This document shows positions 1 through 54,937 of a DNA stretch of 54,937 nt, one piece after another (position 1 is the stretch's first letter; every line of letters starts with the position of its first letter). The position numbers were made by a program, and so were the translations under genes. Location of the stretch: the NCBI GenBank assembly GCA_001724265.1, contig MEDY01000190.1, positions 1-54,937 of the forward strand, written 5' to 3'. The notes below the pieces were generated by a model, which had not been told where the DNA came from, did no database searches, and saw only the letters and a program-made list of their open reading frames with translations. Source of the DNA: Rhizaria sp. SCN 62-66 (Eukaryota).

Positions 1-554
1 GGTAAGCGGGGAACTTGTCGAGGAACTCCTTCTTGGTGGCCTCGGCCTCAGCACCGACAGCGGTGGAGAAAGCGCGGGCAACCTTGGGCGCTGTGATAGT
101 AGAGCGGAATGAGGAAGAAAAGCAAGGAGAGGGCCAGGCAAAGACGGGAGAAAAAGTACGAAAGCAAGAGGAAGAAGAAAAGTGAGCTCATGGGCGTGGG
201 GAAGTCAGTGTCGGTGAAGGTTCGGTGGAGACGGTTTGGGGCACGGGGGTGGGTCATCTTGAGGAGTCTCAAAAGAAGACAAATGATCCACACGGGTTCG
301 AGACCGGTATAGAGGCACCATTGACGGGCAACTACGGCTCATGAAAGAATCGGCATGCCTAAACAGTCTCTGTGGAGCCCACACAAAAGCTGTCGATCAG
401 GTTCGGAGGCTAGTCGGCGTCACTCGCCCCAAGCCGGCGGTCGAAAATAGCTTCTGTGGGCGCAATAGGAAGTGTGTTGCAGTGCTAGCATATCAATTTA
501 GAAAATCGAGGAGGACGTACCCTGAGCAATACGCGAACGAAGAATGGAAGACAT
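1..554 (-). CDS. 5' part of a gene for a probable mitochondrial-targeted protein (runs off the left edge); exon 1 554-521, intron 520-91, exon 2 90-<1
   Basis: ATG at 554, donor GTACGT at 520, pyrimidine-rich acceptor ...CACAG at 91. The spliced frame is open: MSSILRSRIAQAPKVARAFSTAVGAEAEATKKEFLDKFPAY. It has an Arg/Ser-rich, acid-free presequence with an R-x-F-S-T cleavage-like motif. Absent from the ORF track because it is spliced. Confidence 0.7.
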
Positions 555-1336
555 CTTGGAGACGCACAATTCGACAAGAAGCATCGGTCCCAGTCATCTC
601 GTCCTCTAGCCTTCGCTGGTGCCCCGCGGCCCTTAGATTTCGAGGCTGGGGTGACTGTGAGCATCAAGCCGAATTTATGCGAACCGCACTGTTTGCCAAT
701 CGGTCAGACAGTCGGGACCGATGTCCGACGAACAGAATCTTACTTGTGTTATAATGATTTACTTGTATACGATCAGTTTTAAAGCCCGCGTGAGTTTTGT
801 GTATACTGACCCCAAGTCCGAGCTCTTACGGCGGCGATTTCACGGAGATCTTGAAGCAATTCCGCTCCTGACCTAAGACTGGTTCGCTCGTTGAACAAGG
901 CCTGATTCAAGCGATTTCAAGTCTTAAACAACTGTCAATTGATATATATTCAGCGGCTTTGTTTTAGTGTGCGTATGCGATTACCAGAAATAATCGCTAG
1001 TAGCATATATGTGGCTGTCAGGACGATATATTCCTTCATTTCTGGCCAACGGCTCGCACATCTCAGTGCGAGTGGGAGTGACGCTGATTAAGGCTATAGT
1101 AGACCTATTTCTTCATTAGAATGCATGCCGTTTCATGTTAGCTGACAACCAAACACATTACCTGCAGCTGCGTTACCATATCGCTATTGACGGACGTCCT
1201 CCTTCTCATCGAGATCTTTTCATTGCGTTCTCTTCGCAACCTCCCAATCTAGATCAGCCACACCCCCAACCGCTGCACAGCTCTCTAAGCCCAACCGTTG
1301 AGCACGCGTCACCCGCATCGTATTGGCCGCTGTTGT

Positions 1337-4300
1337 ATGCTTCACCGCACTACCCTGGCTGTCACCGCGGCCCGCAACGCGCGGCGCGCGGCGGCGCCCC
1401 TTCTTGCCTCGTCGGCCCTGCTCTCAAACAGCTGCTGCAGCAGCAGCAGCAGCAGCAGTCTGATTGCTCGCGCTTCGGGCAGCAACATGAGCACACTCTG
1501 CTGTCCCACGACTGCCACCCTCCCTCGCCCCACTGCCGCGGCTGCCGCTCTGGCCACGGCTACGAGCGCTTTTGTAAGCTCTGAAGCCCGTAGCCTCTCC
1601 GGCCTCTCGCCCCTTAGTTGCGGTCTGGCTCGCGCTCGCACCCACTCTCGCTCCAACAGCAACAACTACAGCGCGAGCTTTCACATGCGCGCTCGCCGCT
1701 TCAGCACCGAGGCCGCCGCCCCCGCTGCCCCCGCTGCGGCGGCGGCGCCCGTGATCGCGAGCTCCGTGCAGAGCATGGCGCAGTGCATGAACAGCGTCGT
1801 TAAGGTCTTCACCACTTCGTCGTCGCCCAACTATCTGTTGCCGTGGCAAAACAAGCCGCTGACCGACTGCTCGGGTTCCGGCTTCCTCATCTCCGGCCGC
1901 CGCATCATCACCAACGCGCACGTGGTCGCCGACGCGGTGCAGGTGATGGTCCGCCGCCCGGGCTCAGCGACCAAGTTCGTCGCCAGCGTCGTCGCCGCGG
2001 GGCACGAGTGCGACCTGGCCGTGCTGACTGTTGCCGACGAGGAGTTCTGGCGCCCCGGCGAGGACGGACTTGGCCTGGACGACGACGGCGTCGATCAGCA
2101 CGGGGACTTTGCTGACGTCAGCAACTCGGGCGGCGCTGTGCAGAGCACGAATGAGACTGCTGCTCCGGCGACTCCTGCGGCCAGCGGCAACCCCAGCGTG
2201 CTGACTGAGGTGTACGACGATCCGAGCGCCGTGGTGGGCGCCGACGGCAGTCTGCGCTTCTCACCGGAGCTGCCACTGCTGCAGGACTCGGTCTGCGTCA
2301 TCGGCTACCCCTCCGGCGGCGACAACCTCTGCGTGACGCAGGTATGTCCCCGGCCCATTGCACTTAGCTCGAGATTTAATAATCTTAACCTAGTTTCCCA
2401 CATGAAAAACATTGTTATATTCTATAACAACATAATTTATATATTGTTGTAATACTTGTAACTCTATAGCTAACCATAGTGTGCTCTATAAATTTCTTTT
2501 GTTGTTTCCACCCGCCCCCCCCCCCTCTCCCGCAGGGCGTTGTGTCGCGCATCGAGCCGGTGTACTACGCGCACGCGGGCCACACGCTCCTGGGCGTGCA
2601 GATCGACGCCGCGATCAACCCGGGTAATAGCGGCGGGCCCGCCTTCGTGGACGGGCGCGTCGTCGGCGTCGCGTTCCAGAACCGCCAAAACGCGTCCTCG
2701 GTCGGCTACGTTATCCCCGTGCCCATCATCAACCACTTCCTGCGCGACGTCGAGGCCGGCGGCTACCGCACCGTCGACCGCTCGGGCTCGCACCTGTCCC
2801 ACACCGGCAGCGCCGGCGCCAGCGGCAGAAGTCAGGGCGCGGAGGAGCACAACCACACGATGGGGACCGCGTTGGGCGTGCCCGCGACTCTGAAGCAGCA
2901 GCAGCAGTACGGCTTCTGCGGGATCATGCTCTCGTGCCAGGAGACGTTCAACATGTCGCTGCAGCGCTTCATGGGGCTGCTCCCGAAGTCTATCCGCATC
3001 CGCGAGAAGTTAAGCCGCGCTGACGATGGGGAAGGCGCTGTCTCCGCCCCTGTCGCCGCGGCTGCTGTTCCGGCCCGCCGCAACGGCTCCGGCAGCGCTG
3101 TCGGCGGGCGGTCTGCGGCCGCACGCGCGCACATCCTCGCCGCGGCCTCGCTCGCCCCGGTCGCTGTCACCGCTGCCGACGCCAGCGACGCTGCCGAGGG
3201 CGTGACTGCGAACGGCGACTCTGCGGCGGCGGCGGCGGCGGCGGCGAACGAGCCCGGCTTCGTCTCGGTCGCGGACTCGATCGGCAACGCGCAGCACCTG
3301 ACGGGCGTGCTGGTCAACACCGTTCACCGCACGTCGCCGTGCTTTGGACACCTGCGCCGCTACGACGTGTTACTGGCCGTTGACGACCACCCCATCGCGG
3401 GCGACGGCTCGGTGCACTTCCGCGGCTACGAGCGCATCGGCTTCGACTACCTTATCTCGCTCAAATACTCGGGGGATCCCTGTAAGATCACCTTCCTCCG
3501 CCGCCGCAGTCCCGGCAGCGCGGGTGTCGCCGGCAGCGGCAGCGGCGGCGCCGCTCTGCCGATCACGGCCAGCACGCCCGCGACCGAGGTGGAAGTGATG
3601 GAGCGGACCGTGGACATGCGGCCCGTGCGCCACCTCGTCTCGGGCCACGGCTACGACAAGACGGCGAGCTATTACGTCTTCGGCGGCATGGTCTTCGTCC
3701 CTCTCTCGATGCCCTACCTGCACGAGTTCGGCAAGGACTGGTACCAACAGGCGCCCCGCGACTTGGTGCAGCTCGCGGTGCACGGCAACGTCGCCTTTAG
3801 CAGCCAGGAGGTCGTCGTCATGACGCAGGTGCTGCCCGACGCGAGGTACGACTCCCCAACTACGCGTATATTTATATTGACGATCTGAATTGCTGTCTAT
3901 TATGCTAAAACTGTCAATATTTTTTTTATTTTTAAGCGCGCTCATTTTAATCACATTTTCTTCTTTTTGTTTCGCACACTTAGCACGATCGGCTACAACA
4001 ACATGGTCGACTCGCTGGTGCGGCGCGTCAACGGGCGTTGGGTCAAAAGCCTGCGCCATCTCAAGGCCATAACCGAGGAGGCCGTCGTGCGCGCCGCGCT
4101 CGCCAAGGAGGGCATCGCGCTGCCCCCGCTGCAGACCAGTGCCGGCGCCAACGCCGACGAGGCGAGCGCGGTCGTGACCGACTCGGACTCGGCCGAGAGC
4201 CGCTTCGCGGCTCCCGAGGCGCTGGCGGCCGCGCTGAGCGAGGACAACCCCTACCGCGACTACGTGGTGTCGCGCGGCTTAACTTTTGCACCGGTGCCGT

Positions 4301-4548
4301 GGGTCAAGGGCGAGGACGACGTGCTCGCCGCGATGAACGAGGCGGGCGGCTCGGACTCCGGCGGCGACAACAGCGGCGCCGGGGCGAGCAGCGGCGACTT
4401 CGCGACCGCGCTCGGTAACGACGCGCTGGTCGTCGAGCTCGGTGACCGGCGCGTGGTGATGCTCGAGCTCAGCGCCGTCGTCGGCGGCCACGAACGCATT
4501 GTGCGCAAGCACAACATCCCCCGGCAGATGTCTGTCGACCTCGTCTAA
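1337..4548 (+). CDS. Deg/HtrA (DegP-family) serine protease with PDZ domains, plant Deg2/9/10-like, probably organellar; exons 1337-2341, 2536-3845, 3984-4548 (~959 aa)
   Basis: Motifs SGSGFLISGRRIITNAHVV (His), ECDLAVL (Asp), IGYPSGGDNLCVTQ|GVVSRIE, QIDAAINPGNSGGP (Ser), SYYVFGGMVFVPLSMPYL and QEVVVMTQVL. Both introns (GTATGT..CAG, GTACGA..TAG) join in frame. N-terminus resembles a transit peptide (RRFSTEA). Ends in TAA. Confidence 0.93.
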
Positions 4549-4781
4549 GTTTGTAAGGGGGTAATTAGACGCAGACAGGGTTGGCTGACGAGTTACTTAG
4601 ATATTATTATCATTACGTTTTTCATTCAAGTATTTAAATTGAGTTTTCGTAATTTGTGACAACGAACGTGAACGTTCAGCAGTGAGAATAAAGCTTTAGT
4701 CTATTGTAGTCTTGCGTTGCTATCTAGATACTCGTTGGTTTAATTGTTTGAATTCAGCTTTTAAATCCAGGCACGAACATG

Positions 4782-5039
4782 TTACATTTGGCGTTGGAGC
4801 GATGAGCAATATATGGCGTCGAGCTCAATCAGCGCAGGCTTCGCGCTCTTGCTCTTGCCAGCGCCAGAGCCAGCGCCGCCGGCACCAGCCCCAGGCCTGG
4901 CCTTGCCGCCGCCACGGGTGCCGTTGCTGTTGTTGTTGCCAGCCGCTGCAGCGGTGGGCGTGGGCGCAGTCTTGCCCCTGACCCCCGCGCCAGCGGCACC
5001 GCTCGCGCCCGAATTCGAACCATCGGCGTTCCCAGCGGC

Positions 5040-5070
<31 letters not shown>

Positions 5071-7978
5071 GCGGCGGCGGTAGCGGGGCCGCTCTTCTTG
5101 CGCTCGGCCTCCTCGACGGTGGCGACGAGCCGCAGCCCCTGGCCCTGCAGCCGCACGAGCTGCCCCGCCATCAGCACCACGCTCTTCTGCAGCTGCTCCA
5201 GCTCCCGCGTCAGCTCCTCCTCCTCAGCCCTGAGCCCAGGCAGCGCGGCGCGCTCGGCGTCGAGCGCGTCCGCGGCCTCGGTCAGTGCGGCGCTCAGCGC
5301 GGCCGTGTCCTCGCGGAGCTCGCGCCGCACCGCCTGCGCTTGACTGTACTCGGTCTGCAGCGGCCGCAGCGCGTCTTCCTGTCCCGTCATCGCTTTGGCG
5401 AGCTCGCGGCGCACGTTGGCGAGCTCCTTGGTCTGCACCGCGAGGACGGCCAGCAGCGACTGTTCGAGCCCGCGCTCTTTGGCGGCCGCGGCGGGCAGCG
5501 AGGCCTCGAGCCGTTGCAGCTGGCGCCGGCCCGCGCGCAGCGTGTCCATGCTGCTGCTCAGTCGCGCGCGCACCAGCGCGTCCGACCGATCGAAAGGCGC
5601 CAGCCGCTGCGCCCACTCGCTCAGCGCAGCTACCGCCACTGCGGGCCACGCGGCCGCGTTGGCCGCGGCGGCCGCGGCGAGCGAGTGCGAGCGCGTGACC
5701 GAGAGGTTGTTGCCCGCGCAGGGCAGCGCGCGCAGACGCGGAGACGCGAGCAGCAGACGCAGCAGCATTGCGGCGGAGGCGTCGCCGAAGGAGCAGTTAG
5801 ATAAGTTAAGCCGGGTCAGCAGCGGGGGACGCGGCGGCGGCAGGAACGCTGCAATATTACCGTGATGCGCATCAGTATCACCGCTGCTGTAGCCGCCCCT
5901 GTTGGCGTGGGCCGCTGCCGCCGCCGCGGTTATTGCCGCAGCAGTGGTGTTGATCGCTGCAAGCGCTGCCACCGCAATCGCGGTCACGCCCTCGTCCTTG
6001 ATGGGGTTGCCTGCGACAGACAACACGCGCATTGTCGGCGTGACGGCAAGCAGCCCAGCGAGAGCCTTGGCCGCGGCGGGGCTAAGCTGATTGCGATCTA
6101 ATAGTAGTGCCTGGAGCTTGACAGAGCGGACGACACTGGGCGCCACAGACGATACAGCGGCGCTGGCACTGCTGCCGCCACCAAGCCCGTTGCTGGTGCT
6201 GCCGAGCATGACATCGGTGTTGTTGCTGCTGCTGTGCAAGTCAGGACGGCGCGCCGCGCTTTGCTTCGTCGGAGTGGCGCTGTTGAGACTGTTGCTGTTG
6301 CTCTGCGCGTTCTCAAGCGCCGGCGGGGTCAGCAGCGCCGCGTCCGCCGTGCTGACGCTGCGCGAATGACTGCGCGTGGACGCAGCCGCAGCCGCACGAG
6401 CTGGAGTCGCAACAGAATGGGCGCCGTGTGTCCCGAGAGCAGCCTTGATCGCGGCCGAGCTCCTCACGGCAGGCACAGCGCGGCCCGTCGCGAGCGCGGC
6501 GGCCGCCTCGGCAGCGACCAGCGCCGCTGGCAGCGCCGCCGCCGCCGCCGCGCTGGCCGCCGCCGCTGCCGCACTGGCCATGGCGGCCGCCGTGGCCGCG
6601 GTGAGCGACTGGCACAGCTGCAGCACGAAGGCGTCGACGGCGCCGCAGTTGCGCAGACTGAGCAACTTGAGCCCCGCGCGCGAGTGCGCGCCTGGCTCGG
6701 GCCCCGCGGCGTTAGCGCAGAGCGGCAGCCCCGAGGCGTCGGTGCTCGCAATGCCCTCCAGGTCCGCGTCCCACGGCGCGGGCGCGATGTCCCAGCTCGC
6801 GGTCGCAGCGGTGGCAGCGGTCGCGCCCATTGCCGCCGCGCCGGCGCCGTGGCCGCCGTTCGCGACCGAGAGCGCGGCCGCGGGGTCCGAGTCCGAAACG
6901 GGGGGCGCGACGGCGACCGTGGTCAGCAGCGACAGCGACGGGTTGCTGCTGCTGTGCGCAGCGTCTTCGCCGTCGTCGCCGTCGTCGTCTTCGCCGTTGT
7001 GCGTGTCGCCGGCGCCGGGGGTGTAGCTGCGGCGACCGCGCGGCAGCCCAGAGCCGGGCACCCGCGGCGGCAGCAGCGTCGGCCGCGGCGGCGGCGGCAA
7101 CGCGCCGTCAAACAGACGGCCCGCCTCGGGGTTCGCAGAGAGCCCGTTGAGCACCAGATCTTCGTCGCCGCGGGGGAAAGTTCCGAAAAAGTCGCTCGCC
7201 ATCGCGGCCGATGCGTCAACGTTGGCGTCGTTGCCCTTGCCACCGCGGCCGTTGCTACTGCCCCCGCCGCCACCCGCGGCGCTGACGTGGCCGACGGCGT
7301 AACCAGCACTGGTCGCGCCGTTGCTCTGCTGCTGAGGCACATACGCGAGACTGGCGTGCCCGGCAGCAGCGGCGGCCGCGGCGGCCTCCACGGCGGTCGC
7401 GCTTGCAGTCACCGGCGGCCGGTAGAGCCCGAACCCGGTCGGCACGTACTTGCCCTTGGCGTGGGCCTCGGCGACGGCCGCCTGCAGCCGCGCGAGGTGG
7501 CTGTCGCCAAGCCCGAACCGGCGGTCGAGTCCGTACGAGACCTCCGGCTTCGAGCCCAGCGGGTTGCCGTCGAGCGTCAGCGCCTCGAGCGTGGGCGCGC
7601 CGCCCACGGCGTGCAGCAGGCACGCAGCGCCGGCGACGCCGATGCGGCAGCGCGCGAGTGCAAGCGCGCGCAGCGGGTAGCCGGAGCAGAGCAGGGTGCT
7701 CAGCGGCAGCGCGCCGGCCGAAGTGAGCGGGTTCGCGCTGAGGTCCAGCGACACGAGCAGGCGCACGGGCACGGGCACGGGCACGGCGGTCAGCGACGCG
7801 GCGTAGGCGGCCTCGCGCTCGGCGGCCGCGGCGGCAGCGGCCTCGCGCTGTTCACGGTCGCGCTCACGGGCGTCGTCTTCGTCGTTGCCGTTGTCATCGA
7901 CGCTGTTGCTGCGTGCGTCGCCGCTGCTATTGCGAGCGCCGCGGTTGCGACTCTCAAGTTGGGTACTACCACGCGTAC

Positions 7979-8021
<43 letters not shown>

Positions 8022-11000
8022 CGTAACAGACGAGGGTTCGGGCGGTGTGGGGTAGAGCAAAGCCACGCCGTCCGCGGCGTCCGCAGCCCAGAAGGGCGCC
8101 GCGGCGTCGGCCAGTTCGTCGAGCTCGGCCAGGCTCAGCGGCAGCCGCGCCTGCAGCTGGCGCGCACGCCGCACGCGCGAGCCCGCGGCGGCGGCCCGCG
8201 CGCGCGCTACGCGGCGGCGGTGCGCGATGAGGCCGCCCGCGAGCACGGCGGCGTCGCCGTGCGACAGCGAGTTGCTCGAGAGGTCGAGGTGCGTCAGCGA
8301 GCCGCCGCGCGCGAGGCCCTCAGCAAACGCGGCCACGGCGCCCGGGATCAGCCCGAGGCCGACGCCAGCCAGAGAGAGGTGCGTCAGCGTGAGCGAGGAG
8401 GAGACCACCTCGGCCAGCGCGGTGACCGCTGCGATGCCGGGGCCGATGAGCATGGTGCCGCGACCGGCGCCGCTCGCGCCCGCGCTACCGCCGCCGCCGC
8501 CCGCGCTGCCCGCGCCGGCGATGCCGCTCGTCGCGCTCGCGGCGCTGCCGCCGCCGTCGTAGGCGCTGCTCAGGCCCGTGTCCGCGCCGCCGCCGTCGCC
8601 GGCCGCACCGGCGGCCGCCGCGCCGCCGTTACCGGTCGAGGCCGAGATGTCCAGCCGGGCCAGCGACGGGTGTCCGCGCAGCGCCAGCAGCAGCGGCGTA
8701 AGCCCGGCCGACGTGGCGCCCGCGCCGCGCAGCGAGAGCGAGACGAGGAAGGGCAGAAACGGCAGCGAGGCCGCGAGCGTGGCCAGTCCGCGGTCGCCGA
8801 GCGGGTTCCCCGAGAGGTCGAGGTGGCGCAGCGGGCGCAGAAAGGACGGCAGCGAGTGCAGCGGCGGGAACGGCGAGCTGGGCGACAACGAAGGATCGGT
8901 CACAGCGGAGAGGACCAGCCGCGCCGCCAGCGGCAGCGAGACGTCGGCCGCGCCGGCGCCCGTGCGGTCGGCGCCAGCGCGCGCATCGTCGTTGATGCTT
9001 GCGCTGGTGTCGAAGCTGGTGCCGGTCTTGCCCGAGTTCGCGCCGGCGGTGGACAGAGTGCGCGCGTACTGAATCATGCACGCTCCCATCGTCATGCCGC
9101 CGGGGCCACAACTCATGCCGTTGCTGGCCACGGTTGCGCTGGCGTTGGCGTTGGTGGTAGCGGCGGCTGCGCGGGCCTGTGCCCTGTACTGTCCGAGGAA
9201 CAGCGCGAAAGGCACGCGCGCGACGCGGCCGCGGCGGCGGGGGCGGCTCTGGCTCGGCACAAGGGCAGTCGTCGCGATAGTCGTTGCCGTCGCCTTGCTT
9301 GTGTTTGCGTTTACGCCCGCGTTACTCAGCGGGAGCAGCTGCGGCGGAGGCAGCGAGCCAGCAGCAAAGCCTCCTGCACCCGTATTAACACCAGCAGCAG
9401 TGCTGCTACTCGAGGTGCTGATGTTGTTATTGTTATTGTTGCTGACGCTGAGTGTCCTTGAGAAGGCAAGCGGCGACAGCGCAGGCAGTGCAAGGCTGCC
9501 GCCGGAGCCCACACCTCCGCGGCTGCTCGGCACCCTCTCGAGCGCGACGCCGCCGGTGCCGCCGCCGGCGCTGTTGGAGGAGGGCCGGCCGTCGCCGCCG
9601 CGTGAGCGCACGCTCTCGCGCGCCTTGCGGGCCTCCTCTTCCTTGGCCACGGCCGCCGCCCGCGCACGCGCCGCATCGGCCGCGGCCGCCGCCTCGGCCG
9701 CAGCGTCGTCGTCCTCGTACTTGGCGCACGCACGCGCCGCGACACCGGCCAGCACTTCCTGCTGGAACTCGAGGAGGGAGGCGAGCTCGCCCGCAGCCAG
9801 CGGGCCAAGCCCGAGGCTGCGCAGCGACAGGCGGCCGCGGTAGCACGCGCGGCGCAGGCGGCGGCAGAAGTGCGCGCGCTGGCGGCCCGCCGCGGGCGCC
9901 GAGAGCGCGAGGTCGCAACCGCGCGCGGCGTGGATGGCCGTGGCCAGCGCCGTGATCGCCACGCGCCACAGCGCGTAGTCCTGGTGTCGCCGCTGCCACA
10001 GAGGCATCTCGAACCCGGCGCTGACACCCACTCCCGTCGCGCTTTGAGCGCCGTTGCCGTTGCCGTTGCCGTGTCCCCCGCTGGGGACCGGGCTCCAGGG
10101 CTCGTCGCCGTTGTTTCCATCGCCGTTGGTGTTGTTGTCGCCGCCGCCGTCGTCGCTGCTGTCGACGACGTCGGTCGGGCAGTCCGAGTCGTCGCTGTCA
10201 TCGCCGTCGCGGCGGTCGGCGAGACTGCTGTAGCGGCTGCGGCTGGCGCTGCCCCTGCCTCTGCCCTGATCCTTTTTGGGGTGATAGGTCGGGAACGTGT
10301 CGGCCTCGGTCTGGGCGTCGCCGTCTGAGTCGGAGTCAGACGGGGCAGCAAGCTTCAACGACCTCTGCGGCTGCTGCTGCCGCTGCTGTTGTTGTTGTTG
10401 CTGATGGTGGGACTGTGAACGCGAGTTTGAAGCTGATCTGGGGTGACTGTGAGCAGGTGAAGGACTAGTCTCGGGATCAGCGTCGTCTAAGTGTCCAAGG
10501 CCCTTAGAACCCACTAACTGGACACCGTGCGACTGAGGCCGGCTTGCGCTAACCGAGTTCAGAGAGGGCAGAACCAGAGTGTTCGAGCCGTGAGCACTGC
10601 GAACGGCGGCCTCCTCGCGGTCACCAGCAACTCCGCTAACGCTGTTTCTCCTCTTGTCGTCAGTCTTGAAGTTGTAGCTGTTCTCCGTAGTGCCATCATC
10701 ATCAGCGCCACTGTCGTTTTGCTCACTGGGGAACATGTAGGTGCCCTTATCCCACTCGTCCGCGACCCACAGCAGCGACGTGTTCGCGGTCACGGCACCA
10801 GACGCGGTTAGACTGCCGCCGAACGTGTTGTCACTCGTCGTGCCAGACAGGCCCTTGGACGTGACTGAGCTTCCCGTACGCGTCTGCGCCTGCGCCTGTG
10901 CGCGCACCGAGAGCGATCCCCCATGCAGCGTCGCAGCGGCGGCCGCGGCGCGCGCAGAGGCCGTTTCCTTCGCGCTCAAATACAGGCCGCCCTTGGCACC

Positions 11001-12836
11001 GCTGTGTGGACCCGCGCCCGCGCCGGCGCCGGCGTCTGCGGCAAGGGCAAGCGACGGCGGCGGCGGCCGGCCCGCGGCGGCGGCAGCGGCAAGCGCGCGC
11101 GCCTCGAGCAGTCGGCGCACGGCGGATAGCTCGCTCTGCGACAGTGTGTTGCCGCCGAAGCTGCTGCTGCTGCCGGCAGGGGCGTCGGAGGACTCGGCAT
11201 CGGCAGAGGAGACCGCGTTGGTGATGTTGTAGGAAGAGGAGCGGTGCGAGTAAGGCAGCGGCTGCGGCGGCACGTAGGCGCGCGACGAGAGTGCCGAAGT
11301 TAGGCCGCCTTGCGGGGAAGTCAGGCCGCCGCCCGCAGAGGTGGCGAACGCAGCGAGGGCCGAGGCCGCGGTCGCCGCAGAGCCGGCGCCAGAGCCCGCG
11401 GTCAAGGCCGAGTTCGGGGCGAGCGCGAGCGCAAGCGCGGTGCACAGGTTGTCAGCAGCCGCGATAACGGACTGCGACGGGAACGGGCTGGCGTTGCCGC
11501 TGCTTTTGCTGCCATCGTTGTCGCCACCATCATCGTTGTTGTCGTTCACATCGTCGCCGTTGCCGTTGTCGGCATCGTCGCCGTGCTTACTCTTGCCCCC
11601 GCTGCGCCTCTTAGCTGCGACGCCCAGAGCCTTGCCACGGGCAGCGCTGTTTCCACCAGTTGTACTCTGCGGCGGCTGCTTCTTATTGACGGCGCTGGTC
11701 CTGCTGCCGTGGCTGCTGCTGGTGGTGGTGGTCTTGTTCGTGCGGAAGTGGCTGTGCGCCGCCGCCGCGGTCGCATCTTCGCGATCACCCCTGGCCGCCG
11801 CGGCCGCAGACGCCGCCGCCACTCCCGCCTCACCGTGCTCACCGTCGTCGCCCTCCTCGCCGTACTGCCCGCGCCCGCTGCCGCCGCCGCCGCCGTGGCC
11901 GTGGCCGTGGCCGTGGTTGCGCCCGCGCAGCAGCAGCCGCGAGTAGCCGTCGTCGGTGCTGCTGCCGGCGCCTGGCGCGAGCGGCCGCGGCGGCGGCGCG
12001 TGGGCCGCCGTCAGCAGCGCCGCCAGACGCACCAGCGGCGGCAGCTGCTGCAGCTGCTGCGCCTGCGCCTGCACGGCCGACGGGAACTGGAATGGCGGGT
12101 GGTGCGGCGACGGCGACGGCGGCGGCGGCGCTGAGGCGGCCCCGGCAGCGGTTGTGCCCCCGCTGTGCGAGGAGCTGGTCAGGAGCACGCGTCCGAAGGC
12201 GTGTGCGGCGGCGCCGAACGTAACGCCCGAGGCGGCCGCGGCAACGCCCGCGGGGCCCAGCACGTCCCTAAGCTCGGCGGCGACGGCGGCGCGGCGGGCC
12301 TGCGCCATGCGCGCGGCGTGCTCGAGCTCGTTGGCGCTCGCGGCGAGCGTTGGCAGCGGCACCTCGGGCTGCCAGTGGGTGCAATCCGCCAGGCGCGCGG
12401 CGGCCGCGGCCGAGCTCGAGGACGCCAGGGAGGACGCGGCAAGCGCGGCTGCGGGCGCGGCGGCGACCGGGACGGGAGCGCGCGCGGGCGGGCGCGCGAA
12501 GGCCGAGGCGGCGGAGGCGGACGCGCCGTGCTGGCCAGAAGGCTTGTTGGCCGCGCCCGTGAAGCCCGGGTGGTCGACCGTGATGCGCTCCAGCGTGCGC
12601 GCGCGGGCCGCGGCGGGGGCGCGGCGGGCCTTAGTGTCGGAACGCCCGGATGGACCTGTGGACGAGGTTGAGGGTGTGATAGTAGGCGCGCCAGTGGGGG
12701 CGAGCGCGATGGCTCGGGCCGCGTTGGACAGCAGCGTCAGCTGGCGCGGGCGCGCTGTGGCGGGGCTCGCGTAAGACGGCGCGTGCGCGGAGTCGCCGAC
12801 GACGCCCGGGAAAAGGGCGCCGCGGGAGGAATCCAT
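4782..12836 (-). CDS. Very large single-exon RNI-like leucine-rich repeat protein with a C-terminal coiled coil (~2684 aa)
   Basis: Repeats such as LRHLDLSGNPLGDRGLATLA, LTHLDLSSNSLSHGDA, LVSLDLSANPLTSAG, LEALTLDGNPLG, MRVLSVAGNPIKDEG and LTRLNLSNCSFGD, separated by low-complexity inserts. Heptad-like E/L/A/R/Q C-terminus. First ATG at 12836 (start uncertain). Ends in TAA. Confidence 0.85.
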
Positions 12837-13391
12837 CGCTAGAGAAAGCGGCAAGGCGCTGGCGCGGATATATGAGGGAGGCAGGGAGTGCAGAGCAAGA
12901 CCACAAGGTTCGGCTCAGAAGACTCGCCTGCAAAGGGATAATTTGATGTCACGATGAAGTGAGAGAGAATTATACACAAATTGAAAAGGTTAATATTATG
13001 ATATGCAAGAGACAGACAATTTAACGTTCATTTCAAGGCGCTGCTGAGTGCCAAAGTTGGTGGGCGGTTACCCAAAGTGACTGTGGGCTTCCACGCCAGC
13101 GACAGCTCGCCAAATCCGTTGAGAGTGTAGGCTTCAGAGCGAAACTTTGACCACTGGTTATATCGTATCCCGTCCGACAATTGCAACTGTGACACCAGTA
13201 TATTAATATATTGTGAGTATAATGTATAACACTTCATTTATCACTCATCAATCTCTGTTATACCTTCTCTAACCCATCACGAAACTTGCCTACTCGCGCC
13301 CGCCACCACACACATCTCGTCCATTCCTCCTGATACACTCTCCGCCCTCCCGTGCAGCCTTTCCTGGCTTCTCTCCCGTTTCCCTGCGGTC

Positions 13392-14260
13392 ATGGACGAC
13401 TACGACAGCACCCTTACGCTGGACCTGGACGAGTTGCTCATCGAGAAGGAGATTCTCGAGAGCGGCGAGCACGTTTTCAACGCCGCCGAATGGCTCAGTC
13501 TCGTCGACAAGTTCATCCTGCTCGGCGAGGAGGAGGCCGACGACGAGGTCCTCACGCCCGCCATCGACATGTGCAACTGTACGTCTTACACCATTTTACA
13601 TGATACTCCTTTCCAAACATGAGATAACTCACCTCTCCGTTATCCGCTCTCGTCATAAGTTCTCGCTGTCAACACACAACTGTCTCTCACTGAGCTTACC
13701 ATGATCGGCTTATCGCTCTCCTCGTGTCGTGTTTAGTCCTGATTGCCCGCGGCTCCCGCGAGGCGATGTCTTTCCTGCGCATCTCGCACTGCTACATGCT
13801 CACGGGCCGCTACTCCGCCTCGCGCAAGGCGCTGGCGTCGTGCTTCGCCTCTCCCTCGCTGGACCCGGCGACGCGCGCGGCCGCCGAGGCGCTGGGTGCG
13901 CGGATCACGGCAAAGGTCGGCCACGACGGCAAGGTCGGGCTCATCGCTATTGCTGGCGTTGTCGTCGGCGCAGTGCTCTACTGGCTCAACAGGCGCAAGA
14001 AGCAGCGCGCCGCTGCGCTCGCCGCGACTGGCGCTCTCACCGACGCGATGGCCGCTGGCGACAATGAGGCTGATATCGCGGCTGCGGCGGAGGCTGTGGA
14101 CAACGCCGTCGCTGCTGATGCTGTCGATGCGAGCGCTGCCGCCGCCGCTGCTGCTGCTGCTGCTGCTGCTGCTGTGGCAGCCCCGCGGGAGACTGTGTTG
14201 CTGTCCGACAGCAGCGCGAATACCATCACTCTGACTGGCGGCAAGGCCAGTGGCTATTAA
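13392..14260 (+). CDS. Fis1-like TPR/transmembrane protein (mitochondrial/peroxisomal fission adaptor-like); exons 13392-13578, 13737-14260 (~236 aa)
   Basis: The intron GTACGT..TTTAG joins in frame. SREAMSFLRISHCYMLTGRYSASRKALASCF...AEALGARITAKVGHDGKVGLIAIAGVVVGAVLYWLNRRKK follows the Fis1 C-terminal TPR, K-x-x-x-DG-x-x-G, TM, basic pattern. Ends in TAA. Confidence 0.6.
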
Positions 14261-15134
14261 GCTGTATGCAGCTTACATAGACTCGGGCTTGGGATGAGAC
14301 CACACCCATAGTGCACTTATGATGTCATAAATAACGGCCAGGCATCTGCAATGAAGACCGTATACTGTGCTATTTGGACTGGCGCTCTATACTGTTGACA
14401 TGTTTCCTAGACCGATGATCTGACAAAGCTGGTGTTGAGAGACCGTGTAAGCTTAACATCAAGAAGAACAACGGCAGCATAGACACGGTGCTGCACGTGT
14501 TTCTACGGTGTCTGCTGATGATGTATCTTTTGTTGTGCTATTAACATGCACAGTAAAGTACAATATTACACTTCTGTCACGATTTGCTAAAGCTCGGTCT
14601 CGTCCTGTCTTATACTCCACGATACTTATAATAACTAGTCACCACAAAACAATCAACACAAACAAAAAGCCTGCTGTTTTTATTTTTTGCCCATTTATAT
14701 TGTTATTATCGCTATTTATACGCACTGATATTGGAACCCAACACGGAAAACAAGCACTCCCACGTGTTGTGTGTGCTTTCTCTCGACTGTCCTGATAGCA
14801 ACAATACATAAACCTTACAATAGTCACTCGCATAATATAGGTATCTAGCTTCGTTTGTCGTACTCACAATCACATGGTTTCTTTTTTTATCCATCATACT
14901 ACTCGGTCATGTTTCGTACCATGTACACGCAGTCTTCCTTGTCATAGTACGTGGCAAAGTTGACACATCACATGTAGCCATATATGTTCAAGGATGAACG
15001 CATGTGCCGATATTGCCAAAATTCATGTCGTACACAACAAAAGAAAACAATTCACGATGTTTTGTGGTCAGATCGGCAAGTTCTGGCAACTACGGTGACC
15101 GTGAGCAGTGGTATCAGTTCGTAGCCACAGCTGC

Positions 15135-17073
15135 TCAAGTGAAGCGCGACGACAACCCCGCCCGGGCGCTGACGACAGCGCCCTGCTCGCCGCCGTCATC
15201 ACCAAGCCCCTGCTCGACGCTGCGCGCCTGGTAGCTCACCGCGCCCGTGCGCCCCTGCAGCCCCATGGTGCGGGAGCCAGAGGCGAAGAGCTGTTCACGG
15301 TCAAATTCAAACGCCGCCGCGGGGATCGCGCGGTTCAGGCGCCCGTAAGACGCGCTGCGCGGTGAAAAAACAGTAAAAAACACATAGTACAGATTTTTTA
15401 AGTTAATATACATCAACATCGTTGAACGAAAACAAACAATTGAACAGAAGATGTGTCCACATGTCGATGCGCTTAAGATGAAATGATGACGTACCCTGCC
15501 ACTGTCGCAGCCGCGCCGGCAGCGGTGCTGCTGCAGCTGCCTGCCTGCTTCCGCTCCCACGCCTCAACCTTGGCGTCAAGCACCGCACGCACCGTCGCCA
15601 CAAAGCCCCCGTCGTTATGCGCATCGCCGCTGCCACCGCTGCTCGCGGCCACCTTGGGCAGCCCCTCCTCGAGGAGCGCGCGCGCCGCCAGCTCCGCACG
15701 CCTGGCCTCATCGAGCGCGGTGCGCGCGCGCCACAGCGCCTCGGCCGCGCGGCCCGCCGCAACCTTAGCCGCCTCCGCCGCCGCCTCCGCCGCCGCGCTG
15801 GCACTGGCGGCCGCTCCGGAGGACGAGGGAGCGACGCCGCCGTAGGCGGCGACGGCGGCCGCGCGCGCCGCCTTCTCCTGCGGCGTCAGCATCCAGTCCG
15901 CGTGCGCGTCCGCCGCAGCCGCCAGCGTCGCGCGTGACTTGTTAAACTGCCGAGGCGCCTGCAGCGACAGGTCGGCCTCGGCGCGCGCGCCATTGGGCGT
16001 CAGCAACGCGCTGCCGCCACCGGGACGGCCGCCGAAGACGCCGTCGAGCGCCTGGGGAAGACATCGGGACAAACAAAATGAAGAGGTAGTTCGATATGAG
16101 ATAAAAATCTGAAGAAGAAACAAACTCCTAATATTTACGGCAAGAAACAAGTCATTGAAGATGATGTTGTTGTTTTTTAGTGATACATTGTTGAACGTAC
16201 TGTCGGGATGTCTGTCATCCAGGCGCTGCGGGCCGCTGGGCCAGCGGCAGCAGCCTCGGCAGCTTCCTTGGCGGCCTCTGCTGCTAGCTTCGCGGCGAAT
16301 TGCTCCTATACATCAACAATAAAGTTAAATCAAAGCCAGATGAAATCAGACATGTTGGGGTTCAGAGAAAAACTCAGTCTTATAGATAGGACGTCGCAAT
16401 ACACCATTCAAGTTGCTGCACTCTGCCTACTGCAGCCTTCACGGCGCACGACACGTACCTCACGCCGCTTGTCCTGCAGCTTCTCCAACCGCTCCCTCTG
16501 CTCGTCGGTCATGTCCTCCGCCCTGCGCGGCCCCATGTCATCGTCATCGTCGTCGCTGCTGTCTTCGCCGCCGGTCGCTGCGCCCTCCCCGGGTGCCCGG
16601 GTCGTCGCCTCGGCCGCCGCCGCGGTGACGCCCACGGTTGCCGCGACCGTGGCCATGAGCGCGGCCGCCGCCTGCAGCCAGGCCCCGCGCGCGCGGACCC
16701 AGCTCTCAGCCGCCGCGCCCGCCGCCTCCGCCGCGCCCGCCCCGACACCAGTCACCGCTGCATTGCCGCCTGGAGCTGCACTCGCATTGCCTGTAGCTGT
16801 GCTTGAATTCGCCATGGTGGCAGCGATTGAAGCGCGGACCACGGGCTTCAGCGCCGGCGTAAAGCTCGACTTGGCCAGCGCACCGGCCGACTCCCTTACA
16901 GCCACACCGCCCTCGACGACGGCGGAGACAACGGGTCGGAGTTGGGCCAGTAGCAGTGCCTGCTCCAGCGCCGCGCGCACGTCTCGGTCGGGTACGCCGC
17001 CCACGTCGAGCGGCTCCTCCGCGCTCGCGCCGGCCGCGGCGGTTGCTAAGGCCTCCAGGTCAGCGGTGCCGGC

Positions 17074-17104
<31 letters not shown>

Positions 17105-18405
17105 GCGCCCCGCGCGGCGGCCGCGGCGGCCGCCACCTCGGGCTCCGGTGGCGGCGCGGGCAGCGCGGCGGGCACCACAACGGGCGCGGGCTTCTTCCCT
17201 GTCCCCGTGGTCGCGGTAGCGGTAGCGGTCGCGGCGGCGGCGGCGGCAGCAGCGGCCACGGCGACGGTGGCGGTGACCGCCGCGGCAGCAGCGTCGGACA
17301 GCCAGCCGTGGGTCGCAATCAGCGGGCCCCACACGGGACCTGCGCCAGCGCCAGCGCCGGCACCAACACTCTCGGCGCTAGGGCCCGCGTCAGCCTCTGC
17401 GGCTGCTGTTGCGGCCGCTGCTGCGGCGGCAGCCGCTGCTCCAGAAGGCCCGGCGGCCGCTGCGGCCGCGTCCGCCGCGGCCGCGGCCGCGTGGCGGGCT
17501 AGCGCTGCCCACAGCATCTCGGCGGCGGCCTTCTCGGCGGCCGAAGGCGGGTGCGGCGGAAGCGAGGGCAGCGAGGTCGCGGGCACGAGCGGGGGCGGGA
17601 CCGCGTCTAAGGGCCCTTTAGAGTCGGCGGGGCCCTTAGAGGACGGATCGGTGGCGGAGGGGTAGTGGTAAGGGAAGAGTGACTGGCGGAGCTCGGCGTC
17701 GGTAAGTAAGGCCGCGTACTTATAAGCAGCCACGTCAGCGGGGTACTTAGCAGCAGAGGCAGAGTCAACGCTTGCACTTGCAGTGATTGATGCTGTCGCC
17801 GAGGCAGCGGACGGCTTGCCGCTTTGCTCACGCTCACGGCCACGGTCACTGCGGTCACGGTCCTCGTGCTTGTCCTTCTTGTCTTTGTGGTCCTTCTTGT
17901 CCTTCTTGTCGCGTTTGTCGTGTTTGTCTTTCTTGTCATGCTTACTGCTGCTGTCTCGGTCTCGGTCACGGTCGCGGCTACGGCTCCGGTCTCGGCGACT
18001 GCGGCTCCTGTCGCGGCCACGGTCGCGGTCACGACTGCGGCTGGAGTCGGAGCTGCTGCTCGACCGGCTCGAGCTGCGGCTGCGGCGGCTGCTGCGGTGG
18101 CCGCGGCGGTCACCACGGTCGCGCTCACGGTCACGGTCATAACCACGATCCTTGCGATCGCGGCTGCGGTCACGGTCGCGGTCGCTGCGGTCCCGACTGC
18201 GGTCCCGACTGCGGCTGCGACGGCCGCGGTCACGATCACGGTCTTTCCGGTCCCGGTCCCGACTACGGTCACGGCTACGGTCACGGCTGCGGCTGCGGGA
18301 GCGGCGGCGCTCGCTGCGGACGGTGTCGCGACCGCGGGAGCTCAAGCTCGACGACTTGTCCGCGGCCATGCTAGCGTCGGCGGACGACGTTGGAGCCGAC
18401 GACAT
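15135..18405 (-). CDS. RS/RD-domain protein with a GPALPP1/DUF3752-like C-terminal region; exons 18405-16459, 16305-16201, 16051-15495, 15354-15135 (~942 aa)
   Basis: Three GTACGT..YAG introns join the ORF-track pieces and a 105-nt exon in frame. N-terminal RSRSRDRSRDR and KKDKH repeats. C-terminal motifs RSAWMTDIP, DWMLTPQEK, FEFDREQ and AGLSSRF are typical of DUF3752. Ends in TGA. Confidence 0.72.
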
Positions 18406-18892
18406 TGCCGCCTCTGAGCAAGGGTGGACGGTGGGAAGTGCAACGGGTGGCAAGGTGAGAGGGGCGAAGAGAGAATAGGTAAAGCTAGCGTATACATGTG
18501 CCTGTCATGGTAGCATTTTAGATTTATTGCAAACATGTGCGACTATTCATTAGTAGGTCTTCAAATTCTGCACTGACGGTTGTGGTGTGCGAGGAATATG
18601 GTGTCCCGATCGAGCTCTAGATTCGCCCAGGCCATCCAGAAACTTGTCTCGTCACCTTTGTATCATGTCTTGCTCGCCGCGACTGAACTGAATTCAAACA
18701 TAAGCGACACGAATGAACAAATCAAGTTTTCACCCATTAAACTCCATTGTTTTAGTTTGTTTATCTATACCTCCAGTAGTGGTATCTTCACTAATAGTCC
18801 CCACCCAGAAAGTTGCCAAGCCCCCCACTCGCCCGCTTGCCCCGGCCTCTCGCCCCGCCCCACATAGCGGCCCCACGCTCTGCCCGTCCGCC

Positions 18893-21800
18893 ATGCAGCC
18901 TGTGCCCGTGCCCGCCGTTGCAGCGCCGGCTCCATTACGCGTGAAATCGTCGCAGACAACGTGGTCGCCGTCGTCGACGCCCGAGCCGACGCCCACTGCT
19001 GCGGAAACAGCCAGCGCTGCTGCTCCTGCTTCTAATCTCGCTCCCACCTCTGCAGCTGAGACGGTGACTGTTAGTGCGAGCGCCCCGGTGACTGAGTCCG
19101 CGTCCAGCGCGGCTGCAAAGGCGATCGCCGCCATCCCTATGCTCCAGCTCTTCAGCAACAGCAACAGCAACAGCAACTCTCGCCTTAGCACGAGCACGAG
19201 CTCAAATGCCGTGGCGGCGTCAGTGTCGCGGCTCAGGCCGCTGTCCCCGACTCGCCTCATCAGTTGCAACACTTCACTGAGCTCAAATGCAGCGAGCTCA
19301 AACGCGGCGAGCTCTAGCTCTAGCTCTGGTGCGAGTATGGGCTCTAAGGTGCCTGTGCTGCGCTCCCGGTCGCCGCCGACCGCCCCCAACCGCGCCTCCA
19401 CGACAACTCCAGCAACAGCATCAGCAGCAGCAGCAGCCCCAACTAATGCGACTGTGAGCGGGGGCCAGTCGCAGCAAGGCCCCTTTGCGTCGCCGTTCCG
19501 CCACGCCGTCTCCGCGAGCTCGGGCGTGAGCGCCGCCGACCCGGCTGTGGACGCGGTTGTGGACGCCCGCACGGCTTCCGTCATAGGCGCCGGGGTCATC
19601 AGCGCCACTAGCGCCGGCGCCCGCGCCATCCAAACCCCCGCCACCGCGGGCGCACACGCTGCGGGCTCGAATGCGGGTCCCAGTGCGCACGGTACTGTCG
19701 GCTCGCCCCTTCGCGGCCGCGCCCGCGCCCCCGTGTCGGCGGCCGCGGCCGTTGCGGCGGGCGGCGGACTCAGTCGCGCCGCGGGCGTGTTCGGCCCCGT
19801 CACGCCGGTGAAGGTCTTTGCGTCGCCGTCGGGCGGCCACGCGATTTCAGCTGCGAGCGCGAGCGCGAGTGGCAGTGTGAGGCGCGCTCTATCCCCGTCA
19901 GCGTCGGTGTCTGCACTGCGGAGGCCGAGCTCTTCCACGAGGTCCTCTCTCGGCGCATCTGGAACAGCAACAGGGGCAGCAGCTGCGAGGACGCCGTCTA
20001 AGGGGCCAGTGGGCGCCAGCAATCTAAGTACCCCGCAGAGGGCGCCGCGCCCGCAGTCACCTCTACGGGCCACGCCCGGTAGCGCACAGCCACAGTCGCC
20101 CATGCGCGCACAGTCGCCGCCGCCGCGGTTGCAGACGCTGCGCACGAGCACGAGCACACTGACCACGGCAACCTCAGCTGCCAGCGGCGGCGCTGCGGGC
20201 GGCAGCAAAGCCAGGGGCCTGTCGCAGTCGCGCTCGCACGCACAGCTGGCACAGAGCCCCGCCTCCGCCTCTGCCGCCGCCGCTGGTGCTGCTGCTGGCT
20301 CGCAGTTGTTGCGGGCCAAGTCGCCCGGCGCCGCCGCCGCAGCGCGCAACAGCATGAGTATGCGCACGAGTCTCTCTTCTTCATCACTCACATCGCCGCA
20401 CGATGTGCGCGCAACCTCGAACGCTCACGCCAGCCCTAGCTCCAGCACTGCCGCCGGCCCCGCTGCTGCTGCTGCTGCAAGCAGGCGTGCATCCCTCGCG
20501 ACCCCGGCCAGGCGCCCCAGCACCGCTGCCGGTTCGAGAAGCCCTGCTGCTGGCACTGGCGCTGGCGCTGGCAGTCGGCCGCCGAGTCTGCGCATGTCTC
20601 TGTCGTCGACGGCGTTCGCGCCGGCCAGTAGCAGCGGCGGCAGCCACACGGGCGCCCACTCGAGCGCGAACCCGGACCCGAGCTGTAGCCACCCTGTGCC
20701 TGCGGCCTCGGGCGGGAGGCGCGGTGTCAGTACGACCAGCACGCATGTAAGCGGGAATCTAAGTGGCAGCACGCGGTGCACGCTGCCGCGCCCGCAGTCC
20801 CCGCTGCGTTCACAGTCACCCTCTGCGGCGGCCGTGCGCTCTCAGTCTCCGAAACCGGCTGGGGCGGCATCTTTGCGCGCACAGTCGCCGTCGCAGCGCC
20901 CCTCGGCCCAGTCGCAAACTCTGCGCGCGCAGTCGCCCCTGCGGTCTACACAGCAGGCGCTGCGCTCGCAGTCGCCCAAACCGAAGCCTGCATCGACCGC
21001 AGCAGCGACGGCGACGACGACGTCGACGGCGGGCAGGAGTTTTGGCGGCGGCAACAGGCCTCTGTCCCCCACTGCCCGCCCCGGCCCACCGGCGACTCGC
21101 ACCGGTCCGACTGCAGCCCGCCCTGCCTCCGCCGCGACGAGGCCGCTGTCCCCGGGCGCCCGGCCCCTTTCCCCCGCCGCGCGCCCCCCCACTGGCTCTG
21201 GCGCTTATGCGAGCAACGCGACTGCCAAGGCCGGTGCGGCGACGGACGCCAGCGCGTTCCACCACGTGCGCACGCCGAGCCTGGGCTCCAGCGCGGGCAC
21301 GCCGCCCAACATCCCCTGGTCGCACCCGGCAGTGCCCCCCGTGTGCCTCGACCTGGCGCTCGCCAAGCAGGAGGCGTACCTCGCGCCGCGGCCCGCGCCC
21401 GCGCCCAACGCCGCCGCGGCGAACAACAACAACAACAACAACAGCGGGGGCCATGCGAGTAGCAGCAACATTGGCAGTGTGAAGGTCAGCCGCGCCGCCG
21501 CTGCGAGCCCGGGCGTCGGCAGCGCTGGCACTGGCAGTGGCACCGCCGGCGGCGCGACCAACAGCGGCAAAACCGCGGTGACGACTGCCAAGACCGATGC
21601 CGCCGCGGGCGCTGGCGCAACAGCGAGTGTGTTGAGTGGTCAGACGAGCGTGAAAAACACGCCGCACAACGACGGAGACTGCGAGCTCGACCGTGATTGT
21701 GGCGGTGACGGCGAGACTGAGGGCGGCTGTGGGATCGGCCCCCGCGCTCACAGTCACCTCGCCCACGGTGACCTCGCCCACGGTCACTTGGCCCACGGTC

Positions 21801-23590
21801 ACAGCCGGTCGCGCAGCCACGCGAGCGCGCTGGTGCTGACCGGGCCTGCGCTGCGGCTCGACCTGGACAACAAGCGGTCGCCGTGGGCAGTCAGCAACGC
21901 GGCTGTGAACGCGAGCGCCAACCTGAACGCGAGCACGAGGACGAGCGCGGCCAGCAAGAGCAACAGCAACAGCGGCGGCGACGGCGACGCTGGCGTTGAT
22001 GCAACCAACGCGGTCGCTGCTGTGGATGCTGGTGCTGCTGAGTGTAATGGCGGTGATTTTGATCACGCCCACGACGACGAGGCTGCGGCCGAGGCCGAGG
22101 CTGCTGCTGCGGCGGCGGCGCTGGCGGCCGAGGAGGAGGAGGAGGCGAGAAGCCTGCACCAAGCGATGCAGGAGGTCGACGACTACGGCATTCTGCCTTC
22201 CGAAGAGGACGACGACGACGATCATGTCAACGCACATAGTAATGCCGCTGATGTCGACAACAACAACAAAAACGCCGTCACGAACGACAACGATGGCAAT
22301 GTTGGCACGCCTGGCGTCATTGGCGGCAGAGTCGCCGGCGACGTCGACGGCGACCTGGAGCCCCCCGAGAGCCCGATCTTCGTGCCCGCGACCGCGGCCG
22401 CGACGCCGCGACGCACCGCGCGCGGGCTGCCGACGGCGCTCTCGCTGTCGCAGTCGCCGCTTTCGTTGTCGCCGCCGTCAGCGCTGCTGCCGCTGGGGCC
22501 GCCGCACTTGCGCGCGCCGCTACAGACGCAGCCGGAGCAGGACGAAGACGAGGGACTCGAGCAAGCGCAACTGCCGCAGACTCAGTCTCAGACTGAGACT
22601 GCGACCGAAACCCAACCTGAGGCTCAAGGCCCTACTCAAAGCCAGAGTCAGAGCCAGAATCGCTTGCGGTCACCGGCAGCGCGGTCGCTTTCGCTCGCAG
22701 TGCCTAAGTCCCCGTCGGCCGCGTCCGCGGGCGGCTTAACTTTGAAGCAGAGCGGCACCGCGAAGGTGGGTCACGTCAGCGCCGAGCCTGTCGTCGACGT
22801 GAGCGACAACAAGAGCGCGTGCTCCTACGAGATCACTCCGATCATCGCCGACATCGCCCCGGGCGCGAACGCTGTCGACGCGGCGCCTGGTATGGCCGCG
22901 ACGCCAATGTACCCGTCGTTCTCGCAGTCTTTCGCCGGCGAGGACCTCACTCTCGGCATCATTGCGCTCAACAACGGCAACTACAGCTCCAGCGCCAGCG
23001 ATCCTAGCAGCACCAACAGTTCGCAGCTCAAGCCGCGATCGCTTTCGCAATCGCTGACGCACGGTCGCGTCACGGCTGCGTCCACCGCGAGAGCCTCGGC
23101 CGTCAACACGCGCACCGGCAACGACCCTGCAGCTGGCTCTGGCGTGTTTGTGTCCCAGCCTAGCTTTACTCTGACGCCCTCAATCACCTACCCCGCGACG
23201 CCTGACTCACAGGTCTCATTGCAGTCGCAGGGGCAGCAGGGGAGCTCGCGGTCGCCACTGGACAGCTTTCCTTCGTTCGGCGACGGCCAGCTGTCGATGC
23301 TGTACGTGCCCACGCCCACGGTCGGCGACTGGGCCGCGCCGCCGCCGCGGGCCGCTGCGAACAGCACCGGCAGCACCAACGCCAAGGATGCTGCAGTCGG
23401 CGACAGCGACTGCCAAATCAACAGCAAAGAGCCTGCGTCGAGTGCGTCGCCGGCCGATAAGGCGGGCGCTGGCGCGGGGCTGGTCGCGGTGGCGGAGGCC
23501 GACGCGGAGGATGAGGCCGCAGCAGAGGCTGCGGCTGCTGCTGCGGCTGTGCCGACGGCAAGCGCTGTCGCGGCGTCAACAGAGTGCTAA
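18893..23590 (+). CDS. Large Ser/Ala/Pro-rich intrinsically disordered protein with recurrent R-x-(Q/L)-S-P motifs (~1565 aa)
   Basis: Long ORF with coding-like GC-rich composition bounded by AT-rich spacers. Likely start ATG at 18893 (GCCATG). Basic N-terminal half and more acidic C-terminal half. No recognisable folded domain. Ends in TAA. Confidence 0.7.
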   Translation: MQPVPVPAVAAPAPLRVKSSQTTWSPSSTPEPTPTAAETASAAAPASNLAPTSAAETVTVSASAPVTESASSAAAKAIAAIPMLQLFSNSNSNSNSRLSTSTSSNAVAASVSRLRPLSPTRLISCNTSLSSNAASSNAASSSSSSGASMGSKVPVLRSRSPPTAPNRASTTTPATASAAAAAPTNATVSGGQSQQGPFASPFRHAVSASSGVSAADPAVDAVVDARTASVIGAGVISATSAGARAIQTPATAGAHAAGSNAGPSAHGTVGSPLRGRARAPVSAAAAVAAGGGLSRAAGVFGPVTPVKVFASPSGGHAISAASASASGSVRRALSPSASVSALRRPSSSTRSSLGASGTATGAAAARTPSKGPVGASNLSTPQRAPRPQSPLRATPGSAQPQSPMRAQSPPPRLQTLRTSTSTLTTATSAASGGAAGGSKARGLSQSRSHAQLAQSPASASAAAAGAAAGSQLLRAKSPGAAAAARNSMSMRTSLSSSSLTSPHDVRATSNAHASPSSSTAAGPAAAAAASRRASLATPARRPSTAAGSRSPAAGTGAGAGSRPPSLRMSLSSTAFAPASSSGGSHTGAHSSANPDPSCSHPVPAASGGRRGVSTTSTHVSGNLSGSTRCTLPRPQSPLRSQSPSAAAVRSQSPKPAGAASLRAQSPSQRPSAQSQTLRAQSPLRSTQQALRSQSPKPKPASTAAATATTTSTAGRSFGGGNRPLSPTARPGPPATRTGPTAARPASAATRPLSPGARPLSPAARPPTGSGAYASNATAKAGAATDASAFHHVRTPSLGSSAGTPPNIPWSHPAVPPVCLDLALAKQEAYLAPRPAPAPNAAAANNNNNNNSGGHASSSNIGSVKVSRAAAASPGVGSAGTGSGTAGGATNSGKTAVTTAKTDAAAGAGATASVLSGQTSVKNTPHNDGDCELDRDCGGDGETEGGCGIGPRAHSHLAHGDLAHGHLAHGHSRSRSHASALVLTGPALRLDLDNKRSPWAVSNAAVNASANLNASTRTSAASKSNSNSGGDGDAGVDATNAVAAVDAGAAECNGGDFDHAHDDEAAAEAEAAAAAAALAAEEEEEARSLHQAMQEVDDYGILPSEEDDDDDHVNAHSNAADVDNNNKNAVTNDNDGNVGTPGVIGGRVAGDVDGDLEPPESPIFVPATAAATPRRTARGLPTALSLSQSPLSLSPPSALLPLGPPHLRAPLQTQPEQDEDEGLEQAQLPQTQSQTETATETQPEAQGPTQSQSQSQNRLRSPAARSLSLAVPKSPSAASAGGLTLKQSGTAKVGHVSAEPVVDVSDNKSACSYEITPIIADIAPGANAVDAAPGMAATPMYPSFSQSFAGEDLTLGIIALNNGNYSSSASDPSSTNSSQLKPRSLSQSLTHGRVTAASTARASAVNTRTGNDPAAGSGVFVSQPSFTLTPSITYPATPDSQVSLQSQGQQGSSRSPLDSFPSFGDGQLSMLYVPTPTVGDWAAPPPRAAANSTGSTNAKDAAVGDSDCQINSKEPASSASPADKAGAGAGLVAVAEADAEDEAAAEAAAAAAAVPTASAVAASTEC

Positions 23591-24498
23591 AACACCACTC
23601 TCCAGCTCACTCAATATGCGATCTTTTTGTTTATATCATGCAGCAATGCACATGTACAGCTTGTATTCACGCATTTTTAGTAGTATCTAAATGAATAATT
23701 AGTCATATGTTCAATTTTTCATGTTTCTTGCTTTGATTTTGAATGTGATTTTGTCTCTTTCTGGTTGATGTTGTGTTGTTCACCTGTCGCATGTCTGCGG
23801 CGTGACTGATTTGTTGACAACCAAGCCAAACGCAGTAGACTTATTTTCCGCGCGTGCCACTGCTTATTCTCGTCTTTCCCTGTATATTTGTCATGGACGA
23901 GCATACTCTGCCTAGGCTTGCTTCCATGGTCACTGCTGTCTGTCATTGCAACTACCCTTTTGCAGCTGTGGAACGGAGCGGCAATACGACCCGAGTCGGT
24001 ATTTTCTTGTGTTTGCGACTCCACAAATGCACGAGATATCTTTTTAAGCTTATTGTCGATGCGCAGTTTCCTGTCTGCCGGAAAACGCTCGAGATGAACA
24101 ACACTCACAGCCTGAGTGTCACTAAGACACAAATGTGCAAATATATACACCGATCAAGTTCCTTTAAGTAAAAACACACACACAACTGTATAGATGCAAT
24201 TGTACGTAGTAAGCCGCTCAAAATGGTATGACTTATTGACGAAGGTGTTGTGTTTCTGTGGTTTTCGTCGTTGAAATCGCAAGTTGACGCACGAGCGCAA
24301 ACTCTCACTCAGCCAACGGATACATTTTGGCTGCGTTATGTTTCGTTGAATAATAGAATATTAATGGGTTATTTGGGGATATAATTAAGAAAATATACAT
24401 TTATCAAAGTCTTACATACTATATTGAAAGAATGCGGCATCTGACGATCAATTTCTGTCAATATCTTAACTTTAATCTCGGTTTTTTTGCACAGCTCA

Positions 24499-26029
24499 AT
24501 GGAGCCGGGTCGTCGCCCAAACGGCCCCTCTCCGGCCGCTGCACGCTTTCTACAAGAGCTAGCGCACCGCGACCATCAACAAGCACTTGCCTCTGATGCG
24601 CTGTATAGCTTTAGCGCCCATAAAGAGGCCCGAGACAAGCACGAGGAGGAACGCGTCGCTCGTATCGCGGCCCTCAATCGTCAAAAGCAGCAACACCTTC
24701 GCGAGGTATGTCTCGCTCCCAAACAAATTCATAACAGATCAAGTCGCATAATATTGACCTTAATCTAACCTATATTCCGCTCAATATGCTACTTTTACTG
24801 TAGACCCGCGTCGCGCTCGGTCTGGAGGAGGACGACTCCGCAAACCTTCTCACCACCCCAATGGAGCAAATGCGGGCACAGATGCTGGCCAACCGTGTAA
24901 ATGCGCTTGCAGACACTGATGACGACCGATTTATGCATGTACACGCGCGAGCTGCGGTAGCAGCGCCGTAGCTTACCCCGCAACATCAGCGGAGGCAACC
25001 GCAGCTCCCGGCAGCACAGTCAACACTGGCACATCAACAGCAAGTTCAGCCGCAGCCTCCGCAGTCGTAGCTGCAGCCGCGGCCGCAGCCGCAGTCGGTG
25101 TTGCCCCGGCCTGACAACGGCCCCTTCTCGCCCTCGCGCCTCGAGGCCCGGCGCGCGCGCTCGCTGGCCGCGCTCGCACTTGTCCGTGCAGAGACGGCTG
25201 CCGCAGAGGCCGCCGCCGCTGCTGCGGCCGCAGAGGCCGCGCAGACTGCTGCCAAACAGGCTGCCGCAGAGGCAAAGGCTGCTGCGGCGGAGGCGGAGGC
25301 TGCGGAGGCCGTCGCGGCTGTTGACGCGTCTATCCTGACTCTCCGCGGGATTGAAGGCGCTGGGCATGAGTTCGACTTTGCGCAACCTGACGCGCAAAAG
25401 GGCATCTTCGTCTCGGTTGGCGCCGGCGCCAAGGCAAATACGAACGGTGGCGACACTGACTTGCGCCCAAGCAACACGAATATCAGCGATGTTGCTGGCT
25501 CCAGTGTTGCTGCGACTCAGCACGACCGCGCAATCGGTGCCGGTATTGGCTCTGGCCCTGCAAACAAGAATTACTACGGCGGTAGTCGCCACATTGGTGG
25601 GCATGGCGACTACGGCGGCTACAGTGACAACAGCGGTGGCGAGGACGACGACGAGCTTGTGTCCGCGGGCGCGTACAGCGACGTCAAGCTCTTCCACAAG
25701 AGCGGCGCGGGCACGGCCACTGGCATCGAGAGCGCGGTAAGTGCGACTGGCGTGCACAGTGTGAATCTTGACAACAGCTACTACAACAACAACTCGCACA
25801 TCACAAACATCTCCCACTTGGCGGTTACCATTGACGCTGGAAATAACAAACATGCCATCAATTCATTGCAGGCCAGTGCAAGTAATGGTAAGCATTTGAG
25901 GACAGATCATGCTTCCACTATTGCGGAACAAAGCTTCAGTAGTCGTCGTGTGAACAACGCAGATAGCTCTGATGCACCACTTGTGACTAAAGACCCATGG
26001 GATGCTTGGGACAGTAGCTCTGACGACAG

Positions 26030-26094
<65 letters not shown>

Positions 26095-29000
26095 GCAAAT
26101 CTCGCAACAAAATTACGAATTTACACTCGATTCGCCGTAACAATCGCGACAGCAACAATAACACAATCTTAAACGTCTCTACCTCTGCGAGCAAGAGCGT
26201 CATGACTACTCCCAAAAAGTCTGCTTCGACGGCTGAGTCTGCGGCAGCGCTATTGGTGGCCAATGCAGCGCTAGTTATCGCGTCTCCGCCCCGTGTATGC
26301 CGCGGGTACCCTACGGTGTCACTGCGTGCTCGCGACTTGCAGCAGCATCAGCAACAACAACAACAGCAAAACAACGTCGACAGCACTGACGGCTCTGATG
26401 CGGCACCAGGTAGCAGCGCAGTGGATGCTGTCAAGAAGACTGGTCTGCTGGGCGGTAAAATGTACATTGTGCCGCCGATCAGGAGCAATGCATCAAGCTC
26501 TATCGTGCGCAACTCCAGCAAGTCGCACAACGGGGCCGATGACGATAACTATGGCGATGGCAACAGCGACAGCGATGGTGATGACGCCAGCAGCGACAAT
26601 AGCAATCGCAATAATATCGACACGAATATCGACCACAGTCGCCGCTTTAACTATAATATCTTCAGCAGCAGCACTCGTCGCACGCATGTTGTGGCAGACT
26701 CTGTCGTGAGCTCTGTTTCCGTGTCGAACGCAGGCTCAGTGCACGTGTCTGCGTACGTGCCGCACAGCAACACGCGCCCCCGCCCGATGCCTGCGGTGCC
26801 CAACGGGCCCCTGACGCTCCGCACGATCCCTGTCTTGATGGTGCCGGTTACAACTGCAGGAACGCATCCAGCAACGGTGCAAGACTCAGTGAGCTCACAG
26901 CCTCAACTTCAGTCTCCCGATCAGTCAGCGGGAGTTGCGCGACAGTCATTGCTGCACAATAACAGCTCGTTATCGCGCCGCTACACGGGCGTGCCGTCCC
27001 CGTCGTCGTCGCCCGAGCCGACCGAGGCCGACGTCGCTGCGCTGTATGCGCACGAGGCTGCTGAGAAGCGCAGACGCGAGAGCGCGATTGCGCGCGCTGC
27101 TGAACAGGGGTGCGACGTTGCGAGCACGGTGCGCCCACTAACAAGCGCGGTTAATAACAACTCTGCACAAGCAAGTCAACGTCGCAGCAATAGTGACGTT
27201 GTTGACTCTGTGGGATTTGTGGCACAGAGGAGCAGCATCAGTGTCTCTAAGAACACAGCTGATAGCAGTCAAAGCGCTGCCCGTGTCCACGACCCACTGG
27301 CCGTCAGCATGATGAAGCGCCCCGCTTCGACAGCGACTGCTGTTGGTAATCGCGACAGCGCATACGAAACTGTAACGAATTATAACAGGACTACTGGGCT
27401 AACTACGGTCGTTTTGCCGAGTGAAACACTGTCTGCTAAGGCCGCTGCAACCGTCGCTGCTTCCGCCGCCGCCGCTGCCGCTGCTGCCGAGGCCTTGCGC
27501 AGGCAGTATGAGGACGAGGACGACCTTGACAGCCATTTAGCGCCGCGCGAGCGTCGCAGCTACAAGCGCGCGCAGGCACTACGCGAGCAGCAGCAGTTGC
27601 GGGAGCAACAGGCGCAGCAAGAGCTGGAGCGTGGGAAGCAGCAGCGGCAGCTTGAGCAGAAGCTCGACAACTTTCTCGATAGTTGTGACCAGGAGCGCCG
27701 CCGCGAGCCGAGCAAGCAACATCCGTGGAGCAATAGTGGCAACGGTGTCGTCGCCACGATATGGACCGACCTCACGAACAGGGCCCGCGCCGAGGCCAGG
27801 GCCGCAGCCGACGCGAAGTTTTTCTTGCAGACCGACCCTTTGCACGACCTCGGGCCCGAGTCCGAGGCCGAGGCCGCTGCCGACGCCGCGCTGGCCGAGG
27901 CCAAGCGCTCCCTCGCGCTCGCCGCGCGCCGCCGGCTCCGGGCCGAGCGCGCGCGCGCGGCGGACGACGCCGACAGGAGGGCTGCGGCGGCGATCGAGAG
28001 CGTCATGACCGGCAGCGGGGCCAGGGAGGTGCTCGATATGTCAAGCCGCGCGGTCGATAAGTCAAGTCGCCACAATGACGAGTCGCATGCTGGCGTTGCT
28101 CATGTTGAGGACGACCGAAACACGAGTGGTCACAGTGCTAATATGAAGAGCGTGTACGAGCATGTGACGCGTCTCAGGACAACGGAGGCAACGTCGGGGC
28201 TTTATCGTGAATACTCAAAGCGGACGTTTGTGACTGCCGCTGATGACGATCGTACTGATGCTGCGCACGGCTATAACGATGATATTACCCGGAATAATAA
28301 CGCAGGCGACAGCGTGCGTGCTCACGGTGACTCTCGGGTAGGTGTTTGTGGTCACTCTCAACGCCACGGTCACGCTGACTACGACGGAAGTGACGACGAA
28401 CATGATGACCACGACGACGATGACGCTGCTTCTGATCGTGGCGACAATACTCGTAACCTTAACCACTTAGAAGATCTTCTAGTTTATGGCCACGCCTACG
28501 GAACCGGCGACGGCGGGAGCAGCGGCGAACGTGACTTCGACAATGACGGTGACGCCGCATACGACAACTGCTATGTCCACGAAGGTGACGGCGGCGACTC
28601 TATGGGCGAGTATGCCGCCGGTGGTGTCGGTCGTCCTCACAAGGATCCCAACTACAGCGGCAACGGCAACGGCAACCCTTACTATGATGACGGCTCCGAC
28701 GGCGAGTTCAACGACCACGATGACTGCATTGAAGGCGACTACTCCGAGGGTGAGGGTTATTACTACGAAGGCGACGGCGGGGAAGGAGACTATGAGCTTG
28801 ACGACAGCAGCGGGTACGTCGTTGGCGATAGAGGGAGCGCAACTTACTATGACGACGACGACGACGACGACAACGCCTATCCGGATGCTACCCATAGCCG
28901 CGCGACCCACAACCGCGATGCCTACGCTCACGATCCTCGCAGACACTATCGCTATAACCAAGGCAACCACAACACATATCGCGGGTATAGCAGCAGCCGT

Positions 29001-30533
29001 AGCAACGACAACATTGCTCGCGGCAAGGGCTTCACTGTCACCGTCGACAACGACAATGATTACGATGATAACGGAGTCAATAGTGGCGACAACAACAACA
29101 ATAACAACAATCCAAACTTTAGCGGTGACGGTGCGAACGCGCGCAACGACGACAACCACGTCCGTGACCGCAGCAGCAGTGACGATGACGGATTCTATGC
29201 GATCGACGGAAATCAGAGTGGCAACGCGACGGTGTGCGACGAGTCGGACGATGACAGCGATGACTTTAGTGCATCTAATAGTTATCGCAGGATTGACAAC
29301 AGCCGCACCACGTCTCAGACACAAACGCAGGCCACTCAGACGCAATCCCGCACGCAATCGCAGAGAACCACTGAAACCCAGACTCAAGCGCGCGCCCACA
29401 CACAGGCCCAAGCTTACACTCAAACCCTGAGCCAAGCTCAGAGTCAGTCTCAGACGCAGACTGACGGCAAGGTTCAGTCAGAAACACAGCCACAGTCGCA
29501 GAGCCGGAGTCAGCCACGCGGCCGCCGGTCGCGCCGCCGCGGCCTGCAGACGCTGCTGCTGGCGCCGCCGCGGCACTGGCCGGGCGGGCGCGTGCCGCCG
29601 GAGCTGTTGTCCTTTAACAGGGCGCGGAAGCGCGCGGTGGACCTGGCGATCCGCACGCGCGCGCACACGCACGGCCGCGGCGTGACGGGCGGGGGCGGGG
29701 CACGCCGCAGCAGTCACGTCCAGGGCGGCGGGAGCATGCCGGAGACTGAGGCTGCGGCGACAGCGACAGAATGCCTGAACAGCAGCACCACATATGGCAG
29801 CCCCCGGAAGACTGGTTCGTCTCCTGAGAGATCTAAGCAACGCTTGCCGAGTAACGATGAGTCCATCAACCGCAGCTACTCCCGGGGTGGACACTGTCAC
29901 TCCAACAATGCGAGCTTCAGTGACGCCGGCGCGGCGTACAGCCGCTCGCCCCGGCGCGGCGGCAAGGCTGGCAATGGCCATGTGCCGACTGTGCCGATGA
30001 CCGTCGCCGTGACCACGCAAGCAGCAGACACAGGCGCAGGCGCAGGTGCGAAGGCTGCAGTGAGCTTGGGCTATTCTAACACGAGCGCGCGACCTGTTTG
30101 GCGCGTCTCCGGCGGCGTCGGCTCCCACAACAACAGCATCAACCTCAACAGCAACGGTGTTAAGAGCAATGGCGCCGGTGTGAATAGCAGCGCCAGCGCT
30201 GCGGCCGGCCTCGGCGGCGGCTACGGCTACGGCCACGGCGGCGGCGGCGCGGCGGGCGCCGAGATGGGCGTGCTGACGCGCGTACTCGTCAATACGGGCC
30301 GCAAGGTCGGCGTCGTGAATCACAAAAGCAGGCGCGAGAGACAGCGCGCGCGCGAGCAGCAAGAGTTGCAGGAGATGCAGGAGTTGTATGAGATGCGGCA
30401 ACTGCAGGAGCAGCAGGAAGAGATTGAGCGCGAGCGGCTGGAGCAGTGGCAGCGCGAGGAAGAGGAGGCGTTCAGCGCGGTGCTGGACATCAGCGACGCC
30501 CCCGTGAATGTCTCGCACGAGAAGCGCGCGTAA
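24499..30533 (+). CDS. Large low-complexity protein of unknown function with coiled-coil segments; exons 24499-24705, 24804-30533 (~1978 aa if two in-frame TAGs are read as sense)
   Basis: The intron GTATGT..CTAAC..TGTAG (24706-24803) puts exon 2 in the frame of the 1811-aa ORF. The only interruptions are TAG at 24969 and 25068, within a Gln/Pro-rich stretch. Ends in TAA. Confidence 0.72.
26031..26093 (+). repeat. (AAC)n microsatellite encoding poly-Asn, with one ATC interruption
   Basis: Directly visible tandem AAC run inside the CDS. Confidence 0.95.
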
Positions 30534-31076
30534 AAACGAACTCGTTATTTAGTACTTGTGCGACTGCACACAGTGTTACCGTTACATAGAATCAAGCTTT
30601 GGCTAACAAAGAAGAATATCAATGAGCGCCATAAACGCATACAAAACTTATTTTATGAGATATACAACTTAATATAGAGTATTTTCAAGTCATTAGTATG
30701 ACATTTCTAAAAATCCTTGATGAGACTGTTGATTCTGATGCTGTACTCCTCGTGTTACTATTTTTCTTGGTGACCAAGCGACTGCAGTGGCGACCGGTGA
30801 CTGCCAGCAAGGGCCTATACTCCGCGAGTTCAGAAACGTATATCATGCCTCGCACCATCCGTCAAATAGCATTCCGCGGACGAAATCCGCATTTATGTGA
30901 CGTAATATCTATTATAATGTAATTATGTTGTGCGAACCGTTATCTATGCATGGCAGCACCTTCCTCAAGTTTCCACAACTTTTGTTGCTGCTCCACTGCA
31001 TGTTTCCCCCTCCCGCACTTCGTTCACCTCGCATGATATACTCACAACCTAAACTCCCTCTTGTTGCACCGGATAG

Positions 31077-32849
31077 ATGTCTCGTCGCTCGCGCTTCTAC
31101 TCCCCGTTTGTGGTTGGCGCCACGCTGGCGTTCATCTACACCGGCTGGCGCGTGAAGCAGCACGAGCTCAACAACTCAAACATGTCATGCTCCTTCAACT
31201 CCGGCCTGCGTACGTCACTACATCAATAACAACCACAAAGCGTTGTGTATCCGCTATATCGCTGACTACGTCGGACTATACTGTCATTTTACTTCTTAAA
31301 TAATGCGTCGGCACTACCTCGCACAACAAACACTAACTTCCCTTCACTCCCGTTCTCTTGCACTTGACCCTTCTCTCTATCGCGCACTTGCGCGCTCGCT
31401 CGGGTCGCAGGCGGTGGCTTGATCTACGAGCGCCTGACCCCGTTTCTCTTCAAGGCAGACCCGGAGCGCATGCATCGCTTGTCGATGATTTTCCTCTCTG
31501 CCCCGCGCTTCACCCGCTACCTCTTCGGGCTCATCGACACCAAGCCGGCGCCGCCGTCGCTGCAAACCTCGCTGCTGGGGCTGACGTTCCCCAATCCCGT
31601 GGGGCTGGCCGCGGGCTACGACAAGGACGGCCAGGCCGTTGACGGCTGCCTCGACCTGGGCTTCGGCTTCACCGAGGTCGGCTCCGTTACGCCCTTCCCG
31701 CAACCCGGCAACCCGGTCCCGCGCGTCTTCCGCCTCCCCGAGGACCGCTCCGTGATCAACCGCTACGGCTTCAACTCGCAGGGCGCGGCCGCGGTCGCCG
31801 CGATCCTCTCGCGGCGCTACGAGAACCGCCAGGCGATGCTTGACTGGGAGCGCAAGCGCGCGCACGACCGTCTCCACGGGCGCCCGCCCCTGTGGGAGCG
31901 GATGACCGGCGCCGCGCCGCCCGCACCCAAGGAGCCCCCCAAGCACGTCTCGGCGGCGGAGCTGGGCATTGTGGGCGTGAACCTGGGCAAGAACAAGACC
32001 AGCGACGACGCCGGCGAAGACTACGCCGCGGGCGTCGCTGCGCTGGGCCCTCTCGCCCACTACCTGGTCGTCAACGTGTCATCGCCCAACACGCCCGGAC
32101 TGCGCGACCTGCAGGGCCCCGCCGCGCTGCCCGCGCTGCTTGCGCGCGTGCTTGCCGCGCGCGACGCGCTGCCTGCGCGCGCCGTCCGCGGCTTCCCCGA
32201 GCGCCCCGCCGTGCTGGTCAAGGTGGCACCCGATCTCACTCTCGACGAGCGCGCCGACGTCGCGGCCGCGTGCCTCGGTACGGGCGTCGACGGGCTCGTC
32301 GTTGCCAACACCACCGTGGCGCGGCCCGCTTCGCTCAAGAGCAACGCTGCGGTGGTCGCCGAGGCGGGAGGGCTCTCGGGCGCCGCAGTCAAAGACGTCT
32401 CGACGGAGATGGTGGCGGATCTCTACACGCTGACCGAGGGCCGGCTGCCCATCATCGGCGTCGGCGGCGTCGAGACAGGCGCCGACGCGTGGGATAAGGT
32501 TCGCGCGGGCGCGTCGCTCGTGCAGATGTACACCGGGCTCGTCTACCGGGGGCCGGTCGCGGTCAAGCAGGTCAAGGAGGGGCTGGCGGCTAAACTTCAA
32601 GACGAGGGGCTGGAGGCGATCGGCGAGGCCGTGGGGCGCGACGCCGCGGGCATGCGCAGCGCGGGCGTGACGCGCGCGCTGGTTGACGCCACGCACAGCA
32701 AGGCGGTCGCCATCGCCAAGGAGAGCGCCAGTCAAAACAGCAAGCTGCTGGCCAGTGTCGGCGTGACCGACGCGGCCGCGCTGGATGGCCACGCAGGGGC
32801 GGGGGCGGGGGCGGGCAAGAGCAAGGGCTGGTTCTGGGGTTGGTGGTGA
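31077..32849 (+). CDS. DHODH: Dihydroorotate dehydrogenase, class 2 (quinone-dependent, mitochondrial); exons 31077-31209, 31411-32849 (~523 aa)
   Basis: Motifs [70 protein letters not shown] (catalytic Ser), VKVAPDL, GGLSG and IIGVGG. Exon 1 supplies a basic leader and a TM helix. Intron GTACGT..CAG is in frame. An additional upstream exon is possible. Ends in TGA. Confidence 0.96.
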
Positions 32850-33370
32850 GTGCCCTCTGCAAGCGCGATGGGATGTCACGTCAGTAAGCTGGCGCCTTCA
32901 TGGTCGCTTGTGGTGAGTGCTCAGTAACGCATGCCTGCGAGCAGTGCATTGTTCAGCACAGTCTTGTTTTGAAAGGGCTTAGTAGAATAAGTGTATATAT
33001 ATTATAAGCGTTAGTCAGCATTGTGTGACATAGTGCGATGCTGGCCCTGCACATCTTTGTTTCAGCGAAATACATAATGTATCATTTATCGTGACACTTG
33101 CTGTGGCGGCTTCGAGGGGGGTGCTGGCTTGGGTGGCTTAGCCAGAAAAAAATCAAGATGAGTTCTGATAGACACATCTGTATAATACGAATGATGTTCG
33201 AACTATAAAAACATTTCGCATATTATAATGCATATTTAAATTAAGATTTTCTGAAAACAAAATTGAGACTCACTTGTGCCCCTTTTAATTCATGCCCGTC
33301 ATCAGTTCGACAACCAGTCTCGTCCCTTCTCCCAACCCCTCTACCTCGTCTCCCTAGCAACTACAGCTTA

Positions 33371-36300
33371 ATGCAAACGCCTGCGCGCGTGCGCCCTGCT
33401 GCGGGGCCGCTGCAGACCGCTTTTAACGGTCCCCGCGCCTCGGCTATGTCGCCCTCCGACTCCTCCCCCCACACGCCCTATACAACAGCAACTGCCACGA
33501 GCTCAGCCGCTGCAGCAGCAGCCCGCAACGGTCCCGCCCCCGGCGGCCCGGCCGCGCCTCCCGCCGCGATTCTCTCCCCGTCGTCTCTTTCCGCGCGCGT
33601 GACCACGTCGCACTTCCCGACCCCGATGGAGCTGGCGCGTTCGGGCGCGCTCGTCTTCCCGCCGGTCCCGCCCTCTGAGCGCGCGCTGTGGGCATCGACG
33701 CCGCTCGCCAAGCTGCGCGAGTCCGAGGCCGCGCAGCGCGCGCAGATCACGGCCAAGCGCCAAGAGCTGCGCTCGCTGGTCACGCGCTGTTTCCGGCAGC
33801 TTTTGTCGTCCGCCGACACGATCATCGCGATGGACGGCACCGCCACCGCGCTGCACGAGCGCATCTCCAGCCTCGACGCGCTGCTCAACAGCATCGACAG
33901 CTCACTAGCTGTCGACGGTGCCAGCGGTGATGGCGCCGGTGCTGGCGCGCTTGACTCCGCCTCAGCCTCCGCGGCGGCCTCGTCCGCTGCTGCCGCGGCG
34001 ACCGCTGCCGCGACCGCGTCCGTGACCGCGCTGACCGGCGCCGTGTCCTCTGTGTGGGCCGCGCTGCGCGGCGGCGACGAGCTGGAGGCCGCCGTAGGGT
34101 GCTTTGAGGCCGTCGCGCTCTACACTGCGGCGGTCAACGCCGCAAACAACGTCAACACCAAGAACACCCCGAACGCACCAGACAGCAAGACGGTGAGCAC
34201 GCCTGATACTACTGTTCTGAATGGCTCGTTGTTCGTTGAGCAAGCGAACGCGGCGCTGGCGCTGCTGCTGGCGCACGCGCCCGCGCTCACGGCCGCCGCC
34301 GCGCAGCGCACGCTGGCGCGCGCGACCGCGGGTCCCGACGCGCTCGCGAGGGCCACGCTGGCGCATTCACTGGCCACCGCCGCCGCCGCCGCTGCCGGCA
34401 AGACCGCCGCTGCCGCCGCCGCCGCCTCGGCGAACGCGAGCGACGCAACGGCGACTGGCAGTATGCTGCCGTTCACGTTTGGCAGTGGAAGCGACGACTG
34501 CAGTGCGAGCGCGAAACAGCAGCAGCAACAGGCGGTGCTGTCGTTTCTGAGCGCGCGGCTCGGCGTTGCGCGCACCGCCTTGGACGCGGCAACCACCGCT
34601 CTGAACGGCGCTCCTGGTAGCGCCGCCGCGAGTGCGCGTGTGCGAGTGAGTGAGTCGGTGCGCGTGCGCATCGTCACGCACGCGATCGCCACAGCGGTTC
34701 AGGCCGCGAACACGGCCTTCGCGCTCACGCCGATGCTTGCGCTGCCCTACAACATTAGTGTCGCTGGCAACAACAACAACAGCAACAGCAACAGCAATAG
34801 CAGTGCGAGTAGCAATGACGTCTCGTTCAAGTCACTCGAGGCACGCACCGCTGACTTGTGTGTGATGCGTCCTAACTTCGCGCGCGGCTTAACTTTAGCT
34901 CTCACCCGCGCCCAGTCGCAGTCGCAACAGGCATTAGTTCTTAGTAACGCTCGCGCGACAGCGAGCCACACGGCTCCGTGGCTGCTGGTGCCGCTTTCAC
35001 TGCCTCCCGCGTCTCTGCCCGCGACCGTGCTGCCCCTGTGGCGCCTGACCGAGGCCGCGCTCACCCCACGGCTTAACTTCCTCATCGGACTGCTGACAAC
35101 CGCGAAGGAAGTCGCCGCGGCGCGCTCGGCGCTTCTCACCGCATCAACCGCATTTAGCGCGAGTCATAGCCCGGACACGAGCTTGGTGCCTGCAAACTCT
35201 GCTCCTGTTGCGCCTGCGAGTGCCTCTCTGTCTCACCGCTGCCCTCTCACGGGCGTCACTGCTTGGGCCGGCACCCCCGCCACGTGGGCCGCCGCCGCCG
35301 CCGCCAACCTTGGCCCTTCAGCCGTCGCCGCCACCGCCGCTGCCGCCGCCACGGCCAGTCAGCCCGCTGGCCCGGTGGTCTCGCGCGCGCCCTCGTGGCC
35401 CGACGCCTGCGCTGAGGCGCTGGGGGCCCGCGTGGGCGCCGCAGCCGAGGCCGTGGCAGGTCGGCTGGGCGAGCGCGTGCGCGCCACGATTGCCGTGTTC
35501 ACGGTCACCGGGCTCACGGTCACCGCCGGGCAGCGGGACGCTTACACCGCGGCCGAGAATGTAAGGGGCGCGGGTGGGAGCGCGCCTGCGTATAGCTGGA
35601 TGTCGCAGGCTGACTGTGGCATCACCTCCGCGCTCTGCACGGCCCTCTCCATCTACTACAATAACAACGCCAATAGCGGCCTCAACGGCTCCGTGGCTGC
35701 TGGTGACAGTGCCATCGCGACTGCGGCCGCTGTCGCCGCCTTCAGGGCCGCGCGCGCCGCCGACCGGGCCCGCGACCGCCTCCGCGACCGCGCCCGTGTC
35801 CGGTTCACCAATGCTGCTGCGAGTGCCGACGCGACCGCACTCACAGTTGTCTCTCGTTCTCACAGTTAGAATCTACAGAATCTGAATCAGAGTCACAAGC
35901 GGCACACTGCAGCGGTTGTGGCTGCCGCCGCCGCCCGCGCCCGCGCTCGCGCGCGCGCCGCCGCTGCGTCCATTGCGTTCGCGCGCCACGTGTTCTCGCT
36001 GTTGGGCGTTTGTGACGGCTTTTTGACGCAGAACCCGCTGGGCCTGACCGTGGCGGAGGCAGCCGCCGCGGTGGTTGCCGTCGCGGGCCGGCGGGCCGGC
36101 GAGGGGGTGACTGCGAGCGGCACGGACAAGGCGGCTGTGAGCGGCAGCAAGGGCAAGAGCAGCGGTAAGAGCTCGAAGAATAAGGGTGTTAATCCCGACG
36201 CAACGACTGCTAATCACGCGTCTGTCGTGTTCTTCTTGTCTCTGCTCGCTCTGTTCACGGAACAGCAACAGCAGCAGCAGCAACAGACCGGATTTAGCTC

Positions 36301-38890
36301 GAGCACGACGGCGATTAATGCTGCGGGCGGTAATCGTCCTCCGCTGCTGTCAACAACGCTCTCGCACCACGGGCGCGTAACGGCTGTTTTGCGCACAGTC
36401 AGTGCCGCGATTGACGTCGCTGTGCTCGACGCCGCGCGCGACGCGCTCCTGCTCACGCGCCCTTTCGCTGGTATGAGTACCCCCTTAGACGGCGCCGGGT
36501 ACTACTGCAGCGTAAGCCGCCTTGCGTCGGTCTCGGCGCTGTGCGTGGCCGATGTCGCCAGCAAGGTCACCAGGGCTCTCGCGACCGCAGTGACCGTGGC
36601 CGCGGCGGATGCGGCGGCGGCTGTGACCGCGGTCACTGCTGCTGCAGTGGCGAGCGGCGCCCTGGACTGTCCCTCTTTGGCCCCCAGTCATAACAGCCTT
36701 TACACCGCGAGCAATAGCAACGGCGCGAGCACAAGCGCCAGTGCCAATGTGTGCGATAGTGCGAGCGTTGTCGCTCTGAACGCTGCGCTCTCGTCGAACT
36801 CACTGCTCCGCGGCTTAGCTTCGGAACAGCGGGGCGGCCTACCTGCGGCGCAATTCGGCCGCGCGTGCGACGCCGCTTCTGCCACGACGCTGCTGCTCTC
36901 GCGCGGCCTAACTTCGAGCTCGCGCGCCACAGCACTGCTGCTTCTGGTCGCATGCCCCGCCACCGAGAGCGCGAGTCCTCGCGCGGGCTCGGATGCGGCT
37001 GTGGCCGGTCTCGCGTGCGCCCACGTGTTTGCGCTCGAACTACTCAACTCGGCCTCGGTCGCCGCAACGGCCGCCGCGAACGCTGCCGCCGCGGCTGTTA
37101 CCTCTGCAGCCGCTCAGGACGGCACGAGCGTTGCCGCTGTTGCTGCTCGTAATAGCTGTGTGAGCGAGAGCTCTGTGAGCGCGAGTGCCGGCGCTGCGAT
37201 CGCGCCCGCACAGGCCGCCGCGGCCGCGCTGCGCAGCCACTGGCCGATGTCGCACGCGTCGTTCACTCTCTCCGCGCTTGCTGCCAGCGCCACCACGGAT
37301 AGCACTGGCGTGACGGCCTCAGCCTCTGCGGCTGCGGTGACCGCGGCTGCTGCTGCGGGCGCGGCCGCGGCGACGGGCGCTTGGAGCCGCGCGGCAGCTG
37401 CCGCCACTGCGGCCGCCTTCGGTTCGGTTCTCAACACAGTTAAGACCAACCCTAGCAGTGTGTCCATGAGTGAGTTTGGGCTTGAGTGTGCACGCGTTGT
37501 CGCTGCTGCCGCCGCCCGCCGCCGTGCGCGCGCATGGGGCGCTGTCTCGGGCGCAAACAGCGCTGACAGCGGCAGTCTTAATAGTGACAGTCTTAACAGC
37601 GGCAGTCTAGGCACCGAGAGCAGCCGTTGCAGTGAAGCGATCGCGCTTGCGACCGCTCTCTGTGCTGTCGTCACCTCATCCACAGGGAATCCCTCTCAGC
37701 AACAGCAGCACGTCACCGTGGGTGCTGCCTATGTGTTGCTCCATGCGCTCCCAAGCTCACAATCGCAGGCTCAGGAACTGGCTGTGCCCACCGAGCTTGC
37801 GAGCGCGGTGGCCGCCCTCGCAACTGCGCTCAGCAGCACTGGGAACGCCCCTGCGATGACTCCCCGTGAGCTTGTCGCTGCTCTCGCCCACTTGCATGCG
37901 CGCTCGCAGTCGCAGCTTCCGGCTCAGTCGCTGGCCCAGGCCGCCTCTGCTCTCGCGATTCTGCTGCTCTCGCCTGATCGCGTGAGCCCTGCTGCGCTGG
38001 CATCGCAGGGAGACAGCAACACGAGTCGCGTGAGCGTCATTCGCGGCCCTCAGCTCGCTGAGTTGCAGTCTGTCTTCACCAGCGCAGTGACCTCATTTGC
38101 GAAACCCCCTCTCAGTCACTCGAATAACCACAATAACAGCGGTGCGAACAGCATTGCTGTTGTCGCAAGTGCCAGCGCTGTCGCCCGCTCGCTGCAGCTG
38201 CCCACACACATCTACGCCTCCGCCTTTGCCGCCGCGGCCGCTGCAAACAACAGCAGCGCGGGTGCGGTAACCAGCGGCTCGAAGCCCGGCGCGGTCGCCG
38301 CCGCAGGCAAGAGCGGCAGCGGCAGCGTTCTCGGCGCCAGCGGAGCGCGCAAGCAGAGCGGCGCTGATGGCAACGGCAACGACAACGGCGACGATGACGA
38401 GGACGATAACTGGGGCGTCAGCGCGAGCATCGGCGGCAGCGGCGTGTTTTCGCTCGCCGCGGCGGCCGCGAGCCGCAGCAGCAGCGGCGCGGGCAGCAGC
38501 GCGGGCCGCGGCAGCAGCGCCAGCGGAGGCGGCAGCGCCAGCGGTATGGCTGGTCCGGAGGCCGCGGCGGCACTGTTGCGGCGCCACGCGACCGCGGCGA
38601 CCACCAGCAACACAAACAGCGCCGCCGCCGCAGCCGCAGCTGGCTACTCGGGTGGCGATGGCAGAGGCAGGGCGAGGGACGGCGGCGGCGCCCGGCGCGG
38701 CGGCGCGGGCTCTAAGGGTGTCGAGGCCGCGGATGTAAGTGCCCAGCAGACTGTGAGCAGCGTTGGTGAGTCCGTTGCGCAGCACTTGGCCAGCTCGCTG
38801 CAGAGCGCCAAGGCCACGGCGAGCTCGTTCCTGGCCGCCAGCGACGGCGCGACGAGCATGCTGGCCTCGTGGGGCCTCACGTTCGACTAA
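33371..38890 (+). CDS. COG1: COG1-like (Vps51/Vps67 N-terminal domain) Golgi tethering subunit; a single ORF of ~1839 aa if TAG at 35867 is read as sense
   Basis: TPLAKLRESEAAQRAQITAKRQELRSLVTRCFRQLLSSADTIIAM matches the COG1/Vps51 N-terminal pattern (K-x-x-ELR-x-x-V...R-x-L-x-x-x-ADTI-x-x-M). The 868-aa and 990-aa ORFs are in the same frame, separated only by one TAG, with no AT-rich intron. Ends in TAA. Confidence 0.68.
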
Positions 38891-40022
38891 GGGGAGCGCA
38901 ACTTTGATATACGACGGGGGGGACTTGAAAAGAACACACATTACGTTATCTAGAATTTAACACCAGCTTTGTTACATGCTATTGCTTAGTAAATAAGCTT
39001 ACTACTAGTAGTACAGGTACATTTATATGGAATCGCCAGGATAATAAAGCAATTTTCTTTTAAACACATCTTGGGATATGTGACCTTGGGTTGTTTTTGC
39101 AGTTGTTCTCGACACTGTTTGCTTTCTCCAGATATGCGCGAATATCCATGCATATACAGATGTATATCTTCAACTGTGCATTCAAATATTATTTTCTATT
39201 ATTTTTTTGATTTTGTTGTCTGTGTTTTCGTCGATCGATATTTTTCAAGACTAAAAGTATTTCATATCGGCGAGGAAATATACTTTGAGTAGATTGCTGA
39301 GGTACATCACATCACCAACTCGAGGGCACACAAAATAGTATTCACACAGTATTTTTGTATTAATACAAACAAATACACGAAAGAGATTAAGTACTACATG
39401 AAGTGATAAAGTAGAATACACGTTGTTGTCATCGCACACAGCAACACACTTCACTGAACCGCACAAACACTGCCTTTGAACTAAGCACAAAAGCACACGT
39501 TGGCGCAAGACAGCACGGTGCATATACGCGACAAATCAAAACCGTAATAAAAAAAAGCAAACCAATTAAACACATACATGTGGCATCCGTGACAATCAAA
39601 CGACTTTTGTCAAACCGCAAACAATCACGCAAAACTGGTCAAGTCTCGCCACAGTTTCATTAAAACCCCCGAATCAAGCGCCCTCCAGGTCTCATACCCG
39701 ACAACCACCACAAATAGCACACACGAAACAGCAGAAGAAAGCTTACACGCAGTGCGGTGAGTTGAGCCGTTGAATCACAGTCCAACACGTTTCCGCTCGT
39801 AGCATCTGCAAGTGTGCTTTTCCAACCGTATATGCGCACAAGATTTCTGTTGCATGCATAGTATATGACAGTGAGTAGTGGTAAAGCAAGTATTAGTTGC
39901 CCCCAACCCCTTAGCACCCGCCCTTTTAGCTGCCGTAATCAAGCTAGGTTAAATTAAAACACACCGAAGTTATGCTCAACTCAACTCAGGCTTGACAAGA
40001 GAGACTAAGAGAGACATTTCTC

Positions 40023-41139
40023 TTAATCCTTCTTGGTCTTGACAGCGCCGCTGCTCTTGCCCTTGCCGCCCTCGGCGCCGCCGTGCTTCTTGGTGTAGAA
40101 GTTGCCGAAGAGCGCGAGGAGGATGAGCATGTCGGTGACCTGGAGGACCTTGCCGGTGAACCAGTAGGGGGAGAAGAAGAAGCAGTAGACGGCGTGGACG
40201 AGGTTCGAGAAGAACTGGGTCATCTGGAACATGGTGAGGTACTTGCCCCACCAGAGGAACTTCTTGCGGCCCTCAGGGGACTTGATGAACACCGTCAGCA
40301 GGTAGTAACTGAACAAGAACAAGAAAGGAGAGTAGAATGATGATGAATGCAGGAAAGTGAGTAATTGAGCACAAAGATAAGTTGGGATAAAAACCAAGCA
40401 TGACATTGATATATAGATGCATATACATTCCAGGTTCATCAAGCATTCGCGAGGATATGCGTTGACGCTGGTTTCCGTAACAGCAGAGTTGAGTTGCAAA
40501 AGATGCCGATATTATGTTATAGAAGAGGACGTACGTGTACATGACCACGTGGACCCAGGAGTTGAAGGCAATGCAGAACCAGGCGTCGCCGCCAGGGGCG
40601 CAGCGGGTGACGAGCCAGAAGATAAAGCCGGTGCTAGTGTGGTGAAAGACGTGGAGGAACGAGACCTGGCGCAAGTTGCCCTTAATGAGCATCAGGAAGG
40701 TGTCGATGAACTCGTAGTACTTGGAGATGTAGAAAACGTAGAACACCCAGGCAATGTCGGCGTCGCGCTCCATGATGTAGGCCTCGCCCCAAAGGGTGTA
40801 GTTGTTCTTGAAGACGTAGTAGATGGTCATGACGCCCATCCAGAGCGAGAGCAGCGCGAGGAAGGCGTTGTGGACGATGGCGACCATGCGCAGCACGGGG
40901 CCGTCGGGCTTCTTGACAGCGTTGGGGTTCTGGGTGAACATGATGAGCGGGTAGAAAATGGCAAGCACGCCGAGGTAAAAGACGTTAAAGAGGATGAAGG
41001 GTGTGGCCGAGTTGACGAACCACCAGTCCTTGGTGAGGGGAGTCTGCGTCATGTCGGCGCCGAGGGAAGTGAGGAAGTTGATCACGGCCGGGGAGACAAC
41101 GGCGTCGAGCGCGTTGTAAGACGCAACCAGCGAGTCCAT
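40023..41139 (-). CDS. ELO/GNS1-SUR4 family fatty acid elongase, PUFA (delta-6-like) type; exons 41139-40535, 40308-40023 (~296 aa)
   Basis: Motifs HNAFLALLSLWM, FYISKYYEFIDT, QVSFLHVFHH (His box), NSWVHVVMYT|YYLL, LWWGKYLTMFQMTQF and LFGNFY. C-terminal KTKKD dilysine ER-retrieval signal. Intron GTACGT..CAG is in frame. Ends in TAA. Confidence 0.95.
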
Positions 41140-42176
41140 CGCGTGTGCGGGTCTGCGCGGGCAGCAGAGGCAGAGCGCAGAAAAGATTGAAGAGCGACGC
41201 AAAGTGTGAACAAGGGAAGGAGAGAAGGTGAGACTTGGACTGAGGGAGGGGGATGCAGTTTGTTGGTTTTCGTGCACAAGAGAGCGAGTGTAGCGCATAA
41301 AAACAGTATGGAATCGATATAAAATTAACGGATGCAGTCAGACATTTCAAAGCAGTCACATTTGGTAAGGAAGAAAAGCCAAGACCTCGTGCTGAAGGTT
41401 GGTTCTAGTGAGGCAGTTGAAGCCACCTTGTGCGGGTCTGCGCAGGTTGCGAATTACGCCATAATCGCGCTCGCTTGTAGCCGCGGTCTAATCACGGCAC
41501 ATACTCCCGCCCACAGGCAACATTAAACCAAAACTTCTACATAATTTGACGTTACCCTCATCGAGATACTCCCTCTTTCCTCCAGTCCCTAGCGCCCGCC
41601 GTCATGCGGCCACCAGTGGGCGGGCCGCACACTGCAGCGGCAACAAACCGACCGGTTCGTAAAAATCCAAGCCACCACCAGCGAGACTCAGCCCACTCCT
41701 CGAGTCGACTTCGATCGATATGCATCAGTGTTTCATCGTCAAATGCACCTGTTTCTTGAGAAGATGACTGTCCAGGGCTTGTGTTCCTGGTGCTAAATTT
41801 CTGTGTTACGTGGAGGTTATCTTGCGTGTTTTCATGCGTGGTCTTGACGACAGGCGGAGATACGGAGCAAATTTGGAGCACGTGATGACGTGGTCACATA
41901 TTTCCACAGATTTAACATCCTATATCGCCAATATTCAGCAAAATATATTGTTGTATTGTTAAATCATTTCTTGTATTCTATATATCCTACGTTTTCCGCT
42001 GTAGGACTTTGTTTGCGCTCTGCAGGCCTGCTTTTGTCTCCTTCCCCGCCCCAACCTCGACTGACACCTCCCCGAGCCCGATCCTGCCGCCGCCGACCCA
42101 GGCCAGCCACGCGCCTTCGCTTCCTCTCTAAGACGCCACACCGATTGTGCCCACAGTTCGCCTGCTTCTGCGCGCC

Positions 42177-44204
42177 ATGACCGGCGGCGCTCTCGCGAAA
42201 TCGGCCGTGGGACTGCTCTCGGTCACAGTCCTCCTTGCTGTGCTTTCGGCAACGGCCACGGCAACAGCCACAGCTACAGCAGCCGCCACAGCAGCCGCTG
42301 CGTCTGCGGAGACAGCTCTGTCGGCGCTTATTCCGTCCAACACGCAGGCCGCCGCGTCCATCGCGGCCGTGGCTGACGCCGAGGCCGCCGCCACGTCGTG
42401 GTGGCCCCTCATTCGCGTCATCATCGCGTCTACGCTCACCGCCGTGGCGGCGGGGCTCGGCGCGCTGCCGTTCTTCTTCGAGCACTACTGCGGCGGCCGC
42501 AATGGCCGGAACAACAACAACAAGGCGAGCCACAGCAACACGAGTCGTGGCGCTGGAGGCAGCCTGCTTAGTGCCAACTCAAAACAGGGCTCATCTATCA
42601 AGTCTTTGTCTCTTAAGACATCTGACACGGCGGCGAATTCGACAACAAACATCAGCAACGGCCACAACAGCTCTCCTCTGGCGCAGCACCTCAGCGCCAC
42701 CCTGCCCCCCAGCGCGAGTGTAAGTGGCGCCTCTGCACATCAGGGCGGCGCAAGTACCAGTGCCGCGCCGCTGGTGAGGTATTCGACCCCGATCGCCGCG
42801 GGCATGATGCTCGCCTGCGCTGTGATCCTCACGATCGAGTCGTATCACCTCGCCCTTGACAGCAGTCTCAGTAACGTCGGTCACGGCCCCTCAGCTCACG
42901 GTCACTCTGCTCACGGTCACTCCGCGGGTGACCCAGCGGCTGGCGATATTCTGAGTCAACAGGCCGGTTCGGGCCAGATGTGGGCGGTGAGCCGTGCTGT
43001 CGGCATCGTTGTCTTCGGCATCCTACTGGGTATTGGCATGGTGATCGGTTCGCAGAAATTGCTCGACAGCATTGGCCACGGCCACGGCCACGGCCACGGC
43101 CACGGCCACGGCCACGGTCATAGCCCTCATGGACACAAAGGGGGCCAGAGAGGCCGCAAGGGTCACAGCCCTCCCGGGCAGCAGCGCAAGACTGCGAGTA
43201 CGAAGAAACAGGTGACCTCCCCAGCGCCTACATTGACGACTGGCTCACCATTGTCTCTGAACAATAACGGCAGTCTCCGGAGCAATACGACCGTGCTGGA
43301 GTGCCCCACAGATGCCGCGCTGGCCGCCGTGGCACACGCCGCCGCGACGCCGGACGCCGACGGCAGTGGCCACGGAGCAGTGGCGACAACGACAGCGTAC
43401 ATGGCGAGCACAAGCTTGATTCCGACAGAGCTTGTGTACAATATCTCACAAAACGGCAAAAACAGGGACAATAAGCTCCTCTCTCTGAGTGACGATGACG
43501 ACGACGATGACGGTCAGACGTACTACAGCTCCAATAACGGCGCCAACAACAACAACTCGACTGGTTTCAGCTCTCTTACGATCAAAAACACCACCAGCAG
43601 CAAAGCTAGCTCACAACTCGCGTCACAGAAGCCCGCCAACAACGACTCTGACCACGCCAGCGACAGCCACAGCGCTTCAGATAGCGACAGCAGCGACGAA
43701 GACGAAGACACCGCCGCGGGCGGCCTGCTGCTGCAGCTGCAGTCAGACATCGCGACCGACGGCGCGACCCGCCGCGCGGCTTTGCTGATCCTAGTCATGT
43801 CGCTTCACTCGTTCGCCGAGGGTGTGTCGCTGGGCGTCTCGTGGGCCGACTCGGCGCACCTGGGCTCCTTCATCTCGCTGTCGCTGGCGCTGCACAACGT
43901 GCCCGAGGGCCTTGCCGTCGCGGCGGTGGTAGTCCGCCGCGGCTCGTCGCCCTGGGCCGCTGCGCTCTGGGCCGTCGTCTCCTCCCTGCCGCAGCCGCTC
44001 GCCGCCGTGCCTGCGTTCCTCTGCGTCTCGCTCTTCTCCTGGCTCACCACCGTCGGGCTTGCCTTCGCCGCGGGGGCGATGCTCTGGGTGCCCGTCACGG
44101 AGCTGCTGCCGGAGGCGCTGGAGGAGCTGCCCAGGAGGACTGTGGTCACGGTAACGGCGGCCACGGCGGCGGCCATGTTCGTCGTCTCGCATTTCCTGGA
44201 GTGA
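42177..44204 (+). CDS. ZIP-family (GufA/ZIP11-like) zinc/divalent metal transporter (~675 aa)
   Basis: Motifs TAVAAGLGALPFF, AAGMMLA, SLHSFAEGVSLGV (TM4), LALHNVPEGLAVA (TM5), SSLPQP, FAAGAMLWV and ELLPEA. His-rich loop and hydrophobic N-terminal signal. Ends in TGA. Confidence 0.93.
   Translation: MTGGALAKSAVGLLSVTVLLAVLSATATATATATAAATAAAASAETALSALIPSNTQAAASIAAVADAEAAATSWWPLIRVIIASTLTAVAAGLGALPFFFEHYCGGRNGRNNNNKASHSNTSRGAGGSLLSANSKQGSSIKSLSLKTSDTAANSTTNISNGHNSSPLAQHLSATLPPSASVSGASAHQGGASTSAAPLVRYSTPIAAGMMLACAVILTIESYHLALDSSLSNVGHGPSAHGHSAHGHSAGDPAAGDILSQQAGSGQMWAVSRAVGIVVFGILLGIGMVIGSQKLLDSIGHGHGHGHGHGHGHGHSPHGHKGGQRGRKGHSPPGQQRKTASTKKQVTSPAPTLTTGSPLSLNNNGSLRSNTTVLECPTDAALAAVAHAAATPDADGSGHGAVATTTAYMASTSLIPTELVYNISQNGKNRDNKLLSLSDDDDDDDGQTYYSSNNGANNNNSTGFSSLTIKNTTSSKASSQLASQKPANNDSDHASDSHSASDSDSSDEDEDTAAGGLLLQLQSDIATDGATRRAALLILVMSLHSFAEGVSLGVSWADSAHLGSFISLSLALHNVPEGLAVAAVVVRRGSSPWAAALWAVVSSLPQPLAAVPAFLCVSLFSWLTTVGLAFAAGAMLWVPVTELLPEALEELPRRTVVTVTAATAAAMFVVSHFLE
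43074..43121 (+). repeat. (GGCCAC)n hexamer repeat encoding (Gly-His)8 in the ZIP loop
   Basis: Directly visible tandem repeat. Confidence 0.95.
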
Positions 44205-44638
44205 AGTCGCGGTTAGTTCAGCGAGGCCATGTTATTTAGATTAAATCGAGTATTATTCTCAATTTTAGTTGCGAAAAGCAACGGTGATACATAGAAATAC
44301 ACACGTAATTAAGATGCGATCAAGACGACGCTCATACGAGAGACACGCTTGCATGAGATGAAGCACTAAAGAGTGTATTGGCATGGTCTATTATGTAATA
44401 TTCATAAACTAGGTAGGTATTCGGAGCAGTTGCAAAGGCACGGGCGGCACTTACACAACCTGTGAAGTCTAGATAAAGGATAGCTTAGGAGCTCAAGATG
44501 AAGGATGCAGAGGGCATATCAAAGCAAGAGCACTTCTGAACGGCCAAGAAACATAACAAAAGAGCCCAGCAGAGCACTGCATCATTGTCATAGCAAGAGG
44601 AAAGCTGAAGCAGTCCCTAAGGCAGATCTTAGCCTGAA

Positions 44639-45192
44639 TCAAAAGTGCATGTCATCGAACGCGTCGGCGATGCTACCGAGCTCAGCATGAACACTGGCGG
44701 CGCGCGCGGCAGCGATATCAAAGCGGATCCAGTCGATATGCGCCGTGTTGGTGCCGGTGAGCAGCGGGGGCGTCATGGCAGCAGCGGCCTCGGCGAACTT
44801 AACGTAGTTGCGAATCTCCTGTCAGACGCGGGCGGGAGCAAATAAGGAAGGAGTAGGCAATACAAACAAACATATGATGAGATGCTCAACGTATAAAAGA
44901 GTTGGATAGTATGCGTTCTAGCTTCTGTTGTTGTTTCTATCTTTACAAAGGTTATATCAAGAGCGTACATGGGACGAACCTTGAGGAGATTCATGTAGTT
45001 CGTGCAGTGTTCCTCGAGCTCTTGCTGTTTGAGCTCGTTGCTGTTGACGCTGGAGAGGCACACCATGGTGCGGGACGCATGCTTGAGGAGCTCAACAGCG
45101 CCATCTTCAACTGCGTTCAACGACTTGATCGCAGGAATGCGCGCCAGATGGTCCGCCAGCGTGGGCTTGACCTCCGTAGCTGAGCCTTCCAT
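44639..45192 (-). CDS. Small helical protein, Mediator subunit 11-like; exons 45192-44980, 44818-44639 (~130 aa)
   Basis: The intron GTTCGT..GACAG joins IKSLNAVEDGAVELLKHASRTMVCLS...EEHCTNYMNLLK to EIRNYVKF...AAARAASVHAEL. Size and helical pattern resemble Med11. Ends in TGA. The gene model is more certain than the family call. Confidence 0.55.
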
Positions 45193-45505
45193 TGTCAATT
45201 TGTCCAAGTTGAGTACGTAGACAGGCAAACTTCCGACAGTTGAGCTAGCAAAGACGCCTAAAATATGTTTAGCACGAGAGAGTTATGCGCGTAAATTACA
45301 CCACTCCAGGTTGCGATTTGAGCGTGATAGCGTCTCGATTCAGCAAAAGCGAGGACTGACAGCAGACGAGAAGTGACTGTGAGCAAAGGCTGGTTGGCCG
45401 AAAAAATATAAATGATTTAGGGAAACTAAGTGGCTCCTTTTGGGTGACGACCTTCGTGAGGGCTTTGTGAGTTCCTTTGAAGGTGAATTCACTACAAGTA
45501 GAGTC

Positions 45506-46742
45506 ATGCGTGCATTTATTGCCCTGCTGCTTCTTGCGGTGGTTTTCGTTTCTCATGCGGTACGTCTCTCGCCCATTTACATGACCTCTTTTGCTCGTCC
45601 AGAGGAGGTCCTCTTCGCTGCTCTGTTCGACCGCCACCAAACTGCCCTTCTGGGGCGTCCCCCAATCCTGTTCTTGGAACTGCCATTAATTTGCCACAAT
45701 ACTACAAGCTCTGTCTATCCTGTCAACGCCCCCCTGAACCGTCTGTCTTGTCTTTGCGTCACCATTTGCCCTGCAAAGTCGACTTCCTCTCACCGTCACT
45801 TCTCGTCTCTCCCTCCCTCTTTCCCCCTTTGTTTCTCGCTTCCCACCGCTTCCCATTCGCCCCTACCCACTCCACACCCTCCCCATTATATTGCACACCA
45901 CGCTTTGCCCCATCACTTGCTATTGGTTTGCCTCTCACGCATAGAACGCTGTCCATGAGGAGCTAAGTAATGAGGTCAGTGACCCCACCTCGTTCGCCGA
46001 GCTTGACTCGGAGTACGCGATGGAGGTCGACGCCGAGGCCGAGGCTGAGGCTGAGGCCGAGATTGCGCCGTTCAACGACTGGGAGACGGCCACCCGCAAC
46101 GCGGACCTCAAGCGCCGCACGCGCCCCGTGTTCAAGACGGGCGGCAAGTTCGACTCGCTCGACTGGGGCAACATCCCCTCTGCCGACACCATGCCCGGCT
46201 CCCTCGTGCGCCTCACCAACGCCCCTGGCGCGATGCCCGCCTTCAGCGAGGACATCCTGCCTAAGTCACTCTTCCCCTCGAAGAAGTGCCCCAACCCGTC
46301 GCAGGCGGCCGAGGTCAAGGCGTGGGCCAAGCTCACCCAGCGCATCAAGCGCGGCAAGGCCACCATCATCAAGTACACCAAGTGGGCCACCGCCGCCCGC
46401 GCCGCGCTCAAGAAGATCGCCACCCAGGCCCGCACCACGAAGAACAACGTCAAGAGCCTGAACCAGGCGATCCGCGGCATGAAGTACCAACGCAAGCAGC
46501 TCGTGAAGCGCCTCAAGAGCTACAAGCTCAAGGCGCAGCTCGACCGTGCCGCGCAGCGCATGATGGAGATCCAGGGCATCAGCCGCCAGATCGGCGGCTA
46601 CGACCGCTCTGCCAAGGCCAAGAAGGCCGGCGTTGCCTCCGAGAAGCCTGCCAAGAAGGCCGCTGCCAAGAAGGCTGGTGCGAAGAAGACTGGTGCGAAG
46701 AAGACTGTCGCCAAGAAGGCTGCTCCCGCCGCCAAGTTCTAA
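45506..46742 (+). CDS. Secreted-type protein: signal peptide, acidic EA-repeat pro-region, basic coiled coil and Lys/Ala-rich tail; exons 45506-45559, 45945-46742 (~283 aa)
   Basis: Exon 1 encodes MRAFIALLLLAVVFVSHA. The phase-0 intron GTACGT..CATAG is in frame with the 240-aa ORF. Strong codon bias (AAG, GCC) suggests high expression. Ends in TAA. Confidence 0.85.
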
Positions 46743-47178
46743 GCTCTCGGTCTTCTAAGCCAGTCTAAGCCGCGCTTTGTTGTGTCTGTGTCAGTAGTCA
46801 GTCGGTAGGAGTCCTAGTTTGATTGGGATATCATATAGCAACAGTCGTCGCGATGACAGCACTGCAGTCCTTGTGCTGTTTGTTGTCTAGTTGTCCGTCT
46901 GTTGGCTGAGTTAGTAAAGACGTAGTAATCAAATACCGTCATTTGGTCAAATACATCAACATTACAAAAAACAAAAAACAAACGCAAAATCATAATGTAA
47001 TCAAAATGGCTTTTGAAAATGTATTCATGAATGTGGAAAAGTCGCCAGATCTGGCGCCAACAGAGGCGAACACAGAAAGGCTGTAGCAAGTGCGCGTGAG
47101 TCGCACTTCCAAGTTAGGAACAAGACTGAGCGATTCAAGTCTTCAGAAAAAGAAAGCTGAGACTGCGCTTGGAGCAAC

Positions 47179-48192
47179 TTAGACGTTGATGACCATCTTG
47201 CCGGTGTTAGTGCCCTTGAAGAGTCCGACGAAGGCCTCGGGGACCTTGTCGATGCCCTCGAGCACGGTCTCGTCGACCTTAACCTTACCGTCGGCGATGA
47301 GCTTGGGCACGGTGGCATAGAACTCGTCCAGCGCGCCGGGCTGCGCGACGTAGTCGAAGACGAGGAAGCCCTTGACGGTGAGCGCGCGGTAAATGAGGTG
47401 GAAGAGGAACGACTCAACCTGCGCCGGCTTCTCGTTGTTGTACTCAGCGATGGCGCCGAGGACCGAGATGCGAGCGTGGCGGTCGTAGAGGTCCCAGAGC
47501 GCGGCGGTGACGTGGCCGCCCGTGTTGTCGACGTAGAAACTAGGCTTGTCGTCGCCGAGCGCGGCCTTGAGCGCCTCCTGCATCGTCTCCTTGGTGGTAT
47601 GCTCCTTATAATCGATGCACGCGTCGAAGCCGTAGTCGGCGACAACCTTGGCGCACTTGTCCTTGCCGCCAGCAGTACCGATGACCTTCTTGGCGCCGTA
47701 CACGCGCGCAAGCTGGCCGAAAAGCGAGCCGACGGCGCCCGCGGCGCCCGACACGACGACGACGTCGCCGGCCTTGAAGCCGCCCTGCTTGATCACGCCG
47801 TACGCCGTCTGGCCGGGCATGCCGAGGGCCCCGACGTAGAGCGACTTGCGCAGGCCGAGGCTCAGGTCGACCTTGCGGAGCTTGTCGGCGGGCACGGCAA
47901 CGTAGAGCTTCTGCTCGGCAATGCCAGTAACAACGTCGCCAACGGCGAAGAGAGCGGACTTGGACTCTACGACGGTGCCGATGATGTAGTTGGCGAGTAC
48001 AGTGCCGACGGGGGCGGAAGCGAGGGCGCCGCGGAGGTAGGGGTCGACCGAGATCGACTCGGTCTTGACCAGAACCTCGTTCTCGGCAAGGACAGGATAG
48101 TCGGTGGGCACGACGGCGAAGTTGGACTCGGCAACCATGCCCTTGAAGGGCGCGGCGAGGGTGACTTGCTTGTTAGCGGGGGTGGCGGACAT
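47179..48192 (-). CDS. NADP-dependent 2-alkenal/double-bond reductase (PTGR1/CurA-like, MDR superfamily), 337 aa, single exon
   Basis: Motifs ISVDPYLRG, GALGMPGQTAY, VVVSGAAGAVGSLFGQLAR, VIGTAGGKDKC, GFDACIDYK, YVDNTGG, GAIAEYN and GLFKGTNTGKMVI. Ends in TAA. Confidence 0.95.
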   Translation of the reverse strand: MSATPANKQVTLAAPFKGMVAESNFAVVPTDYPVLAENEVLVKTESISVDPYLRGALASAPVGTVLANYIIGTVVESKSALFAVGDVVTGIAEQKLYVAVPADKLRKVDLSLGLRKSLYVGALGMPGQTAYGVIKQGGFKAGDVVVVSGAAGAVGSLFGQLARVYGAKKVIGTAGGKDKCAKVVADYGFDACIDYKEHTTKETMQEALKAALGDDKPSFYVDNTGGHVTAALWDLYDRHARISVLGAIAEYNNEKPAQVESFLFHLIYRALTVKGFLVFDYVAQPGALDEFYATVPKLIADGKVKVDETVLEGIDKVPEAFVGLFKGTNTGKMVINV

Positions 48193-49353
48193 TTTGTAGC
48201 TGCAGTTGCATCCAGAAATGGAATCAAGGAGATATCGAGGAATGTGAGAGACATATTTGGATATAGTGTGTTAAAAAGGCGCTGCTATATGTTGCTAAGA
48301 AAAACTCCCGCGTTTGTTGTGACTTCGCAGCGCAGGAGACGATGATATGAAGGAGTGGGCCGAGCAGTCGTTTGCTTACAGAGGACTGAATTTAAACCGA
48401 GGCAAAGTAGAGCGCATTAATGCGAGTGCGGAGGTGTCATAAAATAAAGCAATTGTTGAAAAACCTGCGATCAACCAAAATGCAATGTTTAAACCTCAAA
48501 GTAGTGTGTTGACACGTCGGTATTGCATCTTGACAAAAGTGCATTGAGCATCCATCAAACCCTCCACTTGCTTCGAGAACATGGGCGACGATGTAGTCGA
48601 TTGTCGGTTGGCTGACGTCGGTTCGTTCCAGTCGGTTCGGCGGGACCGAAAAAGTGAGCGGAAAATAATTATGCGATCGAAATTTGCCGAACAGGCCGAA
48701 ATTCGGCGGTGTCGCACGACAGGGCTCTGAACGGAAAGTGACCGTCCAGGAGGGTGGGCGGAAATCAGGAGCGGGTTGTTAATAGTGAAAGCGCATCGAA
48801 GACAAAGTGACCGTGGGTGGGCCACCGCATAGAAAGGGCGATGAATCGCGTTTGAGTGCCAGAGACGATCGGTGCAAGGTATAGAACTGGCAATTTAATT
48901 TATATACTGCTCCTACCGGGGTACATCTTGGGTTGTTGCGGCGCCGCTCCCCGTCGTTGGTGTCCCGACAAGCCGGCTGTTTTGACTCGACTTAGGTTCG
49001 GATGCACTCGACGCCCTGTGCGATCCTCATCTAAGGAGTTATTATTCGCGTTGCTGTTACCGAATAGCGCTTAAATTAAACTTGGGGATACCTTGGTCTA
49101 TTATATAGCGGATATCACGTCGTTGCACGCCCCGGTGTCTTTTATGCACGCCAATTCCGCCTTTGATTTGCAGCCCCAAGCCCATGCAGTCAGGATTCCC
49201 CGCCACTTGGGTCACCCACTTCTCCCGTCGGTATTTCCACTCCATCCGCATTGCTTGTGACACGCGCTAACATTTTCCCTCTTGAAAACCTCCGATCTTG
49301 CCGCCAATGTCCTCTTTCCCGCACCAAATCTCGCTCAGCTCAGCCCCTTGGCG

Positions 49354-52300
49354 ATGAGTCAACCGAACAACAACCCTCGGTTCCCTCAACGCCCCTCGGC
49401 CCCGGCCTCCGCGGCCCCGACAGGCGCGCCCCCGGGCGCTCCCGTCGCTGCCACCGCAGGAGGCCACCACCCGGTCCCATCTGCGGGGCCGGGCGCGCAT
49501 CACAGCGCATCCATGCAGCACCAAGCCAAGGCTGGGCAGCGGCCCCCGTACCATAACAGCTACAGCGCACAGCAGCATCCGCAGCAGCAGCAGCAGCAGT
49601 CGCACGCGCCACACGGCCACTACGCGGGCCACCCCGCCCACAGCAGCCACCCGGACGCCACGCACGGGCACGCGTACCCGCACACGCACAGTGCCTCCGC
49701 CGTCGCCTCCGCCGCCTCCGCCACGACTGCCGCCGCCCCGGGCGCTGGACACGGCGGCTTCACCGGGCTCGCATCGTACCCTGCCGCGGTGGCCCCTTCG
49801 CACGCGCACGCGCCCGCGCCCGTCCCGGTCCCGGTGTCGACGCTTCACCCCCCGTCCGCCCCGGCCGCCCCCGCCCCCGCCGCCACCGCGGCCGCTGCTG
49901 CGGCAATGGCTGCTGCAGCGTCGCATGCGGCGCCGGGCGCTCCATTGCCCGCGCAAGGGCTCGTATTGGGCTACGGCATTATGCCTGCGCACGGCCAGTT
50001 GCCCGGCGCGCACAGTCAAATCCCCGGTCAAATGCCCAGTCAAATGCCCAGTCAAATGCCAGTTCCGGGCCAGATCCCCGGCCAGATGCCCGGCCAGGTG
50101 CCCGGTTTGGCCGGGATCAGCCCTGCGCACCTGACGGACGCGATCACGGCGACGTACCAGCAGATGCTCGCCTTCACGCCCGGCTCGGCGGAGCACACGC
50201 AGGCACAAAACCAGCTCATGGCGCTTGCTCAGCTGCAGGTGCAGGTGCAGGCGCAGGCGCAAGCCTACGCGCAGCAGCAGCAGCAGCAGCAGCAACTGTA
50301 CATGGCACAGGCACAGGCACAGGCCCAGGCGCAGGCGCAGGCCGCCGCTGCCGCTGCGGCCGCGGCGGCAGGGGCTGGGATCCCCGGCGCCGCCGTTGAC
50401 AACAGCGCAGTTGCCGCGGCACTGTTCGCGCAGTCCCACGACCCGCAGCAGCAGTTGCTGCAGTACCAGTTCATGCAGCAGCAGCAGCACCAGCAGCAGC
50501 AGGGCATGCAGTCGCTCCAGGGCCAGCTGTTTTCGCACCTGCTCACACAGCAGCAACAACAGCAACAGCAGCAACAGCTCGCTCTGGACCCGCACCAGCA
50601 GCTCCAGCAGCTCCAGCAGCAGCACGGCTACGACCAGTACTACTTCAGCAGCACCACCAACCACCACCACGGCCACGCCGGCCAAGGCAGCAACAGCGCG
50701 ACCCCAACCCCCGGCGCGGCCGGCGCGGTTGCTGCCCATGGTCACTCGGCGCCGCAAGGACACGTGTCGCGGCCGCAATCCCAAACACAGTCGCACAACA
50801 ACATGACCAACGGCCCCCTGAACAACAACAACAATAACAACAGCATCGTTCATAACAATAACCACAACAACAAGCACCCCCAACAGCAGCAGGGCGGCCC
50901 CCGGCCCGGCTCCAGCACCGCGGTCAAGCGCGGCCCGACCCCGAATAACACCCACAACAACGCGCACGCGAACGCGAACAACCCGAACAACCCGGCGCAC
51001 CAGGCGCTCCACGCGGCCGCCACGCCCACCTGCATCGAGGCCGCGCCCATCTACACGCCCTCGCCGTCGCCGGTGCCGCCTCGGTCCTCGTCCTCGGCCT
51101 CGGCCGCCTCGTCCTCGGCGGGCAACGCGAGCAGCCTCAGCAACAGCCACCACCACAGCAGCAGCAGCAGCAGCTCCGCACTCGCGGGCTCCGGCGGCGC
51201 GTTCGCGACCATCTCGGAGGCCGCTCTAGACGCGGCGCTTGTGAACCACCCTCTGTACCACACTCTGGCGCTCGCGCGCGCCGCCGCGTTGTCGGCCGAC
51301 CTGCCGACCGCACTCTCGCACGCCGCGGCCGCCACGGTCACCGCCGCCTCCACCTCCGCCTCGGCCTCAGCGCCCGCCGCGGCGGCCTCTGGCGGCCGGA
51401 AGCAGTATGGCAGCCACAAGCAGCAGCGCGCGCCCGCGTCGCCCGCGGTGGGCCAGGCCGCCACCTCGGCCGCGGTGGCCGCCGCAGTCGTCGCCGCCGA
51501 CAACTCCAGCCTCACCCACTCGCAGGCGCAGTCCCAGGGGACGATGACGCTCCGTTCCCCGCCCGCGCTGACCGAGGCCTCGGCCTCGCGCCGCCGTTTA
51601 CTGGCCGCGCTGTCCCCGGAGGCGAAGCTATACATGTCGCTGACGCCCTCGGCGCTTAAGAACTTGTGGTGGTACGCGACGCACTGGCTCACGTTGATGC
51701 GCGCCGAGATCGACTTCGCGGTGCTTGAGCTCCGCCAGGCCATCGAGGGCGTGCCGCGCGACCTCCGCGTCTCGCAGAGCAGCGGCACCGCGCTCGCGAC
51801 GGTGACGCAGGCACACGCGCACTCGAGTACCGGCGGGGCGCGCGTGCCGGGCCAGCACGGTCACGGACAGCAGCAGCCGCAGCAGGGCCAGCAGGGCAGC
51901 CTCTTCCGCGGCTGGGCCCTGACCGAGAGCTCTCTGTACGCCACGGGCAAGTCCCTGTCTGCGCGCGGTAGTGCGTTCACCGACGCAAGCGCGCGCCTGA
52001 TCACGGGCAAGAAGAAGACCAAGGACGCGAGCGCGATCGCCCCGGGGCAGAAGCCCTCCAAGCGGCAACTGCAGGGCGTCGACGGCGACTGCCTCGTCAA
52101 GGAGGTCCAGGTCCGCTTCTCGCTTCCTGCCTCCGGCAATAACAACAACCCCAACGGCGGCGGCGGCGGCGGCGGCGCTGGCGGCGGTGCCGGCGGCGAC
52201 GGTGACGACGGGCAGTTCCAGACCGGCGACATCGTGTGGATCAGCGTCATGCCCGGCTCCCCCGGCGTGCCCGACACGCCGCCCGCGGTGCTCGCCCGCC

Positions 52301-54937
52301 TCTCCATTATGGCGCACTCGCCGCTGGCCACGGGCGCTGCGTTCAACCCCGGCGAGCTGCAGGCCGAGTGCCCGCACCTGGCGCGCGTGCTGGCGCACTC
52401 TCACGCGCTATCGTGCCGCGCCGGCGCGCCGCTGCCGCACTACACTGCGCGGCCCCCTCCCACGGGCTCCGACGGGCTGCCGCTGCCCGCCGCGCCGTCG
52501 GTAGACCCCGCCGTCACGGCGCGCTTCCCCGCGCTGTCGAGCGCGCCGCACCTGGCCAACCACGCCTGGTGGTCGCCGGAGCCCGACGCGTCGGCCGCCG
52601 CCGTCGTCGCCGCGGGCGGCGCTGGCCCCGGCTCGCGACTTGACTTGTGTTATCCTGAGGCCGCGGGTATGAAGGAGCTCGCATCGCTGTTCGAGACGGA
52701 GACGACCTCGGGCGGCTTCGCCTCGGCCGCGGCGTCCAACGCGAGCAAGAAGCGCACCGCGGCGGTGGCCGCCGCCGCTGCCGCGGCCGCTGCGCGTAAG
52801 CACGCTCACTCGACGCTGACGCACGCACAGGCTCAGGGCCGGTCGGCCGCGCCGGTACACGTGCCCGCCGGCTCCAACGGCGTGCCGGGCCCGCACTGGG
52901 GCTACCTGGGCCCCGCGCTGCCGCTGCCGTCGCTGCTGCGTCCGCTTGAGGGCACCGTCATCACGGCCAACGCGCAGAGCATCGAGGTGTCGCTCATGAT
53001 GCCTGTCAGCATCGCCAAGAACTGGTTCGCGCCCAACTCTTCCGGCGGCGGCGGCGGCGGCTACGGCGGTGGCGGCGGCTATGGCGGCGGCTACGGCGGC
53101 GGTAACCAGAACCAACCGTTTTTGGGTCCCACTCCTCGCGACTACGACAACCACCAGAACTACCACGGGCCCCTGCCTTCGTACATCACCAGCATCACCA
53201 ACGCCAACCCCAACAGCCACCAACACGGCAACAACAACTACAGCGCCGGCGCGGTCTCCCCCGTCGTGCCCGAGCTGCTCGCCGTGCCCATGCCCACGCA
53301 CGCCCGCGTCTCGGGCGGCGGCGGCGGCGGCGGCGCTGGCGCCCGCGGTGCTCGCGACAGCTCCGGCGCGGGCGGCAGCGTTGGCAGCGGCGACCCCAAC
53401 GGGCTCAGCGTGTCAAACTGCGCCCCCGCGCTGCCCACCACGCTGTGGCGCATCGACAAGGGCCCTTCGATGGTGCCCTTCGAGCGCTCCGCCGCCGCCG
53501 TCGCGGCCATGGCCTCGGGCTCCCAGGTCCGCGGATACGAGGTACGGCTCGACACAAGAACTTTTCAAGATATTTTAAGTTTTTGTATGCGCTTCCTGTC
53601 AGATATTTTTTTTTAAATTATTCACGTGCACATTACTGTTTTGTTTCTAATTTCATCTCTATTACTGCAACCATCACTCATCATTCTCTTCATTTATTCA
53701 TTCTCACTGTCTCTCCCCATTTTGCACACTCTGCCCCAGGGCCCCGACGCGGTGCGCCACATCCTGTGCCGCACGAACCACCTCACCGCGCTTGACCCCG
53801 CCGCGCCGGGCCGTCTGCTGGCCCGCGCGCGCGCCGCCCTCCGCGCCCAGCTCAAGCGCATGCCGCGCCAGGTCCCGCAGCCCGAAGCCAAGCCGCTCTC
53901 CGCCCTCTCGGCCGACGACGCTACCAACGCCGGCTCCAGCTCTGCGGGTCCGGGCGCCCCACTGTCTGCGGCGACCGCGGCGGCCGTGGCCGCTGCCGAG
54001 GCGGCGCACACTGCGGCCGCCAAGGCGAGCGGGACCGTCGCGATCGACTCCTGGGAGGACGATGAGGTGGCGGTGACGGCGAGCGCGCTGGCCGCGGACA
54101 CCAACGTCACTGGCACGCTGCCCACGCCCGCCGCTACCACGACGACCACCCCCACCAGCGCCGGCAGCGCCTCGAACGACAAGTCGCCCGCCAACAGCGC
54201 CTCTACTCCTGCCAAGGACGCGACGGAGCCTGACTCGTCCAGCGCTGTCGTCATTGCCGGCCGCCGCCCTCCTGCCGCCGTGGCTGTCGCTGTGAAGAAG
54301 ATGCCGCGCATTTTCTCGGTCCCGCGCCTGCCGCGCATCCATCTGCCGCTGGACCTGGCGCTGGCCGCGCTCTCGTCCTCGGCCGCGGGCGCGGAGCTGG
54401 GCGCCACCGACCTGGCCGCCGCCGCCGACACGGCGCAACTGACGCGCCCTGCGTCGCTCTTAACGCTGACGGCGACCGAGGCGAAGCGCGACGAGCTCAT
54501 CTGCCTCGCGCTGCGCCAGACCGAGTTCAACCGTCAGTCGTACATGGCGCCCGGCGAGGAGGCGGACGCGGCGCTCATCGCTGCCGACGCCGCCGCCGCC
54601 GCGGCCGCCGCGAACCCCGGCTCCGACCCCGCGCTGCTGCGGCAGATGCAGCTGCTGCGCGCGCGCGACGCCGCGATCGCCGCCTTTCTGGGCACCGCCG
54701 TGCCACCCTTCGCGCGCGCGGGCCCGAACGACCTGCAGCCGCCGTCGCTGGCTGGCCGGTTTTACTACCGCCGCGCGCCGGCGCCGCTGCAGCTGCTCGC
54801 GCGTGTGGCCGTCATGTCGCCCCCGCGCCCGCGCTGCGTCGCGCTGCCGCTGGCCGCGCTCGCCGCGGCGCCGCCCGCCGCCGCGCAGGCCTGGCTCGCC
54901 GCCGCCGCGCCCGCGCTGCAGCCGCCCGCCGCCGCGG
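49354..54937 (+). CDS. Large protein, probable UPF1/IGHMBP2-like SF1 helicase N-terminal part, preceded by a Q/H/N/P-rich prion-like region; exons 49354-53541, 53740->54937 (runs off the right edge)
   Basis: Dispersed blocks HWLTLMRAEIDFAVLELRQAIE, FQTGDIVWISV, LEGTVITANAQSIEVSL and WRIDKGPSMVPFERSAAAV resemble the stalk/1B region upstream of the P-loop in DNA2/NAM7-type helicases. The intron GTACGG..CCCAG joins to a frame that stays open to the window end. No Walker motifs within the window. Confidence 0.5.
50017..50106 (+). repeat. Degenerate 12-nt coding repeat (CARATSCCCRGY-like) encoding Q-(I/M/V)-P-(G/S)
   Basis: QIPGQMPSQMPSQMPVPGQIPGQMPGQVPG is visible in both DNA and translation. 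Confidence 0.85.

Follow-up and report, generated by a model that had tools for sequence, protein, structure and literature searches.

The window analysed here, the whole 54,937-nt stretch of contig MEDY01000190.1, comes from an uncultured, GC-rich wastewater protist; GC content across it ranges from 0.52 to 0.75, which we take to be unlike ciliate DNA. Three TAG triplets, namely TAG1 (24969–24971), TAG2 (25068–25070) and TAG3 (35867–35869), lie on its forward strand, each in frame with a long ORF. As the initial annotation had claimed, they fall in two long genes, here called A and B, and the ORFs next to them extend over 1820 and 1006 codons, respectively.

Gene A starts with exon 1 (24499–24705), which consists of 69 codons from the ATG at 24499 in a frame that stays open to a GAG/GTATGT donor, and its coding score is weakly positive under a model trained on the body of gene A. 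Canonical intron 1 (24706–24803; GTATGT...CTGTAG, 98 nt, GC 0.36) follows, and its removal puts exon 1 in the frame of the TAGs and the long ORF; a contig from an RNA library (X6 record 25; 24570–24792) crosses its donor unspliced. Exon 2 as modelled (24804–25070) holds both TAG1 and TAG2, 33 codons apart within a gene of about 1900 codons, and is rich in Pro and Gln from about 24972. TAG2 is the stop directly 5′ of the main ORF (25071–30533), which comprises 1820 codons, ends in TAA and matches no Pfam family; its first in-frame ATG, at 26202, is found 377 codons past TAG2, and the stretch before it has a GC content of 0.58.

The coding frame is weak at TAG1 and TAG2 and clear at TAG3. The score of exon 2 is weakly positive over 24795–24929 and negative over 24930–25110, and with a general model 24804–24968 scores about zero (−0.04). 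The 32 codons between TAG1 and TAG2 (24972–25067, GC 0.62) score −0.80, a value reached by none of 2520 exonic 32-codon windows (minimum −0.65; −0.63 for the 95 Gln-rich windows), and each frame of 24804–25070 contains two stops. A positive score in the +1 frame of 24930–25110 was discarded as CAG/CCG repeats read as AGC/CGC, a frame in which a TAG occurs too. As acceptors, TAG1 and TAG2 score −3.5 and −3.0, values reached by 24% and 21% of exonic AGs. The statement that each TAG sits where local repeats have CAG applies well to TAG2, which occupies a CAG position, in phase, within a Pro-Gln (CCGCAG)x6 array (25059–25094; Tandem Repeats Finder, period 6, 6.0 copies, 73% matches) continuing on both sides. 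It is weak for TAG1 and rests for TAG3 on inspection by eye, by which two 9-base units differing at two of nine bases (the first T/C, the last A/G) were recognised where Tandem Repeats Finder reported no array.

Gene B is divided by TAG3 into two coding-like parts. Part 1 (33371–35866), 832 codons from its ATG, has an N-terminal Vps51/Exo84/COG1 domain (Pfam PF08700, E 3e-7) and is stored in a public protein collection as a separate 832-aa protein (P0003). Part 2 (35870–38890), 1006 codons ending in TAA, matches no Pfam family; its first in-frame ATG, at 36473, lies 201 codons past TAG3 behind a stretch of GC 0.65, and an RNA-library contig lies inside it at 36773–37071. TAG3 thus separates the same-frame ORFs 33245–35869 and 35870–38890, and in all 11 windows of 120 nt across 35267–36586 the TAG frame scores positive and both other frames negative. 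Around TAG3 is a low-GC patch of 58 nt (35843–35900, GC 0.41), which opens with 27 T/C-rich nt that look like a branch site, a polypyrimidine tract and TAG. The 20 nt ending in TAG3 have a 3′ splice site score of 12.4, reached by none of 1504 exonic AGs and by none of 78 out-of-frame exonic TAGs, and a similar motif closes the genuine intron that ends at 45944. Over the 400 nt upstream of TAG3, the donor-like GTAAGG at 35561–35566 (score 1.9–4.0) is the sole in-frame candidate that has G at +5. The interval 35561–35869, the one in-frame GT..AG candidate for TAG3, is 309 nt long, a multiple of three, and its body (35561–35842) has a GC content of 0.70 and a frame score of +0.39 (exon median 0.35; other frames −0.58 and −0.81). 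Mini-introns at 35846–35899 (54 nt) and 35846–35869 (24 nt) were rejected, as known introns measure 98–394 nt and these two have no G at +5.

The initial annotation had called for confirmation of the TAGs in DNA, and this was obtained from contigs of other runs dated 2017 (X3) and 2025 (X4). The gene A region is covered by X3 record 9 (23600–25705) and X4 record 17 (23600–25263), and the TAG3 region by X3 record 13 (35418–38336), all without a differing letter; none of the six variant places listed in the contig comparison is on a TAG. Because these contigs carry identical letters, the TAGs are not assembly errors, while a minor CAG allele may still exist since contigs drop rare variants. The TAGs are real DNA, in frame and outside canonical introns. 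As also noted initially, the TAGs are the only interruptions of the two genes, whose remaining codons, about 3,700 in number, are free of frameshifts, TAA and TGA.

Thirteen complete gene models, rebuilt for this analysis, gave the same terminators as first tallied, that is, TAA in nine, TGA in four and TAG in none; if TAG normally ended 10–30% of genes, its absence from this small sample would have a probability of 0.25 to 0.01. After removal of 11 introns, no stop was present in 13,566 confident exon-core codons. These codons hold 403 CAG and 101 CAA (504 together), so that TAG accounts for 3 of 507 putative Gln codons (0.6%), in 2 of about 14 genes. About 69 TAGs would be expected from a TTG:CTG-like ratio and about 40 at the 8% usage of Iotanema, at which three or fewer have a probability of 7e-15; regular sense use of UAG across genes was not found. 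Of the single-base changes that would turn a codon of this set into a stop, 68% yield TAG, so it is unsurprising on its own that all three stops are TAG. A purine follows 11 of the 13 real stops, and TAG1, TAG2 and TAG3 are followed by C, C and A; C directly after UAG, as at TAG1 and TAG2, makes a leaky context. A CTG stands directly 3′ of TAG2.

All three TAGs are confined to low-complexity stretches of lower GC3. The initial annotation was correct in its caveat that none lies in a conserved, alignable column: no TAG is within a Pfam domain and no orthologue aligns across any of them. No TAG aligned with Gln in a conserved column of a conserved protein was found, and the recognised family or domain genes of the window (DHODH, ELO, ZIP, DegP-like, ADH and LRR) contain no TAG. 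A tRNA scan and an Rfam scan of the window gave no match, and the eRF1 gene is not within the window.

For read-through gene B no full-length homologue was found among proteins of 1034–3292 aa, and HMMER against 1.84 billion representatives returned the gene B protein itself and four weak N-terminal matches only. Two N-terminal homologues, of 976 and 1017 aa, carry only PF08700, and with BLASTP and hhalign only residues 145–305 align to them. Pfam at E≤10 gave nothing beyond PF08700 for either read-through protein, and the ESM Atlas offered no lead for gene B part 2 (best score 0.78, TM ≤0.28). With the window's DHODH as query, no relative was found in metagenome contigs, a scan of genome contigs likewise gave none, and no named relative has a DHODH more than 56% identical. 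One relative, P0010, has a DHODH of 68% identity; a scan with it gave 12 loci, of which only L001 (7805 nt) is close, the others (L002–L012) showing 36–66% identity to P0010 and L012 matching over 83 residues only. L001 is not syntenic; one of its two genes terminates in TGA and the other in TAA, and its 1954 + 435 codons contain no in-frame TAG, which is weak evidence against sense use of UAG because it belongs to a different organism and offers too little sequence to judge the code.

The splice signals of this genome were derived from 11 recognised introns, all of which have G at +5 (10 GTAYG, 1 GTTCG). Known donors score 6.0–14.3, each scored with itself left out, and known acceptors 4.9–18.7, from matrices that rest on 9–11 sites. 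The best donor in 24804–25070 scores 0.6 and the best in-frame one upstream of TAG3 scores 1.9, and no intron with the strict 5′ signal (G at +5) could remove any of the three TAGs. This strict consensus is somewhat circular, as the introns were partly gathered with an AT-rich/GTRNG filter; 3 of the 11 were found without it. Models of a TAG-free gene A 5′ end require acceptors scoring ≤1.2, in a scoring in which one donor was mis-registered by one base; the top-scoring intron, 24706–25191 (19.4), was rejected as its phase leaves the wrong frame, stopping near 25340. A TAG at 45942, considered as a fourth sense codon, proved to be the end of canonical intron 45560–45944. Nine known introns have GC ≤0.54 and frame score ≤0.14; of all 11, five finish with TAG and four are divisible by three in length. 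Two of them, 3846–3983 (TGA at 3886) and 53542–53739 (TAA at 53614), are in-frame introns with a single stop in an open ORF chain, and for this reason the genome yields look-alikes of stop reassignment. Among the RNA-library contigs listed, none covers the TAGs, and as two run unspliced into known introns, such contigs may be DNA or pre-mRNA. The joints listed, besides which 74 more exist, are long-range low-complexity ones only, none of them intron-like.

Under the standard code, the TAGs may be removed by atypical or alternative introns, an explanation which we consider somewhat less probable than a sense reading of UAG. In gene B, an intron or a retained ‘composite’ exon at 35561–35869 (GTAAGG...CTCACAGTTAG, 309 nt) would end exactly at TAG3, and this too appears rather doubtful; much the same holds for gene A, where the strong donor at 24706 would be joined to one of the weak distal acceptors (25070, 25076 or 25145), or a second weak intron such as 24957–25070 would be excised. 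Such splicing is favoured by the exceptional acceptor score of TAG3, by branch-like CTCAC motifs as in known introns, and by the in-frame GTAAG donor 309 nt upstream, with which the combined score (16.4) exceeds the 95th percentile (14.7) of 360 control codons. The non-exonic codon usage between TAG1 and TAG2, the stops in every frame of exon 2, and the precedent of the two canonical in-frame introns with a single stop point the same way. However, 35561–35842 resembles an exon in its GC, frame score and periodicity, neither gene's site offers a donor with the consensus of the organism, and the 30 nt after TAG3 are AT-rich where known exons start GC-rich. In gene A, the acceptors past TAG2 have no pyrimidine tract in addition to their low scores, and a boundary there would cut the phased CCGCAG array.

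Two further explanations also keep the standard code and are, even taken jointly, improbable. If the TAGs were CAG-to-TAG nonsense changes in dispensable or decaying genes, or in a haplotype sheltered by intact alleles, which we judge improbable, it would be natural that each differs from CAG by a single C-to-T change within a Gln-rich context, that nonsense routes mostly give TAG, and that both genes are of low complexity and lack detectable orthologues; contigs that drop rare variants could also conceal intact alleles. Yet three such events would have hit 2 of 14 genes that show no other lesion and retain downstream coding signal, and the 2017 and 2025 contigs share the letters of the window. 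A still slimmer chance is left for TAG1 and TAG3 as true terminators, with the downstream ORFs expressed via readthrough, non-AUG starts or internal transcripts; the products, no more probable themselves, would be an 832-aa COG1/Vps51-like protein from gene B part 1 and a 124-aa polypeptide from gene A exons 1–2. In favour of this, the N-terminal homologues of gene B, at 976 and 1017 aa, are closer in length to 832 than to 1839 aa, part 1 was entered by gene callers as an independent protein, and a CTG comes directly after TAG2. Against this, each downstream ORF follows in the same frame without any spacer and starts with a long ATG-free stretch, whereas other neighbouring genes are 233–1132 nt apart, and none of the 13 clear genes has TAG as its terminator. 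The seven intergenic spacers measured have GC contents of 0.36–0.47 vs 0.58 and 0.65 for the ATG-free stretches of 377 and 201 codons, so that translation must enter these from upstream.

Read from the sequence, then, UAG may be a sense codon, most likely for glutamine, with UAA and UGA terminating; this reading is tentative, a little short of an even chance, and is confusable with unusual splicing. The original proposal of UAG as glutamine stands in so far as the TAGs are real, lie outside canonical introns and never terminate a gene, but is weakened by the 0.6% usage, the lack of a conserved column, the 3′ splice site-like motif ending in TAG3, and the codon usage between TAG1 and TAG2, which is outside the exon range. 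In this sense-codon model the ribosome would decode the three UAGs as an amino acid, most probably glutamine, and leave termination to UAA and UGA. Decoding could be carried out by a tRNA-Gln with anticodon CUA or by an efficient near-cognate tRNA-Gln(CUG), and the release factor would recognise UAG poorly. TAG would first have been lost as a terminator and would now be reappearing via CAG-to-TAG changes. We infer each of these elements, from translation through the TAGs and the amino acid inserted to the tRNA and an altered eRF1, with the same tentativeness. Since usage is about 0.6% and restricted to low-complexity, lower-GC3 stretches, the reassignment would be young or of low efficiency, not mature like that of Iotanema. 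It is less probable, and on present evidence doubtful, that this is an independent UAG-to-Gln reassignment caught early in a deep-branching, GC-rich, intron-bearing wastewater protist, in which UAG would have vanished as a terminator and be barely reappearing in disordered low-complexity segments.

Nuclear codes of eukaryotes rarely uncouple UAG from UAA; PMC5304391 and PMC11687900 describe it for Iotanema, exLh and a few ciliate lineages. Full-text literature searches turned up no protist from wastewater or activated sludge in which UAG is reassigned. If true, the present case would add a further independent one in a GC-rich non-ciliate lineage, and with it a data point on how eRF1 and tRNA-Gln permit such uncoupling. 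Its usage of about 0.6% would show an early stage predicted by theory and seldom seen, a natural snapshot of a codon-capture or ambiguous-intermediate stage that is gone from mature variant codes. If the TAGs are instead spliced out, the lesson is one of caution, because in-frame introns ending in TAG in this genome mimic stop-codon reassignment. Both genes are already divided at the TAGs in public gene calls, so annotation of the lineage depends on the code question.

Among the closest known systems is Iotanema spirale (Fornicata), in which UAG encodes glutamine and genes end in UAA (104) or UGA (15) and never in UAG; the 204 in-frame UAGs of 126 genes amount to about 8% of its Gln codons, conserved columns of conserved proteins included, and are backed by transcript evidence (PMC5304391). 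The window resembles it in the proposed meaning of UAG, in the dominance of UAA with UGA second, and in the absence of UAG as a terminator (9/4/0), but differs in having only three TAGs in about 14 genes, none in a conserved column and all known from DNA alone. The organism itself, whose DHODH is of the quinone type and whose introns are canonical, bears no sign of being a fornicate. The initial annotation rightly cited Iotanema and exLh as precedents, but omitted NCBI table 15 and the phyllopharyngean ciliates Hartmannula sinica and Trochilia petrani, which read UAG as glutamine and prefer UAA as stop (PMC11687900). These ciliates have UAG alone reassigned and UAA preferred, as proposed for the window; they are reported to make widespread sense use of UAG, with suppressor tRNA genes found in the Leu-reading relatives, whereas such use is rare here. 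The rhizarian exLh (PMC5304391) and the TARA phyllopharyngeans (PMC11687900) also uncouple UAG from UAA and read it as leucine. Glutamine is proposed here instead; the three TAGs adjoin CAG/CAA-rich sequence and TAG2 replaces CAG in the CCGCAG array.

In eukaryotes with the standard code, near-cognate readthrough of UAG by tRNA-Gln inserts glutamine without a dedicated suppressor (PMC13192750). Known readthrough, which extends proteins past a normal stop, is of low efficiency, and 1000–1800 codons would depend on it here. Compared with the organism's own in-frame introns at 3846–3983 and 53542–53739, the interval 35561–35869 is alike in its single in-frame stop and its length divisible by three. 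Those introns, however, have GTACG donors, a GC content of 0.33–0.36 and no coding signal, unlike the TAG-bearing stretches, which have a GC content of 0.62–0.70 and no such donor. NCBI table 15, used for Blepharisma nuclei and some phages, is exactly the proposed code: over 24804–25130 it reads TAG as Q and nothing else differently, although it is a bookkeeping label, membership in which needs genome-wide evidence. Thus, if real, the case would represent a new lineage with an already known code.

All results rest on the 54,937 bases of the window and on public look-ups. Three in-frame TAGs reported by the initial annotation were found at 24969 and 25068 in one long gene (TAG1 and TAG2, gene A) and at 35867 in another (TAG3, gene B), and the observation itself is confirmed. 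An ORF of 1820 codons (25071-30533) begins directly after TAG2, and ORFs 33245-35869 and 35870-38890 share one frame and are parted by TAG3. The window has a GC content of 0.52-0.75 (2-kb windows) and contains spliceosomal introns; 80-100% of its sampled words are present in four sequencing runs, of which one may be its source, with a bioreactor or wastewater metagenome origin. Contigs from two other DNA runs, X3 (23600-25705) and X4 (23600-25263), cover TAG1 and TAG2, and a further X3 contig (35418-38336) covers TAG3, all with 0 other letters. Because these contigs carry identical letters, assembly error is excluded as the source of the TAGs, the comparison being one of contigs, which a minor allele at the TAG sites could escape. 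Six variant places are listed, and 0/6 fall on a TAG. It is improbable that the TAGs are nonsense alleles. Since 68% of the single-base nonsense routes from the window's codon set yield TAG, little weight attaches to all three stops being TAG. Contigs of a poly(A) RNA library, X6, map to both genes, and among those listed none lies over a TAG. One of them (24570-24792) covers the donor at 24706 in unspliced form, and a poly(A) metatranscriptome contig (40496-40724) runs unspliced into the ELO intron across its donor; as they thus cross the donors of two clear introns, the X6 contigs are no proof of mature mRNA and may be DNA or pre-mRNA of the organism. At 38470, in the second part of gene B, one RNA-library contig is one base short (depth 3.8 of 7.84), a difference absent from the DNA runs that may be an error.

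Gene models rebuilt with 11 introns reproduced the earlier counts of terminators: the 13 complete genes (ends at 4546, 4784, 14258, 15137, 23588, 30531, 32847, 38888, 40025, 44202, 44641, 46740 and 47181) use TAA nine times, TGA four times and TAG never, and the remark that other models lack internal stops also held (0 stops in 13,566 confident codons). With a normal TAG share of 10-30%, the probability of 0/13 TAG terminators is 0.25 to 0.01. A purine follows the real stop in 11 of the 13 genes (G in 8, A in 3), and C, C and A follow TAG1, TAG2 and TAG3, respectively. TAA predominates (9/13) despite an exon GC3 of 0.69-0.92. Eight introns were recognised by an AT-rich body with flanking ORFs, one of 385 nt (45560-45944, plus strand) by ORF logic, and two (about 13581-13735, plus; 44819-44979, minus) by frame breaks. 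The others lie at 2342-2535, 3846-3983 and 53542-53739 (both with a GTACG donor) and 24706-24803 (gene A intron 1, 98 nt) on the plus strand, and at 15355-15494, 16052-16200, 16306-16458 and 40309-40534 on the minus strand. Their 5′ site is unusually strict, with GTAYG in ten, GTTCG in one and G at +5 in 11/11; their 3′ ends are T/C-rich for 40-60 nt with CTCAC- or CTAAC-like motifs, and TAG is the terminal triplet of 5/11. Lengths range from 98 to 385 nt, and of the four that are multiples of 3 (138, 153, 156 and 198), two leave the flanking ORFs in the same frame with one in-frame stop inside.

A scan of the window for stops with 60 stop-free, coding-like codons on each side found four places. 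TGA 3886 and TAA 53614 both lie inside canonical introns with multiple-of-3 lengths; therefore, single-stop in-frame introns occur in this genome. Both introns have GTACG donors, a GC content of 0.33-0.36 and no frame signal. The third, a TGA at 54534 on the minus strand and opposite gene 53740-54936, is probably a GC-rich antisense artefact, and the fourth is TAG3. A TAG at 45942, which immediately precedes a strongly coding ORF, was considered as a further sense codon and rejected, being the end of an intron.

Around TAG3, every 120-nt window of 35267-36586 has a positive codon score for the frame that contains the TAG, and the other two frames score negative throughout. The first in-frame ATG downstream is at 36473, 201 codons away, and the GC content between is 0.65, unlike that of the seven intergenic spacers (0.36-0.47, 233-1132 nt); the second part of gene B is therefore no ordinary gene in its own right. 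Other features speak against a simple sense codon: TAG3 is surrounded by a low-GC patch of 58 nt, and the 20 nt ending in it, similar to the true intron end at 45944, score 12.4 with the acceptor matrix, a value reached by 0/1504 exonic AGs and 0/78 out-of-frame exonic TAGs (99.5th percentile, 7.5). At a distance of 309 nt upstream there is an in-frame GTAAGG, and the two sites together score 16.4; for 360 control codons, this value lies above the 95th percentile and below the 99th. This donor, however, scores 1.9-4.0 against 6.0-14.3 for known donors, and the body of the putative intron (35561-35842) is exon-like, with a GC content of 0.70 and +0.39 per codon (exon median 0.35) against -0.58 and -0.81 in the other two frames. 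The 30 nt downstream of TAG3 are still AT-rich, unlike real exon starts. The acceptor-like signal and the exon-like body thus contradict each other.

In gene A, exon 1 (ATG 24499) closes at a strong donor, and the 98-nt intron shifts it into the frame of TAG1, TAG2 and the long ORF, which is coding-like from about 25200. This ORF lacks an in-frame ATG until 26202, 377 codons past TAG2, and translation must therefore enter from upstream; together with the ATG-less 201 codons of gene B, this makes it improbable that the TAGs are true stops. TAG1 and TAG2 are not acceptor-like (-3.5 and -3.0), the top donor within 24804-25070 scores 0.6, and an exhaustive search of TAG-free one- and two-intron models gave acceptors of at most 1.2 paired with donor 24706 and a best second intron totalling 5.1. 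TAG2 stands in place of a CAG within a sixfold CCGCAG array that stays in phase on both sides, where an intron boundary would be odd. Counting against a sense reading are the 32 codons between TAG1 and TAG2, which score -0.80, below the lowest exonic window of that length (-0.65, n = 2520) and the lowest Gln-rich one (-0.63, n = 95), the spacing of just 33 codons, and the two stops in each of the three frames of 24804-25070. We tentatively regard the reading of UAG as a sense codon as possible though unproven, and removal of the TAGs by atypical splicing as somewhat less likely. The product of gene A (25071-30533; about 1900 aa) matches no Pfam family and is crowded with repeats (poly-Asn, poly-Gln, Asp-rich, TQ/SQ); the GC3 of the gene, 0.69, is below that of its neighbours.

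Protein homology searches found no homologue aligning across any of the three TAGs. Gene B carries PF08700 (Pfam) at its N-terminus, presumably COG1-like by our own motif reading rather than by a tool result, and is alignable over residues 145-305 only, with 976-aa and 1017-aa proteins bearing PF08700 alone. A quinone-type (class 2) DHODH (31419-32846), which points to an aerobic mitochondrion, has metagenome relatives of 68% and 66% identity and named taxa all at 56% or less. The exon matches listed for a DegP9/10-like protease with PDZ_3 (1289-4548) include plants, green algae, apicomplexans (Toxoplasma, 30% over 99% of the query), Perkinsus, Symbiodinium and stramenopiles. The lineage is therefore unplaced, perhaps near SAR or Archaeplastida. 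The metagenome contig with the 68%-identical DHODH, from the closest relative found, is not syntenic with the window; adjoining DHODH it carries an uninterrupted 1954-codon ORF (1922-7786, minus strand), Cys-rich with EGF-like repeats and a C-terminal membrane anchor. The gene at 45507-46742 encodes a small secreted-looking protein whose tail is Lys/Ala-rich; exon 1, of 18 codons, is signal-peptide-like, the intron of 385 nt is C/T-rich, and the sole Pfam match is faint (KIF21A_4th, E 0.003).

If TAG encodes Gln, it makes up 3/507 Gln codons; going by the ratio of the synonymous codons TTG and CTG (80:469), about 69 TAGs would be expected. Iotanema has 204 UAGs across 126 genes, or about 8% of its Gln codons, according to PMC5304391; at that rate, the probability of three or fewer TAGs in the window is 7e-15. 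Usage this low excludes a mature reassignment and is compatible solely with a young or inefficient one. Full-text literature searches found no published report of a wastewater or activated-sludge protist with reassigned UAG. Were the reassignment real, the new elements would be the lineage and the very low usage, the code itself being known: UAG = Gln is NCBI table 15 and is described for Iotanema (PMC5304391) and for Hartmannula and Trochilia (PMC11687900).

Follow-up and report, generated by a model that had tools for sequence, protein, structure and literature searches.

The gene that begins at position 24499 on the plus strand of the 54,937-nt stretch of DNA analysed here (hereafter the window) carries two in-frame TAG codons near its start and then runs on as a long open frame, which raises the question of whether UAG terminates translation in this organism or is one of its sense codons. 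An initial annotation of the locus had argued that a sense codon fits the two TAGs better than decay of the gene. This is the reading that the present analysis supports best, with a third in-frame TAG in another gene, no TAG among 12 gene ends and no introns of the type used by this genome at the TAG sites; it stands nevertheless as an unproven proposal. We give about an even chance to the statement that UAG is translated in this organism, probably as glutamine.

The window represents a eukaryotic contig with GC-rich exons (GC3 of 0.7-0.9) and AT-rich introns and spacers. We recognised 13 genes, several of which are orphans. The set includes an HtrA/Nma111-like protease, an ELO elongase, a ZIP transporter, a zinc-type oxidoreductase, and an intronless quinone-type dihydroorotate dehydrogenase (DHODH; 31368-32849, plus strand) with a Trp/Phe-rich C-terminal tail ending in …GWFWGWW, the nearest relative of which ends in …FWFF. 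On the minus strand, 2,710 codons in one uninterrupted, intronless frame ending in TAA (4785-12914) encode an LRR protein with LRR_6 and LRR_1 as its only Pfam matches, and an RS-rich gene (15476-18504) encodes a protein whose long N-terminal region is rich in Arg, Ser and Asp (RS-like) and which also has Ala-rich tracts and matches DUF3752 weakly. In-frame TAGs number three in the window and are confined to 2 of the 13 genes, and no internal TAA or TGA occurs in the GC-rich exon sequence. The 12 coding stretches tallied comprise approximately 12,000 codons, against which three in-frame occurrences make UAG a rare codon.

The target gene starts with exon 1 (24499..24705, plus strand), which consists of an ATG and 68 further codons, ends in phase 0 and occupies the sole open frame among the three of that interval. 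It is followed by a putative spliceosomal intron (24706..24803, plus strand) of 98 nt and 0.36 GC with the borders gag/GTATGT...ttactgTAG/acc, resembling four other introns that were checked, and by the main exon (24804..30533, plus strand), which encodes an orphan low-complexity protein and ends with the TAA at 30531-30533. Both TAGs lie in the frame that opens at 24804, as the initial annotation had stated, and the translation given there matches. TAG 1 occupies 24969..24971 (plus strand, context gcgccgTAGcttacc) and TAG 2 occupies 25068..25070 (plus strand, context cagtcgTAGctgcag). The parallels that had been drawn from the local sequence are also borne out: the codons CCG TAG CTT at 24966 have a counterpart, CCG CAG CTC, eleven codons further on, and TAG 2 falls on the glutamine register of the run Q6-S-*-L-Q10-P-R-P-Q14-P-Q16. 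The two sites (24966-24974 and 25065-25073) have the 7-mer CGTAGCT in common, and at each of them a leucine codon comes next (CTT and CTG, respectively).

The long intact frame claimed for the sequence past the TAGs is present as well, with 1,820 codons open from 25071 to the TAA at 30531. When TAG is not counted as a stop, positions 24735-30530 form one frame of 1,932 codons with three TAGs, one of which is the intron's own acceptor, and with neither TAA nor TGA. In the interval 25071-30530, the other two frames contain 36 and 123 stops. The short segment that holds TAG 1 and TAG 2 behaves differently, since each of the three frames of 24804-25070 (89 codons) has two stops, and therefore stop counts do not favour any one frame there. 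The codon-usage score of the TAG-bearing frame is negative around both codons (-0.3 to -0.8). Its GC content by codon position is 0.83/0.46/0.42 and 0.84/0.47/0.56 in the TAG-bearing pieces, matching the 0.80/0.45/0.57 of exon 1. A shifted, R/S-rich frame (24961-25335) scores slightly better near the two TAGs; it was rejected, as it closes with a TGA at 25336 and no indel was seen in any sequencing run.

A third in-frame TAG is found in the second affected gene, a Vps51/Exo84/COG1-like gene (33371..38890, plus strand) recognised by Pfam family PF08700 (E-value 3.1e-07), which consists of 832 codons, the TAG, another 1,006 codons and a TAA at 38888. TAG 3 occupies 35867..35869 (plus strand, context cacagtTAGaatcta). 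The codon-usage score of the gene's frame is positive ahead of this codon as well as beyond it, and the other two frames around it contain stops and score about zero or lower. A 69-nt dip to 0.45 GC in the coding frame (35838-35906) is centred on this codon, and an acceptor-like pyrimidine run, ttgtctctcgttctcacag, lies just upstream of it. The 832 residues encoded ahead of the TAG are presumably about the usual size of Vps51/COG1-type proteins, a point against translation through TAG 3. For the frame beyond it (35870-38887), the ESM Atlas returned a best score of 0.78 with TM of at most 0.28, and no family could be assigned.

The frame remains open past each of the three TAGs, in sequence with a GC content of 0.69-0.77. 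Beyond TAG 2 the first ATG comes at 26202; the 377 codons before it, counted from 25071, are free of stops, with 7 and 21 stops in the other two frames. Beyond TAG 3 the first ATG comes at 36473, and the 201 codons before it, counted from 35870, are stop-free as well, with 6 and 9 stops in the other two frames. Both of these ATG-less stretches score as coding, and therefore they must be entered from upstream. The TAGs themselves recur in independent sequence data. Contigs of two other runs, X3 (record 9, 24000-25705) and X4 (record 16, 24000-25263), have no differing letter over TAG 1 and TAG 2; X3 (record 14, 35418-38336) has the same letters as the window across TAG 3; and the comparison with four runs at this locus revealed no variant. 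The TAGs are therefore present in the DNA and do not represent assembly errors. In sum, they are real, in frame and embedded in sequence of the coding type.

The 12 gene terminators of the window comprise 10 TAA and 2 TGA codons and not a single TAG, which by itself is only weak evidence, because TAA is so dominant and the sample is small (3 TAGs against 12 terminators). The surroundings of the terminators are more distinctive. The 200 nt past each of the 12 have a GC content of only 0.33-0.49, despite the GC3 of 0.7-0.9 in the genes, and the base following the terminator (+4) is a purine in 11 out of 12 cases; at TAG 1, TAG 2 and TAG 3 this base is C, C and A, respectively. Thus, the three TAGs are unlike the gene ends of this genome.

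Other candidate in-frame stops were inspected and rejected. A further TAG (45942) lengthens an ORF as well; since it closes a CT-rich tract in front of an exon, it was assigned to an acceptor or a leader and not to a sense codon. The 493-codon ORF 16184-17662, which appears to end in TAG, is spurious, being antisense to the RS-rich minus-strand gene. The ORFs 49261-53613 and 53617-54936 resemble a readthrough pair, but the resemblance is due to an ordinary phase-0 intron (53542-53739); its length of 198 nt is a multiple of three, and it holds one in-frame TAA. A screen of general design, which required 60 scoring codons on either side of a stop, proved too strict: it recovered none of the three TAGs, and its hits were confined to one TGA within an intron and one in antisense sequence.

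The standing of these codons depends on whether they remain in the mature transcript. The five introns checked in this genome are 98-226 nt long with 0.33-0.39 GC; all have GTAYGN donors and pyrimidine-rich acceptors, and AG precedes four of the five. Removal of the TAGs by splicing would proceed from the donor at 24706 to the AG of TAG 2 (25070) or to a CAG at 25076, 25088 or 25094, so that the acceptor at 24803 would yield an unproductive, stop-containing isoform, and TAG 3 would need an atypical intron of its own, either short or GC-rich. The phase allows it: with exon 1 closing in phase 0 and the long frame opening at 25071, 24706-25070 (365 nt) would be an in-frame intron. The two stops in each frame of 24804-25070 and the weak codon score of the TAG-bearing frame also speak for it, as do the pyrimidine run and the drop in GC at TAG 3. 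On the other hand, composition switches sharply from AT-rich to GC-rich at the textbook acceptor 24803/24804, and the segment 24804-25070 has approximately 0.6 GC and a strong three-base periodicity like that of exon 1, values far from those of the checked introns and of the 200 nt after the terminators. The composite intron 24706-25070 would accordingly combine the right donor with 267 of 365 nt at approximately 0.6 GC. No GTAYG donor occurs in 24804-25075, nor in 35000-35870, i.e., within 870 nt upstream of TAG 3. The in-frame intron candidates that would remove both TAG 1 and TAG 2 have 0.59-0.73 GC; the one that the initial annotation had named as a formal possibility, 24897-25070, is a poor candidate with a GTAAAT donor and 0.59 GC. 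Among 474 in-frame candidates for TAG 3, the 18 of at most 160 nt have 0.40-0.72 GC or measure only 30-57 nt, and in place of a consensus donor they start with sequences such as GTCCGG or GTTGTC. Hence none of the TAG-removing candidates listed combines the donor, composition, length and acceptor that are typical of this genome, and no joint that removes a TAG is found among the 15 joints listed out of 154. The poly(A) RNA run X6 contributed eight listed pieces, seven of which lie wholly within exons. The remaining piece (record 24, 24570-24792) is unspliced over 87 nt of the putative intron 24706-24803 and supplies all X6 depth in the bin 24507-25013; being unspliced, it may represent intron retention, pre-mRNA or DNA carried into the library. 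None of the X6 pieces listed spans 24793-25126 or 35867, which is compatible with splicing at both places and equally with every other reading, and another run, X14, gave only short, imperfect low-complexity matches. Weighing these observations, we consider splicing of the TAGs an improbable explanation.

Two further explanations keep the standard code. According to one, CAG codons turned into TAG by nonsense mutations that became fixed in two fast-evolving low-complexity genes, which would now be recent pseudogenes or genes that tolerate truncation. With the codon usage of this genome (266 CAG against 57 CAA in 7,783 training codons), nonsense mutations are expected to produce TAG and to fall in Q-rich tracts. 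For the orphan target protein no relatives were detected, and truncation at 35867 would leave an 832-residue product that retains the only recognised domain. However, the marks of a pseudogene, namely mixed stop types, frameshifts and lost periodicity, are missing from both genes: TAG is the only stop type, and the 1,820 and 1,006 codons downstream are free of frameshifts, TAA and TGA, with coding scores (0.31 and 0.33) and GC3 like those of the intact genes. Decay would also have to deliver three nonsense hits to 2 of 13 genes that are otherwise undamaged, two of them with a spacing of 99 nt right at the beginning of a gene of 1,978 codons, an odd coincidence, and the same letters recur in runs of different studies and years. 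We judge decay unlikely, to the same degree as splicing, although nonsense hits of very recent date may be compatible with intact genes of this kind. According to the other explanation, near-cognate tRNAs decode UAG at particular leaky sites, giving short and long isoforms. TAG 3, which divides a domain-complete product of 832 residues from an extension of 1,006 codons, is placed as expected for such a site, and C, which as the base after a stop makes the weakest termination context in eukaryotes, follows two of the three TAGs. The target gene, in contrast, would need two such events in succession, and its short product would comprise 124 residues of a 1,978-codon frame. Known stimulators of readthrough include CAR-YYA after UAG and CUAG after UGA; the hexamers that follow the TAGs (CTTACC, CTGCAG and AATCTA) fit neither of them, and normal termination in the window makes no use of TAG. 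Site-specific readthrough thus appears slightly less probable still than splicing or decay, and the small probability that is left falls to other errors in the gene models.

Translation of UAG is the most economical explanation because it accounts at once for three TAGs in two unrelated genes that have no other defect, for the absence of TAG from the 12 gene ends and for the lack of plausible introns. What we infer is that ribosomes read UAG, and likewise the amino acid inserted and the tRNA used. The amino acid is probably glutamine, judging from codon context: Q makes up 13 of the 60 residues that surround the TAGs (10 codons to each side), compared with 4.0% overall, and TAG 3 stands at the head of TAGAATCTA as its first unit, adjoining CAGAATCTG. 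A Q-rich context is equally expected if CAG was converted to TAG by nonsense mutation, so that it supports glutamine given that UAG is translated, and not translation itself. Leucine may be an alternative meaning of the codon. The assignment of UAG to glutamine corresponds to NCBI table 15.

By analogy with other UAG-only reassignments, we propose the following scheme. The organism, an uncultured, GC-rich and intron-poor eukaryote of bioreactor and wastewater metagenomes, would translate UAG, most probably as glutamine, and would have kept UAA (mainly) and UGA as stop codons. A tRNA with the anticodon CUA, one base away from the tRNA-Gln with CUG, would decode UAG, and an eRF1 that is poor at recognising UAG would leave the codon free for it. 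All three TAGs are situated in Q-rich parts of the proteins with low complexity, in which a transition from CAG to TAG would be almost neutral. More tentatively, we suggest that the lineage could be at a low-usage stage of the reassignment of UAG to glutamine, at which the use of UAG as sense would be restricted to disordered Q-rich tracts, where it does almost no harm. At this stage UAA and UGA would still terminate, in a lineage that is widespread in wastewater reactors. Genes that could speak to the mechanism are missing from the window, which has no tRNA gene, no Rfam match and no eRF1 gene.

The occurrence of the locus is better documented than its phylogenetic position. The stretch 24300-31000 is present in 13 out of 14 public runs listed, which come from eight studies and are all bioreactor, wastewater, fuel-cell or activated-sludge metagenomes, and in four of the runs listed at least half of its sampled words were found. 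DHODH is 100% identical to environmental entries, 66-67% identical to two further proteins and at most ~55% identical to any named protein. In a tree of 30 hand-chosen rows out of 121 fetched proteins, the window sequence clusters only with four environmental sequences, and the lineage is therefore unplaced; the closest cluster for DHODH in the ESM Atlas consists mostly of diatoms, which is a lead only. The comparative searches yielded no orthologs for the TAG regions. The target protein matches no Pfam family; a phmmer search with 1,200 residues of it, a low-complexity query, gave no hits among 1.84 billion representative proteins; and word-indexed searches, run within length windows with the low-complexity queries 24804-25400 and region 640-1140 of the COG1-like protein, gave no match. 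A scan of metagenome contigs with a DHODH alignment, aimed at syntenic loci of relatives, yielded at least 80 loci, all of them at 48% identity or less, among 583 confirmed candidates. These DHODH-anchored matches, dominated by distant DHODH genes, include neither the locus of the window itself nor the relatives at 66-67% identity among those listed, and none of them entered the analysis. Genome contigs of GTDB, in which eukaryotic contaminants of prokaryote bins were sought with the ELO exon, contained 46 pattern matches and no relatives. Literature searches found no published wastewater protist with a changed code.

Each case in which UAG alone has changed its meaning informs the understanding of stop-codon capture and of the co-evolution of eRF1 and tRNAs. 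If the reading of UAG as sense is true, a GC-rich organism with few UAGs, all of them at tolerant positions, would represent an unusually early or minimal stage of the process, and in its low-usage form it would offer a natural snapshot of stop-codon capture. Gene calling under the standard code would then truncate proteins of this organism at every TAG. Should splicing remove the TAGs, or should they be nonsense alleles, the observation is an ordinary one. In practical terms the organism is within reach, as at least four public runs contain most of the locus.

Several known systems resemble parts of what is seen here. In Drosophila, readthrough of the stop codons of kelch or headcase gives long extensions, and the second gene of the window is similar in having a single stop (the TAG at 35867) between two long in-frame coding stretches; the target gene differs in having two TAGs near its start, and no stimulatory motif of the CAR-YYA or CUAG type follows the TAGs. 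Ciliate macronuclear genomes are AT-rich and have tiny introns, whereas the contig studied here is GC-rich, holds multiple genes and has introns of 98-226 nt. The likeness to ciliates lies in the code, in that phyllopharyngean and other ciliates are reported as independent cases in which UAG alone, or apart from UAA, became a sense codon (PMC11687900; PMC10553269). A rhizarian comparison is provided by exLh (Sainouroidea), in which UAG encodes leucine and the terminators comprise 56 UAA, 15 UGA and no UAG (PMC5304391). That change is again restricted to UAG, and its terminators parallel the 10 TAA, 2 TGA and no TAG of the window; however, the codon is common in exLh, with 384 in-frame UAGs in 71 genes (PMC5304391), and rare here, and the context here favours glutamine over the leucine of exLh. 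The closest parallel in the assignment itself is the nuclear code of Iotanema spirale (Fornicata), in which UAG encodes glutamine and translation ends at UAA and UGA (Panek et al., 2017; PMC5304391). The two have in common a change limited to UAG, UAA as the dominant stop and, in our case on the basis of context, glutamine as the best-supported meaning. In Iotanema, this meaning was demonstrated by conserved alignments at many UAG sites, whereas here it comes from three sites in low-complexity sequence for which we found no orthologs; moreover, the organism of the window is GC-rich, comes from aerated or bioreactor sludge and is unplaced in its lineage, unlike Iotanema. In these sources, nuclear code changes confined to UAG are reported from only a handful of eukaryote lineages (PMC5304391; PMC11687900; PMC10553269). 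If UAG is a sense codon in this organism, the case would join a known kind of code change, in which its sparse use of UAG would be unusual.

Follow-up and report, generated by a model that had tools for sequence, protein, structure and literature searches.

Source organism and locus

The window, i.e. the whole stretch of 54,937 nt that was analyzed, comes from a GC-rich, intron-poor, uncultured eukaryote of wastewater and bioreactor communities. This eukaryote was found again in wastewater, bioreactor and activated-sludge data from several studies. Two relatives of the DHODH encoded next to the gene described here (P0008 and P0009) are 66-67% identical to it. Scanning metagenomes with this DHODH gave no relative, and a second scan, with a three-sequence alignment, gave 80 loci at 39-48% identity; none of them was close, and these loci were left aside. 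The coding sequence considered below amounts to 12,575 codons in 14 coding segments of about 13 genes.

The gene lies on the forward strand and is split by a single in-frame TAG (35867..35869). The upstream part (33371..35866), counted from the first ATG up to the TAG, has 832 codons and a GC3 of 0.77; its ORF measures 874 codons from stop to stop. The downstream part (35870..38887) consists of 1006 codons in the same frame and contains no stop. It is closed by the terminal TAA of the gene (38888..38890), after which the sequence is AT-rich (GC 0.37 over 300 nt). In the preliminary description the two ORFs were given as 868 and 990 aa; the shared frame stands, and the sizes are to be replaced by those above.

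The composition of the downstream part is of the coding type, with GC1/2/3 of 0.66/0.64/0.74 (GC3 > GC2). The first in-frame ATG past the TAG is located at 36473..36475, 201 codons downstream, in agreement with the statement that the downstream ORF has no nearby ATG. These 201 codons hold no in-frame stop, compared with 6 and 9 stops in the other two frames. The in-frame join of two ORFs so long is far beyond chance. The GC content of the 300 nt past the TAG is 0.70, as against 0.37-0.49 past real stops (9/9). Because of this GC content and the distance to the next in-frame ATG, the TAG is not a normal gene end. The earlier view of both ORFs as one gene with continuous coding composition was borne out, as no intergenic-type sequence follows the TAG: 33371-38890 is one gene.

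DNA and RNA contigs

Four sequencing runs were compared as Logan contigs aligned to the window. A 2919-nt contig from run X3 (DNA, different study) covers 35418-38336 with no other letter and no gap, and no variant or indel at 35867 is listed in any of the four runs aligned. Seven contigs (7) on record encode an identical product of 832 aa that stops at the TAG. Since the X3 contig is identical across the site and the same product comes from 7 contigs, the TAG is a genuine genomic feature and not an assembly error. A disabling lesion of the kind that defines a nonsense allele is thus present in population DNA. In the samples of at least two studies the TAG allele seems to be fixed. The only variant in the gene is 38771 T>A in run X7. 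In run X4 a depth of 5.68, which is the average of the bin 35669-36335 and not the depth at the exact TAG site, goes along with no variant row and hints that a strain of 2025 shares the TAG.

Two runs are labelled RNA. X6 alone is recorded as polyA RNA; X7 is flagged 'probably DNA'. A contig from the polyA RNA library lies on the tail at 36773-37071, and X7 contributes contigs at 37242-37509 and 38680-38881. No RNA contig bridging the TAG is found among the contigs listed.

Protein identity

The sole region with detectable homology is 33680..34162 on the forward strand (residues ~104-264), which covers the Vps51/Exo84/COG1 N-terminal domain and the next conserved block of COG1 (conserved oligomeric Golgi complex subunit 1). 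Pfam PF08700 matches residues 110-178 with an E-value of 2.9e-7 and 30.9 bits, above the gathering cut-off of 24.2 for this COG1 / Vps51-N family. Comparison with an alignment of 23 COG1 sequences gave a probability of 97% over 147 columns in hhalign, and a domain at residues 105-265 in hmmsearch (i-E 3.4e-20, Z=1). Among BLASTP matches are COG1 of an orchid (E 7e-12) and of Clydonella (E 1e-10). In hhalign and hmmsearch, residues 265-832 and 834-1839 scored no better for COG1 than shuffled or reversed controls. The aligned COG1 proteins are about 900-1290 aa long and have conserved C-terminal blocks, whereas the gene here has about 1840 codons and shows no detectable counterpart of these blocks anywhere with the same two programs. 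No Pfam family was found in the downstream part.

The name COG1-like, introduced in the preliminary description, is kept as a putative assignment by profile similarity that covers the N-terminal ~160 residues only. A COG1 HMM search of the read-through protein had been proposed as a check of homology past the TAG. It does find the N-terminal domain, but it is uninformative for the tail, because residues 265-832 before the TAG are equally devoid of signal.

An exhaustive phmmer search with read-through residues 1-1200 recovered only the 832-aa product itself and four weak N-terminal matches, and no orthologue. A search of the protein library gave no second strong COG1-N protein, the product itself being alone at E <= 1e-10. 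The upstream half had no match among proteins of 1459-4165 aa, which is weak evidence. An ESM Atlas search with the tail gave scores <=0.78 and TM <=0.28 and provided no lead.

Sequence around the TAG

The sequence around the TAG reads AGT TAG AAT CTA CAG AAT CTG AAT CAG AGT, exactly as first described. It contains two adjacent 9-nt units (35867..35884, forward strand), TAGAATCTA at 35867-35875 and CAGAATCTG at 35876-35884, which are identical at 7/9 positions. They differ by T/C at position 1 and by A/G at position 9, the latter difference being synonymous (CTA/CTG, both Leu). The 9-nt tandem duplication reported earlier therefore exists, but it exceeds chance only weakly: adjacent 9-mers matching at 7/9 or more start at 3.7% of the 12,491 scored codons of the window, 11.8% of these codons fall within such a pair, and this gene alone has 47 pairs, that of the TAG among them. 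With Tandem Repeats Finder (minimum score 30) no array came up at the TAG.

When GC is smoothed over 41 nt, the lowest-GC patch of the gene is found at 35852..35892 (forward strand, GC 0.39). It translates as SRSHS*NLQNLNQSH and is pyrimidine-rich with several AG. Windows of 24 codons with GC3 <= 11/24 make up 2.5% of all coding windows and form 21 regions in the window, and the patch with the TAG is the sole one of these 21 to contain a stop. The linker that flanks the TAG is hydrophilic and of low complexity and lies between two Ala/Arg-rich stretches.

The codon AGT in front of the TAG (35864-66) recurs 24 nt further on (35891-93). Translational bypass, of which T4 gene 60 is an example, was considered for this arrangement and rejected. 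The repeated AGT is treated as a coincidence, since AGT is common in the window (150/12,575 codons) and translational bypassing is not known from nuclear genes.

Proposed nonsense allele

The best explanation, put forward tentatively, is a nonsense allele of recent origin, with CAG changed to TAG in a linker of low complexity. A C-to-T transition would have made a TAG out of CAG within a short repeat of the slippage type, in one of its copies, and the resulting nonsense allele would have been fixed in the sampled populations. With standard decoding the protein would end after 832 residues and retain the one domain that can be recognised as COG1. The tail of 1006 codons, which is still intact, may point to a young lesion or to low near-cognate readthrough that yields some full-length protein. 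That CAG was the older codon, that the mutation is young and what becomes of the tail are inferred.

Nonsense alleles and young unitary pseudogenes likewise have a long ORF that is intact except for one in-frame stop. The stop here is also a single transition away from the common CAG, and the low-complexity repeat around it is prone to mutation. The case differs from these in that no second lesion is present and in its apparent fixation across at least two studies. A tail free of a second lesion counts against a nonsense allele to the extent that it fits continued translation too. Also against it is the polyA-library contig on part of the tail, by which the mRNA is not obviously eliminated.

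A plain nonsense allele would be ordinary: in an organism without a close sequenced relative, a COG1-like protein would be naturally truncated and left with its N-terminal assembly domain. The finding would matter only if the tail is translated. There would then be an unusually long readthrough product, or a first view of a lineage whose UAG is ceasing to mean stop.

Possible readthrough

Functional readthrough is the next candidate, though a doubtful one. One mRNA would give the 832-aa protein and some 1839-aa protein, with near-cognate Gln, Tyr or Lys at the TAG, and the tail would be kept open by selection on the long form. The intact tail of coding-type composition, in which the coding signature runs on in frame past the stop, is what such a process would leave, and the polyA RNA contig on the tail points the same way. 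The TAG lies in a linker where any residue should presumably be tolerated. Viral and cellular genes with programmed readthrough have an in-frame coding-type ORF directly past the stop, as here, and mammalian cases are described in PMC4132726.

In contrast to programmed readthrough, the TAG has neither a known stimulatory 3' context nor a structure. The fold of 35855-35995 has a z of +1.34, with 188 of 200 shuffles folding equally well or better, so no stable structure lies downstream of the TAG. Readthrough-promoting motifs include CARYYA and UGA-CUAG; the TAG has A at +4 and is followed by AAT CTA, which is none of the promoting contexts generally known. Usual readthrough tails are far shorter than about 1000 residues. 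The extension of about 1000 residues found here is far beyond them, and it resembles the original gene body rather than an add-on.

Introns

All visible introns of the window (7/7) have the donor GTA[CT]G and a length of 138-385 nt. Their GC content is 0.33-0.39 in six of the seven and 0.54 in the 385-nt intron (45559-45943), which is also seen as a joint (45559/60-45943/4) in an X7 contig. No canonical intron covers the TAG. The candidate donors in frame with an AG past the TAG, at 35796, 35798, 35823, 35846, 35849 and 35865, all lack an A at +3. Measured against a GTA[CT]G intron of 138-385 nt that is AT-rich and ends in YAG, none of the candidates at the TAG has the donor or the length; only the acceptor side is intron-like. 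The only GTA-type donor within 310 nt of the TAG is at 35561. A long intron from this donor, 35561-35869 or 35561-35878 (309/318 nt, GTAAGG), was rejected because of the strong codon periodicity of the stretch that it would remove (GC3 0.77-0.87 vs GC1 0.40-0.47).

That an unconventional short intron excises the TAG is unlikely. Candidates starting at 35846 are 35846-35869 (24 nt), 35846-35878 (33 nt) and 35846-35890 (45 nt); those starting at 35798 end at 35869, 35878 or 35890 (72, 81 and 93 nt); and those ending at 35912 start at 35865 (48 nt), 35823 (90 nt) or 35796 (117 nt). Such an intron would agree with the local dip of GC and GC3 at the TAG and with the pyrimidine tract followed by CAG, TTAG and TACAG, which resembles the way real introns end at the 3' side; intron 3846-3983 likewise has TTAG as its acceptor. 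That the TAG lies in the patch of lowest GC3, after a pyrimidine tract containing CAG and TAG, and so resembles an intron end, also weighs against a nonsense allele. The pyrimidine fraction before the TAG is 0.68-0.72, and in two real introns 0.80-0.84. Introns 3846-3983 (with TGA) and 53542-53739 (with TAA) are comparable in that a stop stands between in-frame ORFs with a pyrimidine tract and a YAG nearby, and one of the two is proven by a PDZ_3 profile that continues across it. These introns are 138 and 198 nt long with a GC of 0.33-0.36 and GTACG donors, whereas the patch at the TAG is about 40-60 nt long and has no GTACG donor.

The donors and lengths of the visible introns stand against a short intron, none of the candidates having an A at +3. 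The coding sequence of the window, about 37.7 kb, stays in frame without any short intron, and no joint near 35846-35912 is found among the joints listed for the contigs of the two runs labelled RNA. The micro-introns 35846-35869 and 35846-35878, named in the preliminary description as far below the intron lengths seen, are poor candidates: position 35846 starts GTTGT.

Stop codon usage and genetic code

The TAG is the only one in frame among the 12,575 codons, where about 71 would be expected if it were a neutral synonym of CAG (CAG 393, CTG 436, TTG 79). Frequent in-frame UAG, by which a reassigned code is recognized, is thus missing. TAG is not a regular sense codon of this organism, and a regular code with TAG=Gln has no support. 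That the equivalence of TAG with CAG (Gln), drawn in the preliminary description from the repeat, means decoding as Gln is not supported: besides the deficit of TAG, the alignment with CAG is no proof of Gln, since a C-to-T nonsense mutation in one repeat copy leaves the same pattern. About 11 gene ends lie in the window, 8 of them TAA, 3 TGA and none TAG, with one end depending on the intron model. Neither a tRNA gene nor an Rfam family was found in the window.

UAG-only nuclear code changes are described (PMC5304391) for the rhizarian exLh (UAG=Leu; 384 UAGs in 71 genes) and for Iotanema spirale (UAG=Gln; 204 in 126 genes). The likeness consists in an in-frame UAG and in UAA/UGA terminators among few genes. 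Both have many UAGs, whereas here there is one in about 13 genes. An early or ambiguous reassignment, in which UAG would be an avoided terminator, read plausibly as Gln, with the 1839-residue COG1-like protein being made, is improbable to a high degree.

Equally little can be said for a TAG that is, or is becoming, a sense codon through a weak suppressor tRNA or an eRF1 that poorly recognises UAG, a reading rated as very improbable indeed. TAG would be avoided as terminator, and an occasional in-frame TAG would be read, perhaps as Gln. The absence of TAG from about 11 gene ends, its pairing with CAG in the 9-nt repeat and the retention of UAA and UGA as stops in protist UAG-only reassignments (PMC5304391) would suit it. 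The lack of TAG ends, as in the UAG-reassigned lineages of the same source, also tells against a nonsense allele, weakly with 11 genes. A result of 0/11 arises about 9% of the time even at a TAG share of 20%. Further against a sense codon are the single TAG in place of the about 71 predicted by CTG/TTG usage, the 1.6-5.4 in-frame UAGs per gene of known cases (PMC5304391) and the window without a tRNA gene.

Editing and other alternatives

Restoration of sense by mRNA editing, either UAG to UIG (Trp), which filamentous ascomycetes show in the sexual stage, or U to C, is scarcely credible. Fungal A-to-I editing does favour UAG and rescues genes with premature stops, according to PMC11156358 and PMC10776026. 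The present organism is none of the fungi sampled: those best matches of its DHODH that carry a name are to animals, oomycetes, a foraminifer and a green alga (46-55%). The predicted fold would place the A of the TAG in a stem and not in a hairpin loop, and no RNA/DNA difference is listed at 35867 in the contigs.

Two separate genes, as called by prokaryote-type gene callers (the 832-aa product, and an Atlas record starting at tail residue 17), or an assembly or sequencing error deserve equally little credence, given the unchanged frame without an AT-rich spacer or an ATG for 201 codons on the one hand, and the identical independent DNA contig and the product shared by 7 contigs on the other.

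The COG1-like gene and its in-frame TAG

The COG1-like gene (33371-38890, plus strand) is split by an in-frame TAG at 35867-35869, in the context AGT TAG AAT CTA CAG AAT CTG AAT CAG AGT. The stop-free stretch upstream (33245-35869) comprises 874 codons, or 832 from the first ATG at 33371, and the downstream stretch (35870-38890) comprises 1006 codons in the same frame. The two in-frame stretches of the preliminary description therefore stand, with its sizes of 868 and 990 aa being approximate. The only Pfam family in the gene is PF08700 (residues 110-178), and the BLASTP match to two COG1 proteins was confined to this region. An alignment of 23 COG1 sequences (amoebozoan, plant, chytrid, Capsaspora and animal among others) matched residues 104-264 with 97% probability; residues 265-832 and 834-1839 gave nothing above shuffled or reversed controls. 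Since the upstream remainder (265-832) fails as well, the failure past the TAG says nothing on homology there.

The 9-mers TAGAATCTA and CAGAATCTG are identical at seven of nine positions, which agrees with the 9-nt duplication noted earlier; Tandem Repeats Finder reported no repeat array at the TAG. Pairs of equal quality start at 3.7% of the 12,491 codons of the window's coding sequence, 11.8% of these codons fall within such a pair, and 47 pairs lie in the COG1-like gene. Because such pairs are common in these low-complexity genes, the repeat is weak evidence on the meaning of the TAG, and the step from alignment with CAG to a reading as Gln, taken in the preliminary description, is not supported. 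Slippage is a plausible origin of the repeat. The reading tentatively favored is that CAG mutated recently to TAG in a linker prone to slippage, with the resulting nonsense allele fixed in the populations sampled; the tail (the 1006 codons 3' of the TAG) would then be not yet decayed, or kept by low-level readthrough.

Readthrough and RNA contigs

Functional readthrough of the TAG is doubtful: no readthrough signals were found in the context TAG AAT CTA, and the fold of 141 nt from 35855 showed no excess stability (z = +1.34; 188 of 200 shuffles did at least equally well). AGT, the codon before the TAG, recurs exactly 24 nt 3' (35864-35893), and pairing of 35866-35870 with 35881-85 forms a small hairpin; the likeness to the take-off and landing sites of ribosome bypassing is superficial and was treated as coincidence. 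The RNA comparison was made with contigs, and 150 joints exist beyond those listed. At least one RNA library thus includes the tail, since a polyA-library contig maps to 36773-37071; X7, which is labelled RNA but flagged 'probably DNA', has contigs at 37242-37509 and 38680-38881. None of the contigs listed is an RNA contig spanning the TAG.

Introns

The window has seven visible introns, at 2342-2535 (194 nt), 3846-3983 (138 nt), 15355-15494 (140 nt), 16052-16200 (149 nt), 40309-40534 (226 nt), 45560-45944 (385 nt, with its joint in an X7 contig) and 53542-53739 (198 nt). All have a GTA[CT]G donor, GTATG in the first and GTACG in the others. Intron GC is about 0.33-0.39 in six of the seven and 0.54 in the 385-nt intron (over 45559-43). 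The introns at 3846-3983 and 53542-53739 are AT-rich, have lengths that are multiples of three and contain in-frame stops (TGA at 3886 and TAA at 53614, respectively), so that their flanking exons resemble one ORF split by a stop. At the protein level the first of these is confirmed by the PDZ_3 profile, which runs across it (positions 3-68, then 71-145).

An unconventional short intron taking out the TAG is quite improbable. The TAG lies in a patch of low GC and GC3 (35852-35892, GC 0.39 in the smoothed profile), the strongest dip of the gene, with a pyrimidine tract and several AG; equally low values occur in 2.5% of 24-codon coding windows, in 21 regions among the window's genes. The in-frame GT..AG candidates around the TAG measure 24-117 nt, compared with 138-385 nt for the visible introns, and none of them has A at +3. 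The two micro-introns named in the preliminary description are weak candidates. A single GTA donor, at 35561, lies within about 300 nt; it was rejected, as its use would excise sequence with strong codon periodicity. The candidates include no GTA[CT]G donor, and some 37.7 kb of the window's coding sequence is in frame without any short intron; a micro-intron removing the TAG is therefore unlikely.

Codon usage and termination

Nascent or ambiguous UAG decoding is very unlikely. Across 14 coding segments totalling 12,575 codons (CAG 393, CTG 436, TTG 79), no in-frame stop other than this TAG occurs, whereas about 71 TAGs would be expected if TAG were a neutral synonym of CAG, judged from the Leu pair CTG/TTG; by our own arithmetic the Poisson chance of one or none is about 1e-29. 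For known UAG-only reassignments, PMC5304391 gives in-frame UAG counts of 384 (71 genes) and 204 (126 genes), hundreds as opposed to one here. The window's approximately 11 gene ends (4546, 4782, ~15.1 kb, 23588, 30531, 32847, 38888, 40023, 44202, 46740 and 47179; one rests on an intron model) comprise eight TAA, three TGA and no TAG. Such a pattern is that of the reassigned lineages, but with TAG at a share of 20% it would still arise by chance about 9% of the time. Termination is thus TAA-heavy in this small sample despite a coding GC3 of about 0.75-0.9. No tRNA genes were found in the window.

Authenticity of the TAG and integrity of the gene

The stretches on either side of the TAG are one gene. 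GC of the 300 nt past the stop is 0.37-0.49 after nine of nine real gene ends and 0.70 after the TAG, and the tail keeps a coding-type composition. The first in-frame ATG lies 201 codons 3' of the TAG, in line with the earlier remark that none is near; these 201 codons contain no in-frame stop, versus six and nine in the other two frames. The TAG itself is genuine: a contig of X3, a DNA run from a separate study, covers 35418-38336 (2919 nt) with no other letters and no gaps. Neither CAG, which was to speak against a real TAG, nor any other variant or indel is recorded at 35867 in the contigs of the four runs compared. The same 832-aa sequence, with its end at the TAG, was recovered by an exhaustive search of proteins and is recorded from seven contigs. 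A separate search gave no longer, uninterrupted version of the upstream half, which is weak evidence. Two separate genes, or an assembly or sequencing error, are barely credible on these data. RNA editing of the TAG is also barely credible.

Organism and remaining gene content

The organism is an uncultured, GC-rich eukaryote with AT-rich spacers and introns and long genes mostly without introns. The window encodes a 2710-aa LRR protein, a class-2 DHODH, a ZIP transporter, an HtrA/Nma111-like protease, an ELO elongase and an ADH-like reductase; no Pfam family was found in the long ORFs 18704-23590 and 25071-30533. The stretch is present in 12 data sets from seven studies (bioreactor, wastewater, activated-sludge and microbial-fuel-cell), many with small shares. 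For DHODH, an identical sequence occurs in a JGI record, the next relatives are at 66-67% and then 52-54% identity, and animals, oomycetes, a foraminifer and a green alga give matches of about 46-55%; no close sequenced relative of the organism appears among them. Genes are on the minus strand up to about 13 kb and again at 15.1-18.5 kb, and mostly on the plus strand from 18.7 kb onward; spacers at about 12.9-18.7 kb measure 0.5-1.5 kb with GC of about 0.35-0.45. The gene at 45945-46739 looks highly expressed (GC3 0.90); it contains an acidic Glu/Ala/Asp repeat and has the 385-nt intron at its 5' end. At about 46023-46062 many contigs, from each of the four runs, break off or loop back. A CTG repeat in the ZIP transporter gene (42894-42925) has a very high summed contig depth (880 in run X4) and a CTG insertion variant; the depth is probably due to low-complexity sequence common to other organisms rather than to copy number.
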